Source of the DNA: Candidatus Nanohaloarchaea archaeon
GTDB lineage: Archaea; Nanohalarchaeota; Nanosalinia; Nanosalinales; Nanosalinaceae
Assembly: GCA_014297435.1 (NCBI GenBank)
Contig: JACOQA010000002.1
Span: 32,001-96,000, forward strand
DNA: 64,000 nt
Direction of reading: 5' to 3'
The position numbers and the translations under genes were made by a program. The notes under the pieces were generated by a model that was not told the origin of the DNA, made no database searches, and saw only the letters and a program-made list of their open reading frames with translations. Positions within the stretch are counted from its first letter, which is position 1. Each line of letters begins with the position of its first letter. Of the stretch, positions 1 through 64,000 are shown one piece after another.

Positions 1-2612
1 GATGGCACGTTACCGGAACACCAATTATTGGCGCTCTTGAACGTTTGAAGGACGGCGAGGAGAAACAAATCGAAGTCTTGAGAGATGTCTACAACGTTCC
101 CGAGGAAGAGATGAAATCTTGGGAGGAACCGATGGACTACGCGAACTACTTTATCGAGAATAGTTACAAGCCGAACATGAAGAACCTTGGCTTCTCCGTT
201 GACTGGAGAAGAGAGTTTACGACAAACGATAACGATTACAACAAGTTCATCGAATGGCAGTACAAAACTTTGAGAGAGAAAGGCTTGGTGAAGAAAGGAC
301 TTCATCCGACAAAGTACTGTTTGAACGATCAGAACCCTGTAACCACACACGATCTTCTTGAAGGAGAAGACGCAGAGAAGCAAGAATATTCGCTTGTCAA
401 GTTCGAATCAGACGATACAATCTTTCCGATGGCTACACTTCGTCCTGAAACCGTTTTCGGAGTAACGCATACCTTGATCAATCCTGAAGGCGATTATATC
501 AGAGCTGATGTTGATGGAGAAGAATGGATTGTTTCAGAAGATGCAGCGGAAAAACTTGACCATCAGGACCGTGAAGTCGAAGAGGTTGAGAAGGTTAAAG
601 GAGAAGAGTTTGTCGGCGAAAAAGTCCGAAACCCTGTTACCGGAGAAGAAGTTTTGATTCTTCCTGCATCGTTTGTTGATCCTGATTCAGGTTCCGGTAT
701 CGTTATGTCTGTTCCAGCTCATGCGCCTTACGACTGGATCTCTTTGAAGGACATTCAGGAAGACGAAGAAAAACTCAGAAAGTTCGATCTCGACGTGGAT
801 GAGGTTCAGTCAATCGAACCTAAAACTATAATCGACGTTGAAGATTACGGTAAAGTTCCGGCAAAAGAAGTTTGCGAAGGACACGGAGTTGATTCTCAGG
901 ACGATGAAGAAGATCTTGAGAAGGCGACGGAAGAAATCTATGAGAAAGAGTTTCACACTGGCACATTAAATTCAGAGTGTCAGGACTTTAGCGGAGAAAA
1001 AGTTAACGCGATCAAAGATAGATTGATCGAACAGTTTGAGAACCAGGATCGTTTCGACTCGATGCATGACTTCTCGGAAGAAGTAGTCTGTCGGTGCGGA
1101 GGAAAGGTTATCGTCGCCCAGCAGGACTCATGGTTCCTCGAGTACGGCGACAAAGCCTGGAAGGACAAAGTCCACAAATGTCTGAATGATATGGATTTGA
1201 TCCCGGAGAATATCAGGGAGCAGTTCGACCATACTGTTGATTGGCTCGAGTCTTGGCCCGCGATCAGGAACTACGGTCTCGGAACAAAGCTTCCTTTCGA
1301 CGAGGACTTCGTTATTGAACCGCTTTCCGACTCAACGATTTACATGGCGTTCTATACGATCCGCCATATAATAGAAGACATTGAGGACGATAAGTTGAAA
1401 CCAGAGTTCTTCAGTTATGTGTTCAACGAGGAAGGATCTGTGGAAGAGGTTTCGGAATCAACAGGTATTGAAGTCAAGAAGATTGAGGAAGCCAGAGAAA
1501 GCTTCGGTTACTGGTATCCTCTTGACTGGAGAACTACGGCGAACGAACTCATCCAGAACCACTTAACGTTCTTCATGTACCACCACACCGCATTATTTAA
1601 TGAGGAGAACTGGCCTAACGGTATTGCAACCTGGGGAATGGGATTGCTTGAAGGAGAGAAGATGAGCTCATCAAAGGGGCACGTCGTTCCGGCAGAGGAA
1701 GCTATCGATGAGTATGGCGCCGATACTTCTAGGTTCTTCCTCTTCGCATCAGTTGAACCTTGGCAGGATTTCGACTGGAGAAGCGACGAAGTACAGCAAT
1801 ACCAGGACAAGCTTGAAAGCTTCTACGAAAGAAGCATCGAAATCTATGGGGCAGGAGAAGAAAGAGAACCTAACACTCTTGATAAGTACGTACTTTCCCG
1901 ATTGCAGGGAATTATTGAAGAAGCCACGGAAGGACTTGAAGAGTTCCAGACCCGTAAAGCCGGTTTGAATGCGTTCTTCGAGTTGAACTCCTTGATCAAC
2001 ATGTACCGGAATCGCTCCGATAATCTGAACGTTGAAGTTGTAAACGAGCTCGTAGAAACCCAAGTTCGTTTGATGGCGCCTTTCACCCCTCACGTCTGCG
2101 AAGAAATCTGGACAGAGATCGGAAAAGAAGGTTTTGTTTCAGAGGCAGACTGGCCTGAAGCTAATCAAGAAAAAGTAGATGAAGAGGTCGAGAAAGCGTT
2201 CGAGCTGGTTGATAACACAGTCGAAGACATCCGTGAAGTCGAAGAGTTCGTTGACAGCTATGAAAAAGTGAAGATTATCGTTGCCGAGGACTGGAAACGT
2301 GAACTCTTCGAAGAGTTGAAAGATGTTGTCGATGAACGTCCTGAGTTTGGTGAAGCTATGGGAAGGTTAGTCTCAGGAAGAAAAGATCATGCTGACACGA
2401 TCAAGTCCTATCTCCAGGAGTATCTTGAGGAACCGGGAGAGCTTCCATCCGAGATTTTCTCAGTCGAGAGAGAAGAAGAGATTCTTGAGGAGAACCGTGC
2501 ATTTATCGAAGAAGAATTTGATGCAGAAGTAGAAATTGAAAGAGAGAAGAACTCGAGCGAAGATAAGGCTTCAAGGGCAGAACCCGGAAGACCTGCGATA
2601 GTAATGAATTGA
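1..2612 (+). CDS. leuS: Leucyl-tRNA synthetase, archaeal type (5'-truncated by the window)
   Basis: Frame open from nt 3 (WHVTGTPIIGALERL); SVDWRREFTT, ATLRPET, CP1 editing GSGIVMSVPAHAPYD, KMSSSKG, C-terminal AEPGRPAI. Confidence 0.97.
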   Translation, partial: WHVTGTPIIGALERLKDGEEKQIEVLRDVYNVPEEEMKSWEEPMDYANYFIENSYKPNMKNLGFSVDWRREFTTNDNDYNKFIEWQYKTLREKGLVKKGLHPTKYCLNDQNPVTTHDLLEGEDAEKQEYSLVKFESDDTIFPMATLRPETVFGVTHTLINPEGDYIRADVDGEEWIVSEDAAEKLDHQDREVEEVEKVKGEEFVGEKVRNPVTGEEVLILPASFVDPDSGSGIVMSVPAHAPYDWISLKDIQEDEEKLRKFDLDVDEVQSIEPKTIIDVEDYGKVPAKEVCEGHGVDSQDDEEDLEKATEEIYEKEFHTGTLNSECQDFSGEKVNAIKDRLIEQFENQDRFDSMHDFSEEVVCRCGGKVIVAQQDSWFLEYGDKAWKDKVHKCLNDMDLIPENIREQFDHTVDWLESWPAIRNYGLGTKLPFDEDFVIEPLSDSTIYMAFYTIRHIIEDIEDDKLKPEFFSYVFNEEGSVEEVSESTGIEVKKIEEARESFGYWYPLDWRTTANELIQNHLTFFMYHHTALFNEENWPNGIATWGMGLLEGEKMSSSKGHVVPAEEAIDEYGADTSRFFLFASVEPWQDFDWRSDEVQQYQDKLESFYERSIEIYGAGEEREPNTLDKYVLSRLQGIIEEATEGLEEFQTRKAGLNAFFELNSLINMYRNRSDNLNVEVVNELVETQVRLMAPFTPHVCEEIWTEIGKEGFVSEADWPEANQEKVDEEVEKAFELVDNTVEDIREVEEFVDSYEKVKIIVAEDWKRELFEELKDVVDERPEFGEAMGRLVSGRKDHADTIKSYLQEYLEEPGELPSEIFSVEREEEILEENRAFIEEEFDAEVEIEREKNSSEDKASRAEPGRPAIVMN

Positions 2613-2618
2613 GGGTGT

Positions 2619-3200
2619 TTAATGACCCTTTAAATCTTCGAGCTCGGAGATAAGGTCTTTGTAGCATTCTCCTACCGAGGAAAGCGCATAAGTTCCATCG
2701 ATATGACCTTCTTCTACATCTTTAAACTCTCTTGCGGCACCATGAGCCGTGTCTTTTCGGTGGGAGGGGGGATTAGATATACGAGCCTGAAGATGCTCCC
2801 AACCTTCTGGAGGGCTTCTTAAACGGTTCAGCACTAGAAGGCCTGATTCATCCATCGAGTACATCGTGTGTCTAGCCCCATCACTAATTCTGTCGTAATT
2901 GCCTACAACATCTTCGAACTCATCCGCAGGAAGTTCAAGATTGTCGATTATCGCGGCTTGTCTTTCATCATTTAGTGGCGGTACAGCCTTATGTCCCATG
3001 ACTTTATCTTCTATTTCTTCCGCAAATCCGTCTATTACTGAGACGAACTCATCATAGGTTTCAATAGACGATTCAAAGTCCGCGTTTTGGTATTGGTTTT
3101 CGAACCATCTTTCATCAGCATAGCCGTTACATAATGCTTTACTTATCTCTGAAACCTCTGTATATAGGTCAGAGTTTGCAACCTCTAGTGATTGAGTCAT
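2619..3200 (-). CDS. Hypothetical acidic protein, possible C-terminal winged helix
   Basis: 193-aa acidic ORF; TTTAAA about 27 nt upstream of ATG; C-terminal GTYALSSVGE is wing-like (inference). Confidence 0.7.
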   Translation of the reverse strand: MTQSLEVANSDLYTEVSEISKALCNGYADERWFENQYQNADFESSIETYDEFVSVIDGFAEEIEDKVMGHKAVPPLNDERQAAIIDNLELPADEFEDVVGNYDRISDGARHTMYSMDESGLLVLNRLRSPPEGWEHLQARISNPPSHRKDTAHGAAREFKDVEEGHIDGTYALSSVGECYKDLISELEDLKGH

Positions 3201-3280
3201 GTAATTACTTTACTACAACAACATTTAAATTTCTGTCTATTATCGCCCTTCAGCCAGCCACGAAAAAGGAAAAAATACCT

Positions 3281-3544
3281 CTAATAATTCTTCAGGCTGT
3301 CCTCCAGTTCATTATCTAGATGTCTGTCGACATCGATATCAGCTTCTCTCAAAGCTTTTCTGTGGGCTCTGACCATATCCTCCATCTTCTCAAGTCTCTG
3401 ATTCATGGTTGCCATACCGACCCAGATCTGTCCGACCGAAGCGTTCTGGGCTTCCATGTAGGAGTCTTCATGGTTTTCAACATCGTCTAGAAGCCTTTGA
3501 AGTGATGATTCCAGTCTGTCCGGAAGCTTCTCAATCCACTGCAT
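3281..3544 (-). CDS. Hypothetical coiled-coil protein
   Basis: Acidic helical ORF; likely start ATG 3544 (MQWIEKLP) after AGAGGT. Confidence 0.7.
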   Translation of the reverse strand: MQWIEKLPDRLESSLQRLLDDVENHEDSYMEAQNASVGQIWVGMATMNQRLEKMEDMVRAHRKALREADIDVDRHLDNELEDSLKNY

Positions 3545-3637
3545 AGAACCTCTGTTTTGGATCAAAGCTTTTATCGTGTTCGAACAACGGTCTCGGTTTT
3601 TTAACTTTCACTCGACTTTTTGGTAACGTGAACTATA

Positions 3638-4285
3638 ATGGAAAAAGGCGACATGGTACTTGTTGACTACGTTGGAAAGTCGGACGGAGAGATCTTCGAC
3701 CTGACAGTAAAGGAAAAAGCCGAAGAGGAAGGAATGAATATTGAAGAGATGGACTTCGAGTCTATTCCTGTACTTATCGGAGAGCAATACGTTATCGACG
3801 GTTTTGAAGAAACACTAGAGGAAATGGAAGTTGGAGATGAGAAAGAAGTCGATATTCCAAAGGATAAGGCTTACGGAGATCGTTCATCCGAGAATGTGGA
3901 GACTTACCCCGAGAAAGAGTTCAAGAAGCAGGGCGTTGACGTCAGAAGAGGCGAAGAAGTTATGGTCGGAAACCGTAGAGGCAAAGTTATATCCGCATCA
4001 TCCGGAAGGATCAAGATCGACTTCAACCATCCTCTCGCAGGAAAGGACCTGGAGTACTGGATCAAGGTAAAGGAAAAAGTCGAAGAAGATGAGGAGAAAG
4101 CAAAGTACATCTTTAACTACCGTGTTGGACACGGCGGAGACGATTTAGAGTTTGAAGACGGAACTGTTAAAGCCGAAAAGACGCATTCACATGAGGGACA
4201 CGAGCATGAACTACCTGAGCAGCTGAGAGAGAAAGTGAAGGAAGAAATTGAAGATCACACTGATTTTGAGGTAGAGTTTGTCTAA
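3638..4285 (+). CDS. slyD: FKBP-type peptidyl-prolyl isomerase (SlyD-like, long archaeal type)
   Basis: KGDMVLVDYVG, VIDGFEETL, KAYG, IDFNHPLAGKDL; His-rich patch HSHEGHEHE. Confidence 0.95.
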   Translation: MEKGDMVLVDYVGKSDGEIFDLTVKEKAEEEGMNIEEMDFESIPVLIGEQYVIDGFEETLEEMEVGDEKEVDIPKDKAYGDRSSENVETYPEKEFKKQGVDVRRGEEVMVGNRRGKVISASSGRIKIDFNHPLAGKDLEYWIKVKEKVEEDEEKAKYIFNYRVGHGGDDLEFEDGTVKAEKTHSHEGHEHELPEQLREKVKEEIEDHTDFEVEFV

Positions 4286-4668
4286 CGCCGGAGGCATTAA
4301 GTCTCCTCTTAACTATTTCTTTATTCCTGTAGATGATGGCTCTCCTACAGCTAATGAAACGCAGGGAGGCATGGGGCTGGTTTTCACTTATTCACTAGCT
4401 ACGTGCTAGCCTGGTTCACAAGTTATTGCAGCTTGGGAATAGCCGAGTACCTCAGAAACCACGCAGAAGCCGATAGCAGCACCTGTTACTGTTGCGGCAA
4501 GGTTTATGCTGAGAGATCTGATGATGAGCTACAAAGTTCTTGGAATGTTCTTCTAAGCCGAGAAACCGTTAAAGTCGGGCTGGAGAACCGGAAGACCATT
4601 TTTATATAGTTTGAGGATAACTTCGTATACATAGCAACAAAGAAATAATTGTCAAGGGTTCTGTTTCC

Positions 4669-5778
4669 ATGGAAGATAAGATACGAGAAGCGAAAAATAC
4701 CGGTTCGGGAGTACCACAATCAAAGCAGAAAAACCATGATATCGACGAAGAGCTGGAAGAACTTATACAGCAGAGAAAGGCAGATATCAAGGTCGTGGGC
4801 TCCGGAGGCGCCGGAAACAACACGATCTCACGCCTAGTAGAAGTAGGGATCGAAGGATGCGAAACAATCGCGATGAACACAGACGCACAGGACCTTCTCT
4901 ATGCTAACGCCGACAAAAAAGTCCTTATCGGCAAAGAACTTACAGGAGGGCTCGGCGCAGGAGCCGACCCAAAGGTCGGAGAGGAATCCGCCAAAGAGTC
5001 CCAGCAGAAAGTTAAGGATGCTATTGGAGGAGCAGACATGGTATTCGTAACCTGCGGACTCGGAGGAGGAACAGGAACAGGATCCGCACCTGTCATCGCA
5101 CAGCAAGCCAAGAAAGAAGGCGCACTAACAGTCGGAATCGTCACACTGCCTTTCGAAATGGAAGGTCAAGCAAGACAGGAAAACGCAGAATACGGGCTCG
5201 AAATGCTTGAGGATACGGTCGACACACTGATCGTAATTCCAAACGACAAGCTTCTCGAAATCGTTCCAGACGTTTCTCTGAACACGGCTTTCAAGATTGC
5301 GGACGAAATCCTAGTTAACGCAGTCAAAGGCGTAACAGAGCTTGTTACAAAGCCTGGACTTGTCAACCTAGACTTCGCAGACATACGAGCTGTTATGGGC
5401 GAAGGAGGAATCGCCATGATCGGAATGGGTCAAAGTGATACAGACTCAAGAGCCTCAGAAGCAGTACAGAAAGCGCTTTCCAACCCGCTACTCGACGTAG
5501 ATATCGAGGGCGGAAAAGGCGCACTCGTAAACGTAACAGGAGGAACCAGTCTCTCCTTGAACGAGGCACAGGAAGTTGTCAACACGGTAAGCGGAAAACT
5601 TTCAGAGTCCGCGAAAGTTATCTGGGGAGCACAGGTAAGAGAGGACATGGACAACACACTCCAGTCGATGATTATTGTAACAGGAGTCGACAGCCCTCAG
5701 ATCTACGGACCTGAGAAAACTCATTCGGACGAGTACGAGGAAGAGATCGAGCAGGAGCTAGGAGTCGAGTTCATCTAG
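4669..5778 (+). CDS. ftsZ: Cell division GTPase FtsZ (FtsZ1 context, upstream of secE-spt5)
   Basis: [19 protein letters not shown] tubulin signature, NLDFAD, VIWGA. Confidence 0.98.
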
Positions 5779-5824
5779 CTCCAGCAGATTCTTTTTTATC
5801 CTACTATCTCCACTATTTTCTCAT

Positions 5825-6073
5825 ATGATTCCCGAGATTGTCTTTGGCGCAGGATTCGGATTTCTCTTCCTGTTCATACTTGCACTAGGCGTAATAGAGC
5901 TAATAGGTAAAATATACGGTACTTACAACTCACTGTCGAGAAACGATCTTACATCAGAGCAGAGACTGATCTATCTCGGTATAATCTGGTTCATACCTCT
6001 AGGATGGCTTATCTACCTGATCCTAGGGAAAAAGAAAACCGGAGAGCTTTTCTCAGAGGTTAAATTCCTCTAA
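5825..6073 (+). CDS. Small two-TM membrane protein (PLDc N-terminal-like)
   Basis: Hydrophobic helices and IIWFIPLGWLIYLILG pattern. Confidence 0.7.
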   Translation: MIPEIVFGAGFGFLFLFILALGVIELIGKIYGTYNSLSRNDLTSEQRLIYLGIIWFIPLGWLIYLILGKKKTGELFSEVKFL

Positions 6074-6092
6074 AAAAGCCTCCTCAAATTTT

Positions 6093-6407
6093 TCATGTCT
6101 TCGGGATACTCTTCTTCGCTTCAAAAAGCTTCTCGTTCACTTCATCATCCTTCGCTAAAACAGCTTTCAGGTTGTAGAAGTGATCATCCGGATCATCTTC
6201 TCTATCGACAACGTAAAGATCTACTTCAAGGTTTCTGTAGGTCTGGGCGAACCTTTCGACCTCTTGTTTCCAGTCCCCTTCCCATACGAAAACCCATTCT
6301 CCATCAGGGAGAACCAGTGCGGTGTACTTGTTTCCGTTCTTACTTTCCCGATCAGCAACTATGTTCTCTATCCGGGTTTCCAGCTTAAGCAGTTTTTCAT
6401 CTCCCAT
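6093..6407 (-). CDS. Hypothetical protein, possible OB-fold
   Basis: 104-aa beta-rich ORF (RESKNGNKYTALVLPDGEWVFVW). Confidence 0.6.
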   Translation of the reverse strand: MGDEKLLKLETRIENIVADRESKNGNKYTALVLPDGEWVFVWEGDWKQEVERFAQTYRNLEVDLYVVDREDDPDDHFYNLKAVLAKDDEVNEKLFEAKKSIPKT

Positions 6408-6479
6408 AATATAATCTTGGATCCTGAGCTCTATTAAACTGAGTCCGAAGTCTTCCGGAAGTGCCGGTTGAGGGTTTGC

Positions 6480-6599
6480 TTATAAAATTTGTTCTCACTT
6501 CTAAGTTTATACCCGTCCGGACCACCTCTGGTGGGAGGGAACTAGAGTTAAAGTTAAACGGCTAGTTCTCTTTATCCGGTTTACGAGGTGCCTAAAAAT
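6480..6599 (+). promoter_or_regulatory. TATA box and structured 5' leader of the secE-spt5-rpl11-rpl1-rpl10 operon
   Basis: TTATAAAA at about 6480; CCGGA(6517)/TCCGG(6575) enclosing CCAC/GTGG and GAGGGAACTAG/CTAGTTCTCTT stems; SD GAGGTG at 6585. Confidence 0.55.
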
Positions 6600-6800
6600 A
6601 TGGATATAAATCCCAGCAAGTGGAAGAACGACCTAAAAGCCAAGCTTAACGAATACAAGCGAGTGCTGAAGATTTCCAGCAAGCCTGACCGCGAAGAGTT
6701 CGAGATGTCCGCGAAGATTACAGGCGCAGGAATGATAATAATCGGAATTATAGGTTTCTTCTTCTACCTGCTGGCTAATCTAGTTCCAAGCCTGGTGTAA
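6600..6800 (+). CDS. secE: Protein translocase subunit SecE/Sec61gamma
   Basis: EYKRVLKISSKPDREEF...GMIIIGIIGF; ATG 6600 follows SD GAGGTG. Confidence 0.95.
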   Translation: MDINPSKWKNDLKAKLNEYKRVLKISSKPDREEFEMSAKITGAGMIIIGIIGFFFYLLANLVPSLV

Positions 6801-6802
6801 CC

Positions 6803-7237
6803 ATGATTTTGACAGCAAGAACCACAAGAGGACGTGAGAAGACAGCGATCGACGAGATGAGAAGCCGCATAAAGTCTCAAAACTACGATATAAACGCAGT
6901 CTTCAAGTCCGACGACCTGAAAGGCTACGTCTTCATCGAAGGCGAAGAAAGCGCAATCAGGGACTTAGCGGACGACATAAGACACATCAACGGGATAATC
7001 GACTCCGAAGTCGACGTTGAAGAGATCGAGTCAAGACTTTCCCAAGAAGAGGAAGACATCAAGCTCGAGGAAGGAGACGAAGTCGAAGTTGTCGGCGGCG
7101 CATTCAAGGGCGAGGAAGCCAAAATCAAGAGGATCGACGAAACCAACAGGGAAGTTACGATCGAGCTGCTTGACGCAGCAGTACCTATCCCGACAACAGT
7201 CGATGTGGATACCGTGAGGAAGAAAGCCTCTCGGTAA
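6803..7237 (+). CDS. spt5: Transcription elongation factor Spt5/NusG
   Basis: TTRGRE, LKGYVFIE (NGN), KOW motif GDEVEVVGGAFKGEEAKI. Confidence 0.96.
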   Translation: MILTARTTRGREKTAIDEMRSRIKSQNYDINAVFKSDDLKGYVFIEGEESAIRDLADDIRHINGIIDSEVDVEEIESRLSQEEEDIKLEEGDEVEVVGGAFKGEEAKIKRIDETNREVTIELLDAAVPIPTTVDVDTVRKKASR

Positions 7238-7266
7238 CAAAATTAATGCTTAAAACGTGATTAACT

Positions 7267-7764
7267 ATGGGAGATAAGACCACTATCAACACTTTGGTGG
7301 AAGGAGGCGCAGCCTCCGCAGGACCTCCCCTCGGACCTGAACTAGGTCCACTACCTACGGATGTAGGCGAGGTCGTGTCAGAAATAAACCAGAAAACCAG
7401 TGATTTCGAAGGAATGGAAGTACCTGTCGACGTTATTGTCGATGAGGATACAGGCGATTTCGAGGTAGAAGTCGGAAAGCCGCCTGCAGCCCAGCTCATC
7501 TTTGACGAGCTAGGTATTGACGGAGGTTCCGGAGAACCGAACAAAACGAAAGTTGCGGACATGGAGTTCGAGACCGCATGCAAGGTTGCGAGGATGAAAG
7601 CTTCCGACCTTCTTGCTATGGATCTCAGAGGTGCAGTCAAAGAGATCATCGGTTCAGCCGACTCCGCAGGCATCACAATCGACGGAAAAGATGCCAGACA
7701 GGTACAGCAGGAAATAAGCGAAGGAAAGTACGATGACCGCCTTGAAGCGGAGGAAGGAATCTAG
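7267..7764 (+). CDS. rpl11: 50S ribosomal protein L11
   Basis: GGAASAGPPLGPELGP, VGKPPAA. Confidence 0.97.
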   Translation: MGDKTTINTLVEGGAASAGPPLGPELGPLPTDVGEVVSEINQKTSDFEGMEVPVDVIVDEDTGDFEVEVGKPPAAQLIFDELGIDGGSGEPNKTKVADMEFETACKVARMKASDLLAMDLRGAVKEIIGSADSAGITIDGKDARQVQQEISEGKYDDRLEAEEGI

Positions 7765-7776
7765 AGGTGACCAAGA

Positions 7777-8400
7777 ATGAACTTTGAACAAGCAGTAGAA
7801 GAAGCAGTCGACGTATCCGACGAAAGAGGTTTCAAGGAGTCTGTCGACATGGTTATCAACTTCAAAGGACTAGATCTTTCCGATCCTGAAAACCGTTTCA
7901 ACGAAGACATCAAGCTTCCTTACCAGGCGGACGAAGAAGTAAAGATCGCAGTGATTGGAGACACCATCACAAACGACGCGGACAACGCCGACAGGAAGAT
8001 TTCAAAGGATGAACTCGAGGAAATGTTCGAGGATCCTTCGAAAGCCAAGGACTTGGCTGAAGAGTTCTCATTCCTACTTGCTGAGGCACCTCTGATGCCT
8101 AAGATCGGTCAGCAGCTAGGACAGGTCTTCGGACCTAGAAACATGATGCCTGACCCGGTACAGCCCGGAGAAGACCCTTCGGACGAGATCGAGTCTTTGA
8201 GAAACACAGTTACTCTCAGACTAAAGGAGTCTCCTCTACTCCAGCTAAAAATTGGTAACGAGGAGCAGGATCTCGACCAGGTCGAAAGAAACGCTTCCGC
8301 AGTCTATGATTTTGTGGAAGGACAGCTACCTCAGGGACAGAACAACATCAAATCAGTTATGATAAAGACCACTATGGGTCCGACAGTGGAGGTGGAGTAA
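7777..8400 (+). CDS. rpl1: 50S ribosomal protein L1
   Basis: RGFKESVDM, GPRNMMP, IKTTMGP. Confidence 0.97.
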   Translation: MNFEQAVEEAVDVSDERGFKESVDMVINFKGLDLSDPENRFNEDIKLPYQADEEVKIAVIGDTITNDADNADRKISKDELEEMFEDPSKAKDLAEEFSFLLAEAPLMPKIGQQLGQVFGPRNMMPDPVQPGEDPSDEIESLRNTVTLRLKESPLLQLKIGNEEQDLDQVERNASAVYDFVEGQLPQGQNNIKSVMIKTTMGPTVEVE

Positions 8401-8401
8401 G

Positions 8402-9361
8402 ATGGTGCAGCCAACCCCGAAGAAGCTTTCAAGAAGCCAGAAAGAAGAACTTGTAGAAAAAATGGCAGAGCAGATCGAGGAGAAACCTGTCGTAGGTATT
8501 CTCGACATGCAGAGCCTTCCAGCGAAGCAGCTCCAAGAGATCAAGAAGGAGATGAAAGAGTTCGCAAGCGTACAGATGCAGAGAAAGACCTTGATGAAGC
8601 TTGCAATCGAACAGGCAGACAGAGACGGCATCGACCAGCTTGAAGACAACGATGCTATCCAGCCAGCATTCATCTTCTCTGAAAAGGATCCTTTCCAGCT
8701 CTACAGCTTGATCCAGAACAACAAATCAAGTGCAGCCGCTGACGGCGGAGAAACAGCTCCTAACGACATCGAAGTTCCTGAAGGAGACACAGGGATCGGT
8801 CCAGGACCGATGCTTGGAAAGCTTCAGGGCGCAGGACTACAGGTTCAAGTCGATGATGGATCAATCCACGTCCAGAAACCTGGCGTAATCGTTGAAACCG
8901 GAGAAACAATCACAGAGGACGACGCCGAAATTTTGAACCAGATCGGTATCGAACCGCTAGAAATCGGTCTCGATCTTGATATTGCGTTCAGCGAAGGAGA
9001 GATCTTTACAGCTGAAGAGCTTGACATCGACACCGAGCAGTACAGAGCAGATGTTGAAGCCGCAGCCTCACAGGCATTCAATCTTGCGGTCAACGCAGGA
9101 GTTGTCAACGAGACAACAATCGAAACGATCGTCTCGGAAGCAGCAAAGAAGGCAAAGAACGTTTCGATCAGCGAAGGAATCCCAACGGAAGAAACGATCG
9201 AAGAGATTTTGGCATACGCATCTTCGAACGCAGAGGGAGTCGACTCACAGGTCGACCTCGACTCCGTTGAAATAGAGACAGAAGATGAAGGAACTGAAGA
9301 GGAAGGAAGCGAGGAGGACAACAAAGAAGAATCCTCGGAAGAAGACAAGTCAGAAGAGTAA
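8402..9361 (+). CDS. rpl10: 50S ribosomal protein L10 (P0)
   Basis: LPAKQLQEIK, APNDIEVPEGDTGIGPGP, acidic tail. Confidence 0.96.
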   Translation: MVQPTPKKLSRSQKEELVEKMAEQIEEKPVVGILDMQSLPAKQLQEIKKEMKEFASVQMQRKTLMKLAIEQADRDGIDQLEDNDAIQPAFIFSEKDPFQLYSLIQNNKSSAAADGGETAPNDIEVPEGDTGIGPGPMLGKLQGAGLQVQVDDGSIHVQKPGVIVETGETITEDDAEILNQIGIEPLEIGLDLDIAFSEGEIFTAEELDIDTEQYRADVEAAASQAFNLAVNAGVVNETTIETIVSEAAKKAKNVSISEGIPTEETIEEILAYASSNAEGVDSQVDLDSVEIETEDEGTEEEGSEEDNKEESSEEDKSEE

Positions 9362-9443
9362 GGGTGCTACTCCCTTCTCCGAATTTCTTCTTTTCTTAAC
9401 GTATTCAAAGGATTTTTATTCGACCAAATAAACCGTGTTATTA

Positions 9444-12266
9444 ATGCCTACTACCAGAGTAATCGCTTTTTCATTCCTTACTGCAGCACTTCTAGCATTC
9501 TCCAGCTCAGCTTCCGCACAGAATATAGATCTAGAAAGCCTGAATACCCCTAATTCATGGAGCGGCGGCGATAAAGAAGGCGATATTCTACATATAAAGG
9601 CAGATCTCAATAACCAAGATACAATCCAAACTCTTTGGTTCGGCTCTCACATAAAAGGTACTGAATCCAAAGAGCTAGCTGCCGGAGGTTCAGGACACGA
9701 ATGGAAAATGAATGGTGTAAATACACGTCAAGATGGGCGTGTCACTGAATCATACCTGAATATTGGAAGCAACACGTGCGGTCTTTACCTAGTAGAGAAT
9801 GATGGTTGGGGATATCAGCGAGGTATGGTCCAGTATGGAGAAGGAACAATTATAGATGCCGATGGTCAACTAAGAGAACGAAACACCGTAAATTACCTGC
9901 TTCAACAGGATACAGACGGAAGCGGAACCCCTGCAGTCCACGACACATTGAAAGAAACCGGTTTTAGAGGTATGTCTTTCAATAATAACCTTGACTTTAA
10001 GCAAAGCGGTCTAAAAGAAATAAGATACTCTCTTCTCTGTGCGCCTGAACAGAACACTGACTATAATTCATGGCGTACGTGTCAAGGATCTAAGACGACT
10101 CATTTCGAAGATACGGTGACCGGTGATGTTTATCTTTGTGGAAGTGGAGACGATGACTGGGAAGTTAGAGAGGGTGCTGTAGGAAGTTGTGATAACGAAG
10201 GTGAGATAAAAAGTGTGGTAGCCCGAAGCTATCTCTGTGCGCCTAATTCTGATGGCGGAGGTAGTAGCTGGACTTACTGCTCAAATAGTGTGGAAGATAA
10301 GGTAATTGACTCAACTAGATATAGCTGCAATAACAATGAATGGAGTAAAGGCTCTGGCGTATGCAACACAGGTAATACGAAGACATGGGGCTCACAACTA
10401 AAATCGTCAGTAGAAGTGATTTGTAATGAAGATAGGGATTTCAAGTCTTGTGACCATACCTCAATCAGTCAAACAGTAGATATTGAGGGAACAACTTATA
10501 CTTGTGTAGCAGAACCAAGTTCTGGAGAACACAGCTGGGAATATACATGGACTAGTTCCCCCCCATCCACCGGAGAAATCGATACCGGCGTCACAGAACC
10601 CACAATAGTATTTAGTTCACCCAACTATGAGGACGCAACCTTTAATGCATGGGATGACCGAGAAAATGGAAATCCATCACTTACTCAGCATATTTACGGT
10701 AATGATGGATGGAAACAATGTAAAAGCGATACTGAGGAAGCCGCAAGTGTAGGAACCGATCTATATTCATGCCAGGAACAAGGCAATGATTATCTCTGGC
10801 AGCCTGCCGAGGTATCCTGTGATGCTGGCGCTACGAAAGATTCTCCTGATGGAATAAACGACAATTATCTCTGTACTGGGGATAACTGGATATCCTGCAC
10901 CACCGATACTTCTGTAGATGAAACTTACGGCGGGAAAACTTTCGCTTGTAACGTGGAAGAAGGTGCTAGAGGAAGCTTTGAGACCACTGGCTTCAGTTGT
11001 GGAGATACCACAAGCATAGCAGCCAGTATCTCTGAGAACAGTTATTCAAGTTTCCCTATTGAGATAAACGGCTGTACCTCTCAGAAACACTTTGTTGTGA
11101 AGCTGAAAAGCGGACTTCACGATGTAGAGTGGAACTACAGATACAACAAGGATCTAGACAATGCGGCTGAGAACGGCGTTCAATGTCTTCACCCCGCAAG
11201 CGTTGATTGCAGGATTGAAAACTTCGATATGGAAAGAGATGGAGACGAATTCACTATAACAATAAGTAACGACGATAACTCTCTACCTTGGGGTCCCAAG
11301 GATAATCCGAAAAGCGAGGGTCAGCCCGTACCTTACGATATCTCTCTTGTAGCATATGACGGATCGACCTCGGGTACAACAGCTTGGAGAAACAGTCCTC
11401 TGACTGAAGTCTGCTCCTCAACCGGGATGTGTACCTCAAATGACGTGGTCAATGATTTAGAGACCACTGTAGGAATCGTCGAACACAGTTATGGAGAACC
11501 AATTACGTTAAGTCCGGGTCAACAAGTTCATCTCTCCGGAAAAAGCTCTCAAGTGGCCTGTGCTGAAAAAATAACGTTTGGCGGACCTACAACAAGCAGA
11601 GGAATTTACTTTGGAGATGGAACAGGTCCAAGGAATAGCTACACCCTTAATCAGATAGAAGACAGTTTACCTAGTTCCAGTAATTCGGATTCAAGTAGCG
11701 AACCAGTCGAGATAAATGTAGAGGATACATTTGCGGAGACAAGCAACGTAGTAACATTTGCGAGAGACACAACGATCGAAGTCTTAGGCTATACAAATCA
11801 GGGATCCGACAATCAAAGGCTTAGAATTAGACCTGTTTGTAATGAAGGAAGCGGTTCAGGTTCCGAATCCGGGGAGTCAGGTTCAGATGATTCAGCTCCA
11901 GGCTCCACGGTTGTAACTTCCTTTGAAAGTACAGATGAAGCATGGGCTGAAGCTTGTGTAGATGGTGCAGATTACGGATCATCGGACGAAAACAGTGATT
12001 CGGAGCAGTCAGATGACTCAGGCGGTTCTGATTTCTGTGAATCCGAAGATTCTCAAATCACGGTCGATGAGATTGTATCCACTTTGAGACCGTGCATAAG
12101 TGGAAATATGCCAAAAGATAAATCGCCGGCTTATACCGACATGGGATGTTATGAAATACTGAAAAGTTACTGTGAGAACGCCGGTACCTTGAGCTACAAT
12201 GGACCTTCATCGCTTGAAGGCGTTGAAACGAAGATCGATAACACTTGCAGCAGGGGTGGACCTTAG
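9444..12266 (+). CDS. Large secreted cysteine-rich surface protein
   Basis: Signal peptide (IAFSFLTAALLAFSSSASA|Q), 32 Cys counted, recurring Y-x-C...W-x-x-C units, Ser/Gly/Asp linkers; ATG 9444 about 28 nt after TTTTTATT. Confidence 0.85.
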   Translation: MPTTRVIAFSFLTAALLAFSSSASAQNIDLESLNTPNSWSGGDKEGDILHIKADLNNQDTIQTLWFGSHIKGTESKELAAGGSGHEWKMNGVNTRQDGRVTESYLNIGSNTCGLYLVENDGWGYQRGMVQYGEGTIIDADGQLRERNTVNYLLQQDTDGSGTPAVHDTLKETGFRGMSFNNNLDFKQSGLKEIRYSLLCAPEQNTDYNSWRTCQGSKTTHFEDTVTGDVYLCGSGDDDWEVREGAVGSCDNEGEIKSVVARSYLCAPNSDGGGSSWTYCSNSVEDKVIDSTRYSCNNNEWSKGSGVCNTGNTKTWGSQLKSSVEVICNEDRDFKSCDHTSISQTVDIEGTTYTCVAEPSSGEHSWEYTWTSSPPSTGEIDTGVTEPTIVFSSPNYEDATFNAWDDRENGNPSLTQHIYGNDGWKQCKSDTEEAASVGTDLYSCQEQGNDYLWQPAEVSCDAGATKDSPDGINDNYLCTGDNWISCTTDTSVDETYGGKTFACNVEEGARGSFETTGFSCGDTTSIAASISENSYSSFPIEINGCTSQKHFVVKLKSGLHDVEWNYRYNKDLDNAAENGVQCLHPASVDCRIENFDMERDGDEFTITISNDDNSLPWGPKDNPKSEGQPVPYDISLVAYDGSTSGTTAWRNSPLTEVCSSTGMCTSNDVVNDLETTVGIVEHSYGEPITLSPGQQVHLSGKSSQVACAEKITFGGPTTSRGIYFGDGTGPRNSYTLNQIEDSLPSSSNSDSSSEPVEINVEDTFAETSNVVTFARDTTIEVLGYTNQGSDNQRLRIRPVCNEGSGSGSESGESGSDDSAPGSTVVTSFESTDEAWAEACVDGADYGSSDENSDSEQSDDSGGSDFCESEDSQITVDEIVSTLRPCISGNMPKDKSPAYTDMGCYEILKSYCENAGTLSYNGPSSLEGVETKIDNTCSRGGP

Positions 12267-12529
12267 TGAATAGAACAATAGGACTTCTACTTTCGTTCAT
12301 GGTGATGATGCTTATTGCCGTAACGGTGTTATCGGCATCAACCGGTTTTCTGTCTGACTTCGGCGATTCCGGAGATAATATCCAGGACACGGGCTGTAAC
12401 TTCCAGCAGGGACAAAACGCTGATTACGAGGATTTGAGCGATGACTGCAAGCCGGAATCAGAGCAAGATTATCATTACGGACAGGCATATTCTCTGGCTG
12501 CTGGCGGTCAGTCTGAAGATGGTGGTTGA
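12266..12529 (+). CDS. Small membrane-anchored or pilin-like protein with a Cys pair
   Basis: GTG overlaps the upstream stop (TAGTG); N-terminal hydrophobic helix then acidic domain with two Cys. Confidence 0.65.
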   Translation: MNRTIGLLLSFMVMMLIAVTVLSASTGFLSDFGDSGDNIQDTGCNFQQGQNADYEDLSDDCKPESEQDYHYGQAYSLAAGGQSEDGG

Positions 12530-13203
12530 AATCTTTGAACTGACTGCTTCAGGATTTCCTCCATCTCTTTCTCATCGTTCCTCTCGATCGCAAGTCGGTA
12601 CTTTTTGTCCATCGAGTAAAGCTCTCCTTTGAAATCTTGGACTTTGATTTCTGTGCTGTTAACAAGCATTTTCCCGTTTTTGAACTCTCCTTTCTCATCA
12701 AAGAGTGCTGCTAATTCAGTTCTGTAGTTCTGTTTTTTGAGAATCTCCTGTAGGAGTTTGGGGTAGCGTAGCTCGTAGGCATCTCTGCTGTAAATTTTGT
12801 AGGGTATTTCTCCGAGCTGTTCAAGTAATTCTTTGAAGCGTTCGAGGAGCGATCTTTCCTGCGTGCGGTACACGGGTGTTCCTTCTTTGTTCACTGAGGC
12901 TGATGCGCTTATCCTTGTTAAAAGTTCAGAACTTGGTTCAAGTGGAAGTTTGAGCTTCAAGGGTTTTGCGTTCGAGCCTGCTTTCAATGCTTCTACTTTG
13001 AAGTCGTTGAGAAGTTGGTTGACAAATTTGAGTGGTATGAAGCAGTCCTTTGATCTCCAGTTGTACAGTTTGGTCCTTGAGAAATCTGTCTTTTTTGCGG
13101 TTGCGGTTACACTTTCTTTTTCTACTTTGTTCCAGAGTCTTTCTTCATCGTTCTCTGAAAGTTTAATTCTCGTGTTTTTGGGTAGGTCGCTGACCTCAAT
13201 CAT
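12508..13203 (-). CDS. HTH plus degenerate LAGLIDADG-like DNA-binding protein
   Basis: Lys-rich; HTH-like VTATAKKTDFSRTKLYNW; LLERFKELLEQLG...YELRY; shares a block with the 48862-49347 ORF. Confidence 0.55.
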   Translation of the reverse strand: MIEVSDLPKNTRIKLSENDEERLWNKVEKESVTATAKKTDFSRTKLYNWRSKDCFIPLKFVNQLLNDFKVEALKAGSNAKPLKLKLPLEPSSELLTRISASASVNKEGTPVYRTQERSLLERFKELLEQLGEIPYKIYSRDAYELRYPKLLQEILKKQNYRTELAALFDEKGEFKNGKMLVNSTEIKVQDFKGELYSMDKKYRLAIERNDEKEMEEILKQSVQRFQPPSSD

Positions 13204-13273
13204 CTGTACTGATCTATGTGGAGAGTCTTTTTAAGAGTCATATCCTCTTTCTCGGGTATAAGGTGAATCAATT

Positions 13274-13585
13274 ATGGAACTAGTATACGCAGCACTTACA
13301 CTACACGAAGCAGGTAAAGAAGTAAACGAAGACAACCTAAACGAGATCGTCGACGCAGCAGATCTAGATGTCGAAGACTCCGAGATCGCAGCACTAGTCG
13401 CAGCACTCGAAGACGTCGATATCGAAGAAGCTATGGAGACGGCAGTTGCAGCAGGCGGCGCAGCCGCAGCACCAGCAGGCGGAGACGAAGAGGCTGAATC
13501 CGAAGAAGAGGAAGCAGAAGAAGAGGAAGAAGAGGACGAAGCTGACGAGGACGAAGCAGCTGAAGGACTTGGAAGCATGTTCTAA
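13274..13585 (+). CDS. rpl12: 50S ribosomal protein L12 (P1/P2)
   Basis: MELVYAALTLHEAGKEVNE, Ala hinge, EAAEGLGSMF; SD AGGTGA. Confidence 0.98.
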   Translation: MELVYAALTLHEAGKEVNEDNLNEIVDAADLDVEDSEIAALVAALEDVDIEEAMETAVAAGGAAAAPAGGDEEAESEEEEAEEEEEEDEADEDEAAEGLGSMF

Positions 13586-13669
13586 GTCCAAACCAGTTCT
13601 TCCACATTTTATTCCTTTCTTTCATTCTCTCCAAGTTTTTAAACAGTTGAACGTTAATTAGATACTGAT

Positions 13670-14527
13670 ATGTCCCTAGATATTGTGGACACGATTAAAT
13701 CAACTTTCGGAAGATTCAAAACCGGCGCAGGTCTAGGCGTACTAGGAATAGTCCTAGTGCTCGGACTTTTAGGACTTGGATTCACCTTCGTGCTACCCGA
13801 CCTAGTTTCGATGGGCGGCGCAGGAATCCTAGCAGCCGGAATCGCAGCCGTTGTAATGGGCATTATCGGCCTTGTAGTAACAGTGGGTGCGATCAGAAGC
13901 CTTGAATCAGGCAGTCTTGATGTAGAGAACTTTACATCGAACGTTGTAAGACCTTCACTAAGCTACATTGGAGCTTACATAGTAATAGCTGTCTTCACGT
14001 TCATTGCTCTAATAATCGGCAGCTTCGCAATCGGCGCAGTAGCCGTTGTACTGGCTCAGCTTGGAGTAGTTGAGATGATAGGTATTTCAACACTGATGAG
14101 CCTTGCACCGACACTTGGAGCGATCGCAGCAGGAGTCGCAGGTCTTTTCGCGCTATATCCTCTTCTAACGCTTTCGATCTCGGTCCCTAGGATCGCGGTC
14201 GACGACGAGAGGATGTTCGAAGCGCTTGACAACTCAGTTGTAACCACTAGTGGTTCGAAGCTGGCTATGTTCCTAGCCTCACTTCCAATCCTAGTGCTTT
14301 ACATCGTCAATAGGGCGACAGCGAACATGGCAGTTCCATCCTCACAGATGGCTGGAACAACAGGACAGCTAGGAGCACAGTACGGCAGCCAGATGCCATC
14401 ACAGAGTTTAAGCTCTATGATGACACCTGAACTAGGACCGGCGATTGTAATGATCGTTGTCGGAGCATTCTTCACTACTTCGCTCTACTCGTTCCTAGTC
14501 GAGCTGAACCAGAGACTTCCGGAGTAA
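13670..14527 (+). CDS. Polytopic membrane protein
   Basis: About 6 hydrophobic helices; FEALDNS...TSG loop typical of DUF7847/UPF0259-like membrane families (inference). Confidence 0.75.
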   Translation: MSLDIVDTIKSTFGRFKTGAGLGVLGIVLVLGLLGLGFTFVLPDLVSMGGAGILAAGIAAVVMGIIGLVVTVGAIRSLESGSLDVENFTSNVVRPSLSYIGAYIVIAVFTFIALIIGSFAIGAVAVVLAQLGVVEMIGISTLMSLAPTLGAIAAGVAGLFALYPLLTLSISVPRIAVDDERMFEALDNSVVTTSGSKLAMFLASLPILVLYIVNRATANMAVPSSQMAGTTGQLGAQYGSQMPSQSLSSMMTPELGPAIVMIVVGAFFTTSLYSFLVELNQRLPE

Positions 14528-14600
14528 AAACAACATTTCCATTTCTTTCTCTTTTTCTCAGACCTACACGATAAAAAATTTCCCGAGAACCTAGGTTGTT

Positions 14601-17399
14601 ATGAAAGGTCTCGAGCAGTTAAAGAAAGAGATAAAGGAGGAAGCATCCGACAACCCTGAAAAGTTCTTCGCTACTGACGTTCTTAGAGAGAAAGGGTTCT
14701 CGAGAGCCGAATGTGAGAACTGCGGCATGTACTTCTGGTCAGCGGATGAAGAAAGAAATGTCTGCGGCGAACCGGAATGCTCAGGCGGTTATACGTTCAT
14801 TAATGATTCTCCCTCTGAGAAGAATTTGAACTATGTAGAGACCTGGAAAGAATTTTCTGGTTTTATGGAGGAAAGAGGCTACCACTCCATTCCACGCTAT
14901 CCTACAATTGCTAGATGGAGAGATGATGAAGAGTTTACAGGAGCCTCGATTTACTGTTTCCAGCCCTACGTTGTTTCAGGGGAGGCAGAACCCCCAGCAC
15001 CGGAACTGGTAATTCCTCAACCGTGCCTAAGATTCAACGATGTTGATAACGTCGGTATTACCGGAAGACATTATACTAATTTTATCATGGTCGGTCAGGC
15101 ATGTTTCCAGCCACCTGAAAACTATGATCAGGATCGTTACTTCCGCGATATGTTCGAATACGTTACTGAAAGCCTTCAGATACCTGAAGAAAAACTGGTT
15201 TTACACGAGGACTCTTGGGGTGGCGGAGGAAATCTCGGGGCCTCGATGGAGTTCTTTGTCGACGGTCTAGAACTTTTTAACCAGGTCTACATGTTCTACG
15301 AGATCACCCACAACGGTTACGAGGAACTGGACCAGAGAGTGCTTGACATGGGAATGGGTCAGAACCGGATCACCTGGATCATGAACGGTACGGAGACCAG
15401 CTATGAGTCGGTAATGCATGAAACTGTGAAGAAGATGAAAGAAAGGACAGGACTCGAGGTCAATCAAGAGGTCTGGCAGAAGTTCCTTCCACACAGCTCC
15501 GAGCTTAACGTCGATGAAGTCGAGGATATCGACGATAAATGGAGAGAGATTGCTTCGGAGATAGAGGAAGATGTTGACGAACTAAAGGAATATATTAAGC
15601 CGTCTGCAGCTCTTTACTCAATCGCAGACCATACAAGAGCTTTACTTTTTGCTTTAGCGGATGGAAAGCTTCCTTCCAACACAGGAGGAGGTCACAACCT
15701 TAGAATGATCTTCAGAAGATCTATGGACTTCATCGAGAAATACGACTGGGATCTCGAGTTGACAGAGGTAGCGGAATGGCACGCAGAAGAGCTAAAGCCT
15801 TTGTTCCCAGAACTCGAGGAGAAACTACCGGAAGTTAAGGAGATAATTGAAGTCGAGAAAGAGAAATACGAGAAGTCACGGACGAACGCCGTAAAGAGAC
15901 TGAAGAAGATAAATGACCAGCCTTCAGTCGAGGAGATGGTCGAGCTTTACGAAAGCCACGGTGTTTCACCTGAAATGATGGAGGAGCACGGTTTCGAGGT
16001 GCCTGAAGACTTTTACTCTCGGATCGCATCTGAAGACGAACAGGTTAAACAGGAGGAGGAAAAGTTCGATCTTTCGGACGTTGAGAAGACCGAACTATTG
16101 TTTTACAAGAATGAGAAGCAGAGAGAGTTCGAGGCAGAGATAATCGGGGAGAGAAACAAATGGATCATACTCGATAGAACCTGTTTCTACCCTGAAGGCG
16201 GAGGTCAGGATCCTGACCACGGAACACTGAAAGTGGAAGACGGAGAGTTCGAAGTAACTGATGTCCAGAAACAGGACAATATTGTTCTACACAAAGTTTC
16301 GCGGAACAGCGAAGGAGGTCTGCCCAAGGTCGGTCAAACTGTTAAAGGAGTTATTGACTGGGATAGAAGGCTTCAGTTGATGCAGCACCATACTTCGACA
16401 CACCTGGTTAACGGCGCAGCAAAAAGTGTGTTAGGCGATCATATCTGGCAGGCAGGAGCTCACAAAACCATTGAGAAGGGAAGACTCGACGTAACACATT
16501 ACGAGAAGCTTTCGAGAGATAAGCTGGATGAGATAGAGGAAGAAGTGAGGGAAACCATCATGGGAGACCTTAATGTTGAGAAACAGGTCTTGGAGAAGTC
16601 TGTTGCCGAGGAAAAGTATGGTTTCCGGATCTACCAAGGAGGTGCACCTCCAGGAAACGAGGTAAGAATCGTTACGATCAAAGACGGAGATGAAATATTC
16701 GATGTCGAGGCGTGCGGCGGAACACATCTTGAATCTGCCTCCGAGGCCGACTGGTTTGTTGTAACCGGTTCTACCAAGGTTCAGGACGGCGTTATCAGGC
16801 TTAACTACAAGGCAGGAGAAGCCGCACAGAGCTACGTGCAGAAGGTTGAAGACCGGGTCGAGCGGATCGCGGAAAGGCTTGGAGCCAAAGAACATTCTGA
16901 CTTTAGAGAGGTTCAGAGAGAGCTTGAAACTGTTTTCTCTGTTGAACCAGACCAGTTGGAAAACACGGTTGATAACTTCCTCGAAGATCTTGACTCCTTA
17001 GAAACCAAGATAAGAAAGCTCGAACGCTACCTTGAGACAGATACGGAACTTGAAACACTTGAAGGAGAAACAATAGTGGAGAGAGCTAACTCGGTTTTCG
17101 AGGTTAGGAAGGAAAGAGAGAAACAGCTCGAAGAACTAGAATCAGAATTAGAATCTTACGTCCATCAACTGATGGAGGATCGTAGGGTTGAGGAAGAGGT
17201 TCCGACCTCGAACGTCGGCTTGTTGATCCAGATCGCGAGAAAACTAGCTAAAAAGGAATCTGCTTCAGTAACACTTCTAGGCGAGAAAGGTGCTGTATCG
17301 GCTTCGTACCATGAAGATTTCGATGCGGATGAGAACCTTGAGAAGTACTCGGAAAATGTTCAGGGCGATGAGAACTTCGCGAAAGCCTTCGATATCTAG
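14601..17399 (+). CDS. alaS: Alanyl-tRNA synthetase (archaeal, unsplit)
   Basis: N-terminal CxxC; ARWRDD, PQPCLRFND, GRHYTNF, WGGGGNLG, IADHTR, FYPEGGGQ, HTSTH, CGGTH. Confidence 0.97.
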   Translation: MKGLEQLKKEIKEEASDNPEKFFATDVLREKGFSRAECENCGMYFWSADEERNVCGEPECSGGYTFINDSPSEKNLNYVETWKEFSGFMEERGYHSIPRYPTIARWRDDEEFTGASIYCFQPYVVSGEAEPPAPELVIPQPCLRFNDVDNVGITGRHYTNFIMVGQACFQPPENYDQDRYFRDMFEYVTESLQIPEEKLVLHEDSWGGGGNLGASMEFFVDGLELFNQVYMFYEITHNGYEELDQRVLDMGMGQNRITWIMNGTETSYESVMHETVKKMKERTGLEVNQEVWQKFLPHSSELNVDEVEDIDDKWREIASEIEEDVDELKEYIKPSAALYSIADHTRALLFALADGKLPSNTGGGHNLRMIFRRSMDFIEKYDWDLELTEVAEWHAEELKPLFPELEEKLPEVKEIIEVEKEKYEKSRTNAVKRLKKINDQPSVEEMVELYESHGVSPEMMEEHGFEVPEDFYSRIASEDEQVKQEEEKFDLSDVEKTELLFYKNEKQREFEAEIIGERNKWIILDRTCFYPEGGGQDPDHGTLKVEDGEFEVTDVQKQDNIVLHKVSRNSEGGLPKVGQTVKGVIDWDRRLQLMQHHTSTHLVNGAAKSVLGDHIWQAGAHKTIEKGRLDVTHYEKLSRDKLDEIEEEVRETIMGDLNVEKQVLEKSVAEEKYGFRIYQGGAPPGNEVRIVTIKDGDEIFDVEACGGTHLESASEADWFVVTGSTKVQDGVIRLNYKAGEAAQSYVQKVEDRVERIAERLGAKEHSDFREVQRELETVFSVEPDQLENTVDNFLEDLDSLETKIRKLERYLETDTELETLEGETIVERANSVFEVRKEREKQLEELESELESYVHQLMEDRRVEEEVPTSNVGLLIQIARKLAKKESASVTLLGEKGAVSASYHEDFDADENLEKYSENVQGDENFAKAFDI

Positions 17400-18037
17400 T
17401 AAGGTCTTTCCGAGACGTAGCGCATGCACTCAGCCGGATGGAACCTTACACGGTTTCCTACGGCATCAACTATCATCTCCTTTTCTCCTATAAACGTGGC
17501 TTGAGATTCTCCAAGCTTCTTGTTGTCCTGCCAGACCTCTAATATCGCTATCGACTTGTTTCTAACAACTTCTACCTGTGCAACTGTCTGGTCGTTCTCC
17601 ACAGAAACATCTTGAACCATAACTCCTACGTCTCTACATCCTTTCAAATGCTCGTTCGAGAGAAGTCCGTTAACAGCTTCCTGACCTACAAAAGCATAGC
17701 CTCCTACCAGAAGTAGAACCACTAGTAATGCTGCTCCCGGCTTAACAAGTCTCGAGGTATCGAAATCAATGTCTTTCAACCTGTTTAGTATAATTGATTC
17801 GGATTCCTCTTTTTCTTGAGAATCGTGAGAACGTTCCTGTTCTACAGTATTGCCTGGTTCTTCTGTCTCTCCAAAGAAGTCTTCCGTTTCTTCCTTATCT
17901 GTAGCATCAAAAGGATCCTGGACTTCGTCGACTAGTGAAGGATCGTGGTCTTTCTCTTCTAAAACGTTCTTTATCCGGTCTCTCTCGACGCCTTCCTCCA
18001 ACTTCTTCTCAATCCAGGCTCTTATCTTGTCCTCCAT
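17396..18037 (-). CDS. Single-pass membrane protein
   Basis: Acidic N-domain, TM (AALLVVLLLVGGYAFV), beta-rich C-domain with two Cys. Confidence 0.7.
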   Translation of the reverse strand: MEDKIRAWIEKKLEEGVERDRIKNVLEEKDHDPSLVDEVQDPFDATDKEETEDFFGETEEPGNTVEQERSHDSQEKEESESIILNRLKDIDFDTSRLVKPGAALLVVLLLVGGYAFVGQEAVNGLLSNEHLKGCRDVGVMVQDVSVENDQTVAQVEVVRNKSIAILEVWQDNKKLGESQATFIGEKEMIVDAVGNRVRFHPAECMRYVSERPY

Positions 18038-18077
18038 AACTGTTTCAAACCGGTTATAGAATAAAAAGGAAGAGGGT

Positions 18078-18584
18078 TTAAAGGCAGTTAGCTGCCTGAT
18101 CCCCTAAAGTCGCGAAAACTTTACATGCTGACGAGGAGATCGTTGAAGTTGAGACGTTCGAAACCGTTGTAACTCCCTGCCTTGAACCTCCTATAACGAC
18201 CGCCTTCGGAAACTCTGTGATCCCGTAGTTGTAAAGCACGTCGTTCGTACTCGAGGAGTTCACCAGGTTGACGTAGACCCTGTTTCCGAAGTCCTGGGGA
18301 ACTGATTCAAGCTGCTTCATGTCCTCGAACTGTGACTGGTTCGAGTAGAACGAGTTCACGAAAACTATGTCGTTCTGTACTGCCAGAACTCTTTGCTCTC
18401 TTGCTGAAAGACTGTAAGAGCTTTCCATATAGTTCTGTGACGGAAGCGTTGCGTTGAATTCCTGCTGCTGGTTGTTGGATCCGCCTCCGCCGGTTATACC
18501 GGAGAACTGTGCGATACCTCCGAACGCGAATCCTCCCGCGATCGAAAGCCCGATGATCAGTATAAATATCTGCTGTAAGTCCAT
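18078..18584 (-). CDS. Membrane-anchored exported protein, possibly thioredoxin-like without CxxC
   Basis: N-terminal TM; YGITEFPKAVVIG resembles the thioredoxin cis-Pro loop. Confidence 0.65.
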   Translation of the reverse strand: MDLQQIFILIIGLSIAGGFAFGGIAQFSGITGGGGSNNQQQEFNATLPSQNYMESSYSLSAREQRVLAVQNDIVFVNSFYSNQSQFEDMKQLESVPQDFGNRVYVNLVNSSSTNDVLYNYGITEFPKAVVIGGSRQGVTTVSNVSTSTISSSACKVFATLGDQAANCL

Positions 18585-18703
18585 ACCACTAAAGTCGGGT
18601 GGAACGGATAAAAGCTTAGTCCTGGTTTGAAACCGCTTTTCTCCAAAACTCTGGACATAGATTGTGAACAGAGTTAAGAAGTTTCGACCCGTTTCTATTC
18701 TGT

Positions 18704-19102
18704 ATGATAGTAGGATTTAATATCGATAGCCTTGAAGCTGACAAGAAGCAGGGCGCCGCAAACGGCGACCTACAGGTCAACTATGCACCTAAAATCGACG
18801 AAGTTGAGAGAGCAACCGTAAACGCTTTCGAAGATGAAGTTGCGAAGATCGACTTCACGTTCACAGTAAACTATACTGTCGGAAATACTGTAGGTGCAAA
18901 GATCGAGATGTCCGGAAACGTTCTCTGGAAAGGAGATACAGAAGAAGTAATTGAGTCATGGGAGGAAGATGAGTCGCTTCCTGAATCTGTTGAAGCACCA
19001 CTAATGAACGATCTTTACCGTAAATGTCTCTCACAGGCAGTCGGTGTCGCGGACACGCTAGGGCTTCTTCCGCCTATCCCTACACCAAGGGTCGACAACT
19101 AG
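18704..19102 (+). CDS. Conserved archaeal protein, possible SecB-like fold
   Basis: MIVGFNI...FTFTVNY...IEMSGNV...LGLLPPIPTP. Confidence 0.7.
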   Translation: MIVGFNIDSLEADKKQGAANGDLQVNYAPKIDEVERATVNAFEDEVAKIDFTFTVNYTVGNTVGAKIEMSGNVLWKGDTEEVIESWEEDESLPESVEAPLMNDLYRKCLSQAVGVADTLGLLPPIPTPRVDN

Positions 19103-19181
19103 ACCATATTTTCTCCTAAATTTTTCTTTTTATCGTGGAGATCCAGGAAATCACTTACAGATATAACGGCGTTATACTTCT

Positions 19182-19436
19182 ATGGCTGGAACCGGAATAG
19201 ACAGGAGATTAACAGAAAAAGTATTCAAGCTCAGAGTAACAAAGAAGATTATGCCTATCAAAAAATTCCTTTCAGTAGCTTACAAGAAGTTGAAGAGAGG
19301 TAAAGAAAGCTTTTTAGAGAAAATCTCGGGACAAGATAAGCAGAACCTTGAACAGTTCAGCGGAGCCTTTCCCGAGATAGGCGAAATCGAAGAACAGCTC
19401 GAAAGCGAAAGAGAAGACCTCGAACTAAGAATTTAG
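19182..19436 (+). CDS. Degenerate orphan VapB-like (DUF217-type) antitoxin
   Basis: AYKKLKRGKESF...LEQFSGAF...IEEQLESERE pattern; alternative start ATG 19251; no PIN gene follows. Confidence 0.45.
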   Translation: MAGTGIDRRLTEKVFKLRVTKKIMPIKKFLSVAYKKLKRGKESFLEKISGQDKQNLEQFSGAFPEIGEIEEQLESEREDLELRI

Positions 19437-19599
19437 ACCTACGTTACGGTGTAACTTTCAGGAAACAAAGTTAACTTCCAAATATCAGAATACAGACTTT
19501 ACCGGCTTCCTTACATAAAGCTGCGAGAACTTCTGTGACGCAACTTTTTTAAAAGCTCGACTCGTATTTCGCTTGTTCCCAAGAACGTGATAGAAAAGT

Positions 19600-19986
19600 A
19601 TGTCGATACGGAAAAGACGAGACGACAAGCTGAAATCGCATGAAGAAACCCTTGACCAAGTGCTTGATACCTACCTTCCGCAGGTAGATCACGAGTATGA
19701 TAGCTCTGACGAGTTCGTGAGAATACCTGCGAAGAGAGAGGCTGTAGAGTATATTACAGGTATCGAGTTCAACCCGCAGGATGAGTCGGTTGAGAACTAT
19801 CTGTCGCAGGTCGAGGGCTGGATGGACAGCATGATAAGACGCGATAACGACGTCTGGGAGCCCGGAGAACCCAACGTAGCTGACGGGGACGACGGTTATC
19901 TTGAAGCGGAGTACTTTTTCGATCCGCGTATGGATCCCGGGAACATGGTTGATGAGCTGGAGGAGAGGCCTGGACCCGCAACTTAG
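19600..19986 (+). CDS. Hypothetical acidic protein
   Basis: 128-aa ORF with genome-typical composition. Confidence 0.65.
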   Translation: MSIRKRRDDKLKSHEETLDQVLDTYLPQVDHEYDSSDEFVRIPAKREAVEYITGIEFNPQDESVENYLSQVEGWMDSMIRRDNDVWEPGEPNVADGDDGYLEAEYFFDPRMDPGNMVDELEERPGPAT

Positions 19987-20020
19987 TTCGACATGTGTCG
20001 AACAAAAAACAGGTTTTTTG
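19986..20020. terminator. Inverted repeat flanked by A and T tracts
   Basis: GTTCGACA-TG-TGTCGAAC then AAAAAACAGGTTTTTT. Confidence 0.5.
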
Positions 20021-20278
20021 GTTCTCTCCTTTGTTCATGAAAGTTCCTAAACGCATCCAAACACTTTTCAAGTCTTTAGATTCTTTCTTTTATTGTTTGA
20101 AGCATTCTAAACATGTTTCCGGTAAGCGGTTAGTAATGAGGTCGAAAGTTGGATTGAAGGGTGTTTAAACGTTTGATTCGTTGAAAGGAGCGTGCTAAAC
20201 CTTTCAAAAAGCTTTAAGGATCGTTGAGAACGGTCAAAAACGTTCTGTGAACGGTTAAAACCGGGTTCAAAAGCCAGC

Positions 20279-20532
20279 TTTTATAAAGGTGGGGAAGGTT
20301 AAACACGACAAGGACTAGCAACAGCTAGAGCCTTGGGTCCCGTGATCCCAATTACAGGGAACGACCCAAACACAGTAACCGGGCGTACTTTTTTTCCGGG
20401 AATCGGGATCCCGCGGAGGAATGAACCCTCTCCGTTACCGATAACGGGTTCAGAGGTGAGTCGGCGGACGCACCTCTCGAATATAATAGAAGACACGCGA
20501 CACATCACCCCACAAGGTGAAACACACAAACT
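20279..20532 (+). promoter_or_regulatory. Promoter and about 220-nt structured 5' UTR of the major S-layer gene
   Basis: TTTTATAAA at 20279; hairpins at about 20310-20334, 20333-20369, 20422-20452, 20452-20477 and 20505-20520 (last contains SD GGTGA). Confidence 0.7.
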
Positions 20533-23331
20533 ATGAATCTAAACATCAAAAAAGTAGGAAAGGCTGTAGCAGGCTCTGCACTCCTCGTAGGCGCAACGCT
20601 TACAGGAGCGGCCGGTCTTGCAGCAGCTCAGGATTCTGGATCCAATTCGATGGATCTAGGAGACTATCCAACACCATTCGTGTCCGAGGACGGACAGGTA
20701 CAGTCCACAATCGTAGTAGGAGAAAACGCAAAAACCGCAGACGTAGTAGGCGCAATCAACGTTGCCGGATCACTAGGACAGGCAGCAATGACAGAAGAAG
20801 AAGTATCCGCTGGATCTTCAGCAGCTTCTTGGAGTGCAACAAACGGAGTATCACTAGACACTTCCAACGACCAGCTGTTCTTCAACGACAACATCGACGA
20901 AGTAAGACAGACACTAACAGAAGACCAGCTTGACATCCTGCAGAGCCACGACGTTCTAACAGGCGACGCACAGCAGGAAGTAGAACAGTACCTCTACGTA
21001 GGAGAACAGAAAGTTCAGTACACACAGCCTGGCGACTCCGACGGAGACCCAGTTCTGAACGTAATGAACCCAAGCAGCGTCGACGTAGACGGACAGAACC
21101 TCTACAGACTTCAAGCTAACTTCGAAGACGGAGTAGAGTTCGAAGAAACAGCTGGAGAGAAGAACGAGGACGTTTACGGAGAAGAAATGGACCTCTTCGG
21201 AAAGACATTTACAATCTCACAGGACTCATTCACATCCGGTAACACAGGACAGCTAATCCTTTACGGATCTAGTCAGGACGTACAGATTTCGTCCGGAGAG
21301 TCCGCAACCGTCACAATTGACGGCGAAGACCACACAATCGCTGTACAGGCTGTTAACACTGAAGGAGTAGTTTACTCTGTTGACGGCGAAGCAGCAGAAC
21401 AGGACGACCTCGACGAAACATTCGACATCGGCGACACAGAAGTCAGAATCGACTCCAAGATCGACCTACAGGACGACCAAGGATCCGCAACATTCTCAGT
21501 AGGAAGCGAAAAACTTGTTCTTGAAGACGATTCGCCTGTAATGACAGGAGACGATGAAGAAGACGTTGAAGGAACACACGTCGGACTATCAACAACAGGA
21601 GACGGAGACATTTCCGACACCAACGAACCTGTCGAGCTTTCCAGCATCGAGATCGCTGTTGGTGCTGACGACAGCGACAACGACTACGTCGCAGCAGGAG
21701 AATCATTCGAAGATCCTGTGTTCGACGACCTAGAGTTCCACTTCGCAGGACTCAACCCTGACGCAGAGTCTGACGACACACCTCAGGTAGAGTTCACAGC
21801 TGACGACGAAACAGCAACAGTCAGCTTTGAAGACGGAGACGACTCAGCATCCCTAGGCTTCGTACATCCTGCAAACACAGACAGCGATGGATTCGGAGCA
21901 AACAGTCTAGCTGACGAAGACGGAGACGCAATCCACGTCTACGAAGGAGCAGCAGTCGAAGAAGACGAGTACTTCGTCTCTGATGCAGGCGACTTCGATC
22001 ACATGTGGGAAGTTACAGGAATCGACGCAGACACAGCAGATCAGAATTCGGATCACGGAGAAGAAGCAACAGTAGACCTAGAAGACAAGGTCTCAGGAGC
22101 TTCAGTTGAAGTAGATGTAACACACACATCGTCAAACAGCAACAACGTCTATTCCGGAACGGAAGTCATCGACGGACAGACCTATGAGTTCACAGTTTCC
22201 GGCGCTGACACAGAAAATACAACAGTTTCCGCAACATACGGAGACGACACCACACATCACGTCTACTCTGCAGTCGACACAGAAAGTGGAGCTTCAGTAG
22301 CATTCCTAAAGTCACAGACTGATGCCGTTTCAAGTAACTCTGGAGATTTCAGTAGCAACGACCAGACCGAGACAATAGTCCTTCCAAGTACAGAAAGCAG
22401 TGGGACACAAGAACTAGACATCACATTTAGTGACGATAATGATGCAGTATCGGTAGCAATCGGCGACAACGCAGCTGAATCTATTTCATCAAGCTCCGAT
22501 TCAACGAGTGAACGAGAAGTAACTGTTGGATCTATGACGTACGATGTCACTCTAACTGTAGATAGTGCTCCAGCCGATGATGAGGTAGACTACTCAGTTG
22601 ACATCGACCCTCAAGTTACCGGCGGAGAGGATATTGCCGGACCTTCGGCAGCAGTCATCCAGCCTCAGGACGACGACGATAACGAGGGAAGTTACCTCGT
22701 TACACCAGGAGTCGACTCTGACGACGATGAGATGGACATCGGAAGCAGCAACGCAGAAGTCCACTACGACGGAGAGGACTACAACGGCAAGACTCTGGAC
22801 GAGACGGACGAAGACGTAGAGTCCAACTACAACACCTACGGAACTTACACCGAGCTCGACACAGATGAGCAGGGAATGTTCACTCTGAACATTCCAGACG
22901 CACAGGCTACAGCTGGTGCAGCATTCACAGGACAGGACGGAGAACTTTCCGCTTCTGGTTCCGCAGGATCTGTCACCACGATGAGTCCTACAGGATGGCC
23001 TGACGCTGCGGCTCTCGACTCAGAAGTTTCGGGATCCGACAGGAACGGCAACCTAATCCTTGTAGGAGGACCTGCAGTCAACACGCTGACTGAAGAACTT
23101 GCTTCCGCGAACAAGACGTGGACAGCAGATCAGTACAGCGAAGGAGACTACGTCCTTGACCTCACAGACGGATTCCAGAACGACGACGGCAACCACGCCC
23201 TAGTTGTAGCTGGATACGGAGCAGAGGACACGACAGCAGCAGCGAACTACCTGGCAAACTACCAGGACAACATGGACGAGATGGACGGAGAGACCACGCT
23301 GCAGAAGTCGACAGTCTCAACATCCCAGTAA
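20533..23331 (+). CDS. Major S-layer protein (Methanococcus-type N/C-terminal S-layer domains)
   Basis: Signal peptide; DYPTPFV..IVVGENAKTADVVGAINVA; C-terminal NLILVGGPAVN and ALVVAG...DT; strong codon bias. Confidence 0.92.
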   Translation: MNLNIKKVGKAVAGSALLVGATLTGAAGLAAAQDSGSNSMDLGDYPTPFVSEDGQVQSTIVVGENAKTADVVGAINVAGSLGQAAMTEEEVSAGSSAASWSATNGVSLDTSNDQLFFNDNIDEVRQTLTEDQLDILQSHDVLTGDAQQEVEQYLYVGEQKVQYTQPGDSDGDPVLNVMNPSSVDVDGQNLYRLQANFEDGVEFEETAGEKNEDVYGEEMDLFGKTFTISQDSFTSGNTGQLILYGSSQDVQISSGESATVTIDGEDHTIAVQAVNTEGVVYSVDGEAAEQDDLDETFDIGDTEVRIDSKIDLQDDQGSATFSVGSEKLVLEDDSPVMTGDDEEDVEGTHVGLSTTGDGDISDTNEPVELSSIEIAVGADDSDNDYVAAGESFEDPVFDDLEFHFAGLNPDAESDDTPQVEFTADDETATVSFEDGDDSASLGFVHPANTDSDGFGANSLADEDGDAIHVYEGAAVEEDEYFVSDAGDFDHMWEVTGIDADTADQNSDHGEEATVDLEDKVSGASVEVDVTHTSSNSNNVYSGTEVIDGQTYEFTVSGADTENTTVSATYGDDTTHHVYSAVDTESGASVAFLKSQTDAVSSNSGDFSSNDQTETIVLPSTESSGTQELDITFSDDNDAVSVAIGDNAAESISSSSDSTSEREVTVGSMTYDVTLTVDSAPADDEVDYSVDIDPQVTGGEDIAGPSAAVIQPQDDDDNEGSYLVTPGVDSDDDEMDIGSSNAEVHYDGEDYNGKTLDETDEDVESNYNTYGTYTELDTDEQGMFTLNIPDAQATAGAAFTGQDGELSASGSAGSVTTMSPTGWPDAAALDSEVSGSDRNGNLILVGGPAVNTLTEELASANKTWTADQYSEGDYVLDLTDGFQNDDGNHALVVAGYGAEDTTAAANYLANYQDNMDEMDGETTLQKSTVSTSQ

Positions 23332-23456
23332 AACGGGATATCTTTTCCTTTCCTTTCCTTTTCTATTTTCTACCGAGAACTTTTTCTCAAGAATAACCAA
23401 AATCCCTGTAGTCATAATCAACAATAGTATTAAGTGTTGAGAATCAAATCAGGGAT

Positions 23457-23579
23457 ATGACAGAGAAGCTGGAAAATCCGGTTGAAAAGGTCAATAACCT
23501 TTCGGATGAAGAGATAAACCGGATTTCCGAGGAAAGACTTGAAAGTTTTAAGGAGAAGCTTAGAGAGTACTTTGAGTAG
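23457..23579 (+). CDS. 40-aa acidic micro-protein (MTEKLENPVEKVNNLSDEEINRISEERLESFKEKLREYFE)
   Basis: Read by hand; TATTAA about 27 nt upstream of ATG. Confidence 0.45.
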   Translation: MTEKLENPVEKVNNLSDEEINRISEERLESFKEKLREYFE

Positions 23580-23637
23580 ATTCCTACATACTATTAGCGT
23601 TCTTTTTCAATAAATTGCAGATTCTAAAAAAGAGAGG

Positions 23638-23982
23638 TTATGCTGTTGCAGCCGGAGTCTCTAGACTTACAGACTGAGTTATTTTCTCTCCATCCATTTC
23701 AGACTTTATTATGACTGCTACCATTTGGAAACTCCCTGCCTGATTGATCTTTTTCTCGGCTGACTGTATGTTTTCCAGCAACTCTATAGCTTTTTCGACT
23801 GAAATATCGGTCAGGCCAGATATGACTTCTGAAGCATTTAGTATCTCTACACCTACCACCTCTCTATTTGAGTTGAGCTGTAAGATAAACCCTCCTTTGG
23901 GGATACTTTCAACACTTTTCCCTTCATTTATGTACAGAACATCTCTTTCTTGGTCATATTTTGACTTTGCCATTTTATCCAT
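23638..23982 (-). CDS. DUF2283-family protein (putative antitoxin)
   Basis: YDQERDVLYI...EVVGVEILNASE. Confidence 0.85.
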   Translation of the reverse strand: MDKMAKSKYDQERDVLYINEGKSVESIPKGGFILQLNSNREVVGVEILNASEVISGLTDISVEKAIELLENIQSAEKKINQAGSFQMVAVIIKSEMDGEKITQSVSLETPAATA

Positions 23983-24328
23983 ATTGTTTTGCCAGTTCTT
24001 TCGGTTTTGCGTAATTACGATTGGTCTGAAAAGCTGTCACTATCTCTACTTTCTTATCGTTAATATCTACGCCAGTTAATAAATAATATTGTGTGGACTT
24101 GTGAAAAACTATGTTGTATCTATGCCCAAACTTCTTTTCTCCTTTATAGTCAAAAGCCAGAGCTTTCTCATTCCAGGGAGTCTCAACTGTCTCTCTAACC
24201 TCTTCCTTCGTCAAATTAGGTCTATCAGGTAAAGAATCTCTGATAAAATGATTAGTGAATGTTATCTCACGTCTCTTAACTTCTCCTTCTAGTTCTAGTA
24301 ATGATCTCACAGGGTGAATTTCAGCCAT
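23975..24328 (-). CDS. DUF4258/RelE-like putative toxin
   Basis: ITFTNHF...EEVRETVE...VEIVTAF; overlaps the DUF2283 gene. Confidence 0.7.
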   Translation of the reverse strand: MAEIHPVRSLLELEGEVKRREITFTNHFIRDSLPDRPNLTKEEVRETVETPWNEKALAFDYKGEKKFGHRYNIVFHKSTQYYLLTGVDINDKKVEIVTAFQTNRNYAKPKELAKQYG

Positions 24329-24507
24329 TCAGGATTCTAACAAGATAAGGTAAAAGTATCTTAAAGTAGATAATCCTCCAGGTTTAATAGAAAAAGACTG
24401 CTCAACTTTCATTTGTTGGACATCGATATCTTTTGGTGCGGATGTAGCCATGAACCGTTAAATTTATTACTCTGGTGATACTATAGAATTCATAGGTGAT
24501 TCAATTC

Positions 24508-24741
24508 ATGGCTTCAGTTTCGGTCAAACTACCTGATAACTTGAAGAAGCAGATAGAGGAAAGAACAGAGGAAGAAGGCTACATGAACACTTCCGAGTAT
24601 ATTAGACAGGCTGTGAGAGAGAAAGTTAAAGAAGAGACCCGGTTATACCCTGACGAGCTTAGAAGGCTCATTAAACAGGGAGAAGATCCAGAAAAAGGCG
24701 AGAACCACAGTTTGGAAGAAGTGAAAGAAGAGTTCAGATAA
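24508..24741 (+). CDS. Ribbon-helix-helix (CopG/ParD-like) antitoxin
   Basis: SVSVKLPDNLKKQIE...GYMNTSEYIRQAVRE; SLEEVKEEF tail; SD AGGTGA. Confidence 0.85.
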   Translation: MASVSVKLPDNLKKQIEERTEEEGYMNTSEYIRQAVREKVKEETRLYPDELRRLIKQGEDPEKGENHSLEEVKEEFR

Positions 24742-24744
24742 CTT

Positions 24745-25050
24745 ATGGAGGTAATTGTAAAAGAGGGAGCTCGTCAAGATCTGGCCAGTTTAGAGGAAGG
24801 ACTCAGAGATAGAGTTTTAGATGAAATAGAAAAGTTGGAGAAGAATGCAACACCCGATAACTCAACTTTTGTAGAAGTCGGCGACATGGAACTTTTCCGC
24901 CTTAAATTACAGGAAGAGGACAGGAACTCCAAGCTCACCCATCGCGTATTCTACCAAATTAAGGATAACAAGGTCTACATCAGAGGGATTTTCCACAGAC
25001 ATAAAGGATATGGAACTGAAACTAGGGAAGAACTTGAAGAAAGGATTTGA
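24745..25050 (+). CDS. RelE/ParE-family toxin
   Basis: ARQDLASL...FRLKL...HRVFYQI...VYIRGIFHRHKGY; directly after the RHH gene. Confidence 0.85.
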   Translation: MEVIVKEGARQDLASLEEGLRDRVLDEIEKLEKNATPDNSTFVEVGDMELFRLKLQEEDRNSKLTHRVFYQIKDNKVYIRGIFHRHKGYGTETREELEERI

Positions 25051-25215
25051 ACCGATTGATTGGCAGAAACCTCTAGAAAAGATTAGATCCCTATAGAATT
25101 TCCTATCAGAGCTTTTCATACAACCGATTTAGATACTTGATTACAACCTGAAATTCTTCTCCCGGCTTTATCAATAACCGAGAATAATTGTTCTATTATA
25201 TTTGGTGAACTCTGT

Positions 25216-28200
25216 ATGAAGGATATCAAGAAAATTGGAAAGATCGGTGCCTCACTCCTAGTAGGCGTCACCTTAACCGCGTCAGCCGCGGCAAACCTAG
25301 ATGACTACCCACAACCGTTTGTTGATGACCAAGGAATGGTCGACTCAACCATAGTGGTGGGAGAAAACGCAAAAACAGCCGATGTTGTGGGAGCAATAAA
25401 TATGGCGGGAAGCCTCTCACAGCAAGCAACTACAACAGAAAAGGTTTCTGGGGCAGCACAGTCTTGGAGCATGTCACAGGGAGCAACACTCGATACTTCG
25501 AACGACAACCTGTTCTTCCACGACATGATCAGCTCCGTAAGACAGACTTTAACCGAAAACGATCTCTCCGCACTACAGACAACAACAGGTCTTTCGGGTG
25601 ACGCAGAACAAGACATCGAACAGTACCTGTACGTTGGAGATCAAAAGATTGAGTTCGGAAAGACAGATGACGAAGAAGACCCTGAAGTATACGTAAACAA
25701 CCCTTCAACGGTCGAGGCAGACACACCAGGAAGCTATCTATACCAGTTACAGGCAAACTTCCAGGAAGGAGTAGACTTCTACGACAGTTCAGAAACAACC
25801 AATAAGAATACGGATGTCTACGGCGAAGAACTGGAGATGTTCGGAAAAACCTTTACAGTATCACAGGACTCGTTTACATCCAGTAACTCCGGCCAGCTAG
25901 TTCTCTACGGATCCAGCCAAGACGTACAGATAAGCTCGGGAGAATCAGCCACAATTACAATCGATGGAGAGGACCACACCATAAGCGTTCAAGCAGTAAA
26001 CACCGAAGGAGTTGTCTACTCAGTTGATGGAGAATCAGCTGAACAGGACAACGTAGATGAAACCTTCGATATTGGAGATACGGAAGTACGTATTGATTCG
26101 AAGATCAACCTGAAAGATGATACAGGAAGTGCCACTTTCTCGGTAGGTTCTGAAAAACTCATTCTTGAAGACGACTCATCGGTTATGACCGGCGATGATG
26201 AGGAAGAAGTCGAAGGAACCGATGTCAAACTTGAGTTAAGCGATGATGGTTCTGACGGTGACGTAACTGATGGAGACGGAAGTATCGAACTTTCATCCGT
26301 GAAGGTTGCGGTAGGCGCAGCAGATAGCGATGAAAACTACGTAAGTTCAGAACAAAAGTTCGAGGACCCTGTTTTCGGAAGCCTTTCATTCAGCTTCGAA
26401 GGACTATCCTCACTAAACGAGGGAGAGGACATCGAAGTACAGGCACAGAACGACGAAACAGTTGAAGTTTCAACAAACGAAATAACGCAAGGATTCGCCC
26501 ATTACGATGGAAGCTTTTCCCTAGCGGATGATGATGGCGACAAGATTGTCGCGGTCGAAGGCGAACCGGTACAGGAAGACGAGTACTTCACATCTGATGC
26601 AGGCGACTTCTCGCACTTCTGGGAAGTTACAGGACTCGACGCGGACGCACAAGATCCTTCAAGCGGGGACACAGCAACAGTCGAACTCGAAGACAAAATC
26701 TCAGGATCTTCAATCGAAGTCGAACTAGATGCTAACGATGTCGAAAGCGGAGCAGGAGACTCCACACGTGAATACGAAGCAGAGAAAGTTATCGACGGAC
26801 AGACCTACCACTTCTCCTACAACACCGTCTCAAGTGGAGATGAAAACGACGACGAGGTAGAAGTTACTTGGGGAACTGACTCCGACTACTCAGCGACAGG
26901 CTCAGCAAGCTCAGGAGCCACAACAGCATTCCCAACAATCAAAACCGATAACGGAGCAAGACTAGCATTCTACGATCCGGGACAAGATCCTTCCGGTATT
27001 TCAATAGGAGCAAGCCTTACCGGTTTCAGTTCGGATGAAAAATTCTTCGATGTGGCAATTCAGACCAACGAGGGAACTAACGGCTTCGGTTCAGGAGACG
27101 ATATAGTCAGGGATATAGGGGGCTCAGGAACATACTCAGACTCGGCCGACACTAATGTAGCCGGCACAAACCCTTCAGACGGGACATCATTAACAACTTC
27201 AAATCCTTGGAGTGGGGCTACAAATCCTATCGCTTTCGTGGATGACAGTGATTCAACCTGGGAGTCCGGAAGCGACCTAATTATCGAAGACCTGAACAAC
27301 GGAGGAACTGTTTCTTTGGAAGCTGACACCACAGTCAGCCGCGGATCGGATACAACAGTCGATGTAACAGCCGGAACATCACTTAACGACTTAGATGAAA
27401 CAACCTATCTGGCTGTAGATAACGGCAACAACGGCTTCGACGCAGGAACCGATGATGATATAGTAACAGACGATGACGAAGACGGTGTTTACACCTCATC
27501 AGCCGACGTTCTAGCTGATGCAAACGGAGCATCCGGAACAAGCTTCGGAGGAGGAACACCTGCAAGCATCTCCACCGGAGACTCACTTACAGCCTTCGAT
27601 GACACCGATAACGTCTACCTTATTGACACCAACAACGACGGACTACAAGCATCAGGTAACGACGATGTACTGTTCGTTGACGGAGACGGAGACGGCGATT
27701 CAACAACGGGAACCGTAAACACAATCATCAACCAGTCAGTTGACTCGACCTTTACAGGTTCACAGCTCACTAGCTCAAACCCAATCTCATTCAACGACCA
27801 AGACTCGGATGGAACCACAGGAAACGGCGAGTATGAACTCGGACAGGACATCTACGTCGAGGAGAACACAGCGGGAGCCAGAACTTACTCTGCTTCAGCC
27901 GATACCGTGGTAAACGACGAAGGGTCTGCCGATAGAGATGCTGGAGACAGCCTTGTAAGTGTGGGTTCTAACGCCTACTACCACGATGCAGATTCAGGCG
28001 GAACCTACACTTCTGGCGATGAAATCTACCTTGACCTAGATAGTGACTCACAGTACACCGCTCAAGCCGATAACCATATCGCAGGCATCACACTATCAAC
28101 AGCAGGCGCAGGAACATCGGTTAACACCGGAAATCCTTGGAGTGCAGCTAATCCGCCTGTAGCGTTCTACGACGACGGTTCAGGATCATGGGAATCCGGC

Positions 28201-29169
28201 AACGATGTCATAGTCACAGATGACGACGGAGACAACGTCTACACAAGTCAGGCTGACACCCTAATCGACGATACCGACGGCACACAGGACGTGACGAATG
28301 GAGACCCACTTACAGGTTTCGCGGCTGCCACAAAGTACGAGGATGCCAACTCCAACACGCAGTTTGATTCCAGTGAAGTAGTGGTCGACGATTCCGATAC
28401 TGACGGAACCTACGACTCAGGAGAGACGATTCTGGCAAACGGAGGATCTTCAGGGAACATCCAGTACTGGTCCACCGATTCTTCGGAGACTTCTGGAGTT
28501 ACAGGTTTGAACTCGATTCTTCCTTCGAAGCCAGGACTTGTGGTTATTGAGGAGGAGACGGAGAACGGCGATCAGCACAGTTACACGGTCACACCGGGTT
28601 ATGATGGAGGTGATTCTGAGGTAACGGTTAATCAGCCTAGCTACAGTAGTTCGAACAGGCAGACCGCAACTCTTGAGTCGAACGATGACATTACTGCGGG
28701 AGTGGACCGTTACGGTGTCTACACAGAACATGACTCTGATGGACAGGGCTCGCTAACCCTGAACTACCCTGATTCGCAGGCAACTGCTGGAGCCGGCTTC
28801 GGAACCGGAGAATTAAGTTCGACAGGAAGTTCCAGCGTTCAGAGACCTGCCGGATGGCCTAACGCAGCAACCCTGGACACACAAGCCAGTCAGGACCAAA
28901 ACATGATTCTGGTTGGAGGTCCGGCAGTCAACACGTTGACAGAGACCTTGGCAGAGAACAACCAGACCAAGTCCTCGAGCGAGTACCAAGAGGACATGTG
29001 GATGCTTCAGACGGTTGAAAACGCTTTCAACCAGAACCAGGCATTAGTGGTTGCAGGGCACTCTGCCGAAGACACTCAGGCGGCTTCGAACTACCTTGCC
29101 AATTACCAGGACCACCAAGACGAGATGACTGGCAAGAGCTTGGAGAAGACAACGGTTTCAACACAGTGA
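25216..29169 (+). CDS. S-layer protein paralogue 2 with about 500-aa Asp-rich repeat insertion
   Basis: Same N/C motifs (DYPQPFV, TADVVGAIN, NMILVGGPAVN); DxDxDG-like repeats at about 26980-28530. Confidence 0.9.
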   Translation: MKDIKKIGKIGASLLVGVTLTASAAANLDDYPQPFVDDQGMVDSTIVVGENAKTADVVGAINMAGSLSQQATTTEKVSGAAQSWSMSQGATLDTSNDNLFFHDMISSVRQTLTENDLSALQTTTGLSGDAEQDIEQYLYVGDQKIEFGKTDDEEDPEVYVNNPSTVEADTPGSYLYQLQANFQEGVDFYDSSETTNKNTDVYGEELEMFGKTFTVSQDSFTSSNSGQLVLYGSSQDVQISSGESATITIDGEDHTISVQAVNTEGVVYSVDGESAEQDNVDETFDIGDTEVRIDSKINLKDDTGSATFSVGSEKLILEDDSSVMTGDDEEEVEGTDVKLELSDDGSDGDVTDGDGSIELSSVKVAVGAADSDENYVSSEQKFEDPVFGSLSFSFEGLSSLNEGEDIEVQAQNDETVEVSTNEITQGFAHYDGSFSLADDDGDKIVAVEGEPVQEDEYFTSDAGDFSHFWEVTGLDADAQDPSSGDTATVELEDKISGSSIEVELDANDVESGAGDSTREYEAEKVIDGQTYHFSYNTVSSGDENDDEVEVTWGTDSDYSATGSASSGATTAFPTIKTDNGARLAFYDPGQDPSGISIGASLTGFSSDEKFFDVAIQTNEGTNGFGSGDDIVRDIGGSGTYSDSADTNVAGTNPSDGTSLTTSNPWSGATNPIAFVDDSDSTWESGSDLIIEDLNNGGTVSLEADTTVSRGSDTTVDVTAGTSLNDLDETTYLAVDNGNNGFDAGTDDDIVTDDDEDGVYTSSADVLADANGASGTSFGGGTPASISTGDSLTAFDDTDNVYLIDTNNDGLQASGNDDVLFVDGDGDGDSTTGTVNTIINQSVDSTFTGSQLTSSNPISFNDQDSDGTTGNGEYELGQDIYVEENTAGARTYSASADTVVNDEGSADRDAGDSLVSVGSNAYYHDADSGGTYTSGDEIYLDLDSDSQYTAQADNHIAGITLSTAGAGTSVNTGNPWSAANPPVAFYDDGSGSWESGNDVIVTDDDGDNVYTSQADTLIDDTDGTQDVTNGDPLTGFAAATKYEDANSNTQFDSSEVVVDDSDTDGTYDSGETILANGGSSGNIQYWSTDSSETSGVTGLNSILPSKPGLVVIEEETENGDQHSYTVTPGYDGGDSEVTVNQPSYSSSNRQTATLESNDDITAGVDRYGVYTEHDSDGQGSLTLNYPDSQATAGAGFGTGELSSTGSSSVQRPAGWPNAATLDTQASQDQNMILVGGPAVNTLTETLAENNQTKSSSEYQEDMWMLQTVENAFNQNQALVVAGHSAEDTQAASNYLANYQDHQDEMTGKSLEKTTVSTQ

Positions 29170-29337
29170 TCGGCACCTCCTCTCAATCAATTTTCTCTTT
29201 CTTCTCTTGTATTCGAACTAAATTAGGAAACGTCTCAACCAAAGATACGATTGCTCCTTGTTCAAACGGTGTTCTAGGCGTATAATAATCGTTTACTTTC
29301 TGGAGAGTCCCTGTCTTTGACAGGTGGAACGAAAAAC

Positions 29338-31857
29338 ATGAAGCTAAACATAACGAAGAAGAACGTCTCGAAAGCTCTATACGGCGCAGGAACCGTTGCA
29401 GCCGCATCACTCCTGATAGCCGGAGCATCAGCACAGACAAACAACACGACCCAGACCAATCAAAACTCTGACAATACCACACAACAAAACCCAGAAAATA
29501 CTTCTACCAGCCTAGGGGATTTTCCTCAACCATACACCTCGGACAACCAACTCAACTCAATAATTGTTTACGGCGAGTCAGCCTCCGAAACCGATGTTAA
29601 CTCTGCGAGAAACCTTGCGGAAACACTTTACTCCGAAACCGGTCAGGAACCAAACGATACAGAAACCTCGAACACGACAAGCATGCAAGTACCTCTCACA
29701 ACAGAGAATGAAAGGCTTTACCTCGGATCGGGCATAGACGCTGCCAGAAACATTCTGACAGAAGACGACCTAGAACCGCTTAGAACAACCGAGTTTAACG
29801 GTGAGGAGGAGACAGAGGTCGAACAGTTCCTTAGAGTCGGAAACCAGAACATTTCTTTCGGAAGACCTGACGATGACTCCGAACCTTTCTTCTACATACA
29901 GAACCCGGTTCCAAGCCAGGAAAACCATCTCTACGAGTTAGAAGCTAACATGGATAGCCCTGTAGACTTTACATCCGAGGAAGCTTCGGGAGAGGACCTA
30001 AGTCTATTCGGCAGAACCTTCAGTGTTTCAAGCGAAACAAACGAGGACGAACTTGTTTTATTGACCGGTCAAAGAGATCTTGAGCTTAGAACCAACCAGT
30101 CCCGTACAGTAACGGTTGATGGAACCGACCACACCTTTTCCGTTGTAAGCGTTAACGATGGACAGGTCGCTATGAGGGTTGACGGAGAGCTGGAACAGTA
30201 TGAGGAAGACGAAAGCTTCGGTCTTAATGATGCGTCGATGAGAGTCGAAGAACTGATCGACTTAGAAGGAAGTAACGGCATCATACGTCTATCAGCCGGT
30301 TCAACCCAGTTAACATTTAGTAACGGTCAGATAAGCTCAGGCGGTGAAGAAATATCCGGCTTAAGTTATTCAGCGGCAGGCGGCTTCAACGAACTCGAAT
30401 CACTAAGTATCTTCATCGGAGCTACTGACGACGACAGCACCTGGATCAGGGAAGGCGAATCCTACACGTCCAACCTTTTCAGCCCTTCACTTAGCTTCGA
30501 AGGGTTTTCGAGAACCGGAACAAGCTCTGTAGAAGTAAATTCCGGTGAAACCACACAGGTCAGCTTCAACACCTCGGAAGAAAGCGCCTCAATCGGTTTT
30601 TCAACAGCAGTAGGAAACTCGACAGTTCTAGGACCTGAGGAGAACCAGACGATCGCAACTTACCAGAACCAGTCGCTTAACGAGGACGACTACATCCCTA
30701 CGGATGCCTCAGGCATCTCAAGGCTTTGGAGGATAGAAGGTGTTGATGCCGACGAAAACGTTTCAGAAGGACAGGCTTCCCTGGAACTTCAGGACGAACT
30801 ATCCGGCGCCTCTGCAAACGTCGAACTTGAGCCTTCAGAAGGCATTTACAAAGCTGAGAAAGTGGTTGACGGCAGAAGCTTCAGGTTTTACGTTACACCT
30901 GATGAAGAGGTGAGTGCGGTCTGGGATCCCGATACAACACCGCTGTTTCCCGCACTCCAGTCAGGACAGTCCGCCGTAGCCATGATTGATGACGTGATGC
31001 TTGATTTCGAAGGCGAGAGAACTTTCAGGCTTCCCGCCACGTCTGGAGAACCCACAGTAACAATCTCATCCTCAAGCGATTCGGTTGAAGCTGTTTCAAG
31101 CTCTCCAGGTGTAGAAACGAGAACGGAAAACGACACAGTTATTGCAACAGTGGAAGGCGGTCAGGAGTACGGTTTCAGGATACAGGACGGTCAGGTAATG
31201 GCAGGCGCCTACTCCGACAACAACATTATCGACAACCCTTCTCTTTTGATCGTTGAGCCTTCGAACAGCGATAACCAGCAGGAATCATACGTTGTGGAGA
31301 CAGGAGTAGATGACGAGGAAGCAGTTGTCAACGAAGCATACTACTCTGGTTTTATTCAGACAGCTGAGACGGATGACGAGGAGACTGTGGGTTACGACCG
31401 TTTCGGCGCCCGCTCCTTGTACGATGAGGATGATGGAGGTTTCGAGCTTTCGATACCTGAAACACAGGCTTACGCCGAACTAGGCTTCACCACATCCACC
31501 AACCAAACACAGGTCGATGAACAAGATTCGACTCCTGATATCGTTTACAACGCTTCAAACCCTCAGGTTTCAGAGTTGAGCCAGGACTCGAATGTAATCC
31601 TTGTGGGCGGTCCTGCAGTAAACTCTTTGACCCAAGAACTGGCTTCACAGGGCGTAACCCTTCCAGCAAACCAGTACAGTTCAAGCGGATGGCTTCTCCA
31701 GTCAACAGAAGGCTTTGGAGGAAACGCTTTGATTGTTGCGGGAACTACCGCAGAGGACACTGCCTCAGCAGCGGATTTCCTCTCGAACTACAGGGAGAAC
31801 TCTGAAATGCTTCAAAACAGATCTCTGCTCAGAAGTACCGAGGTCGAGACCAACTAA
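29338..31857 (+). CDS. S-layer protein paralogue 3, rich in N-glycosylation sequons
   Basis: DFPQPY, NVILVGGPAVN, ALIVAG...DT; ATG 29338 after SD AGGTGG. Confidence 0.88.
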   Translation: MKLNITKKNVSKALYGAGTVAAASLLIAGASAQTNNTTQTNQNSDNTTQQNPENTSTSLGDFPQPYTSDNQLNSIIVYGESASETDVNSARNLAETLYSETGQEPNDTETSNTTSMQVPLTTENERLYLGSGIDAARNILTEDDLEPLRTTEFNGEEETEVEQFLRVGNQNISFGRPDDDSEPFFYIQNPVPSQENHLYELEANMDSPVDFTSEEASGEDLSLFGRTFSVSSETNEDELVLLTGQRDLELRTNQSRTVTVDGTDHTFSVVSVNDGQVAMRVDGELEQYEEDESFGLNDASMRVEELIDLEGSNGIIRLSAGSTQLTFSNGQISSGGEEISGLSYSAAGGFNELESLSIFIGATDDDSTWIREGESYTSNLFSPSLSFEGFSRTGTSSVEVNSGETTQVSFNTSEESASIGFSTAVGNSTVLGPEENQTIATYQNQSLNEDDYIPTDASGISRLWRIEGVDADENVSEGQASLELQDELSGASANVELEPSEGIYKAEKVVDGRSFRFYVTPDEEVSAVWDPDTTPLFPALQSGQSAVAMIDDVMLDFEGERTFRLPATSGEPTVTISSSSDSVEAVSSSPGVETRTENDTVIATVEGGQEYGFRIQDGQVMAGAYSDNNIIDNPSLLIVEPSNSDNQQESYVVETGVDDEEAVVNEAYYSGFIQTAETDDEETVGYDRFGARSLYDEDDGGFELSIPETQAYAELGFTTSTNQTQVDEQDSTPDIVYNASNPQVSELSQDSNVILVGGPAVNSLTQELASQGVTLPANQYSSSGWLLQSTEGFGGNALIVAGTTAEDTASAADFLSNYRENSEMLQNRSLLRSTEVETN

Positions 31858-31916
31858 ACTTTTTCCTTTTTCTTCTTTTGATTAATTTAACTTTTTGCTG
31901 GCAAATAATTAGTTGA

Positions 31917-32612
31917 ATGAGCCAGGTCGATCTCTCCACAGAGGAACTCACCCGATACAAAACGATAGATTTTGTCCAAAGCGTGGAAGATTACAGGTTT
32001 CTGAAGAGTGAAATGGACGACGAGGCATGGAGGTTTGCCTATGAGTCAGGTCCAAAAATTATAGAGGAACTGATAGATATCGCGCACCATGAAGAACGTC
32101 CTGACAAAGTTAAGCCCAGAACCCTACTTTCAAACGTCGGTAACTGGCAAGAATACGAGAGAGGTAGGTTCGACCAGTTGATCAACGCACTTGAAGAAAA
32201 GAATGCTTTATCAACCGACAGGAAAGGTTACGTAGAACTAGGGAAGACAAACATGAGAGAATTAGCGAGTTATGATCATTCTCTGAAGGCTTACAGACTC
32301 GCAGATCACACCCGAACCAATGTAGATGCCGAAGATACTGTATTCGCACTGAGACATCATGAGGATCCAGAGGCAGTGGAGATTTACGGTCCGACCGTCC
32401 TAGGGATTCTGAGGAATCCTGAACTCGAGGAAAATGAGGTCAAGATGGCTGCAAACCTGGCTTTCGAGAACGCGTTCGAGGAAGTCGATACTAGACAAAC
32501 AGAATGTGCGATCGATTTTTTCGAAGACCTGGGTGTTTTTGATAGAGCTGAAACTTCTGAGATCGATGAAGTTGTCAACGGTTTAGAAGAGTTCTACGAC
32601 ATCAACCTCTAA
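31917..32612 (+). CDS. Hypothetical acidic protein
   Basis: 231-aa ORF; TTTAA about 28 nt upstream. Confidence 0.65.
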   Translation: MSQVDLSTEELTRYKTIDFVQSVEDYRFLKSEMDDEAWRFAYESGPKIIEELIDIAHHEERPDKVKPRTLLSNVGNWQEYERGRFDQLINALEEKNALSTDRKGYVELGKTNMRELASYDHSLKAYRLADHTRTNVDAEDTVFALRHHEDPEAVEIYGPTVLGILRNPELEENEVKMAANLAFENAFEEVDTRQTECAIDFFEDLGVFDRAETSEIDEVVNGLEEFYDINL

Positions 32613-32621
32613 ACCAAGTAT

Positions 32622-33830
32622 TTATTCGTACCTTAATGCTTCCGCCGGTTCTAGCTTGGCTGCTCTTCTCGCAGGTAAAACCCCTGAAACAGTTCCAATA
32701 ATGAATGAGAAAACTAGGGAACCTAGCAAAAGTTCAGGACCTAGGTAAGGGTTTATCGGTATGTTAACTGCCTGTGTCGCACCCCAGGAAGCTAGTGAGG
32801 AGAGCGAGGCACCTACCAGAACCCCTACACCTCCCCCGATCAAACCGAGCACTCCTGATTCGAGTATAAAGAGAAGCATAACCTGCCGGTTTGTGGCGCC
32901 TATAGCCTTCATAACGCCAATTTCACGTGTTCTCTGGGTTACCGCCGTATACATCGTATTCATTATACCGACTGCGCCTACAAGAAGAGAGATTGAAGCT
33001 ATTCCTATTACAACACCTCTTACAACGTTCAGTATGCTTGTGAAAGATGAAATCAGGTCTTCCTGGGTTGAAACAGTGAATCTCTCGTTGCCTTCCTCAA
33101 CGTTTCTTCTCTGCCTTAAAGCCTCTTCAACCTCCTCTTTGGCTTCTTCGGCTTCAAATCCATCTTGAATCCTTGCAAAAATCCAGTCGTACGTATCTTC
33201 TTCGGCTTCAAGCAGTTCTCTTGCGTTTTCTATAGGCAGTTGGACTGCGCCATCGATAGAGGGATCGCCTGTTGGCTTCAGTATACCCGCCACCCTGTAA
33301 GTCTTGTTCCTGACCTCTAACTGAGATCTTATACCTATATCAGTATTGAACTTATCAGAGATCGCGCTGCCGATAACTATGCTCGATGTGTCGGTAGGTC
33401 TTAGTTCTCTTCCTTCACCGACCTCCATCGCCCAACTTGTCTCAACTATCTGTTTCGCCTCGCCCATAGGAATACCTAAAACCACAACAAATTCTTTGTT
33501 ATCATCGTAACTGATCTGCGCTGTCTTGAATAATGCGCCTCCAGCCTCATCAACCGATTTTACATTCTTTATAGCCTGGAGATCCTCATCGGTTAAAGTA
33601 GAGCCCGAGGCTGTGTTCCCCTGGGTCTGATCTCCGCCAGGGTTGATGAAAAGTTTGTTGCTACCTATAGACTCGAACTCCTTCTCAACAGAATCCTCTA
33701 ACCCCTGACCCAGAGAGACCAGAGAAACAACAGCAGCTATACCTATGAAGATTCCTATGACGGTGAGCCAGGATCTTCTCTTCCTGTGGAGTAGGTTCCT
33801 AACTGCCAAAGTAAAGAAGTCGTTTATCAT
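32622..33830 (-). CDS. ABC transporter permease (MacB/FtsX family)
   Basis: RSWLTVIGIFIGIAAV, GIMNTMY..VTQRTREIGVMKAIGA, PARRAAKLEPAEALRYE. Confidence 0.95.
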   Translation of the reverse strand: MINDFFTLAVRNLLHRKRRSWLTVIGIFIGIAAVVSLVSLGQGLEDSVEKEFESIGSNKLFINPGGDQTQGNTASGSTLTDEDLQAIKNVKSVDEAGGALFKTAQISYDDNKEFVVVLGIPMGEAKQIVETSWAMEVGEGRELRPTDTSSIVIGSAISDKFNTDIGIRSQLEVRNKTYRVAGILKPTGDPSIDGAVQLPIENARELLEAEEDTYDWIFARIQDGFEAEEAKEEVEEALRQRRNVEEGNERFTVSTQEDLISSFTSILNVVRGVVIGIASISLLVGAVGIMNTMYTAVTQRTREIGVMKAIGATNRQVMLLFILESGVLGLIGGGVGVLVGASLSSLASWGATQAVNIPINPYLGPELLLGSLVFSFIIGTVSGVLPARRAAKLEPAEALRYE

Positions 33831-35023
33831 CCGTGTCGTATCGCCTCCGCCGGTTCAAGCCTAGAAGCTTTCAAAGCAGGCAAAACACCTGAAACCATAC
33901 CCACAATGAAAGAGAAGAAGAGAGACCCTAAGATCAGTTCTAGACCTACGTAGGCTGTAATCCCTATGCCTAGCTGCGAGCTAATGACTGATGTTGCCGC
34001 CCAGCTAAGCCCTATGCCTATCGTGGCGCCCATAGCACCTCCAACCAACCCTATTGCACCAGATTCGATTAGGAAGAGCGTAAGGATCTGTCTTTTGGTA
34101 GCTCCGATCGCCTTCATAACACCTATCTCACGGGTTCTTTCAGTAACCGACGTGTACATAGTGTTCATTATTCCTACAGCACCGACAAGCAAAGAAATAG
34201 AACCTATACCAAGTAGTACGCCTCTGACTATACTTAACTGGTTGTTCAATGATCTTATCAGGTCTTCAGCAGTATTTGTAGTAAAATCTTCTTCACCTTC
34301 TTCAAGATCTCTTTCATTCCTAAGGTTTTTCTCAATATCCTCCTCAACTTCAGAAGGCGTATAACCCTCTTGAACCTTTACATTTATCGAACCGAAACTT
34401 TCAGGTCTATCTAAAAGCTCTCGTGCCTCCTCCATAGCCATAACTATGCCAGAGTCAACATTACGGTTACTAGAAGACTTACTTACACCAACAACTCTGT
34501 AATCATTTCCATTTATTTCTATTCTGGATCTAGGCTCCAGGTCTTGATCTTCCGCAATACTCTGACCTACAACCACGCCAGAACTGCCCGTAGATCTCAG
34601 ATATCTGCCTTCAGACACCCCTATATCCAATGTCTGCTTCATCAAATCTGAATCAGGATCTACACCGAAAATCTGACGGAAAGATGTCTCATCATCAATC
34701 TCAACAATTAAAGAGCCTGAAACCCTCCCCTCAACAATATCAACACCTCGAGTTCTCCTAATAGTTTCTATATCGTCTTCATCAAGTTTGGCGGCTGTAC
34801 CCGAAAATCTTTCTGCCACACTCCCGCCCCCGGGAGAAACATATACTTTATCGGCACCTATGTCCTTAAATTCATCTTCTATAGAGGTCTGGAGACCCTG
34901 ACCTATCGAAATAAGTGATACAACAGCCATTATCCCTATCAGGGTGCCGATTATTGTAAGCCAGGATCTCTTGTCCCTGTGCCTGATGTTCCTGTAAGCC
35001 AGTTTCAGGAAGTCAAGCAGCAT
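33827..35023 (-). CDS. ABC transporter permease (MacB/FtsX family), paralogue
   Basis: Same motifs (ERTREIGVMKAIGA); ATGA overlap with the next gene. Confidence 0.95.
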   Translation of the reverse strand: MLLDFLKLAYRNIRHRDKRSWLTIIGTLIGIMAVVSLISIGQGLQTSIEDEFKDIGADKVYVSPGGGSVAERFSGTAAKLDEDDIETIRRTRGVDIVEGRVSGSLIVEIDDETSFRQIFGVDPDSDLMKQTLDIGVSEGRYLRSTGSSGVVVGQSIAEDQDLEPRSRIEINGNDYRVVGVSKSSSNRNVDSGIVMAMEEARELLDRPESFGSINVKVQEGYTPSEVEEDIEKNLRNERDLEEGEEDFTTNTAEDLIRSLNNQLSIVRGVLLGIGSISLLVGAVGIMNTMYTSVTERTREIGVMKAIGATKRQILTLFLIESGAIGLVGGAMGATIGIGLSWAATSVISSQLGIGITAYVGLELILGSLFFSFIVGMVSGVLPALKASRLEPAEAIRHG

Positions 35024-36207
35024 TATCTCTCTCGTCTCTTCCTCCAGTAGTAGATACCGCCGACAGCCAACAAAACAACCACGATCAACGGCATAATACT
35101 TCCGCTGCTTGTTAATCCGTATCTTTCAAGCTCCTTAGAAGTGTAAAGCTTGGCGTCGACCGTCTGTGTCTCGGATTTCTGGGAATCAGACTTGTAACCA
35201 ATTTCTACAGGTATCTGAAGGTTTTCCGCTTCTCCAGAAGCGTGAAGTCTGAGCTCGACTGTCTGGTAGTCATCAGGATCCATCTCCCCTATGTACTCAG
35301 AACTTGATGAAAGCAGTTCGAAGCTTTCTGACTCTTGGACCTCCAAGTCAACGAAGTCGGCTGATCCTTCCCCGCTGTTAATCAGTCTTAAGGTGACTGT
35401 TCCTGTCGAACCGGGTGTAAGTGTTCCGGCATCGTTGACCCCTAGCTTGAGATCAGGTTCTCCGCCTACAACTAAAGCAGTAGTGGAGTCAACTGAGAAA
35501 GATGTTCCTGCCTCGTTCTCATATTCAAGACCTAGAGGAAGTTTGAAGACACCGTTCTCAGCTGATTCGTCTACGTTAAGCTGGAAGGAGACGTTTCTGG
35601 ATTTTCCTGGCTCGATCTTCCTCAGATTAGCTATGTTTGAGTCGGAGGCAGCTGCTGGAACCTGTTCGGACCCTAGCTTGACCTCTATATTTTTGATCTG
35701 TGAATCAGCCATGTTTTCAAGTTTTACAGTCATAGTTTCTGAGGCGCCCGGCGCCACTTTGTCCGGAAACTCTACGTTCGAGATTGAGAGGATCGAGCTG
35801 TCGGTTCTAATCTCTACAGGCACTTTTTTCTCTAATTCAATGTTTTCTGAGCCTACTGTTGTCTTGAACTCGAGCATGTTTTCGCCGTGCACCGCGTTCT
35901 CATCCACTTTAGCTTCTAAATGTATCTGGCTTGACTCTCCTGGAACCAGTTCGCCTAAGCTCCAGGAAGTTTTGTCATCAGGGTCAACTGAGAAAGGATA
36001 GTTTTCGAGGAACCGGATTTCTACATCATTTGCGGCTGTCGATCCAGTGTTCCTTACTTCGAGCCATATGTCGGCGTATTCGGATGACTGGAGCGGCGTG
36101 GGCTCCAGAGTCTTTTTCGTGATTTCTATTTGGTTTGAAGATTGTGCGGCTGCGATACCTGTAAGCATCAGCAGCGAAACTGTTAGTGCTAGTGTTTTAG
36201 TTTTCAT
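35023..36207 (-). CDS. COG1361 S-layer-domain protein (Ig-like repeats, C-terminal anchor)
   Basis: Signal peptide, repeated N-x-G...A..V and LGEL-x-PG motifs, C-terminal TM plus RKRRER. Confidence 0.85.
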   Translation of the reverse strand: MKTKTLALTVSLLMLTGIAAAQSSNQIEITKKTLEPTPLQSSEYADIWLEVRNTGSTAANDVEIRFLENYPFSVDPDDKTSWSLGELVPGESSQIHLEAKVDENAVHGENMLEFKTTVGSENIELEKKVPVEIRTDSSILSISNVEFPDKVAPGASETMTVKLENMADSQIKNIEVKLGSEQVPAAASDSNIANLRKIEPGKSRNVSFQLNVDESAENGVFKLPLGLEYENEAGTSFSVDSTTALVVGGEPDLKLGVNDAGTLTPGSTGTVTLRLINSGEGSADFVDLEVQESESFELLSSSSEYIGEMDPDDYQTVELRLHASGEAENLQIPVEIGYKSDSQKSETQTVDAKLYTSKELERYGLTSSGSIMPLIVVVLLAVGGIYYWRKRRER

Positions 36208-36922
36208 CGTCTTTCTCCTTGTTCTTCAGTTTTTCCTGGTTCTCAAGGTCTTCATCAGGATTTGTTTTTCCGTCAACTATTCTTACGATTCTATCAGCGT
36301 ACTCAGCATCGTTTGGATCGTGTGTAACCATTATTATAGTCTTACCTTCATCGTTAAGCTCTGTCAAAAGATCCATGATCTTGGATCCTGTCTCTGTATC
36401 GAGGTTTCCTGTAGGCTCGTCCGCCAGAATTATATCGGGATTGTTCGCGAGGCTTCTGGCTATTGAAACTCTCTGGCGTTGACCTCCTGAAAGCTCTGAA
36501 GGTCTAAAAGTTTTTCTGTCACCCAGACCTACTTCTTCAAGTAGTTCATCGGCTCTCTCAACCCTTTTCTTCTTCGGAGTGTTCCTGAAGATCATGGGCA
36601 GGGCAACGTTTTGGCGTGCGTTCATAGAGTTAATCAAGTTGAATTCCTGGAAGATAAAGCCGATTTTCTTGCTTCTCAGAAGCGCGAGCTGGTTTTCGGA
36701 CATCTGATTGATCTCTTCACCGTCAATATTTACTTCGCCTTCACTGGGAACGTCTAGTGCACCTATCATGTTCATGAGTGTTGATTTTCCCGATCCGGAT
36801 GGACCCATTACTGCAATGAACTCTCCTTCCTCTATCTCTACGTTCGATCCTCTCAGGGCTCTTACTATTGTTTCTCCGAGCTGGTAGTTCTTCTCGACGT
36901 CCTGAAGGCTGATTATGGACAT
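36197..36922 (-). CDS. ABC transporter ATP-binding protein (LolD/MacB-like)
   Basis: GPSGSGKST, LSGGQRQR, ADEPTGNLD, VTHD. Confidence 0.97.
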   Translation of the reverse strand: MSIISLQDVEKNYQLGETIVRALRGSNVEIEEGEFIAVMGPSGSGKSTLMNMIGALDVPSEGEVNIDGEEINQMSENQLALLRSKKIGFIFQEFNLINSMNARQNVALPMIFRNTPKKKRVERADELLEEVGLGDRKTFRPSELSGGQRQRVSIARSLANNPDIILADEPTGNLDTETGSKIMDLLTELNDEGKTIIMVTHDPNDAEYADRIVRIVDGKTNPDEDLENQEKLKNKEKDDEN

Positions 36923-37044
36923 AGCTGTGTTCCTATAAGTTTGGTTTGTTTTCTCTGTCTTATAACTTTGAGACAGGCGTTCGATCTTAATCGAACAAAA
37001 AATGGGGTCGAGGTTATAAACGGTTGAAGCCCGAAAAAATCTGT

Positions 37045-37248
37045 ATGTCAGAGGAAGAAGAGATTGTGGATGAGCTTGAGCACGAGGTCGAGACCTTGGA
37101 TCACGAGTTTGAGGAGGTTAAGGAATCTGATGCTGAAGGGGATCTGAAGGATAAACAGGAGCGTGTGGAGGAGATCCTTTCAGAGGTTCATGAGCAACTG
37201 GATTTCTTGAAGCAGGTAAGCGAGGAAGAGCCCGTAGAAGAACAATAA
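37045..37248 (+). CDS. Small very acidic coiled-coil protein
   Basis: ATG 37045 about 28 nt after TTATAAA. Confidence 0.65.
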   Translation: MSEEEEIVDELEHEVETLDHEFEEVKESDAEGDLKDKQERVEEILSEVHEQLDFLKQVSEEEPVEEQ

Positions 37249-37285
37249 TTTTAAAGATATAAACAAAAAAGCTATTGTGATACTT

Positions 37286-37705
37286 ATGAGACGCCTAGAC
37301 CGACAAGACGGCTTCGACGACCTCCGAGATCAGATGCAGAGAATGTTAAACCAGTTCCAAAACTTGGGTAAACAGGCAGGAGTCACAGGAGTACCAGTTG
37401 ACATGAGAGAGGAAGACAACGAAATAGTTCTAACCGCCGATATACCAGGCGTTACAAAGGACGATATCAATATCAAGACCGACGAAAATAGGCTTGAAAT
37501 CACAGCTGAAGCAAAGCAGGAGATTAAAGAGGAGAACGAGAAATACATCAGGAAGGAAAGAAGTTCGAGAAAGTTCTCAAGAAAGATTAGTTGGCCCACC
37601 AAGATAGATCCCGAATCAATAAAGGCTAAGTACGATGAAGGCGTTCTAACTGTTAGGGCTGAGAAAGAGGGGGACAGCGACGACTGGAACGTGGAGATCG
37701 AGTAA
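37286..37705 (+). CDS. hsp20: Small heat-shock protein Hsp20
   Basis: PVDMRE...ADIPGV.KDDI...ERS..FSR...AKYDEGVLTV. Confidence 0.95.
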   Translation: MRRLDRQDGFDDLRDQMQRMLNQFQNLGKQAGVTGVPVDMREEDNEIVLTADIPGVTKDDINIKTDENRLEITAEAKQEIKEENEKYIRKERSSRKFSRKISWPTKIDPESIKAKYDEGVLTVRAEKEGDSDDWNVEIE

Positions 37706-38347
37706 CTAGACCTCTTCTAGGAGGTCCTCGCCCCCACCAAACATTCTTCCTTTGAATAGATTTTCATCAATCAATTCAACCATTTCCGACCCCTTAGCTC
37801 TTTCATAGGCTTCCTCCGTACACATGTAGCCTCCGTTCTCCGAGTAGTATGGAAGATCGTCAAGAATTATGGGTTCGTTTACAACATCGTTCCATGCCTC
37901 GACCTGAGGCGAGTAAGGGACCGAAATACCTGTATTAGCTTCTATATTGTCCAGAAGCCTTTTCATGTATTTATTCTGCTTCTCTGCTTTTCTTATAGGA
38001 TTAAAAGTCTCTTCGCTTTGTTCCCTTTCTTCTCGAGAAGGTATACGTCCGGGACTTTTCAGCTCTATCTTTGTTAGCTCTCCGGTAGGCACGTGTAGCT
38101 TTCCTGCATCTAGATCTCCTGCCCATCCTCTGCCTTCGGGTCCTGCCCCTACCTTAGATGCTATCTCGGGATCAACGTTAGAAGGAGTGTGATAGTATTC
38201 TTTGTCAACGAAATAGATTGTGTCATCCCTAAGACCGTCTTTAACCCATTCCTCGACCTTGAAGTCACACAGAACATCGTGCCTCAGTCTTCCTTCTTCG
38301 TAATTGGCGCCAGAATCGACAAATAGCTCAGGCTTCAACTCGACCAC
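37706..38347 (-). CDS. Putative PD-(D/E)xK nuclease-fold protein
   Basis: GDLD...IELKS and KAEKQNKY motifs. Confidence 0.55.
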   Translation of the reverse strand: MVELKPELFVDSGANYEEGRLRHDVLCDFKVEEWVKDGLRDDTIYFVDKEYYHTPSNVDPEIASKVGAGPEGRGWAGDLDAGKLHVPTGELTKIELKSPGRIPSREEREQSEETFNPIRKAEKQNKYMKRLLDNIEANTGISVPYSPQVEAWNDVVNEPIILDDLPYYSENGGYMCTEEAYERAKGSEMVELIDENLFKGRMFGGGEDLLEEV

Positions 38348-38404
38348 TTCTAAGGTCTTCCTGAGCTTTTGAAACCATCCTATATACTACAGCAAATGTG
38401 TTAT

Positions 38405-38830
38405 TTAATACTCTTTCGATTCAACTTGTTCCAGCTCATCAAAAGACGACGCAAGAACAGGTTCTATACCCGAGAAAACCTCATTATCAGGCGTATCAGA
38501 ACTAAAGAAATAATCCTCCGATAACTCATCATAGTCCCCTATTCTGGCGTTATCCGCGTTCGAAATGTACAACCGTGGATTGAAAACCTCCTCACTTAGA
38601 AGCACACCGGTAGACCTCAGGACGTCGACAACCTCGGACCTATCAACTTCGGCAGACTTGTCGTAAAACCAGCCTGCCTCAACCTTGTACGCATCATGAT
38701 CATACTTCAGAATATCTGCTTTTGAACCATTCGCAAGCCAGACGTCGCGTGTAATCAGGTCAAAAGAGCTTTCACCAAGCTCGGAAATTTCTCTCTCAAA
38801 CCTCCAATCCCGAACTTCTTGCCACAACAT
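38405..38830 (-). CDS. Hypothetical protein, possibly degenerate PD-(D/E)xK fold
   Basis: RDVWLANGSKADIL...YKVEAG (Lys of ExK missing). Confidence 0.45.
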   Translation of the reverse strand: MLWQEVRDWRFEREISELGESSFDLITRDVWLANGSKADILKYDHDAYKVEAGWFYDKSAEVDRSEVVDVLRSTGVLLSEEVFNPRLYISNADNARIGDYDELSEDYFFSSDTPDNEVFSGIEPVLASSFDELEQVESKEY

Positions 38831-38845
38831 ACCTATTTATTAAAC

Positions 38846-39868
38846 CTAAATTCTTTTACCCTCAACGGCAATCAACAGATTCTCGCCTTTTTCAACCTGA
38901 AAACTTCGGTCAAACTCTTCAAGAATATCTATAGAGCTCTTCAGATGGCTTGTCATCGACCTAACTTTTATTTCTCCGCCAAAAAGACCAAGATAAAGCA
39001 TTAGCTGATCAGCCATGTGTTCATCGACCGCTGCATCAGAGGAATGAAACTTCTTAAACCCCCGAACAGCTTCATTCGCAACTTCTTCACTCCTCTTTCC
39101 CTTTTCCCCCAAAACATCAAATCCGGCTACGGAGTTCTCGTAAACAGCTTTAACCACTAAAGTAGAACCTGTGGAACTGGTTTTCCTGTAACTTACGTTT
39201 TTCTCGACAGGTTTCGACATATGCGAATTCTTCAGTATTCTTTCGGCCTCATCTGCCTGCCTGTCCGCAACATTCTGCGATTCCAGGTCCTTAGACGCTT
39301 TCGAGTAAACCTCGAACCTTTCGAGTTCACCTCTCTCCTTTAATTCTATAGGCTCGAATTCACTGCTTTCAACCGTCAAATTGGCTTCTCCGTTGCCTGA
39401 AGGATAGTAACCGGTCTTTTCCAGATCTACTGAGGCTTTTAAACCAAATTTCTCCAGTAAAGGAAGCTTAATTTGTTTCAAGTAATCAATAGGCGGAGAC
39501 CATTTCACGTCCGTACCGCCTTTCCCGGTTAAACGGAAAGACCCGGAAAACCGTGTTCCGATAGGTATTACGGTGTCAAAAAGCAAAGTGATTGATCCTG
39601 CAGTCCCTATATTTGAAGTGAAAGATTCATTTCTTAGCTCCTGAGGCTTGAACACAAGTGAATCGGAGCCTAGTTCTGCACCTTCAACCTCTGCATTAGA
39701 AAGTCTTTGGACGGCCTTAACGCACTCTAGGTGCTGGTTTTTCAGCCCCGGATTCGACCTTGAACCCCTGATATTCTCCATCCGGAAAGCCTTGTTTTCT
39801 ACCGCGGAAAGTGTTAAAGCAGTTCTCAGGACTTGGCCGCCACCGTTTTCACCGTTTATCTCGATCAT
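38846..39868 (-). CDS. rtcA: RNA 3'-terminal phosphate cyclase
   Basis: MIEINGENGGGQVLRTAL, RSNPGLKNQH, GGTDV, GYYPSG, VDEHMADQL; true start ATG 39868. Confidence 0.95.
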   Translation of the reverse strand: MIEINGENGGGQVLRTALTLSAVENKAFRMENIRGSRSNPGLKNQHLECVKAVQRLSNAEVEGAELGSDSLVFKPQELRNESFTSNIGTAGSITLLFDTVIPIGTRFSGSFRLTGKGGTDVKWSPPIDYLKQIKLPLLEKFGLKASVDLEKTGYYPSGNGEANLTVESSEFEPIELKERGELERFEVYSKASKDLESQNVADRQADEAERILKNSHMSKPVEKNVSYRKTSSTGSTLVVKAVYENSVAGFDVLGEKGKRSEEVANEAVRGFKKFHSSDAAVDEHMADQLMLYLGLFGGEIKVRSMTSHLKSSIDILEEFDRSFQVEKGENLLIAVEGKRI

Positions 39869-39911
39869 GATATAGGTTGATGGCTTAAAGCTTTGAACCA
39901 GTTTCGGTTCT

Positions 39912-40433
39912 ATGGGCGACAAGTACTTCGACCTAGACCGAGATGAGCTTCTTGAGATGCTGGATTTTCTTGAAGAGGATGTCGAAAACGTCAGAAGGGT
40001 CGCCAAATTTATCGAGGAAAAAGATATCGACGCAGAGTTCCTTTTCCATGGAAAAAGCGAGTCAGCAAAGGATTCAGCGGAGAAAACAGATCTCGACCTT
40101 GATCAGATCGTGAAGACCCTGGTTTTCAAGACAGGGAACGACTTCGTTGCGGTTCTGTGCCCGGGCGACAGCAGAGTTTCCGAGCAGAGCCTGGAGGATT
40201 TGACAGGTTCGAAGGTCAGGATGGCAAAACCTTCGGAAGTGGAAAACCATACCGGTTATATTGTCGGAGGTGTTTCACCTTTCGATCTTGATATCGATGT
40301 TTTCATGGATATCTCGATACCTGAAAAGGACTTGGTACGCCCTGCCGCGGGCTCCAGGGTTGTTGGAGTTGAGCTTGAACCAGAAGAACTTGTTAGAGCT
40401 TTAAACCCTTCAATCGAGGATATATGCAGATAG
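39912..40433 (+). CDS. YbaK/ProX-family aminoacyl-tRNA editing protein
   Basis: QIVKTLVFK, TGYIVGGVSPF, AAGS. Confidence 0.9.
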   Translation: MGDKYFDLDRDELLEMLDFLEEDVENVRRVAKFIEEKDIDAEFLFHGKSESAKDSAEKTDLDLDQIVKTLVFKTGNDFVAVLCPGDSRVSEQSLEDLTGSKVRMAKPSEVENHTGYIVGGVSPFDLDIDVFMDISIPEKDLVRPAAGSRVVGVELEPEELVRALNPSIEDICR

Positions 40434-40462
40434 AAGAGTTGAGTTGTAAAGGTGGAACATAG

Positions 40463-41302
40463 ATGACCGGACGAAACCAAGTAGAAAGACAGCTGCAGGA
40501 AAGTGTGTTGGATCGCACAGGAGAACTGTGCTTCTATGCTTCAGAGGCGGAGAGAGCGCTGGACAGGTATCTTAAGACCAGAAAGCAGCCGTACGGAAGG
40601 ACAGCGCACGAAATGCTGGGGAAAACCGATGACCTGCTTTTCTACGCCGATAACCTGATGATCGAGGCAGAGGAACGAGACGGTGTGACCCTGATAGAGC
40701 CCTTCACTAGCGAACTGCCTTCGAACAGGGAGTTAAGATACATGCATGAAAGCGATGAGCTCGAAGGCGTCGTAACCCAGCTACTTGAAAGCATCAAGGA
40801 GGAATCGGAGGAACTCTATATGAAGGCTGTAAGCATTCCCTCTTACAGAGACCTAAGGAGACAGATCGATGCAGAGCAGCAGCGCGAAGAGCGGAGGGAG
40901 ATAGAGGAAGAGATGCTGGGGACGGCCCGAGAACTCAGGTTCTACAACAGCATACTTGAACACATATCCAGGACATCAAACAGCTTCAACATCGAGGCCG
41001 CGCTCGAGGAGGCCGAGAGGAACACAGAAAAAGGCTGGCAAGCCTACAAGAAGGGTATAGGACATTTCAGCGATCTTTCGGATTACAGAAGAAGGAACAA
41101 CCTAGAAGCCGGTAACAGATTCGTCAACCCGGATAAAGCAGGAAGCCCAAGCAACGCCGAGAACATAGAGAAAAGATCCGAAAGTTTCGGAGAGCAAGAA
41201 CTTTCAAGACAGATGGAAGAGTTCTTCGATACACTTAAACGGTCTGAAAACCTGATAAGCACCAACCCTCTGGACAAGCTGGATGACTCCGAAATTCTGT
41301 AG
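40463..41302 (+). CDS. Hypothetical helical protein
   Basis: 279-aa ORF after SD-like AGGTGG. Confidence 0.7.
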   Translation: MTGRNQVERQLQESVLDRTGELCFYASEAERALDRYLKTRKQPYGRTAHEMLGKTDDLLFYADNLMIEAEERDGVTLIEPFTSELPSNRELRYMHESDELEGVVTQLLESIKEESEELYMKAVSIPSYRDLRRQIDAEQQREERREIEEEMLGTARELRFYNSILEHISRTSNSFNIEAALEEAERNTEKGWQAYKKGIGHFSDLSDYRRRNNLEAGNRFVNPDKAGSPSNAENIEKRSESFGEQELSRQMEEFFDTLKRSENLISTNPLDKLDDSEIL

Positions 41303-41343
41303 AACCGCCAACAGTTTTAACCCTTAGACCCGCACAGCAAGTT

Positions 41344-42366
41344 ATGGACACCGAGGAGCGCAAACAACTGGTCCTGAGAAATACTACCGAAATCGTTACA
41401 GAAGAAGAACTTGACGAAGTTCTGGAAAAAGATAGTCCAACCACTTATGTAGGCTATGAGACCTCGGGTCCTGTACACCTCGGACACTGGGCATCCATAA
41501 GAAAACTGAACGATCTTCAAAAGGCAGGTTTCGACCTCAAAGTTCTCTTCGCAGATCTTCACACATACTTGAACAAGAAAGGCGAGGAGGAGTGGATCCA
41601 GACCATGACTGAGTACTGGGAAGCCACGTTCAAGGCCACAGGGCTTGACGCAGAGTTCGTCCGTGGCAGAGAGTTCCAGGAAGAGACAGAATACTTCCAT
41701 GACGTCCTCGAAATGTCGAAAGAAACCACGATTAACAGAGGGCAGCGTTCGATGGCGGAAGTTGCTTCAGGCGAAGAAGACAGCCAAAGCATTTCACAGA
41801 TCGTTTACCCGTTGATGCAAGCACTGGATATCGAATATCTTGATGTCGATCTATCTATGGGTGCGACCGATCAGAGAAAGATCCACATGCTAGCCAGGGA
41901 AGCACTGCCAAAAGTCGGTTACGACAAGCCGGCATGCCTGCACCACCCGCTGGTCGTGTCTCTACAGGGAACCGAGAAGATGAGTAGCTCTAAGCCAGGC
42001 ACCATGTTCCCTCTACATGCCTCCGAGGAAACAGTGAAGGAAAGGATCAAGGACGCCTACTGTCCTCAAGGCGAAATCGAGGACAACCCGGTAATCCAGA
42101 TCACACAGTTCCATATCTTCGGCGACGACGAAGAACTTGAGATAGAAAGACCGGAAGAGTACGGCGGAAACATCCACTACTCGAACCAGGAAGAGCTTGA
42201 GGAAGACTTCGAATCCGGCGAACTACACCCACAGGACCTGAAAAACTCGGTTGCCGACCACATCGCCGAGAAACTGGAACCGGTAAGGCAGAAGTTCAAA
42301 GATAATCCAGAGCTTCTGGACTGTCTGGAGGAGATCGGGCACGAGAAGCCGGATTACGTCAAATAG
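41344..42366 (+). CDS. tyrS: Tyrosyl-tRNA synthetase
   Basis: YVGYETSGPVHLGH, YPLMQALD, DQRKIHMLARE, KMSSS, LHPQDLK. Confidence 0.97.
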   Translation: MDTEERKQLVLRNTTEIVTEEELDEVLEKDSPTTYVGYETSGPVHLGHWASIRKLNDLQKAGFDLKVLFADLHTYLNKKGEEEWIQTMTEYWEATFKATGLDAEFVRGREFQEETEYFHDVLEMSKETTINRGQRSMAEVASGEEDSQSISQIVYPLMQALDIEYLDVDLSMGATDQRKIHMLAREALPKVGYDKPACLHHPLVVSLQGTEKMSSSKPGTMFPLHASEETVKERIKDAYCPQGEIEDNPVIQITQFHIFGDDEELEIERPEEYGGNIHYSNQEELEEDFESGELHPQDLKNSVADHIAEKLEPVRQKFKDNPELLDCLEEIGHEKPDYVK

Positions 42367-42446
42367 TCCGGTTTTTCTCCTATTTTTGAAAAGGGATGTT
42401 CTCCCGAGGACTCAGTTAGAAAAAATAGGAGAAAATATCGAAAATA

Positions 42447-43016
42447 TTACTGATTTTCCTGATACTCTTCAACTGCTTCTTCTAACATTTGCTTATTTTC
42501 TTCAAACAAATCATCAGCATTTTTCTTTGATTCTGCTCTTTGAGATTCATAGTTAACTAGATTCAATAAGCCCTGTGAATCTTCGTCCCCCATCAGTGCT
42601 TCAGCATAGTTGTCCGATCTTTGTTCTGATGAAAAGATGACATCGTGAATGGCACCATCACTTTGCTCGTAGATAGTGGCTATTGAATCCACAACAGCTC
42701 TACCCACACTTCTCCATTTATCTAGGGAATTATCTTGTGCATTCTCAACAGCGTTTGCGAAATGGACTGCGCCTCCATATACTGCTGAAGCTCCGTCTAC
42801 CAGGCTGTGTTCTCCTTCTCCCTCAGCAACATCGTTCGCCACCTCATATAGTCTTTCAACATCTTCTATCTCGACACCCGGAGTCATGTCCGAGGCGAAT
42901 TTCACAGTATCAAATCCGTACTCGAAGTGACCTTCGGTTTTCTCGGAAACTCCTGCGCCTTGTTCCAAAGCCTCATCAAGATGTTGTTCGACCGTTTGTT
43001 GAAGTTCGTCTTTCAT
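42447..43016 (-). CDS. Hypothetical acidic protein
   Basis: 189-aa ORF; TTTATAA about 27 nt upstream. Confidence 0.65.
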   Translation of the reverse strand: MKDELQQTVEQHLDEALEQGAGVSEKTEGHFEYGFDTVKFASDMTPGVEIEDVERLYEVANDVAEGEGEHSLVDGASAVYGGAVHFANAVENAQDNSLDKWRSVGRAVVDSIATIYEQSDGAIHDVIFSSEQRSDNYAEALMGDEDSQGLLNLVNYESQRAESKKNADDLFEENKQMLEEAVEEYQENQ

Positions 43017-43140
43017 ATGTAGTTATTTAAATCGAATACTTATAAATGTTACTGTGTAGTAGTTACACTTTTTTGTTGGATTTAGGGACCCATCAACATT
43101 AACTTAACTTCTAAAACTAGAATCTATACGTGATCCACGA

Positions 43141-43234
43141 ATGAAGGGTGGACGTTTTTCCAACAAAAGGTAGAATCGAAGCTGTAAAACCTGTTCTAGA
43201 AAAAGCTTTCTTCACAAGTGGTCTGTATGCTTGA
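43141..43234 (+). other. Micro-ORF cassette copy 4 (MKGGRFSNKR*, 43141-43173; +1 frame open to TGA 43234, overlapping the serS ATG)
   Basis: ATG AAG GGT GGA CGT TTT TCC; same motif as the three minus-strand copies. Confidence 0.45.
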
Positions 43235-44495
43235 TATCGAACTTTTCCGAAACAATCCCGAGAAGATTAAGGAGTCGGAGAAACGCCGCGACAAAGAACC
43301 TTCAAAGGTAGATAAGGTTGTAAAGACCGATGAGGAATGGCGTGAAAAGCTCCAGGAACTCGATAAGTTAAGACAGGAAAGAAATACTGTAGGCGATGAA
43401 ATAGCTTCGCTTAAACAAGAGGGTGAGGAAGCTTCCGAGAAGATCGAAAGAATGCAGGAAGTGAAAGAGAAGATATCTGAATTGGAGGAAGAAGTTGAAG
43501 ATCTCAAAGAGGAAAGAGATGAACTTCGTTACGAAATCGGTAATATCCTCCATGAATCCGTTCCTAAAGGCATGGATGAAGAAGATAACGTAGAGGAGAG
43601 AACTTGGGAGCCTGAGAATGGGAAGGACGAGGATTCCAGACTGGCAGCCGATATTATCGAAGAAAACGATTTAGTTGAGACAGAGAAGGCTGCAGAACTG
43701 GCAGGAGAAAGAGCTTACTACCTGAAAAAAGACTTGTTCCGCTTGAACCAGGCCTTGATCCAGTTCTCGATGGACCTTTTGAGCGAGAAAGGTTTCACAC
43801 CGATGCAGACACCTTACATGCTAAAGCACGAGCCTATGGCGGCAGCAGCCGAGCTCGAGGACTTTGAAGAACAGCTATACAAGATAGAAGATGAGGACAA
43901 GTACCTTATCGCTACTTCCGAACAGACCTTGGCTACTTTCCATAAGGACGATATCCTGCTTCCTGACGAGTTTCCGAAAAAGTACGCAGGATTTTCAACC
44001 AACTTCAGGCAGGAAGCCGGCAAACACGGACAACAAACCAGAGGCATCTGGAGAGTCCACCAATTCGAGAAAGTGGAGCAGTACATCTTCTGCAAACCCG
44101 AAAATTCGTGGGAGCTCCACGAGGAACTGCTTGATAACGCGGAAGAAGTTATGCAGGAGCTTGGACTTCCTTACCGCGTTGTGAACGTCTGTACTGGCGA
44201 TATGAATGATAATGCCGCGAAGAAGTACGATATCGAGGTCTGGAGACCTCCAATCGGCGAGTACGGAGAGGTCGTCTCGTGCTCTAACTGTACCGACTTC
44301 CAAGCCAGAAAAGTAAACGTCAGGATTCGCGGAAGCGATGAAAATCATGTAGCACATACATTAAACGCTACAGCAGTCGCAACCTCAAGGATCATGACAG
44401 CAATTATAGAGAACAATCAGGAAGAGGAAGGAGTAAGAATTCCTGAACCGCTCCAAAACTACATGGGCGGACAAAAGTACATAGAGACAGTTTAG
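43227..44495 (+). CDS. serS: Seryl-tRNA synthetase
   Basis: MLDIELFR, N-terminal coiled coil, LIATSEQ, FRQEAG, RVHQFEKVE, EVVSCSNCTDFQAR, HTLNAT. Confidence 0.97.
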   Translation: MLDIELFRNNPEKIKESEKRRDKEPSKVDKVVKTDEEWREKLQELDKLRQERNTVGDEIASLKQEGEEASEKIERMQEVKEKISELEEEVEDLKEERDELRYEIGNILHESVPKGMDEEDNVEERTWEPENGKDEDSRLAADIIEENDLVETEKAAELAGERAYYLKKDLFRLNQALIQFSMDLLSEKGFTPMQTPYMLKHEPMAAAAELEDFEEQLYKIEDEDKYLIATSEQTLATFHKDDILLPDEFPKKYAGFSTNFRQEAGKHGQQTRGIWRVHQFEKVEQYIFCKPENSWELHEELLDNAEEVMQELGLPYRVVNVCTGDMNDNAAKKYDIEVWRPPIGEYGEVVSCSNCTDFQARKVNVRIRGSDENHVAHTLNATAVATSRIMTAIIENNQEEEGVRIPEPLQNYMGGQKYIETV

Positions 44496-44779
44496 GCGCT
44501 GTGGGAGATTTCTCCGACCTTGCAATCCTCCTCTATCTTTTCTCCACCACAGCTTTCGTTTTCCGGAGCCGAAAGCAAAGCCATCAACTGAGTGTCCCTC
44601 AAACCTTTACCAGAGGAATTTTCTAGAGCATTCATAACGTCTTCTCTAAGATCCATCTCTTCATAATGTTCTGTATAGAAATCCTTCATCCCTTCTAGTT
44701 CTCTTCCGGTGTATTGACCTGTTTGACTTAGCTTCTGACTGAAAACATCGTAGGTCTCTATCTCGAAGTATTGGGACAT
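44492..44779 (-). CDS. Hypothetical small acidic protein
   Basis: 95-aa ORF with its own TTATAAA about 29 nt upstream. Confidence 0.55.
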   Translation of the reverse strand: MSQYFEIETYDVFSQKLSQTGQYTGRELEGMKDFYTEHYEEMDLREDVMNALENSSGKGLRDTQLMALLSAPENESCGGEKIEEDCKVGEISHSA

Positions 44780-44821
44780 GCTAACGTACCTGCTTCAATC
44801 TGAAGATTTATAAGAGATTGA

Positions 44822-45112
44822 CTAGTTTCCATCGCCGAACTCCCCCAGAGGGATCTCTGATGAGCCAAGATAATCAAAGGAATGTTCGTAATTCAGACCT
44901 CCATCAGCGACAGTTTCCTGATTTTCCTCTTCAAGCATCTCTGACTGGAAACCGTCCATCCCAAGCTGCTCGATATAATCCGGATCTTCGATTCCATAAG
45001 CTTCATCGCCCTCAACCATCAAATCGTCCTCTTTACTGGATTCGATATAGCCTTCAGGGTCTTGAACGATTGGAACTTCCGGATCTCTTCCTATCCTAGG
45101 ACAGTAATCCAT
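44822..45112 (-). CDS. Small acidic protein with TVADGG motif
   Basis: 96 aa; start overlaps the leader-peptide stop (TAATG); SD-like GGAGAGGGT. Confidence 0.65.
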   Translation of the reverse strand: MDYCPRIGRDPEVPIVQDPEGYIESSKEDDLMVEGDEAYGIEDPDYIEQLGMDGFQSEMLEEENQETVADGGLNYEHSFDYLGSSEIPLGEFGDGN

Positions 45113-45186
45113 TATAAACCCTCTCCAGATGTTTTTTCAGGTTTTGCGATGCGGCACCGTATTGTTGTGTGGTTGTGTGTTGTCAT
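45112..45186 (-). other. Thr/His-rich leader peptide MTTHNHTTIRCRIAKPEKTSGEGL*
   Basis: Read by hand; TAATG coupling to the 45112 gene; counterpart at 54884-54964. Confidence 0.55.
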
Positions 45187-45219
45187 ATCGAGTAGAACCT
45201 CGAAAAGAGAATTATTGGT

Positions 45220-45386
45220 TTAATGCAGCACTGCCACATTCACTGCGGCAGCGGAGAACATTTTAATTGAATGTTTAATTGAGGAGATCTGAGAAAACTT
45301 AGAGCAGAAGCTTCCGGGACTCAAGCACAAAACGTCCACCCTTGATTCCGCTCATATCCTAACAAAGTTCAGAAGACAGTTATATA
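45220..45386 (-). other. Promoter plus micro-ORF cassette copy 1 (MSGIKGGRFVLESRKLLL*, 45355-45299; +1 frame 45339-45220)
   Basis: TATATAA about 28 nt upstream of ATG 45355; AAG GGT GGA CGT TTT GTG C. Confidence 0.6.
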
Positions 45387-45400
45387 GTTTAGGACGGTTT

Positions 45401-46606
45401 CTACCAGACCATCAGTGAGTGCTCATCCCTTACAAGATCCTCATCCCATTTTTCAGGAACATTTTCAGGAACAAGTTTCCTGAGCTCCTCTTGATTCACT
45501 TCACCCAGAAGTCTTTTTCGCTCCTCTTTCATCTGTCCGGGTCTGTTTCTTATTGCGTCACGATCAGGCTCACCGTCAAAGCTTCCTCTAACGGCGTTAC
45601 CCAGTATGTGCGCCATGTCGTTGACGTCCTCGCCATTGATCCTCATGTCGTTATCGGAGTAAAGGATGAACTCGAGATCCGGATTAAATACGTATCTCCC
45701 GTCCCCGTCTGCCTCAACTAGGTATTCAGGAGCGCTCCTATCAATATGACCGAGCAAGCCAAGTCCATTGAGGGTTGCGGCGTGGCGACCCCACATCTCC
45801 GCGTCGTTCTTAGAGATACCCATACTATCAACAGGCTCTGACCATGAGTGAAGTATTCCAACATCAAGGTTCGATTTTTCATAACCTCTGTTTCTCGTTT
45901 TCGGTTCTTTGCTGTCTACCCATAATTGTTCAGGTCTTGTGAGACGTGTGAGTCCAGGATGTATTTGTCCTAATTCATCGTGTACGCCTTCGTCTCTATC
46001 GAGTGCTGTTCTCAGTCCTACTTCCTGTATCCAGCCTTGTTCTCCGTTTTCTATTTGACCGTTAGTGACGTCGTAGTTTCCTTCACCGAATACCTGTTGA
46101 AGGTTGGAAAGATCGCCGGCGTCTAGAGAGCTTCGGGTTATAAGGTCAGTATCATATGATCGGGCGACGCGTATTCCTATGTACTCATTGTCATCCGAAA
46201 CTGCGTATGCTGCACTTGGAGGCTGCTTTATTCCTTCAGGATCGAAATCTTCTCTAAAGAATATTTCAAACTCTTCATCCGGACCTTCTTCTGGCTCCAC
46301 CGCCAGTTTGACATCTAGCTCGTCTCTTTTTTCGTTGTATTCCTCCCAGAGCTGTTTCTGGTCTGGTTTCATCCGGGTACCTGTATTAGTGTTTCGCCCC
46401 ATGCTTCCTGAAGCCATGTATGAATTGCCCGAACGACCGCCATCGGATAGATCCTCTACAAGTTCATAAACAGGCTCGTGGACTATATCGAACATGTCTA
46501 GGACTGACTGCGGTTCGTCATCCACGTACACTTGGATGTCCTCAATGCGGCTTATATCGTAAGAATTCACTTCCCCCTCCCCGTCATAGCTACTGGCGAG
46601 TGACAC
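45401..46606 (-). CDS. Atypical protein-kinase-like (APH/Bud32-like) protein
   Basis: WGRHAATLNGLGLLGHIDRSAPEYLV...VFNPDLEF aligns by eye to G..LA.LH..G..HGDL...N.LV...IDxE. Confidence 0.5.
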   Translation of the reverse strand: MSLASSYDGEGEVNSYDISRIEDIQVYVDDEPQSVLDMFDIVHEPVYELVEDLSDGGRSGNSYMASGSMGRNTNTGTRMKPDQKQLWEEYNEKRDELDVKLAVEPEEGPDEEFEIFFREDFDPEGIKQPPSAAYAVSDDNEYIGIRVARSYDTDLITRSSLDAGDLSNLQQVFGEGNYDVTNGQIENGEQGWIQEVGLRTALDRDEGVHDELGQIHPGLTRLTRPEQLWVDSKEPKTRNRGYEKSNLDVGILHSWSEPVDSMGISKNDAEMWGRHAATLNGLGLLGHIDRSAPEYLVEADGDGRYVFNPDLEFILYSDNDMRINGEDVNDMAHILGNAVRGSFDGEPDRDAIRNRPGQMKEERKRLLGEVNQEELRKLVPENVPEKWDEDLVRDEHSLMVW

Positions 46607-46742
46607 TTATATCACTTCCGGCATCTTCAGTATGGATTTCCAAAGACCTGATAGAAGACTGCGAGTTAACCTTGCAGAAAGCATCCACCTTTTATTGTGG
46701 TGTAGCGCATACTTTATAGCGTTCAAACTCAGAATTTATAAA
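46590..46742 (-). other. Promoter plus micro-ORF cassette copy 3 (MRYTTIKGGCFLQG*, 46710-46666; +1 frame 46688-46590)
   Basis: TTTATAAA about 28 nt upstream of ATG 46710; AAA GGT GGA TGC TTT CTG C. Confidence 0.6.
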
Positions 46743-46808
46743 AGGACGTGGAGTCAGCGCCTCTAAAACCAGTATGGATTTAAGTGAGTTCATGTCTCAT
46801 GGAAGGGT

Positions 46809-48857
46809 ATGGAAACAACGGTCATGGTCGGGGAGAAGCCCAAAGTCGCCTCCCGGATCGCCAACGCCCTCGGAAACTACGACACCAAGACCAACCGAGG
46901 GGTCAAGAACTACGTAATCAAGACAGATGAGAGAAAGATAATCATAGCACCTGCCGTAGGCCACATATTCAACCTCGACCAGATCGCCGACAACTGGGAC
47001 TACCCTGTATTCGACGTAGAATGGAAGCCAACATTCGAAACTTCCGACTCGGCCGACTACATGAAGAAATACTACAACAACCTGAAAGACCAGCTGGAAA
47101 AGGCTGACACCTACATCAACGCGTGCGACTTCGACCTTGAAGGCTCTGTTATCGGATACAACGTTATCAAACACTTGACTGGTGCCGATGAAGAAAGAAT
47201 CGAACGCATGAAGTTCTCGACACTGACTCCTTCCGACCTACAGGAAGCATTTGATAACCTGGAGGATTTTGACGCCGGAATGACAGAAGCCGGAATAACA
47301 AGACACATTCTCGACTACTACTACGGTATCAACGTTTCCCGTGCACTGATGAAAGCGGTTAGAGATAACGACCGTTACAAGACTCTTTCTACAGGACGTG
47401 TGCAGGGTCCGACACTTAAGATCTTGGCGGACAGAGAAAAAGAAATACAGGAGTTTGAACCGGATCCTTACTGGGAGCTTTACCTAAAACATGCGGAGTT
47501 TGACGCTCAGTGGGAGGAAGACGAGGACAGGATCTGGGACCAAGAAACAGCGAACGACAAGTTCAACAAGGTATACGGAGAAACCGAAGCAGAAGTCACA
47601 AACGTGAAGGTAAACAACTATACGCACAAGCCACCGATACCTTTCAACCTGACAGGACTACAGAGCGAGGCCTCATCACAGTTCCGTATAAGCCCAAAGA
47701 AGACGCAGTCGATCGCGCAAACACTTTACGAAAACGGGCTTATCTCTTATCCTAGAACCGAGTCACAGAAACTGCCGCCGAAGATCGGATACAAGAACAT
47801 ACTGAACAAGCTGAAGGGTCAGGAAAGCTACGATAATCTGGCGAAAAAAGTACTGAAAAAAGATAAAAACGACAACCTTTACACGACGCAGGGAAGTAAA
47901 GAAGACGACGCACACCCTGCAATCTATCCAACAGGAGAAAGCCCGGGCGGAAAACTGTCAAAACAGGAGAAAAAAGTCTATGATTTAATTGTAAAACGTT
48001 TCTTCGCCGTATTCGGCAAACCAGCCAAACGTCAATCCCTTACCTTCACTCTCGACGTTAAGGAAGAAGAGTTCAAGGCCAAGTCAAAGGTTACAAAGAA
48101 GAGGAACTGGTACGAGCTCTACGATCCATACGTTAAAGTGGATTCGGCCGATCTCCCGGACATGGAGGAAGGCCAGACACTCCAGGTAGAAGACTTCGAA
48201 CTTGTTGACAAAGAAACGCAGCCACCTAACCGTTACAGCCAGTCAAAGATTGTCAACGAGCTTGAGAAACGAGAACTAGGTACAAAAGCGACACGTGCCG
48301 ACACCGTAGACCGCCTTTACGACAGGAACTACATCGAAGAGGAGCCTATCGAAGTAACGGACCTGGGACTTGCGATCGTAAACACTCTAGAGGACTACTG
48401 TGGCAACATCGTCTCCGAAGAGCTTACACGCGAATTCGAGGAAAAGATGCAGGAAATAAGAGAGCAGAAAAACACGAAAGAAGAAGTTCTGGAAGAGGCA
48501 AGAAACGAGTTAGGAGATATACTCGAAAAGTTCAAGGAGAAACAGAAACAGATTGGTTCAGAGCTTGTCGACACAATCGACTCCGAAAGAGAACGCAGAA
48601 GAAGACTAGGTCCATGCGATATCGAGGATTGTGACGGCACCCTAAAAATAATCAAGGCAAACGGCTCAAAATTCGTAGGATGCTCAAACTACCCTGACTG
48701 CGAAAACACATACCCATTACCGAACAACGGAGATATAAAGTCGACAAACGAGGTCTGCGAGGAATGCGGAACACCTAAGATCTTCGTAAGCAGGAAGAAA
48801 GGAAAAGACTACACGATGTGCCTATTTCCGGATTGTCCTACAAAAGATTCTTGGTAG
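46809..48857 (+). CDS. topA: DNA topoisomerase I (type IA)
   Basis: EKP, ACDFDLEG (TOPRIM), STGRVQGPTL, ISYPRT, AHPAIYPT, C-terminal Zn ribbons. Confidence 0.97.
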   Translation: METTVMVGEKPKVASRIANALGNYDTKTNRGVKNYVIKTDERKIIIAPAVGHIFNLDQIADNWDYPVFDVEWKPTFETSDSADYMKKYYNNLKDQLEKADTYINACDFDLEGSVIGYNVIKHLTGADEERIERMKFSTLTPSDLQEAFDNLEDFDAGMTEAGITRHILDYYYGINVSRALMKAVRDNDRYKTLSTGRVQGPTLKILADREKEIQEFEPDPYWELYLKHAEFDAQWEEDEDRIWDQETANDKFNKVYGETEAEVTNVKVNNYTHKPPIPFNLTGLQSEASSQFRISPKKTQSIAQTLYENGLISYPRTESQKLPPKIGYKNILNKLKGQESYDNLAKKVLKKDKNDNLYTTQGSKEDDAHPAIYPTGESPGGKLSKQEKKVYDLIVKRFFAVFGKPAKRQSLTFTLDVKEEEFKAKSKVTKKRNWYELYDPYVKVDSADLPDMEEGQTLQVEDFELVDKETQPPNRYSQSKIVNELEKRELGTKATRADTVDRLYDRNYIEEEPIEVTDLGLAIVNTLEDYCGNIVSEELTREFEEKMQEIREQKNTKEEVLEEARNELGDILEKFKEKQKQIGSELVDTIDSERERRRRLGPCDIEDCDGTLKIIKANGSKFVGCSNYPDCENTYPLPNNGDIKSTNEVCEECGTPKIFVSRKKGKDYTMCLFPDCPTKDSW

Positions 48858-48861
48858 CGGC

Positions 48862-50347
48862 TTAAATAATCTTGTAACGCTCCTCTAGATTCCTAATCTC
48901 CTCTTTGCTATGCTTGGAAAACTTTGGTTCGTATCTGTAGAAAGTTGAGAAAAAACGGACTAAGGTCCAGTTCTTGGAGCAATATCTGTCTTCATTCCGC
49001 CCGATTTCGGTTTTAAAAACATTTTCAATCTCTGAGGCTACGCTCTCATTCTTCTTTCTTATTCTAAGTTCGTTTCCTGTACACAGTATATTTGAGGCGA
49101 TACCATCTAATCTTGAGTTAGGTTTTAATGGCAATCTAATTTCAGAATTTTCGTTACCTCTAACCCCTACTTTGTATCTGAGTTGGTTTTCTCCCATTAG
49201 CCGATGTGTTTCCGCCTTTCCGAAAAGTTCAACAATTTTCGAAACCGGTGCTGCATACTTATCTTCCTCCCAAGTGTAGACCTGATGTCTGGATATCTCT
49301 AAGTTTGAGGCTATCTGACGCTGATAAAGCCCTCTTTCTTCTCTCAAGCCCTGATATTATCGCCTAAACCTTCACCCTAAGATCCTCTACCTGATGAGGT
49401 CAAAGAAGTCTTTGAAGAAGTTTGACTTCTTTCTACCTCGATAAACGTAAGTTCGGGAACCTTTTTCCAGCTTCCTTATCATTTCTTTTTTCTTACGCGG
49501 ATGAGAGAACCCCCACATTATTACAGAAATTTCCGAAGTCCCTAGGACTGAACCTCAGAAGATAGGACCCAGGTTTCCGGATCTCACCTTCGATATTGAT
49601 TCCTTGCATATCGTTCTGACATGTTTCAAGAAAAGACCTAGTAGCTGAAGAGAGCGAAACTCTATAACTCTCCTGAGGCATACACCCATCCGTGTCAAAT
49701 ACTCCTCTCCAGTAGGCGTTAGATAGGTCTCCAGAGTCAAAAATTTCTGGGCGAGATAGTTCTCCTTTCTTGTAGGATTTAGGTAGGTTGAAACAGTGTC
49801 GGATGTATCGGCAGAACCATTTGTTAGCTATTTTAAGTTCGATTTTATTGCCTCTCTCGAGTATGCAGCATGTGCTTTCTGGTAAACCGAAGAGTTTCTG
49901 AACTAGTTCCTAGAGTTTCTCGATAAATTTTCTTGAGTCTTCGAGTTCTTCCGGCTTTCCTCCATCTACTACGCTCCATATGTTAGGTCCGTTGAATCCG
50001 CCATCTCCTGCTGCTACGCCTGCAAAGTATGCAAATTTCTCGGTTTTGAGATCCGAGTTTTTTCTTGGCGGATCGAGTTTTGAGGAGTTTCGTGAGCTGG
50101 TTATGTATTCTATTTCTTGGGACATCGTTTTTTCGTTGATGAGTTCTGAGAGGATGTCCATAGACCATGTCTGTTTTTCTTTACATCTTTGCATGGTCTG
50201 AGAAGTAATATTATGTTCTTCTGGATCTAAAATGTTGTATATTTCCTTGTTTCTTTCTTTGCCTATCTTAGCGTAGGGTATAGACTTTCGGCTTTCTTCT
50301 TTGCCGTTAATAAGGGCTTTAGACAAGTTGATGATTTCCTCTGGCAT
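48862..50347 (-). pseudogene. Disrupted double-motif LAGLIDADG endonuclease with C-terminal XRE-type HTH
   Basis: FAYFAGVAAGDGG; in-frame TAG at 49912-49910, reading through to YWRGVFDTDG; extra G in the G5 run near 49512 restores VGFSHPRKKK; more lesions at 49400-49350; HTH LREERGLYQRQIASNLEISRHQVYTWE. Confidence 0.8.
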
Positions 50348-50434
50348 GTAGATTTATTACTGGGCTTCTTTTGAAAAGTGGAGCGGACGGAGTTCCGTTA
50401 GTTCCGGTAGAAAAAGAACAAAAACAGTTATTTA

Positions 50435-50731
50435 TCATTTAGATGACTGTTCGCCATCGTGAAGTTTTTCTCTTTCTAGGTCGATTGCGGTATCGATCAA
50501 GAGACGTCCTAGCTGCCTTCCTCTTTCCCGGGACATGCCTTTTTCTTCGAACCTGTCCGCGAACTGCTCCATGACCTGTTCCTCCCGATTCTCATCCTTT
50601 ATCTCTATATCGTTTTTCTCTTTATACTCGATGACTTTGAGGACTTCTTCCATCCTGTCATCAATTTTCTCAACTATCTCATCGTTTATACTGTCGATGT
50701 TGCCGCGGGCATCTTCCAGAGGATTCGCCAT
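50435..50731 (-). CDS. aroQ: Chorismate mutase (AroQ type), copy 2
   Basis: LEDARGNIDSINDEIV...R...YK...IKDENRE. Confidence 0.85.
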   Translation of the reverse strand: MANPLEDARGNIDSINDEIVEKIDDRMEEVLKVIEYKEKNDIEIKDENREEQVMEQFADRFEEKGMSRERGRQLGRLLIDTAIDLEREKLHDGEQSSK

Positions 50732-50757
50732 AATAGGTTATGATTGAACGGTCTTTT

Positions 50758-51615
50758 TTACTTACGGACTTCATCGCTCAAATGCTCTATTACCAGATCT
50801 GTTCTTTCCTGCGCATCTTCAAGATCGAACTCTTCGCCCAACTCCTCAAACTTTTCTGCGAAAGCCTCTTCATCCCCTATTATTTCCTGTATCTCCTCAG
50901 CGGACTCCTTGAATCGTTCACGTACTTTTTCGTTCTCAGGGTTTTCGGCCTGTATAGAGCCGTAAAGTCCGGACTTCTGATTCAGCATTCTTGCTGTAAG
51001 ATCGGTAATTAACTGGTAGACCGGAGAAGAATATTCTGACATCTCCGAACCCGACATATCTGACTTCCTGATGGTTTCGGAAACCACGAGCTCTGAGAAA
51101 TGCATCAATCCCTGTACAAGACTCATCGCCTTATCATGCGACTCAGCATCTGTGACATGTATATGTGCGTCTTTCCGGTTCCAGAACTCTTCCATAGCCG
51201 TCCATTTCTTCCCTTCAATCGGAGTTAAGACAATTTTCTGACCTTCAACCGAGTTCGAAGGGGCATACATCGGATGCATCCCCAGAACTTCATCAGAATA
51301 CTGTTTCATAGCCTCTGTCGGCTTCTTCTTAACGCTTGTAATATCGCAGAACAAGGTATCGTCCGAAATATGTGAACCGATCTCTTCAATAACATCAACA
51401 GTTACAGCGATAGGAACTGCCACGATTACGACATCCGCATCTTTTACTATCTCGGTGTTTTCTCCAAAATCCCATCCATGTTTATTTGCCACTTCTTCGG
51501 CCTCTTCAAGACTTTCACCGGAGATAGTTATCTCGTTGTGTTCTTCGAGAAGTTTTCCTAGGTGTTGGCCGAACTGACCGGTTCCGCCGACAATAACGAT
51601 TTTTTCGTCTATCAT
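50758..51615 (-). CDS. tyrA: Prephenate dehydrogenase
   Basis: IVGGTGQFG, DITSVK, GMHPMYAP, HDKAMSLVQGLMH. Confidence 0.93.
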   Translation of the reverse strand: MIDEKIVIVGGTGQFGQHLGKLLEEHNEITISGESLEEAEEVANKHGWDFGENTEIVKDADVVIVAVPIAVTVDVIEEIGSHISDDTLFCDITSVKKKPTEAMKQYSDEVLGMHPMYAPSNSVEGQKIVLTPIEGKKWTAMEEFWNRKDAHIHVTDAESHDKAMSLVQGLMHFSELVVSETIRKSDMSGSEMSEYSSPVYQLITDLTARMLNQKSGLYGSIQAENPENEKVRERFKESAEEIQEIIGDEEAFAEKFEELGEEFDLEDAQERTDLVIEHLSDEVRK

Positions 51616-52745
51616 AGTTCCTCCTCCAGGATGTCGAACGCTTTGTTGATTTCTTCTTTAGTTGTTGAGCCGAAACATATTCTGACATTTTGATCGCTTT
51701 CCGGACCCATAGGTTCGCCAGGAACCATCGCAACACCTTCCTCGATCATATCAAGACAGAAATCCCAGGAATCCTCTTTAACCTCGGGAAATGCATAGAT
51801 CGCTCCTTCAGGCATCTGAAAATCCCATCCTAGCTCGTTCATTCTTTCGACAAGCAGGTCTCTTCTTTCCTCGTAAACCTGCCTCATCTCTTCAACGTGT
51901 GAATCATTTTCCAGTGCTTCAAGCGCTGCAATCTGCGAGGGTTTTGGCGGACAGGCAGTTGCTCCTCTCGCGACTTTCGCAAAGTTCTCTATATCATCTT
52001 CTCTTCCTACCACCCAGCCTATTCTCCAGCCAGTCATCGCATGATTCTTCGAAACTGAACCGATCACTACAGAGTTTTCACAGTATGCTGCAGGCGAATA
52101 ATGAGTCTTTCCATAATTCAGGCGATGGTATACCTCATCGGAAAGAAGCATGACGTCATTTTCTTCACAGAACTTTCCGATGTTCTTCGCTTGTTTTTCT
52201 GTTAGCATTCTTCCTGTCGGGTTTGAAGGCGTGTTAACCACGACAAGCTCTGCATCTTTCATTTCCTGCTTTGCTTCGTCTCTAAGTTCTTCGCCATCAA
52301 AGTACTCTACTTGTGTCCACTGATTGCCGTTAACCTCACTCATCAATTTGTACGGACCCCAGCAAGGATCGTTAAATACAGCTTCTTTGTTCGAGTCAAG
52401 CATTGCCGCAAAAACAGAGTAAATCGCTCCCATTCCGCCTGTAGCAACCATAACGTTTTCTTTAGAAAGCTCGGCGTTTTTCGGACCAGTTTTTTGCTTT
52501 AATCCTTCTTCCTCAACAATGGCTTTTCTCAATTTTTCAATACCTGTTACTGATGTATATCCCTGTTTCTGTTCGACTATTCCGTCTGCTGCAGCCTTTT
52601 TAACATGTTCAGGCGTGTCAAAGCTTGGCTGACCGATATCAAATCGGACACATTTATCTTGTTCTCTTGCTTTTTCCGAAATCTTTCTGATCGAAAGCTC
52701 TATGTTTTCAATTCTTTCACGCATCTTTACCACCGAATGATCCAA
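51612..52745 (-). CDS. Class I/II PLP aminotransferase (aspartate/aromatic)
   Basis: IGQPSFDTP, NTPSNPTG, SDEVY, SVSKNHAMTGWRIG, GAIY. Confidence 0.93.
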   Translation of the reverse strand: MDHSVVKMRERIENIELSIRKISEKAREQDKCVRFDIGQPSFDTPEHVKKAAADGIVEQKQGYTSVTGIEKLRKAIVEEEGLKQKTGPKNAELSKENVMVATGGMGAIYSVFAAMLDSNKEAVFNDPCWGPYKLMSEVNGNQWTQVEYFDGEELRDEAKQEMKDAELVVVNTPSNPTGRMLTEKQAKNIGKFCEENDVMLLSDEVYHRLNYGKTHYSPAAYCENSVVIGSVSKNHAMTGWRIGWVVGREDDIENFAKVARGATACPPKPSQIAALEALENDSHVEEMRQVYEERRDLLVERMNELGWDFQMPEGAIYAFPEVKEDSWDFCLDMIEEGVAMVPGEPMGPESDQNVRICFGSTTKEEINKAFDILEEEL

Positions 52746-53493
52746 GGACTTTAACCTCGGCGTAAGTTTCCAGACATTTTTTCGTGTTCTCGAATTTCTC
52801 AGAGTTCTGGTCGGCCTCCGCCTCTATGTAGAAAAAGTAGTTTCCAAGACCATCTTTAGTCGGCCGAGACTGGATGTACGCCAAGTTAATTCCGTGTCCA
52901 GAAAAACATGAAAGCATCGACCCTAGAAGACCCGGACGATCCTCACCCGGCTCCACTATCATCGATGTCTTACTGCCTTCACTTTGTTTACCGTTTAAGA
53001 TGAAGAACCTGGTAGTGTTTGACTCACGATCCTGTACGCTTTCCTCCAGAATGTTTAGATCGTTTAGTTGTGCTGCAAGCTTGGAGCAGATCGCGGCTTC
53101 ACCTTCTTCTATTTCCTCAGCGGCTTTGGCAGTGCTTGAAGACTCTTTTTTCTCCCAGCCATTTTCTCCAATTATCTTTTTTGACTGTGTCAGTGCTTGT
53201 GGATGAGACCGAACTTTCTCGACATCGTTAATGTTTCCTTCTTTTGAGGCTAGTACGTGATCGATCTCGACCTTTACCTGTCCTGTAACCTCAACATCTC
53301 TTTCTCTCAACAAGTCGATCGATTCTGTTACTCCACCTCCAAGAGAGTTTTCGAACGGTATTACTGCTGCCTTGGCATCTGATTCAACCGCCTCTGTTAT
53401 AGTGGAGACCGGAACCGGTTCATAGTTGGAGAAGTATTTTTCTGCAGCTTGATGGGTGTATGTGCCTTCAGGTCCTAGGAACGCTACTTTCAT
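52717..53493 (-). CDS. pheA: Prephenate dehydratase with ACT domain
   Basis: AFLGPEGTYT, PFENS, SHPQALTQ, NTTRF, DRPGLL, INLAYIQSRP. Confidence 0.95.
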   Translation of the reverse strand: MKVAFLGPEGTYTHQAAEKYFSNYEPVPVSTITEAVESDAKAAVIPFENSLGGGVTESIDLLRERDVEVTGQVKVEIDHVLASKEGNINDVEKVRSHPQALTQSKKIIGENGWEKKESSSTAKAAEEIEEGEAAICSKLAAQLNDLNILEESVQDRESNTTRFFILNGKQSEGSKTSMIVEPGEDRPGLLGSMLSCFSGHGINLAYIQSRPTKDGLGNYFFYIEAEADQNSEKFENTKKCLETYAEVKVLGSFGGKDA

Positions 53494-53759
53494 TACATAT
53501 CCTCTTCCTGTAAATCAACAGCAGTATCTATCAGTAGTTCAGCGAGTTCCCGACCTTTTTCTCGAGGTAGGTCTTCTTTTTCGAAAAGCTTCTCGAACTG
53601 ATCCTTAACAACTTCCTCTCTGCCTTCATCCTTGATTTCCATGCCGTTCTGTTTCTTGTATTCGCCGATCTCCTCGACAACGTTCATCCTGCGGGAAACT
53701 GCGTCAACGATCTCGGTATTAACCCTGTCAATCTCCTTCCGGTAATCCTCAAGATCCAT
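53493..53759 (-). CDS. aroQ: Chorismate mutase (AroQ type), copy 1
   Basis: LEDYRKEIDRVN...RR...YK...IKDEGRE...LQ; promoter TTTATAAAA and SD AGGTGA upstream. Confidence 0.9.
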   Translation of the reverse strand: MDLEDYRKEIDRVNTEIVDAVSRRMNVVEEIGEYKKQNGMEIKDEGREEVVKDQFEKLFEKEDLPREKGRELAELLIDTAVDLQEEDM

Positions 53760-53800
53760 GTCTTTGATTCACCTTCGAAGCGTTTTATAAATGGCGGAGG

Positions 53801-54382
53801 TTATGGGGTGTTGAAATGCCCCATGTAGGGAGTATCCTCCGTATCAACATCTTCCATCTCTCTGTGACGAGTTCCATCATAAGTCGGAAAACCGCCATCA
53901 GTAACGACTGCTTTCTCCGATTCTTCAGTAACTTGGATCTCCCACGACGATTTCTCGCCATATTCTTTCCCCAGTTCCTGTCGGGTTTCGAACACCGTGT
54001 CTCGAACCTCAGAACGTTCACCGGCAATAACTACCTCATCGTCGAACTCGAAAACTTCAACATTCTCAGGTGCAGCTTTTTCGGCTTCATCCTTGCCGCT
54101 TTCAAATGTTCGTTGATACTCGAAACCGTTCTGGAAAACTTTTGGAAATGCTTCACGGAAACCTTCGATTCCTGCACCCTGGTCATAAACTTCTATGGAG
54201 TCGTCATAGTCGACTACTTTTATCCTGCCGTGATCGCTGTTGACATGTATATCTCTTCCGTTGGCGTCCCCTGGATAGTTCCAGGACCGGGCGGTTTCTA
54301 CAATCTCTTCCTCGTAACTTTCAGGCACCTCAACTTCTGTCCCGACATGGGTTGGCGAAAAGTCGAATCTTTTTGCAGCCAT
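53801..54382 (-). CDS. Hypothetical acidic protein with VVTDGG motif
   Basis: 193 aa; TAATG coupling to the upstream gene. Confidence 0.7.
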   Translation of the reverse strand: MAAKRFDFSPTHVGTEVEVPESYEEEIVETARSWNYPGDANGRDIHVNSDHGRIKVVDYDDSIEVYDQGAGIEGFREAFPKVFQNGFEYQRTFESGKDEAEKAAPENVEVFEFDDEVVIAGERSEVRDTVFETRQELGKEYGEKSSWEIQVTEESEKAVVTDGGFPTYDGTRHREMEDVDTEDTPYMGHFNTP

Positions 54383-54879
54383 TATTCCATCACCGGGAAG
54401 CCGTCGTAGCTGTCAAAGGTGTTCGGTCTGTAGGTTTCTCCGTGGAACCAGCGTTCGATCTGTTTTGCCTGCTGAGGGTTCATATTACTGCCGATAACAT
54501 CATCAAGAAACTCATTTGTCTGATCGTAAACTTCATCAACAGCTGATTCGATCTCCATCATCTCATCCCTGTTAAAGGCGTACTCCTGAGAGATAGCCTC
54601 ACTACTTCCTTCAACGAATCTTTCTCCCGGGACTTCTAATGTGTCGAAGAACTCGCCATATTTTTGAGAGGGTTCTACATCTTCCTCCGGTTCGGCCAAT
54701 TTTTCCCACCAGATCTGACCTGAAGGATCTACATCATACACAGGATCTTCTCCTCCGTCCGTAACGGTTCTGTCGACTCTGCCGTTTACGGTTTCGAGCT
54801 CTCCTTCAGCTGTTTCCTTGAAGGTCATATGTGGAGCCTCTACTCTTTCCTTGATGCTGGAATCGCCTCCAGTATACAT
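54382..54879 (-). CDS. Hypothetical acidic protein with TVTDGG motif
   Basis: 165 aa; SD-like AGAGAGGT inside the leader peptide. Confidence 0.7.
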   Translation of the reverse strand: MYTGGDSSIKERVEAPHMTFKETAEGELETVNGRVDRTVTDGGEDPVYDVDPSGQIWWEKLAEPEEDVEPSQKYGEFFDTLEVPGERFVEGSSEAISQEYAFNRDEMMEIESAVDEVYDQTNEFLDDVIGSNMNPQQAKQIERWFHGETYRPNTFDSYDGFPVME

Positions 54880-54883
54880 GCTC

Positions 54884-54964
54884 TCAATACCTCTCTGGTT
54901 TTTCTGAATTAGTTTTGGGTTTTTCTCTCATGCCGTGTGTTGTGTGGTGTGTGTTGTGTGTCAT
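54884..54964 (-). other. Thr/His-rich leader peptide MTHNTHHTTHGMREKPKTNSEKPERY*
   Basis: Read by hand; stop 4 nt before ATG 54879; counterpart at 45112-45186. Confidence 0.55.
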
Positions 54965-55030
54965 GATTGTATCACGAATACGAAATGGCGTTTTCTACGG
55001 TTTTACCGTGAGAAAAGCCTTTTTTGGAAT

Positions 55031-55219
55031 TTACAGCAGAATCAGTAGCAGCAGAAGTAGCAGTAAAATTGAAGATAATACGAAGTCAGTAGAAACCGAA
55101 ATTTTAGTTGAGAAGATCCGTGAGAAAGCTGGGGCTCGACCCGTCTTAAAGTTGCAGAACCCGTCCACCCTGAGTTGCGGACATCATCGTAACTATGAAT
55201 AGACAACAGAATTTATAAA
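55031..55219 (-). other. Promoter plus micro-ORF cassette copy 2 (MMSATQGGRVLQL*, 55187-55146; +1 frame 55168-55031)
   Basis: TTTATAAA about 28 nt upstream of ATG 55187; CAG GGT GGA CGG GTT CTG C. Confidence 0.6.
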
Positions 55220-55281
55220 CAATTTGCCGCACACACCCAGGCTAAGCCAGCTATTTATTATTTGAACTGGACATACAGTTC

Positions 55282-55674
55282 ATGAAAGATTCAACCGGAT
55301 TTGACGACCATCTAGACGAAGTTGAAATTGATCCAGACCATTTCGAATATCTTGAAGGTCCAGATGTTGCAGAAGAAGGAGATTCATATGCGGTTAATAC
55401 ACCCCTCCATGCAATTTACGAATCAAAGAAGTCCCGAGTTTTCGCATCACTACTAAGCGAGTTAGACAACTCTGTTGGAGAAGAGGCTCTGGAAAGACTT
55501 TCAGGCGTCTCTGACCCATACAGCGTGGCCGAACAGCTTACAGAGGAGCCATCTGAAGAAAACAGCATAGTTGAGGAAACTGACGAAGGATACATAGCAA
55601 ACTTTGAACATCCTCACACTACCGGGCTTGCACTACTAGAGAGGGAGCTCGTGGAGGCATACCACTTAGAGTAA
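55282..55674 (+). CDS. Hypothetical protein, possible winged HTH
   Basis: SRVFASLL...EALERLSGV...IVEETDEGYIANFEHP. Confidence 0.6.
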   Translation: MKDSTGFDDHLDEVEIDPDHFEYLEGPDVAEEGDSYAVNTPLHAIYESKKSRVFASLLSELDNSVGEEALERLSGVSDPYSVAEQLTEEPSEENSIVEETDEGYIANFEHPHTTGLALLERELVEAYHLE

Positions 55675-56364
55675 CTAGAAGATTCCTTCTCCATCCGACT
55701 CCATCAACCCATCATCTGTTATCTTAAATCTTCTTGACTTCCCTTCAGGCATCGAGCGATGTTTCTCTATCTCGGCTTTCCTTATACCTTGTTCAACGGT
55801 GGATAGTTTGAGAAGACATTTTGACCAGTAGCGCGGCACGTCTCGTCCTACTAGTTCAAGATCGTCCTCATCGAATGAAGTGTAAACCTGGTTTGTCACT
55901 AGAACCGGGATCTCTTCTTTTCGTGCGATCTTCGAGAGGTGCGAGAGAAGCTGTGAAAGAGTCTGGTTAACTTTCTGTACTTTGTCTCCTGTTGCCTGTA
56001 GTCTGTATAGCGAGACTAGAGAGTCGACTATGATTATCTCTGGATCGTGTTTCTCGACTACTGATTCAAGCGACATTATCGCGTCTACTTGTTCTTCGAA
56101 GGTTACTGGTTCGTTTACGACTATGTTTTCAAGTGCTTCGTCGGATGCGATCTGTGTAAATCTTTCTGGACTGAATCCTTTCTCGGTGTCGATATAAACG
56201 GCTTTATCTCCGTTCTCGCAGACATTCGCCGCTACCTGTATGCAGAAGTTGGTTTTTCCTGAGCCGGATTCGCCGAAGACGTTGGTGACGATTCCGCGCT
56301 CGATCCCCCCTTTTAGGAACGAGTCAATAGGCTCGCTCCCCGTTTCGAGCCTTTCAACTTTCAC
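55675..56364 (-). CDS. radB: DNA repair and recombination protein RadB
   Basis: GESGSGKT, YIDTE.GFSPER, IIVDS, VTNQV, EKHR; likely start GTG 56364. Confidence 0.95.
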   Translation of the reverse strand: MKVERLETGSEPIDSFLKGGIERGIVTNVFGESGSGKTNFCIQVAANVCENGDKAVYIDTEKGFSPERFTQIASDEALENIVVNEPVTFEEQVDAIMSLESVVEKHDPEIIIVDSLVSLYRLQATGDKVQKVNQTLSQLLSHLSKIARKEEIPVLVTNQVYTSFDEDDLELVGRDVPRYWSKCLLKLSTVEQGIRKAEIEKHRSMPEGKSRRFKITDDGLMESDGEGIF

Positions 56365-56468
56365 AGTACAGAGTTCTATCAAAAGCTTTTATCGTTGTCC
56401 GATGGCAAACATGTTTTTTACTGACGTCAACAAAAAACCGTTTAAATGTTGACCCTAATTGTAGGCTT

Positions 56469-56816
56469 ATGTCCGAAAAGGAAGCCGACCTACTGACATA
56501 CAATACTCTGAAGGACCGTTTCGAATCAGTCTACGAACGGAACAAGTTCTACAGGGGTTTATTCGGCTACAAACAGACCGTGAAGAAGAACGGCAAAAAG
56601 TACGAATACGAGAAGGAAGGCTTGATGGATGAAATACCTAATGCAAGGATCGATGACTCAGTGTTTATAATCGCGAAGAAGAACACTGAACGTGTGGTCG
56701 ACTACTTTCAGGACTGGGGCAACAAGGTGTCCCACCACGTCTTCACAGTACTAGTAGAAGACGAGGAAATCATTCAGAAGATCAAAGGTGATACTCATGA
56801 CAGACAACGAAGATGA
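56469..56816 (+). CDS. Conserved small protein, possible Cas2/VapD/PaaX-like ferredoxin fold
   Basis: LLTYN...[12 protein letters not shown]...DSVFII; overlaps the cdc48 start. Confidence 0.55.
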
Positions 56817-59085
56817 TAACGTAAAACTACGTGTAGGAGAAGTGCCGCCAAACGCCCAACAAGACATAGGAAGAGGGATCGTCAGAATCGACTCCAAAGT
56901 GATGGACGAACTCGGCGTAACCGAAGGCGACGCAGTAAGCATAAAAGATGATAGAGAAACAGTAGGAAGAGTTGCAAGAAGTTATCCTGCCGACAAAGGT
57001 CTTGGAATAGCAAGAATGGACGGCTACATGCGTAAAAACGCAGGCACCTCACTAGGACAGAAAGTAGATGTATCAAAGGCCGAACTAGAAGAAGCCGACA
57101 AAATAACACTGGCTCCAGCAGAAGAAGGAGTAATGATCCAGGTTAACAACCCAGATATTTTCAAGAAAGCCCTGTTAGGACGCGCCGTCATGAAGGGCGA
57201 CATAGTAGTTCCTGGAGAACCAAGCGATAGAAGAAAATCGCTTTTCGACGAGTTCTCTCACGCATTCGACATGGATACCGACCATTTCAAGTTCTCGTTT
57301 GGTCAAGATACAAAGCTTGCAGTCGTCTCTACTAAACCTAAAGGCGCTGTCAAGATAACAGAAAAAACGGAGATCGAAGTGAAACAGCAAGCAGTAGAAT
57401 CAACCGAACAACAGGAAGTAAGAGTTCCCGAAGTCACTTACGAAGACATCGGAGGACTCGAAGAAGAAATACAGCAAGTAAGAGAAATGATAGAGCTACC
57501 TCTGAAACATCCTGAAGTCTTCCAGCAATTAGGGATAGATGCGCCTTCAGGCGTGCTGCTTCACGGACCTCCAGGAACAGGAAAAACGTTACTGGCTAAG
57601 GCTGTAGCCAACGAAGCCGACGCAACTTTCATGTCGATCAACGGTCCAGAAATCATGTCAAAATACTACGGAGAATCAGAAAAACAGCTAAGGGAGAAGT
57701 TCGAGGAAGCCCAGGACAACGCACCTGCAATTATCTTCATCGACGAAATCGATGCCATCGCATCCAAAAGAAGCGAAGTCGGTGGCGAAGTCGAAAGAAG
57801 AGTTGTTGCACAGCTACTCTCCTTGATGGACGGACTTGAAGAACGTGAGAACGTTATCGTGATCGCTGCAACAAACCGTGTAGATGCTGTAGACGAAGCT
57901 CTTAGAAGAGGCGGAAGATTCGACAGAGAGATCGAAATAGGAGTTCCTAACAGAGAGGGCAGGAAGGAGATCATGCAGATCCATACCCGAAACATGCCTT
58001 TAACCGACAATGTTGACTTGGGCGAGCTCGCAGAAAACACGCATGGCTACGTGGGAGCAGACCTAGAGGCAGTAGCAAAAGAGGCAGCTATGTCAGTTCT
58101 CAGAGACGTGTTGCCGGAAATAGACCTGGATGAAGAGATTCCTAGCGAGGTGATGGAACAACTCGTTGTAGATCGAGATTCCATGCTTGAAGGTATCAGA
58201 AAGGTTCAGCCTTCCGCGATGAGAGAAGTAATGGTTGAAATACCTTCTGTCACTTGGGAAGATGTAGGGGGTCTGGAGAGTACGAAAGAGAATTTGCGAG
58301 AGATGGTCGAATGGCCTCAGAAATACCCTGAACGCTTTGAGAAGATGGGTATTGAGGTTCCGAAAGGCATCCTACTATACGGACTCCCAGGAACAGGAAA
58401 AACACTGTTAGCGAAAGCCGTAGCGAACGAAGCCAACGCCAACTTCATCTCAATCAAAGGACCTGAAATTTTCTCAAAGTATGTTGGTGAATCTGAGGAA
58501 GCCGTAAGAGAAGTCTTCCAGAAAGCTCGCCAAGTCGCACCATGTATCCTGTTCATCGATGAGATCGACTCCATTGCAACCAAGAGAGGATCGAGAAGTG
58601 ATTCAGGTGTAGGCGACCGTGTTGTCAACCAGTTACTAACAGAATTGGACGGTATTGAAAACCTTGAAGGCGTGACAGTGATCGCTGCAACGAACAGACC
58701 TGACCTGATCGATCCCGCAATCCTGAGACCCGGGAGAATTGATAGAGACATAGAGGTAGAGGTACCGGATCTAGAGGCTAGAAAGAGGATTCTCGAAGTC
58801 CACACGAGCAAAATGCCTCTAAACTCGGATGTAGATCTTGATGACCTTGCAGATAGGCTTGAAGGTTATGTAGGAAGCGATATCGAGTCACTGACTAGAG
58901 AGGCCGGTATGAAAGCTCTCAGAGAAGACACCGAATCTGAAGAAGTCAAGATGGAGCACTTCGAGCAGGCGATGGAAGAGACAAGTCCGACAGCGACCGA
59001 GGAAAACATGGAGCATTACAAGGCGATGATGCAAAAGATGGATCAAGTCGAGGAACCTGATGAAGGACCTGACTACTACGCCTAA
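56797..59085 (+). CDS. cdc48: CDC48/VCP (VAT) AAA+ ATPase
   Basis: N-domain, two AAA modules ([16 protein letters not shown]; IDEID), C-terminal HbYX-like YYA; SD AGGTGA. Confidence 0.98.
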
Positions 59086-59164
59086 AACCACTCTCCTAAT
59101 TTTTCCTCTTAATCCTCCAATTAACCAAGTGGTATAATAAACGGTTCAGCAAAAATGTTTGAAT

Positions 59165-60145
59165 ATGACCGACGATTTTGAGTGCGATAAATGCGGAGAT
59201 TCTTTCGACTCGGAAAGAGGGTTGAAAGTCCACACCGCACAGATGCATAATGGAGAAGACTCAAAAGAACAACCCAAAACCAATACTGAAGAACCTGAGG
59301 CATCTACAAACTCGAAAATTTCTGTTTCGAAGAAGAACTTTGTCTCAGGAGTTTTCATCCTAGGTCTGGCGCTAGGATTTATTGGAGGTATCTATGCACC
59401 TGTCCCGGGAGACACCTCCGAGGCGTTGGAAACAACCGGAAGCACAGCACCCGAGATAGATTCTGAAGGATCGCAGAACGCTGACACCAACACAGGTTCT
59501 GAAGTTGTAACCCTTCAGGAAACGAAGTATCCTTACGGCAACTTGAATCACGGGGTAGGTTCAGGCACAATAACCAAGGGCAACAAGACTTTTGATGTTG
59601 AGGGAGAGCCTTACATCGGCAGTGAAGACTCTGAAGTTACGATGGTTGCGTTTGAAGACTTTGAATGTCCGTTCTGCAACCGCTTCAACAACAACGCGTT
59701 TCCTTCGATTGTTGAGAACCATGTGAGGGCTGGCGAAGCACGTTACTACTGGAAGAACTTCCCTCTGCAGCGCCTACACCCTTGGGCTGAAGCATCAGGA
59801 GTTGCAGCCGAATGTGCTCTAAATCAGGACAGTGAGGCGTTCTGGATCTTCAAGAACGGATTCTTCAACAACCAAGACGCTTTGAACAACGTCTATAAAT
59901 CCGATCAAGCAAAGTTCGATCAGTCAATGAAGAAATGGGCTTCACAGATTGGTTTAGACACAGAGAAGTTCAACTCGTGCTACGACAATCAGGAAGAGCT
60001 TGAAGAGGTTCAAGAAGACCAGCAGCAAGGTTCAGAGCTTGGAGTTAGCGGCACACCTACGGTGTTTGTCAACGACCAGAAGTTGGTAGGCGCTCAGCCT
60101 TATTCCAAGTTTGAGTCCGCAATCAACTCAAAATTGGGACAGTGA
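59165..60145 (+). CDS. DsbA-family thiol-disulfide oxidoreductase with N-terminal C2H2 zinc finger and TM
   Basis: CDKC...HTAQMH; TM; FEDFECPFC; GVSGTPT. Confidence 0.9.
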   Translation: MTDDFECDKCGDSFDSERGLKVHTAQMHNGEDSKEQPKTNTEEPEASTNSKISVSKKNFVSGVFILGLALGFIGGIYAPVPGDTSEALETTGSTAPEIDSEGSQNADTNTGSEVVTLQETKYPYGNLNHGVGSGTITKGNKTFDVEGEPYIGSEDSEVTMVAFEDFECPFCNRFNNNAFPSIVENHVRAGEARYYWKNFPLQRLHPWAEASGVAAECALNQDSEAFWIFKNGFFNNQDALNNVYKSDQAKFDQSMKKWASQIGLDTEKFNSCYDNQEELEEVQEDQQQGSELGVSGTPTVFVNDQKLVGAQPYSKFESAINSKLGQ

Positions 60146-60651
60146 ACACGAAGGAAAAAACCAGAAGACTTAGAGAAGCTTTCAGGGCAAGCGTGAAGAC
60201 GAAAAAGAGATTGCTTGCCACCTCAGTATCTATTTTTTCTGTTTTCTCTCTTATGGTCTTAAGTGCAAGACCTATCTATACCTACCAGATGCTAGATTCT
60301 AGCCTTCTAAGCCTTCCTGTAGCGATAAAGGACCTCTACCTTTACAACAACCCTGGAAAAATCAGTATGGCTCTTACTGCAATCTACTCATTTTTAGGAG
60401 GAATAGCGCTAGTAATATCTTACGTACAGTTGAGAACTCAGGGATTGAACTTGAAAGGTGTCACCAGCATAGCTCCTGGTTTCTTGGTAAGTGGCTGTGC
60501 CGGGTGCGGAGTAGGAATAATAGGTTTACTGGGTTTTACAGGTGCTTTAGCTGCCTTGCCTTTCGGAGGAAACCTAGTTATGTTGGGAGGAATTCTGCTG
60601 CTTATCTTCTATCTAAACAGAACTGGTAACCCGGAGACGTGCAAGATATAG
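60142..60651 (+). CDS. Four-TM membrane protein with CxxC
   Basis: SGCAGCG in a TM region plus C-terminal Cys; GTGA overlap with the DsbA gene. Confidence 0.75.
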   Translation: MNTKEKTRRLREAFRASVKTKKRLLATSVSIFSVFSLMVLSARPIYTYQMLDSSLLSLPVAIKDLYLYNNPGKISMALTAIYSFLGGIALVISYVQLRTQGLNLKGVTSIAPGFLVSGCAGCGVGIIGLLGFTGALAALPFGGNLVMLGGILLLIFYLNRTGNPETCKI

Positions 60652-61542
60652 TTAACGACGGGTTGTAACGATGTTTTCACCGCCATCCATTCCTACTAAA
60701 ACAGTATGTTCTGCCTGGGCAACCAGTGAACCTTCTCGATCCTTCAATACATCGTAAGACTTCACAACCCCTTTCTGGACAAGCTTGTTCAAAGCCATTT
60801 TGTAACGACCGCCATAATTGTTCAGCCAGCGAGAAGTAAACGGAAGACCGTTAAAATTCTTTATTTCTCCCATAAGCTTTCTTTCAGCTCTGCCTCTAAC
60901 ACTTCTGTTCGATTCAAGCATGTAGATATTGCCAGGTTTGCCGTTCATCATCTTACCAGAACCTGTCGAAATAAAGGGCTCTATAGCCACAGCGTCTCCT
61001 TTCTTGAATTCGTGTGTTGAAGCGTTATCGCAGTTAGGTACTGAAACTCCGGCGTGTTGTGTGTAACGGTCAAGATAATGTCCGGTCAAGTTTGTAACTA
61101 TATTATATTCGCCAGGGACCTGTCTCTCTACATGTCTGCCGAACTCACCAATAGTCTTACCTGGTTCAACGAAATCCAGCGCTTCCTCAAGAACTTTCTC
61201 GACTGTTTCTATCATATCCTGATGTTTGCCTGATGGGTTTACTGTTAGAGCAGTATCGGCTATAAAGCCATCAGAATGAGCGCCTATATCCACCTTTAAA
61301 ACATCATCAGCTTTTAGCTCTCTATCTCCGCCCGGCGGAGGAGTATAATGCGCCGCTTGTTCGTTAATCGAAAGATTAACAGGGAACGCAGGTTCTAAAC
61401 CGTCATTTCTAATAGATTTTTCGACTTTCTCGGCAATATCCACAAGTTTGGTTCCTGGCTTTGCCTCCTCTCTAGCCAGTTTTCTGGCTTTCTGAACTGT
61501 TTCCCCTGCCTTAATGTAGTTGTCTTTTTCTGACTGCTCCAT
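60652..61542 (-). CDS. map: Methionine aminopeptidase type II
   Basis: AFPVNLSINEQAAHYTP, KVDIGAHSDGFIADTA, LTGH, AIEPF, QAEHT; start ATG 61542. Confidence 0.97.
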   Translation of the reverse strand: MEQSEKDNYIKAGETVQKARKLAREEAKPGTKLVDIAEKVEKSIRNDGLEPAFPVNLSINEQAAHYTPPPGGDRELKADDVLKVDIGAHSDGFIADTALTVNPSGKHQDMIETVEKVLEEALDFVEPGKTIGEFGRHVERQVPGEYNIVTNLTGHYLDRYTQHAGVSVPNCDNASTHEFKKGDAVAIEPFISTGSGKMMNGKPGNIYMLESNRSVRGRAERKLMGEIKNFNGLPFTSRWLNNYGGRYKMALNKLVQKGVVKSYDVLKDREGSLVAQAEHTVLVGMDGGENIVTTRR

Positions 61543-61714
61543 GTACCTACGGATCATGAAGAAAGTTAAAACTCCTTCGGAGAACAATCTTACCCCCGCT
61601 TTCTCTATATTCGATCACGTTTCCTGACAGAATAAATTCGAAGAGAACCTGTAAGAACAATCCGAATATATTTTCTACTTTAGAATAGAAGAATTGAAAG
61701 AACAAATGACGCGA

Positions 61715-62848
61715 CTAAGCTGCTTCTCTAACTTTTTCAGCTATTTCTTCCGCCAGCTCCGAATCAAGTGTCTCAGGGACAATCCTGTCCTTTCTAGGTT
61801 CGACAAAGTTTCTGATAGCCTCTGAAGCCGCCAGCTTCATTTCTTCATCTATATCCGAAGCTTCTGCATCTAGAGCTCCTCTGAAAACACCCGGGAAAGC
61901 AAGAGAGTTATTCACCTGGTTATCGAAGTCAGATCTTCCTGTCGCCACGATCTCTGCTCCCGCCTCTTTAGCTTCACTTGGCATAATTTCAGGATCAGGG
62001 TTTGCACAGGCAAAAACTATAGAGTCTTTATTCATACTAGAGACCATTCCTTTCGACACCACTCCGCCAGTTGAAAGCCCTATAAGGACATCAGCGCCCT
62101 CTATCGCATCCTCTAATGTTCCGGATTCCTGTGATGCCTGGGTTCTCTCCGCAAGATCCTGTTTGTATTCGTTTCCCTCATCTGTTCTCAGGATCCCGGA
62201 GGAATCGACAGGAACAATATTTTCCGCTCCAGCATCGAGAAGAATATTTGATACAGCTATTCCTGATGCTCCAGCACCCAGCACAACTATTCTGGAATCG
62301 CTCAAATCCTTTTCGACAATTTCAAGTGCATTTCTCAAGGCGGCAAGCATCACTATGGCGGTACCATGCTGATCATCGTGGAAGACCGGGACATCCATCC
62401 TTCTCTTCAGCTCTTCCTCTATACGGAAACATTCCGGCGAGCTAATATCCTCAAGGTTTACACCTCCCAGCGTAGGTTCAGTTCTTTCAACCGTTTCAAT
62501 AATTTCTTCAGAAGTCTCCGTATCAAGAACTAAAGGAAATGCATCTACGTTTCCAAACTTTTTGAACAGGTTGCATTTTCCTTCCATTACAGGCATCGAT
62601 GCCTCTGGTCCGATATCTCCTAGACCTAGAACAGCTGAACCGTCCGAGACAACGGCCACGAGATTGCCTTTTGTAGTATATTCACGGGCTTTGTCCTTAT
62701 CTTTCGCAATCTCCTTGCATGGTTCAGCAACGCCAGGAGTATAGACAAGGTTAAGATCTTCCTTTGATTCTACATCTACAGCAGATTCGATTGAAATTTT
62801 TCCAGGTTTTCTAGAATGAAGCTCCAGGGCATCCTCTCTGTTGGTCAT
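61715..62848 (-). CDS. mae: NAD(P)-dependent malic enzyme
   Basis: YTPGVAEPC, GSAVLGLG, VMEGK, NLEDI, FHDDQHGTA, GAGASG, NQVNNSLAFPG. Confidence 0.96.
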   Translation of the reverse strand: MTNREDALELHSRKPGKISIESAVDVESKEDLNLVYTPGVAEPCKEIAKDKDKAREYTTKGNLVAVVSDGSAVLGLGDIGPEASMPVMEGKCNLFKKFGNVDAFPLVLDTETSEEIIETVERTEPTLGGVNLEDISSPECFRIEEELKRRMDVPVFHDDQHGTAIVMLAALRNALEIVEKDLSDSRIVVLGAGASGIAVSNILLDAGAENIVPVDSSGILRTDEGNEYKQDLAERTQASQESGTLEDAIEGADVLIGLSTGGVVSKGMVSSMNKDSIVFACANPDPEIMPSEAKEAGAEIVATGRSDFDNQVNNSLAFPGVFRGALDAEASDIDEEMKLAASEAIRNFVEPRKDRIVPETLDSELAEEIAEKVREAA

Positions 62849-62894
62849 AAACTTAGAGTGCGAGAATGGTTGTTAAATTAGTTCAAGTAACCTT

Positions 62895-64000
62895 TCACTC
62901 AATATCCAAAACTATGTCACTTATGTACAGTTTTCCTTTTCGCAAAATCGCAGGGTTAAGATCGATTTCCTTGATCTCTTCATGCTCCAAAGAAAGATCT
63001 CCAAGACGAACAATAGCTTCCTTCACAGGTTCAAGATCGTGTTTTTCTCCCCTAACACCTTCAAACAGTTCAGAACTTTCTAATTCTTCTATCATTCTTT
63101 CTGCTTCCTCCTCGGCAAAAGGCGGTATTCCGAAGGAGACATCGTTTAAAGCTTCTATGTAGATCCCACCCAGACCTACCATTATCATCGGTCCAAACTG
63201 CGGATCCCGTTTCATACCTAGAGCAACTTCCAAACCATCAAGCTCTTCCTGTACCTGTATGCCCCTAATCTCAGATCCTGAAGAATTAACGTGTACGTTG
63301 TTCATGATCTCTCTAAATCCATCTTTCACGTCTTGTTTTGATTCGACGCCTGTTACGACCCCCCCAACATCTGTCTTATGGTCTATGTCAGGAGAATCAA
63401 CTTTGAGCACAACTGGAAAACCAACGCCTTGAGCAGCTTCAACGCCTTCAAAGGGAGTTTCAGCTACTTCAGTCAAAGCAATATCAAAGCCATGTGCTTC
63501 GAATAATTTTTCAGCGTCTTCGTAACTCGAATAATCCTTTAAAGCAGTTTCAGCCTTATCTAAGTCGTATTCTAAATCTAGACTAGTCTCTTCTTTCTCA
63601 AGAAATTCTTTGTATTTTTTCATGGCTTTCAGCGCCTTTACTGCGTCTTTAGGATCCTCGAATTCTGGAACCTGGTTTTCTTCAAGCATTCTTTTTCCTT
63701 TCATGACGTCCTGTTCGCCCATGAAACATGCGAAAACTGGTTTATCCGATTCCTGATCGGCTTTGATAACTGTTTTAGCAGTCTTCTTAATCTCAGTGTT
63801 GGCTTGAGGAGTAAGCAGAACCAATGCGGCATCGACTTCTTCATCTTTTAGAGCCGATTCAAGTGCTTTTCTGTAAAGCGTATGTCCTGCATCGCCTATT
63901 ACATCTAGAGGGTTGTGAGCCTTCGCCTCTTCGGGCAGAAAATCTCTCATTTCCCTTTTAGTATCACCTGTAAACTCAGCTAATTCTAAACCATTTTCAG
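62895..64000 (-). CDS. acd: Acetate/acyl-CoA ligase (ADP-forming), fused alpha-beta, 5'-truncated
   Basis: HNPLDVIGDA, GFPVVLKVDSPDIDHKTDVGGV, DPQFGP, EIDLNP. Confidence 0.93.
   Translation of the reverse strand, partial: ENGLELAEFTGDTKREMRDFLPEEAKAHNPLDVIGDAGHTLYRKALESALKDEEVDAALVLLTPQANTEIKKTAKTVIKADQESDKPVFACFMGEQDVMKGKRMLEENQVPEFEDPKDAVKALKAMKKYKEFLEKEETSLDLEYDLDKAETALKDYSSYEDAEKLFEAHGFDIALTEVAETPFEGVEAAQGVGFPVVLKVDSPDIDHKTDVGGVVTGVESKQDVKDGFREIMNNVHVNSSGSEIRGIQVQEELDGLEVALGMKRDPQFGPMIMVGLGGIYIEALNDVSFGIPPFAEEEAERMIEELESSELFEGVRGEKHDLEPVKEAIVRLGDLSLEHEEIKEIDLNPAILRKGKLYISDIVLDIE

Follow-up and report, generated by a model that had tools for sequence, protein, structure and literature searches.

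Why should four very short open reading frames, scattered through the intergenic DNA of one nanohaloarchaeal contig, carry the same motif in the same frame, and what could each of them sense? The first-pass annotation of the window (the whole stretch of 64,000 nucleotides analysed here) had picked out these micro-ORFs, and their ATGs are found as it described, at 43141 on the plus strand and at 45355, 46710 and 55187 on the minus strand (copies 4, 1, 3 and 2, respectively), where they open the peptides MKGGRFSNKR, MSGIKGGRFVLESRKLLL, MRYTTIKGGCFLQG and MMSATQGGRVLQL. GGTGGA follows these ATGs after 6, 15, 21 and 18 nt, always in frame as had been claimed, and the lengths given for the +1 frames agree with those in Table 1. 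A TATA element had also been noted upstream; it starts 31-32 nt before the ATG in all four copies, the plus-strand one included, whose element TTCTAAAAC is weaker than the other three and shares their geometry and that of the SerRS leaders of relatives. The four micro-ORFs belong to a family of nanohaloarchaeal leader cassettes, in which a codon at a fixed position specifies the same amino acid as the tRNA synthetase encoded downstream.

Table 1. Coordinates, within the window, of the four leader copies and of the genes behind them
Feature	Position	Strand	Basis or remark
Copy 1 TATA box TATATAA	45380..45386	-	31 nt 5' of leader ATG
Copy 1 frame-0 leader ORF	45299..45355	-	sequence
Copy 1 box; proposed P-site TTT; sensor GTG (Val)	45340-45335; 45331-45329; 45328-45326	-	sequence
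Copy 1 +1 frame ORF, 39 codons	45220..45339	-	ends 33 nt before second small ORF
Copy 1 second small ORF MTTHNHTTIRCRIAKPEKTSGEGL	45112..45186	-	stop overlaps ATG of 96-aa gene (TAATG)
Copy 1 proposed target, very acidic orphan protein, 96 aa	44822..45112	-	D+E 29%
Copy 2 TATA box TTTATAAA	55212..55219	-	32 nt 5' of leader ATG
Copy 2 frame-0 leader ORF	55146..55187	-	sequence
Copy 2 box; proposed P-site GTT; sensor CTG (Leu)	55169-55164; 55160-55158; 55157-55155	-	sequence
Copy 2 +1 frame ORF, 45 codons	55031..55168	-	ends 66 nt before second small ORF
Copy 2 second small ORF, Thr/His/Asn-rich, CA repeats	54884..54964	-	ends 4 nt before 165-aa gene
Copy 2 proposed target, acidic orphan protein, 165 aa	54382..54879	-	sequence
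Chorismate mutase gene	53493-53759	-	Pfam; 3' of 165-aa gene, co-directional
Prephenate dehydratase gene	52717-53493	-	Pfam; 3' of 165-aa gene, co-directional
Aminotransferase gene	51612-52745	-	Pfam; 3' of 165-aa gene, co-directional
Copy 3 TATA box TTTATAAA	46735..46742	-	32 nt 5' of leader ATG
Copy 3 frame-0 leader ORF	46666..46710	-	sequence
Copy 3 box; proposed P-site TTT; sensor CTG (Leu)	46689-46684; 46680-46678; 46677-46675	-	sequence
Copy 3 +1 frame ORF, 32 codons	46590..46688	-	ends within or just 5' of start region of 401-aa gene
Copy 3 proposed target, acidic orphan protein, 401 aa	45401..46606	-	sequence
Copy 4 TATA-like element, putative promoter P1	43109..43117	+	sequence; 32 nt 5' of leader ATG
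Copy 4 frame-0 leader ORF	43141..43173	+	sequence; probably leaderless
Copy 4 SD-like box GGTGGA	43147..43152	+	then E-site codon CGT 43153-43155
Copy 4 proposed P-site (shift) codon TTT	43156..43158	+	sequence
Copy 4 sensor codon TCC (Ser), cognate to serS	43159..43161	+	sequence
Copy 4 +1 frame ORF, 28 codons	43148..43234	+	TGA overlaps serS codons 2-3 (ATGCTTGA)
BRE/TATA-like box, possible second promoter P2	43186..43206	+	about 30 nt 5' of serS ATG, within +1 ORF
serS, seryl-tRNA synthetase, proposed regulated gene of copy 4	43227..44495	+	NCBIfam TIGR00414 (474 bits, cut-off 302), Pfam

A family of leaders locked in frame

The pattern GGTGGAYGNNTT has four matches in the window against 0.11 expected, a number that none of 100 shuffles reached, and 14 in the 1-Mb genome, where the reversed control has none. 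It is to be noted that the pattern was defined post hoc from the four window sites; therefore the independent support lies in the other nine genomic sites and in the relatives, not in the window statistic. Thirteen of the 14 genomic sites are intergenic, and an in-frame ATG stands upstream of 12 of these 13, as the annotation had expected of the genome at large. A weight matrix gives 13 genomic sites 21-32 bits and the next best site 16.8 bits, and the canonical copies in this genome number 13. The strict motif is present in most of the genomes of the phylum that were examined; the leader system is found in nanohaloarchaeal genomes, and none was seen at the haloarchaeal GlyRS loci inspected.

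Orthologous leaders were collected from 30 relatives with a uniform filter, which retained 73. The conserved block reads AAYSAAR-GGTGR-N-YRY-TTT, and its length is that of the mRNA stretch covered by a ribosome upstream of its A site. The distance from ATG to box ranges from 6 to 54 nt and is invariably a multiple of 3, and the in-frame ATG is kept in all 21 SerRS leaders of the relatives. Behind the box come a 3-nt spacer, then TTT (sometimes GTT or CCY), and then the frame-0 codon that we call the sensor, at which conservation ends. The annotation was right that positions close to the box vary; they do not fall mainly on third positions of the +1 frame, as it had stated, for in the 73 leaders the Y-R-Y occupies the third, first and second positions of +1 codons.

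What would a ribosome make of such a box? AGGTGG had been taken for an SD, and AGGTGGA does serve as a real one within the window, ahead of the ATGs at 29338 (by 10 nt) and 40463 (by 7 nt). The box of copy 4 is complementary to the 16S 3' end (CACC plus U) of four relatives, and box positions -1 and 5, which are purines in 70 and 73 of the 73 leaders, each lie opposite a U of the relatives' 16S 3' end. By these signs the box behaves as an SD. The GGTG core is 5 nt away from the proposed P-site codon while the modal distance to start codons in this genome is 7-8 nt, and the earlier caveat about the SD register is eased by this gap, which is 2-3 nt shorter than that between a real SD and its start codon.

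The sensor codon and the gene behind it

Within the same genome, leaders with Ser, Thr, Gly, Val and (twice) Trp sensors precede the genes for SerRS, ThrRS, GlyRS, ValRS and TrpRS, the enzymes being confirmed by NCBIfam equivalogs, and in relatives the match extends to Tyr, Cys, Lys, Phe, His, Leu and possibly Arg. Among the 73 orthologous leaders the sensor is a Ser codon before SerRS in 21 of 21 (TCC or TCT), a Thr codon before ThrRS in 16 of 16 (ACC, ACT or ACA), a Gly codon before GlyRS in 20 of 20 (GGA or GGG) and a Val codon before ValRS in 16 of 16 (GTA or GTG); seven leaders dropped by the filter are likewise cognate, which brings these four enzymes to 80 of 80, raw counts that overstate the statistics because orthologous leaders are not independent. 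All 15 leaders 5' of trpS have TGG. An unbiased survey of 86 synthetase genes in five genomes gave 32 candidate leaders, 31 of them cognate (Cys, Lys twice, Phe, Gly five times, Leu, Arg, Ser, Thr and Val five times each, Trp three times, Tyr twice), and the sole exception has a stop codon in the sensor position, 748 nt 5' of leuS. A further sample of 60 motif sites, including two other families of the order, showed a cognate enzyme wherever the first downstream synthetase was scored (34 of 34, from 33 distinct leaders, with no mismatch). Thus, a non-cognate synthetase behind a leader was seen nowhere in the relatives, the survey or the further sites. This match, the key to the system, had been absent from the first-pass annotation. 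Ile sensors precede threonine ammonia-lyase in three genomes.

A DNA operator had been kept as an alternative. The wider idea of a DNA-level element, whether bound by a transcription factor as its operator or lying promoter-proximally some 46-50 nt downstream of the TATA box, is rejected here: the TATA-to-box distance, read by eye, is indeed fairly constant (44-51 nt) in several copies, but this view is hardly credible when the ATG-to-box distance varies so widely in steps of three, when the sensor tracks the enzyme through synonymous changes (TCC/TCT; ACC/ACT/ACA), so that frame and codon identity matter, and when the strand-specific motif points in every case the same way as the gene behind it.

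The open +1 frame and its readings

How could a single codon reach the gene behind it? The +1 frame is open from the box in all 73 leaders and stops at -17 to +11 nt of the synthetase ATG. An open stretch that reaches the last 17 nt before the start is seen for frame 0 in none of the 73 and for frame +2 in 12, and the shuffle expectation is 17.5 of 73, which bears out the openness that had been proposed. Before serS, the stop lies between -5 and +11 of the ATG in 21 of 21 orthologous leaders, over spacers of anything from 80 to 210 nt. The stop of frame 0 leaves at least 47 nt untranslated before the downstream gene. According to PMC10666635 and PMC6728339, termination-reinitiation in Haloferax requires an overlap or a gap of less than about 20 nt. 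Tandem modules (Ile+Leu, Val+Leu) share one frame-0 ORF and lead into one common +1 frame; the distance between them, 21-33 nt, is a multiple of 3 in every case.

These comparisons strongly favour the prfB-like cassette with a hungry sense codon that had been proposed, through the cognate codon and the end of the +1 frame at the synthetase start; frameshifting itself is what we infer from them. The reading that we prefer, with moderate confidence, is that a slow cognate codon causes a prfB-like +1 frameshift and that termination-reinitiation then starts the synthetase. Transcription from a promoter would start at the short frame-0 ORF or a little before it, and the conserved block would set one sensor codon, which names the monitored amino acid, in the A site. 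As long as the cognate aminoacyl-tRNA is abundant, the ribosome would keep frame 0 and stop 5-20 codons on, and nothing would follow. If it is scarce, the ribosome would pause at the sensor, where the box, paired to the 16S 3' end over an unusually short spacing, would hold it; it would then shift +1 on the TTT in its P site and read the open frame as far as the start codon downstream, where termination and reinitiation would give more synthetase for the same amino acid, that is, negative feedback. A slow A-site codon is given as the general trigger of +1 shifting in PMC5009743.

Several observations count against this frameshift reading. The proposed P-site codon is not always slippery: it is TTT in 64 of the 73 leaders, and GTT, CCT, CCC, GCG and once GAA also occur. 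Perfect re-pairing after the shift needs U or C as the first base of the sensor. The leader box would pair through the CACC part of the anti-SD, and that of prfB through another part. Common codons, not rare ones, serve as sensors, and no synthetase stands behind roughly half of the leaders sampled (those for Ile, Leu and Val and many of those for Trp).

The main rival, a GTG start for the +1 peptide that the annotation had already named as an alternative, dispenses with the frameshift; we regard it as unlikely. GTG occupies box positions 2-4, in the +1 frame, of every leader, including the variants GGTGGC, GGTGAA, GGTGAC, GGTGGT and CGTGGT, and thus the +1 ORF could begin there by ordinary initiation; the frame-0 micro-ORF would be a regulatory uORF, in which a pause at the sensor alters access to the GTG, be it through occlusion, through queuing or through a cleavage that gives a new 5' end. 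The +1 peptides begin with the conservative pattern V/M-D-[VAIMT]-F, and whole proteins are encoded from the box GTG, among them a GNAT and an inositol-monophosphatase-family protein, the first Met being in most cases at least 85 residues in or absent. However, with its P site 8 nt downstream of the GTG, a ribosome stalled at the sensor covers this codon. Synthetase synthesis would therefore fall under shortage, a positive feedback that is the reverse of every synthetase control known to us. No SD stands at a usable distance 5' of the GTG, which purines directly abut, and a start codon alone does not account for two conserved bases outside the GTG, a G in position 0 and a purine in position -1. 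The protein-coding +1 frames count for the frameshift reading as well, under which such members (a GNAT; a 96-aa acidic protein before trpS) would yield a trans-frame protein, as proposed here by likeness to prfB.

Another possibility, to which we give a rather small chance and which can be compatible with the frameshift, is that the output lies at the RNA level. Translation of the +1 frame, which must still be entered, would shield the nascent leader from factor-dependent termination or decay and let transcripts from the upstream promoter reach the synthetase gene, and reinitiation would be secondary. This would suit a +1 frame that spans the entire spacer and holds T-rich runs and promoter-like A/T boxes, and the untranslated stretch left by frame 0; an exact stop at the start codon (ATGA, ATGCTTGA, TAAAAATG) is needed for reinitiation but not for shielding, and the ThrRS leaders examined have no conserved terminator or antiterminator structure. 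A ribosome-free RNA in the manner of a T-box, with the specifier codon pairing to the anticodon and the GGTGG core to the acceptor end of uncharged tRNA, is very improbable: T-boxes share the specifier-codon logic and have a tRNA-binding core that is also GGTGG, as PMC2494555 describes, but Rfam T-box models have no match in the window at the gathering threshold and none in the serS leader up to E 10, 14 ThrRS leaders are without conserved secondary structure or covariation, the sensor is 6 nt from the box rather than in a stem apart from it, the base in box position 6 does not vary with the amino acid, and neither the in-frame ATG nor the openness of the +1 frame would be explained.

From synthetases to orphan proteins

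The BRE/TATA-like box before serS is conserved in relatives, even in genomes without the leader, and resembling boxes precede thrS and valS. With such promoter-like boxes about 30 nt ahead, these synthetases probably also have their own leaderless mRNAs, which counts against the preferred reading in that the leader may do no more than supplement a basal level of expression.

Copies 1 to 3 stand before orphan genes. A genome of the same genus (G001) retains the box and GTG sensor of copy 1, at a regional identity of 78%, and the box, GTT and CTG of copy 2, whose GTT+Leu module is also seen before LeuRS in G018 and, within tandem leaders, in second place. The 96-aa protein has no Pfam family and no paralogue, and NCBIfam and Pfam searches gave no family for the 401-aa protein, which has homologues in six of 30 relatives, none of them behind a leader. 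The claim that the +1 frame ends by the next ORF holds for copies 3 and 4, at a gene start (in copy 3 the stop is 14 nt past the GTG at 46606 and 20 nt ahead of an SD-preceded GTG at 46570), but copies 1 and 2 fall 33 and 66 nt short; in these and the argS candidate the gap of 33-66 nt is too far for simple coupling, which counts against the preferred reading.

In G021, an Ile leader is followed by a threonine ammonia-lyase gene and then by a prephenate dehydratase-like ORF (called from its N-terminal sequence only). If the frameshift reading is right, serS would be controlled through its Ser codon, and copies 1, 2 and 3, with their Val, Leu and Leu sensors, would switch on the orphan acidic proteins, and perhaps also the amino-acid biosynthesis cluster, under shortage of branched-chain amino acids. 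The family as a whole looks like a ribosome-based amino-acid sensor, new for archaea.

A leader motif in the window and in the genome

Each of the four leaders in the window opens with an ATG whose short frame (frame 0) holds a GGTGGA-like box, an E-site codon, a P-site codon that is mostly TTT, and a sensor codon at the A site. The first-pass annotation had placed GGT GGA YGN NTT in frame inside ATG-started ORFs of 10-18 codons at these sites, with a TATA box upstream in the three minus-strand copies and an open +1 frame, and all of this is confirmed: a TATA-like element starts 31-32 nt before the ATG in all four copies, and the +1 frame (shifted by +1 from the leader ORF) stays open for 28-45 codons. 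The 12-mer occurs four times in the window against 0.11 expected. When the whole genome (998,768 bp) is scanned, 14 matches are found against none for a reversed control, and a weight matrix built from the sites gives 21-32 bits to 13 intergenic copies and at most 16.8 bits to everything else, the fourteenth exact match being intragenic with a score of 12.7. The claimed frame-locking is also seen on this scale, as 12 of the 13 intergenic copies have an ATG in the GGT GGA frame with no stop between, at 6 (four copies), 12, 15, 18 (two), 21 (two) or 30 nt (two) from the box; the thirteenth is a tandem copy behind another one. A repeat or mobile element was considered and dropped, since the shared stretch is only about 20 nt and the orphan targets have no paralogues by BLASTP.

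Leader cassettes and associated features of the source genome (positions are those of the window)
Feature	Position	Strand	Sensor codon	Downstream gene or remark
Leader, copy 1	ATG 45355	-	GTG (Val)	96-aa very acidic orphan, no Pfam family
Leader, copy 2	ATG 55187	-	CTG (Leu), after P-site GTT	165-aa very acidic orphan, no Pfam family
Leader, copy 3	ATG 46710	-	CTG (Leu)	401-aa very acidic orphan, no Pfam family
Leader, copy 4	ATG 43141	+	TCC (Ser)	serS, 43227..44495 (+)
Second small ORF, copy 1	45112-45186	-		MTTHNHTT...; stop overlaps orphan-gene start
Second small ORF, copy 2	54884-54964	-		MTHNTHHTTH...; stop 4 nt before orphan gene
BRE/TATA-like box	43186-43206	+		inside +1 ORF, about 30-45 nt before serS ATG
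TyrRS gene	41344-42366	+		just upstream of serS; without leader
AGGTGGA before a start	ATG 29338			10 nt before ATG
AGGTGGA before a start	ATG 40463			7 nt before ATG
Leader before thrS			ACC (Thr)	
Leader before glyS			GGA (Gly)	
Leader before valS			GTA (Val)	
Two tandem leaders before trpS			TGG (Trp)	

Copies 1 and 2 are kept, sensors included, in G001, a relative of the same genus, and no leader was found at homologues of the 401-aa and 165-aa orphans in other genera; the leader-target pairs of the 401-aa and 165-aa orphans seem to be genus-specific. Copy 2 heads a co-directional string of genes that includes chorismate mutase, prephenate dehydratase and an aminotransferase. In the relative G021, an Ile leader is followed by a threonine ammonia-lyase gene and then by a prephenate dehydratase-like ORF, named from its N-terminal sequence alone, and Ile leaders precede threonine ammonia-lyase in two more genomes. 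Neither an Rfam family (whole window, gathering threshold) nor a tRNA gene was found in the window, and the serS leader searched at E up to 10 gave chance-level matches only (plant miRNA, Listeria sRNA, U6).

The sensor codon and the downstream synthetase

In frame 0 the leader peptide follows the pattern M...[K/Q]-G-G-[R/C]-F-X, in which X stands for the amino acid charged by the aminoacyl-tRNA synthetase of the gene downstream. This holds before serS, thrS, glyS, valS and trpS of the source genome, whose five products all score over the NCBIfam equivalog cut-offs, in agreement with Pfam. The five proteins were then searched in the source genome and 30 relatives of the same family, the start codon of each orthologue being the nearest in-frame ATG from the tblastn alignment to the own protein, and a leader was accepted if it had a box [CG]GTG[GA]N, a next codon YRY, an in-frame ATG within 60 nt and a frame 0 of at most 70 codons from stop to stop.

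Leaders accepted upstream of four synthetase genes in the source genome and 30 relatives
Synthetase	Loci	Leaders	Sensor codons	Without upstream sequence	No leader by filter
SerRS	28	21	all TCC or TCT	1	6
ThrRS	30	16	all ACC, ACT or ACA	1	13
GlyRS	30	20	19 GGA, 1 GGG	3	7
ValRS	28	16	15 GTA, 1 GTG	2	10

One serS locus (L027, in G024), where the leader stretch reads N, was left out of scoring. Seven of the 36 filter-negative loci have a canonical leader dropped by the length filter, and all seven are cognate; a box-free scan of the 36 returned only these plus two coding-like chance matches, and no leader without a GTG-containing box. Upstream of trpS, the sensor is TGG at 15 of 15 sites that have a box, YRY and TTT or GTT.

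The pairing extends to further amino acids. A broad survey of 11 Pfam synthetase families in five genomes yielded 86 synthetase genes, with 32 filter candidates upstream of 30 of them, and 31 of the 32 are cognate (Cys, Lys twice, Phe, Gly five times, Leu, Arg, Ser five times, Thr five times, Val five times, Trp three times, Tyr twice). The sole non-cognate candidate, 748 nt before leuS, has a stop codon at the sensor position and is no leader. A looser filter adds a His leader before hisS and one further Trp leader, and the Leu, His, Lys, Tyr, Arg, Cys and Phe-alpha synthetases are confirmed by NCBIfam. No leader was found at the Ala, Asp, Glu, Ile, Met and Pro synthetase genes of the five genomes. 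The argS candidate of the source genome is atypical, with GAA as the P-site codon and a +1 frame that stops 48 nt short of the gene. Another sample consisted of 60 strict-motif regions picked by eye among the 150 of 214 matches listed, away from the Ser, Thr, Gly, Val and Trp loci already examined. It gave 65 leader instances (two counted twice) and takes in cysS and thrS leaders from two other families of the order. The first downstream synthetase is cognate in 34 instances and non-cognate in none, and in the remaining 31 none was met within 3.3 kb or up to the end of the contig (sensors: Ile 8, Leu 2, Val 2, Trp 16, Phe 1, Ser 1, Thr 1).

Could such pairing come from chance? Orthologous leaders are related, and therefore the raw counts are not independent trials; a random one-to-one pairing of 12 classes would be correct once in 12 factorial, about 5 x 10^8 by our own arithmetic. 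Because 11-12 amino-acid classes are all paired correctly, chance is not a serious option. The idea that the sensors are rare codons was also rejected, since they are common ones (GGA, for example, makes up 44% of Gly codons).

Several individual loci are to be noted. In the serS leader of G008 (L014 / L179), box and shift site deviate from the usual form (GGTGAC TAC CCC TCT) and the spacer is about 100 nt longer; the Ser sensor is kept and the +1 stop lies at +4. Leaders with a Tyr sensor (TAT or TAC) stand before tyrS in G008, G019, G021 and several other relatives. In the source genome, a Lys-sensor leader (L004, G000:C1:121275, minus strand) lies directly before an endonuclease V gene, and in G018 (L202) the order is Lys leader, class-II LysRS, endonuclease V. 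Class-II LysRS was not found in the source genome by tblastn, and its Lys leader seems to have stayed in place when lysS was lost or moved. At three thrS loci (L060, L063, L068), a further conserved site, GGTGGA TAT CCT GTC, with a Val codon at the sensor position and ATG or GTG directly before the box, lies about 230-270 nt before the gene, on the 5' side of the Thr leader, and may be a Val module.

Of the 70 genomes of the phylum examined, 57 contain the strict 13-mer, with controls near zero; by family the counts are 46 of 49 (f1), 8 of 8 (f4), 2 of 10 (f3), 0 of 1 (f2) and 0 of 1 (f5). Trp leaders are found in f3 and f4, and one Ile leader in f2. Some family members, G016 and G012 among them, have no leader at serS, thrS and glyS. 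In named public genomes, 25 of 80 GlyRS loci were grouped as nanohaloarchaeal before counting, 22 by record title and three (L264, L276, L291) by alignment shape. Five of the 25 lack upstream sequence, and the Gly leader is present at 19 of the 20 assessable ones and at none of the 55 haloarchaeal-type loci, 4 of which have incomplete upstream sequence. Nanohaloarchaea archaeon SG9 and Ca. Nanosalina sp. VS9-1 are named genomes that have the motif. One of the loci grouped by shape, L264 (JBLGBK010000001.1), is filed under a Colwellia polaris MAG; its GlyRS is of nanohaloarchaeal type and has a canonical Gly leader, and the contig is probably mis-binned. The GlyRS of f2-f5 (L340-L352) has about 44% identity to the query over the first 350 residues, in open frames of mostly about 500-570 aa (range 432-639), and the Gly leader is absent there. 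By its sequence it appears to be a different form of GlyRS. The divergent neighbour keeps Trp leaders, with synteny as in the source genome.

The box, the proposed shift site and the +1 frame

An SSU rRNA gene was found neither by regular expression nor with RF01959 in the own assembly, which is 99% complete, and therefore the anti-SD was taken from relatives. In four of them (G003, G008, G016, G018) the 3' end of 16S rRNA reads GGATCACCTCC plus A. RGGTGR is able to pair with UCCACU of this end, as is expected of an internal SD-like sequence of the prfB kind. The positions that face U, -1 and 5, are purines in 70 and 73 of the 73 filtered leaders, and box position 6 is free. It had been claimed that AGGTGG acts as an SD in this genome, and two gene starts of the window preceded by AGGTGGA bear this out. 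Genome-wide, the distance from GGTGA to the start codon has its mode at 6-7 nt, which is 7-8 nt from GGTG. In the leaders the P-site codon follows the hexamer at 3 nt and the GGTG core at 5 nt, which is 2-3 nt closer than for initiation. Such shortened SD spacing is the principle of prfB, and the register on the rRNA differs from that of prfB.

The P-site codon is TTT in 64 of 73 leaders, GTT, CCT, CCC and GCG being also seen; re-pairing of TTT in the +1 frame would be full if the sensor begins with U or C, and would otherwise involve two of the three bases. The sequence is conserved from about 8 nt before the box through the sensor codon, where conservation ends abruptly, a span that would roughly equal the length of mRNA covered by a ribosome 5' of its A site. 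The box lies 80-217 nt from the synthetase start, and the spacers have little sequence conservation. RNAalifold on 14 of the 16 ThrRS leaders, excluding L042 (near-identical to L041) and L049 (190-nt spacer), gave no supported fold (-3.2 kcal/mol, 0 covarying pairs). A hairpin formed by an upstream CCAC and the box was noticed by eye in the glyS leader and in window copies 3 and 4, and was dropped because other copies lack it.

The openness of the +1 frame, noted at first in the window, is kept in orthologues: in all 73 filtered leaders no stop interrupts it between the box and the last 17 nt before the synthetase ATG, while mononucleotide-shuffled spacers predict 17.5 of 73. The +1 stop falls at -17 to +11 of the start of the Ser, Thr, Gly or Val synthetase gene in all 73, usually as ATGA, ATGCTTGA or TAA-N2-ATG. 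Frame 0 is open in none and always stops at least 47 nt upstream, and frame +2 is open in 12. In Haloferax volcanii, as described for its overlapping gene pairs, translation is strictly coupled by termination-reinitiation, and a separation of about 20 nt nearly abolishes the coupling (PMC6728339, PMC10666635). Therefore, the geometry of the +1 frame is what reinitiation needs, and that of frame 0 excludes it. The likeness to the Haloferax pairs lies in an upstream stop that overlaps the downstream start or is within a few nt of it (ATGA and others); unlike the constitutive cistron described there, the upstream "gene" here is a conditional +1 leader frame. All 73 leaders have their stop within the distance of about 20 nt (PMC10666635), and window copies 1 and 2 do not: the second small ORFs that the first-pass annotation had seen after them exist, but "shortly" turned out to mean gaps of 33 and 66 nt. 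Both ORFs are Thr/His/Asn-rich and based on CA repeats, and they could be a further coupling step or an unstructured enhancer.

By eye, the phase of the spacer seems to covary with the synonymous choice of the second codon of the synthetase (CTT vs CTA), which makes the +1 stop. Conserved BRE/TATA-like boxes lie within the +1 ORF, about 30 nt before serS and, in relatives, before thrS and valS as well. They are present in genomes without the leader too, and suggest separate leaderless synthetase transcripts. Such a box probably acts as a second promoter, from which a leaderless mRNA of the synthetase would be made, and the leader probably adds inducible expression over a basal level.

The proteins that the +1 frame encodes in some members suggest that it is truly translated there. 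At the second leader of trpS, the frame of a whole protein starts from the box: in the source genome an acidic one of 96 aa without a single Met, in G003 (Pfam E = 3e-9) and in two other genomes a GNAT acetyltransferase of 228 aa, and in other cases a member of the inositol-monophosphatase family, with its first Met at residue 6, or a PPDK_N-domain protein of 710 aa. The first Met is at least 85 residues in for most of these protein-coding +1 ORFs, and in two further ones it is residue 36 or 52. Only in such Trp-type members would frame 0 and the +1 frame together encode a product in the manner of prfB; the Ser, Thr, Gly and Val leaders do not. At the upstream Trp leader (L129-L148), the +1 peptides end in ...ISS[IV]xxxSW, conserved across genera, which may only be a trace of the overlapping promoter of the second leader.

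A proposed frameshift sensor and comparable systems

How could one codon report on the gene behind it? The first-pass annotation had proposed a prfB-like cassette gated by a hungry sense codon in the A site, and the logic of this proposal would fit all the evidence and can be made more specific. On balance, we favour the view that nanohaloarchaea have a codon-programmable, ribosome-based sensor of single aminoacyl-tRNA pools that works by +1 frameshifting, an archaeal counterpart of the T-box. Its module of about 20 nt would consist of the SD-like box, the E-site codon and a shifty Phe codon. A ribosome translating frame 0 would come to hold TTT in its P site and the sensor codon in its A site, with the box paired to the anti-SD. 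Under shortage of the cognate aminoacyl-tRNA, it would pause and shift +1, read to the synthetase start, terminate and reinitiate; with an ample supply, it would keep frame 0 and meet the early stop. A slow A-site codon is described as a general trigger of +1 shifts (PMC5009743). The module would have been copied before at least 11-12 synthetase genes, threonine ammonia-lyase and lineage-specific genes, with the sensor retargeted each time, and its output would be wired by termination-reinitiation or by direct trans-frame fusion. Tandem Ile+Leu or Val+Leu modules share one frame-0 ORF, lie 21-33 nt apart (always a multiple of three) and feed one common +1 frame; they would serve as OR gates. 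Such two-module leaders, Ile then Leu or Val then Leu, are seen at L353, L354, L360, L398, L409, L186 and L378, one example being MSKATKGGRF-I-GRLEKGGRV-L-QER.

The main rival is ordinary initiation at a GTG, which indeed stands in the +1 frame within every box. However, a ribosome stalled at the sensor would cover this GTG and so produce positive feedback, and the conserved purines outside the GTG would be left unexplained; for these two reasons we rate it lower than frameshifting at the sensor. Translation of the +1 frame may also contribute by shielding the leader transcript from polarity.

Among the closest known systems to the proposed frameshift sensor is prfB, with its internal SD-like element, spacer codon, U-rich P-site codon, slow A-site codon and negative feedback. 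The leaders have the SD-like element, one E-site spacer codon, the U-rich P-site codon and an A-site codon that would report shortage of its reader, and negative feedback is proposed for them as well; in the GNAT and 96-aa members before trpS, a trans-frame fusion product would arise. Unlike the UGA of prfB, the A-site codon is a gene-specific sense codon for at least 11-12 amino acids; the +1 frame of synthetase leaders ends on the start codon of the regulated protein and encodes no part of it; and the box pairs elsewhere on the anti-SD, in leaders that are archaeal, probably leaderless and without homology to prfB.

Bacterial leader-peptide attenuators, as in the trp, his, ilv and thr operons and in pheM before pheST, likewise have a short leader ORF that holds codons for the amino acid of the biosynthetic or charging genes that follow. 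A leader ORF with a cognate codon is present here, with an in-frame ATG at 12 of 13 own sites and in all filtered leaders, and is presumably translated. The combined Ile+Leu and Val+Leu leaders and the Ile leader before threonine ammonia-lyase recall the ilv attenuator. Instead of codon runs, there is one sensor codon fixed by a conserved 20-nt block; alternative terminator and antiterminator hairpins are lacking in the ThrRS leaders that were folded, which have no conserved structure; and the read-out appears to be frame change and reinitiation, not transcription termination.

The T-box of Gram-positive bacteria, as described in PMC2494555, has a single specifier codon that matches the ligase, shows synonymous preference and can be retargeted by one codon. 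The leaders share with it a regulon of synthetase and amino-acid genes, the single specifier always matching the ligase, the preferred synonymous codons and retargeting through one codon change. Unlike the T-box, a long structured RNA that is there said to bind uncharged tRNA without a ribosome, the leaders have no Rfam match or structure, and their frame and start codon matter; the covariance model and structure of RF00230 were not found, so that the specifier-ligase match is a likeness of mechanism and not membership.

In hungry-codon +1 shifts such as those of Ty1 (CUU_AGG_C) and antizyme, a slow A-site codon is reported to drive the shift of the P-site tRNA, as proposed here, and antizyme uses its frameshift as a sensor (PMC5009743, PMC8211752). 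Those sites, according to the same sources, sense one rare tRNA or polyamines and give a fusion protein; the leader site is a reusable module with varied sense codons, in most cases coupled to a distinct ORF that follows it. The zip-2 uORF of C. elegans, as described in PMC11831180, also turns an elongation defect through a frameshift into downstream-ORF expression from existing mRNA, but it is eukaryotic, concerns a single gene and senses general elongation stress. For prfB and for the T-box alike, defining features were tested and not found, and therefore the system is a separate variant of leader-peptide plus programmed-frameshift sensing, outside both families.

Searches of full-text literature found no description of such leaders. 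A 2021 review of archaeal recoding gives a single programmed frameshift in archaeal cellular genes (PMC8211752), and according to a 2016 review it is unclear what role hungry-codon frameshifting has in nature (PMC5009743). If the reading is true, archaeal cellular genes would here have their first regulatory programmed frameshift, and hungry-codon frameshifting its first natural use as a specific metabolic sensor. To our knowledge, next to nothing is known of the way in which archaea adjust synthetase levels to the supply of amino acids. The proposal is directly testable because co-cultures exist, one of them with a DPANN archaeon that we take to be Ca. Nanohaloarchaeum antarcticus. Those reported are of Ca. 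Nanohalobium constans with Halomicrobium (PMC7443923) and of a DPANN archaeon with its host (bioRxiv 10.1101/2023.02.24.529834). If the model holds, about 20 nt plus one codon would be a compact, retargetable part for amino-acid-specific translational switches, and orphan genes could be annotated by the amino acid whose shortage induces them, for which the T-box is a precedent. A regulatory problem common to all life would also have found a new answer here, among symbionts whose amino acids come from a host.

Follow-up and report, generated by a model that had tools for sequence, protein, structure and literature searches.

A short leader cassette precedes serS, the seryl-tRNA synthetase gene, in the 64,000-nt stretch of nanohaloarchaeal (DPANN) DNA analyzed here (the window), and we tentatively read it, at a probability of roughly 0.4, as a codon-specific aminoacyl-tRNA sensor that would act by +1 frameshifting. 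The serS cassette itself is real and not a product of chance. It comprises a short zero-frame open reading frame (ORF), a GGTGGA block followed by TTT, a sense codon (X) placed directly after TTT, and a +1 frame without a stop for 24-36 codons after TTT, both in the ten copies examined and in two copies found later (Table 1). This conserved anatomy, together with the relations between the reading frames, the identity of X, and the distances from stop to start codons, can be read directly from the aligned leaders.

Table 1. Elements of the serS cassette, the two other cassettes of the window, and the copies of the family by group (window coordinates unless a related locus is named).
Feature	Position	Strand	Remarks
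Weak A/T-rich boxes ATTAACTTAAC, TTCTAAAAC	43098..43117	+	Candidate TATA of the cassette promoter P1
Zero-frame leader ORF, 10 codons (MKGGRFSNKR) + TAG	43141..43173	+	Sole ATG in the 60 nt before GGT
Shine-Dalgarno-like R-GGUGGA	43146..43152	+	GGTGGA invariant in 12/12 copies
TTT, proposed P-site slip codon (TTT-T)	43156..43158	+	12/12 copies
TCC (Ser), proposed A-site sensor codon X	43159..43161	+	Ser before serS in 5/5 genomes
+1 frame, 24 codons + TGA	43160..43234	+	Overlaps the serS start by 8 nt
Box 2, AAAACCTGTTCT	43186..43197	+	Second conserved block
TATA-like TAGAAAAAG	43197..43205	+	About 30 nt before the serS ATG; candidate serS promoter P2
serS, seryl-tRNA synthetase, 422 aa	43227..44495	+	TIGR00414, E = 3.9e-142; Pfam domains
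Cassette copy 2	45220..45387	-	TATA 45387-80; ATG 45355; zero-frame TAA 45299; X = GTG 45328-26; +1 TAA 45220
Cassette copy 3	46590..46745	-	TTTTATAA box; ATG 46710; X = CTG 46677-75; zero-frame stop 46666; +1 TAG 46590
serS group	window 43147, L001 1467, L005 2708, L029 2921, L002 2897	+	X = TCC in four, TCT in one (L002); then serS
tyrS group	L005 1533, L002 1699	+	X = TAC in both; then TyrRS (NF006330, E = 1e-125 and 8e-121)
Copy 2 group	window 45340, L001 3664, L002 4986, L003 4792	-	X = GTG in three, GTA in one (L003); convergent with serS
Copy 3	window about 46689-46692	-	X = CTG; diverged; then 401-aa orphan ORF

The SerRS encoded in the window is 95% identical to the protein of a Candidatus Nanohaloarchaea metagenome-assembled genome (L001) and 70-76% identical to those of five further nanohaloarchaeal genomes (L002-L005 and L029). 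Its start codon is the ATG at 43227-29, from which the product aligns with the SerRS N-terminal domain from residue 1. The gene closes a cluster of translation genes (39912-44495) that also comprises a YbaK/ProX-type tRNA editing-domain protein (39912-40433) and tyrS (41344-42366); in L002 and L005 tyrS lies directly 5' of serS, with a separate cassette on each gene. Besides SerRS and TyrRS, the window encodes AlaRS and LeuRS (5' end cut off), and its tyrS and alaS carry no cassette. A search for tRNA genes across the window found none, and no rRNA gene, including 16S, lies within it. Elsewhere in the window, the region 20533-31857 (+) encodes three large S-layer-like paralogues (932, 1317, and 846 aa), which share DNA segments of 72-80% identity (repeat families D1-D3 and D7).

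The first-pass annotation of this DNA had described the leader before serS and proposed that it mediates SerRS feedback by frameshifting. Its transcription of the leader is exact: ATG (43141-43143) is followed by AAG GGT GGA CGT, TTT (43156-58), TCC (43159-61), and AAC AAA AGG, the zero frame stops at TAG (43171-73), and the +1 frame (ORF 43148..43234) closes at TGA (43232-34) inside ATGCTTGA, over the serS start. The comparison it had called for, an alignment of related serS leaders, shows that the cassette, TTT-T, the Ser codon, and a +1 frame whose stop overlaps the serS start are kept in all five readable genomes. The frameshift reading is partly supported, having come through every comparative test that could be run at the level of sequence.

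Pattern and nhmmer searches of the window and six related nanohaloarchaeal loci yielded 12 copies of the cassette, distributed over the window and five of the six loci; the three copies in the window are all intergenic. The serS leaders counted are those of the window, L001, L002, L005, and L029, as L003 is masked by Ns at this site (about 2700-2850) and L004 is without the region; no cassette match was found in L004, whose serS upstream region is absent, and a second run of Ns in L002 (about 5010-5020) covers the start of copy 2. Within the window, the 19-mer at up to three mismatches has two matches against 0.05 expected, with two or more in none of 100 shuffles, and the 15-nt core recurs exactly at 43144-58 (+) and 45329-43 (-). 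The pattern search detected no cassette at 74 other serS loci from archaea and bacteria, where the best nhmmer match had E = 0.2. A long repeat or mobile element was rejected as the origin of the cassette: the copies share only the 15-19 nt core, and the cassette is covered by none of the largest 20 of at least 60 direct-repeat families.

The central block is constrained at the level of nucleotides. GGTGGA, three nucleotides of the form YGY, and TTT follow one another in all 12 copies, and TTT is fixed even though it is the minor Phe codon in window genes (0.30, against 0.70 for TTC). The Arg codon between them is CGT or CGC (TGC in copy 3), whereas CGY accounts for only 0.18 of Arg codons in window genes and AGA for 0.54. 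GGT is invariably preceded by a purine, which AAG, AAA, ACA, or TCG codons provide, and five to seven bases before GGT stands a conserved AAY triplet, which persists even in copies where the ORF does not include its first A. Conserved as RNA and held in a fixed reading frame, the block resembles recoding signals. GGTG also occurs within 20 nt before 9 of 63 gene starts, compared with 3.7% of background windows, at a spacing of 5-14 nt from the start codon (the Shine-Dalgarno sequence of gene 40463, for instance, is AAAGGTGGA). The TTT of the cassette, 5 nt after GGTG, stands at the short end of that range; this GGUG-UUU spacing falls short of that at start codons by only 2-3 nt and is less compressed than in prfB. 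Pairing of GGUGGA with the 16S rRNA tail is presumed from the 3' ends of other archaeal 16S rRNAs. The bases available for re-pairing at the slip codon are UUU-U in the serS (5/5) and tyrS (2/2) cassettes, UUU-C in copy 3, and UUU-G in the four copies with Val. Transcriptional slippage was rejected by inference, the T runs being just 3-5 long.

A second conserved block, box 2 (AAAACCT(G)TTCT), begins 27 nt after TTT in four of the six serS and tyrS cassettes and 30 and 49 nt after it in the other two (by eye). Its register in the +1 frame is lost in L002, so that a coding constraint does not account for it. A block of the same type (AAAACCT(G)TTCT / AAAACCTGAAAAAAC) is also found at 45130-45150 (-), before a 96-aa ORF.

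The +1 frame is distinguished by its scarcity of stop codons and by where it ends. Between TTT and the next start codon, in the seven gene-proximal copies, frame 0 contains 15 stops in 181 codons, the +1 frame 2 in 180, and the +2 frame 9 in 180 (P = 4e-4), a statistic that pools about five to seven semi-independent copies, with the serS leaders of the window and L005 sharing their 3' halves. Both +1 stops in this count come from the L002 tyrS leader, within its final 16 nt. Taken singly, the open +1 frames are unremarkable (P of 0.25-0.47 per copy in dinucleotide shuffles), and the product of these values is about 6e-4. In the four distinct serS leaders the distance from TTT to ATG is 68, 71, 68, and 92 nt, and the phase is identical in all of them; in the readable part of the L003 serS leader, the equivalent frame is open and ends in ATGA (read from the alignment).

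Zero-frame stops precede the serS start by 53, 53, 47, 44, and 47 nt, the tyrS start by 72 and 56 nt, and the start of the copy 3 gene by 59 nt. The +1 stop, in contrast, lies at -8 (four leaders) and -14 relative to the serS start, at -10 and +13 (the latter in L002) relative to the tyrS start, and at -17 relative to the start of the copy 3 gene. In the excerpt of PMC10666635 on Haloferax volcanii, a distance of 13-14 nt lowers termination-reinitiation to 40-60%, and 22-23 nt abolishes it. On that scale, zero-frame stops 44-72 nt away are too far for termination-reinitiation, and a stop that overlaps the start codon or is no more than about 13 nt away from it (a threshold taken from the same excerpt) is found in the +1 frame at serS, tyrS, and copy 3, so that only ribosomes in the +1 frame would be placed to reinitiate. 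The +1 stop of copy 2, 32-33 nt before the next ATG, is beyond the reinitiation range.

The codon after TTT varies by gene family and is conserved within each. Before serS it specifies Ser in all five readable genomes, and before tyrS it specifies Tyr in both genomes, an independent parallel to serS; before the genes of copy 2 and copy 3 it is Val (GTG or GTA) and Leu (CTG), respectively. In all 12 copies the proposed A-site codon is a sense codon (TCC, TCT, TAC, GTG, GTA, or CTG). Both changes observed within X (TCC to TCT and GTG to GTA) leave the amino acid of frame 0 as it is but alter that of +1, and the zero-frame peptides diverge completely right after X. From codon usage in the window, we calculate the chance of both cognate matches at about 0.080 x 0.027 = 0.002 if any codon is allowed and at about 0.07 if X must begin with T.

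The zero frame has the features of a translated leader ORF. A single ATG occurs within 60 nt before GGT, always in frame, in the 11 readable copies; its offset from GGT is -6, -12, -15, -18, or -21, and we estimate the chance that five further independent placements all fall in frame at about (1/3)^5 = 0.004. After TTT the zero frame is closed within 3-14 codons; the leader ORFs are 10-24 codons long. An A/T-rich 8-mer starts 31-42 nt before the cassette ATG in readable copies, and it follows the position of the ATG, not that of the motif, which fits leaderless translation of the short ORF. Leaderless mRNAs are also suggested for the window genome more generally by A/T boxes about 30 nt before the ATG of many genes, while internal genes carry Shine-Dalgarno sequences of the GGAGGTGA type.

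Both promoter caveats of the first-pass annotation were well founded. It had noted that the serS copy lacks a clean TATA, and this cassette indeed offers only the weak boxes listed in Table 1: its best A/T 8-mer starts 42 nt before the ATG and is the weakest among the copies, compared with clearer boxes at 31-38 nt in the other readable copies. It had also suspected a separate serS promoter, and a TATA-like box is present about 30 nt before the serS ATG, with TAGATAAAA at the same position in L005 and L003 and TTATAAAAT in L002. Judged by this conserved box, serS probably also has a leaderless mRNA that starts from P2, which would bypass the cassette.

From these features we infer a transcription start, a slip, a role for GGUGGA, reinitiation, and a response to serine, which would combine as follows. 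The upstream TATA box would direct an mRNA that starts at or very near the cassette ATG and is therefore leaderless, and ribosomes would read the short zero-frame ORF until UUU occupies the P site and the tRNA for codon X (UCC, Ser) is awaited. If Ser-tRNA is present, they would run to the zero-frame stop, 53 nt before serS, and would not reinitiate. If it is scarce, the peptidyl-tRNA-Phe would slip by +1 on UUU-U, probably aided by pairing of GGUGGA with the 16S rRNA tail, and the ribosome would then read the open +1 frame to the UGA over the serS AUG and reinitiate on serS. Slippage and reinitiation under Ser-tRNA shortage would thus raise SerRS synthesis when its product is short.

An extension of this scheme to a whole nanohaloarchaeal family of leaderless mini-ORF sensors, specific for Ser, Tyr, Val, or Leu tRNA and acting through a +1 shift and reinitiation, is possible, and we hold it with still greater reserve. 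The Val copies fit the slip-and-couple model poorly: X begins with G in copy 2, so that re-pairing from UUU to UUG would be poor. The genes behind the Val and Leu copies are fast-evolving or orphan and are not synthetases. A protein search with the 401-aa ORF behind copy 3 matched only itself among 3868 candidates, a search with the 96-aa ORF behind copy 2 gave no usable match, and the 96- and 95-aa ORFs near copy 2 were found in L001 alone among the six related loci. The copy 2 leader begins MSGIKGGRF, and its +1 frame, 35 codons long, is conserved at its C-terminal end in L001, L002, and L003. When the window is compared with L001, the intergenic stretch of copy 2 is better conserved than the downstream 96-aa protein (56% amino acid identity), and copy 2 may serve a further role. 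The copy 3 leader begins MRYTTIKGGCF, and its +1 TAG at 46590 overlaps the GTG (46606) of the acidic 401-aa orphan ORF (45401-46606); the -1 frame likewise ends directly at this GTG.

Several further features were observed around these copies. At copy 2, a hairpin (CTGCCGCA/TGTGGCAG, 45231-45251, minus strand) with a variable loop is kept in L001 and L002 and is weaker in L003, and a conserved TTCTCTTTTCGAGG lies 3' of it; a short T run also follows copy 2. The hairpin could act as a terminator or an attenuator or form the 3' terminus of a small RNA. A 24-codon upstream ORF (uORF; 45112-45186, minus strand) ends in a TAA that overlaps the ATG (TAATG) of the 96-aa ORF (44822-45112), and the same overlap is present in the L003 counterpart. 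In L029 (3001-7264), the Ser cassette is followed directly in a row by serS, serine hydroxymethyltransferase, thymidylate synthase, and folC, a gene run that looks like a serine/one-carbon operon.

The same leaders were considered under other explanations. Everything found in frame 0, namely the in-frame ATG, the A/T box, the cognate X, and the divergence after X, would serve equally a leader peptide that only stalls, in which a ribosome paused at X alters transcription read-through, mRNA stability, or the use of the serS-proximal promoter, with no frameshift; for the Val copies it would also dispense with the awkward slip on UUU-G. We nevertheless regard stalling alone as unlikely, as it leaves unexplained the depletion of stops in +1, the end of this frame at the next start codon, and the choice of the slippery TTT over the preferred TTC, and there is one sensor codon and no run of them. 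Nor did folding reveal the alternative hairpins through which such a pause might be read out: in eight leaders compared with shuffles, z ranged from -1.3 to +1.8, none significant (+1.8 for the serS leader of the window), and no terminator or antiterminator hairpin was found in any of the eight. An unstructured leader is what would be expected of a translated region. The lack of folding bears equally on a structured RNA, a T-box-like leader that would bind tRNA directly through X and the GGUGGA block. X matches the amino acid of the synthetase, as such a sensor would have it, and AGGGUGG resembles the start of the bacterial T-box sequence, whereas the A after UGG would call for a U73 discriminator base, and X stands just 6 nt after GGUGGA, unlike T-box geometry. 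No Rfam family reached its gathering score anywhere in the window, and in 42950-46900, at E up to 5, only chance-level miRNA and snoRNA matches and no T-box were found; we consider this explanation highly improbable.

Conservation at the nucleotide level, which extends to third codon positions and minor codons and keeps AAY where its first A falls outside the ORF, would suit an operator, with the 19-nt block (AAY NNN R GGTGGA YGY TTT) bound by a DNA- or RNA-binding regulator just past the transcription start of a small regulon and the ORFs being incidental. An incidental ORF would hardly bring with it one in-frame ATG, and no other, in each of the 11 readable copies, an X that is family-specific and varies only synonymously, or a +1 frame depleted of stops; the A/T box lies at a variable distance from the motif (about 37-53 nt) and at a steadier one from the ATG (partly by eye), and the site has no dyad symmetry (by eye). 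An operator is accordingly quite unlikely. Overlapping small genes, in which the +1 ORF would start at the GTG of the motif (GTG GAY GYT TT.) and encode peptides of 28-39 aa unrelated to serS control, are very doubtful, even though the ORF listing does start from GTG at 43148..43234 and 45220..45339 and four genomes share a conserved C-terminal end of the +1 ORF at copy 2. The change of CGC to TGC in copy 3, R to C in frame 0 and silent in +1, likewise suits an internal GUG start and counts against the sensor reading. This GTG, however, would lie 7-22 nt from the presumed 5' end and abut its only Shine-Dalgarno-like bases, the changes from CGT to CGC and within X are non-synonymous in +1, and the in-frame ATG would go unexplained. 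The +1 peptides are otherwise poorly conserved among orthologues, and Pfam, at E up to 1, matched none of five leader, +1, and uORF peptides, a set that included the modelled trans-frame product P0002.

The means by which archaea adjust synthetase levels to tRNA charging are, to our knowledge, largely unexplained, and we know of no archaeal cell that regulates a gene by a +1 frameshift sensor of the kind proposed here. A literature search found nothing on frameshifting, leader peptides, synthetase control, or such cassettes in nanohaloarchaea. DPANN-type symbionts are expected to be without much biosynthesis, which makes a run of aromatic amino acid genes at 50435-53759 (-) notable; it comprises two chorismate mutases, a prephenate dehydrogenase, an aminotransferase, and a prephenate dehydratase. 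As nanohaloarchaea are host-dependent symbionts, a sensor of this type would reveal how the supply of amino acids is read. In the excerpt of a 2021 review, one programmed frameshift (-1) is recorded in a cellular archaeal gene, and a +1 shift is only suggested, for a haloarchaeal virus (PMC8211752). If the sensor reading is true, the cassette would represent the first case of programmed +1 frameshifting in a gene of a cellular archaeon and the first feedback on aminoacyl-tRNA synthetases that operates through a frameshift; it would also be a clear example of hungry-codon frameshifting in physiological use. In function it would parallel the T-boxes and attenuators of bacteria, and so compact a sensor, about 90 nt long and with an exchangeable codon, would introduce a new regulatory principle for organisms with leaderless mRNAs.

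Among known systems, T-box leaders, the pheST attenuator, and the thrS operator tune a synthetase by means of a cognate leader codon that reports tRNA charging. A short leader ORF with a cognate codon, as in the trp, his, and pheST attenuators, is present here as well (Ser for serS, Tyr for tyrS); classical attenuators carry runs of cognate codons. Unlike T-box, pheST, and thrS leaders, the cassette has no T-box fold, no terminator/antiterminator pair, and one sensor codon, and its proposed readout is a change of frame followed by reinitiation. In hungry-codon frameshifting and in yeast Ty1 (CUU-AGG-C), the P-site tRNA slips by +1 when the A-site tRNA is limiting, which is the event proposed for the cassette; those cases, however, yield fusion proteins or errors, and we know of none that serves as cognate feedback on an aminoacyl-tRNA synthetase gene. 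The GCN4 uORFs provide a eukaryotic example of a translational sensor before the regulated gene. Hungry frameshifting and antizyme are both mentioned in the excerpt of PMC8211752. The antizyme +1 frameshift resembles the cassette as a translational sensor in or before the regulated gene. The signals, the sensed molecules, and the domain of life differ from those of antizyme and GCN4.

In its proposed mode of action the cassette comes closest to the bacterial prfB system and to hungry-codon frameshifting. The prfB system, as far as the excerpt of PMC10798248 describes it, has a short zero-frame ORF, a slippery P-site codon, and a slow A-site codon that reports on the gene's own product, as proposed for the cassette, and a Shine-Dalgarno-like sequence a few nucleotides upstream, to which GGUGGA, 3 nt before TTT, would correspond if it pairs with the 16S rRNA tail. 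In contrast to prfB, the sensor codon is a sense codon and not a UGA sensing RF2, the +1 frame is a 24-36 codon spacer that ends at or near a separate gene and not the body of a protein, the Shine-Dalgarno spacing is less compressed, and the host is an archaeon; with a sense codon as X and a +1 frame that is only a spacer, the cassette is not a member of the prfB class. The proposed coupling to the downstream gene resembles termination-reinitiation in Haloferax volcanii, in that the +1 stop overlaps the downstream start and stops more than about 20 nt away should not couple (excerpt of PMC10666635). The Haloferax volcanii pairs are full-length genes with the usual overlaps of 4 or 1 nt, whereas here a leader ORF would be coupled through longer overlaps of 8-17 nt and only after a frameshift.
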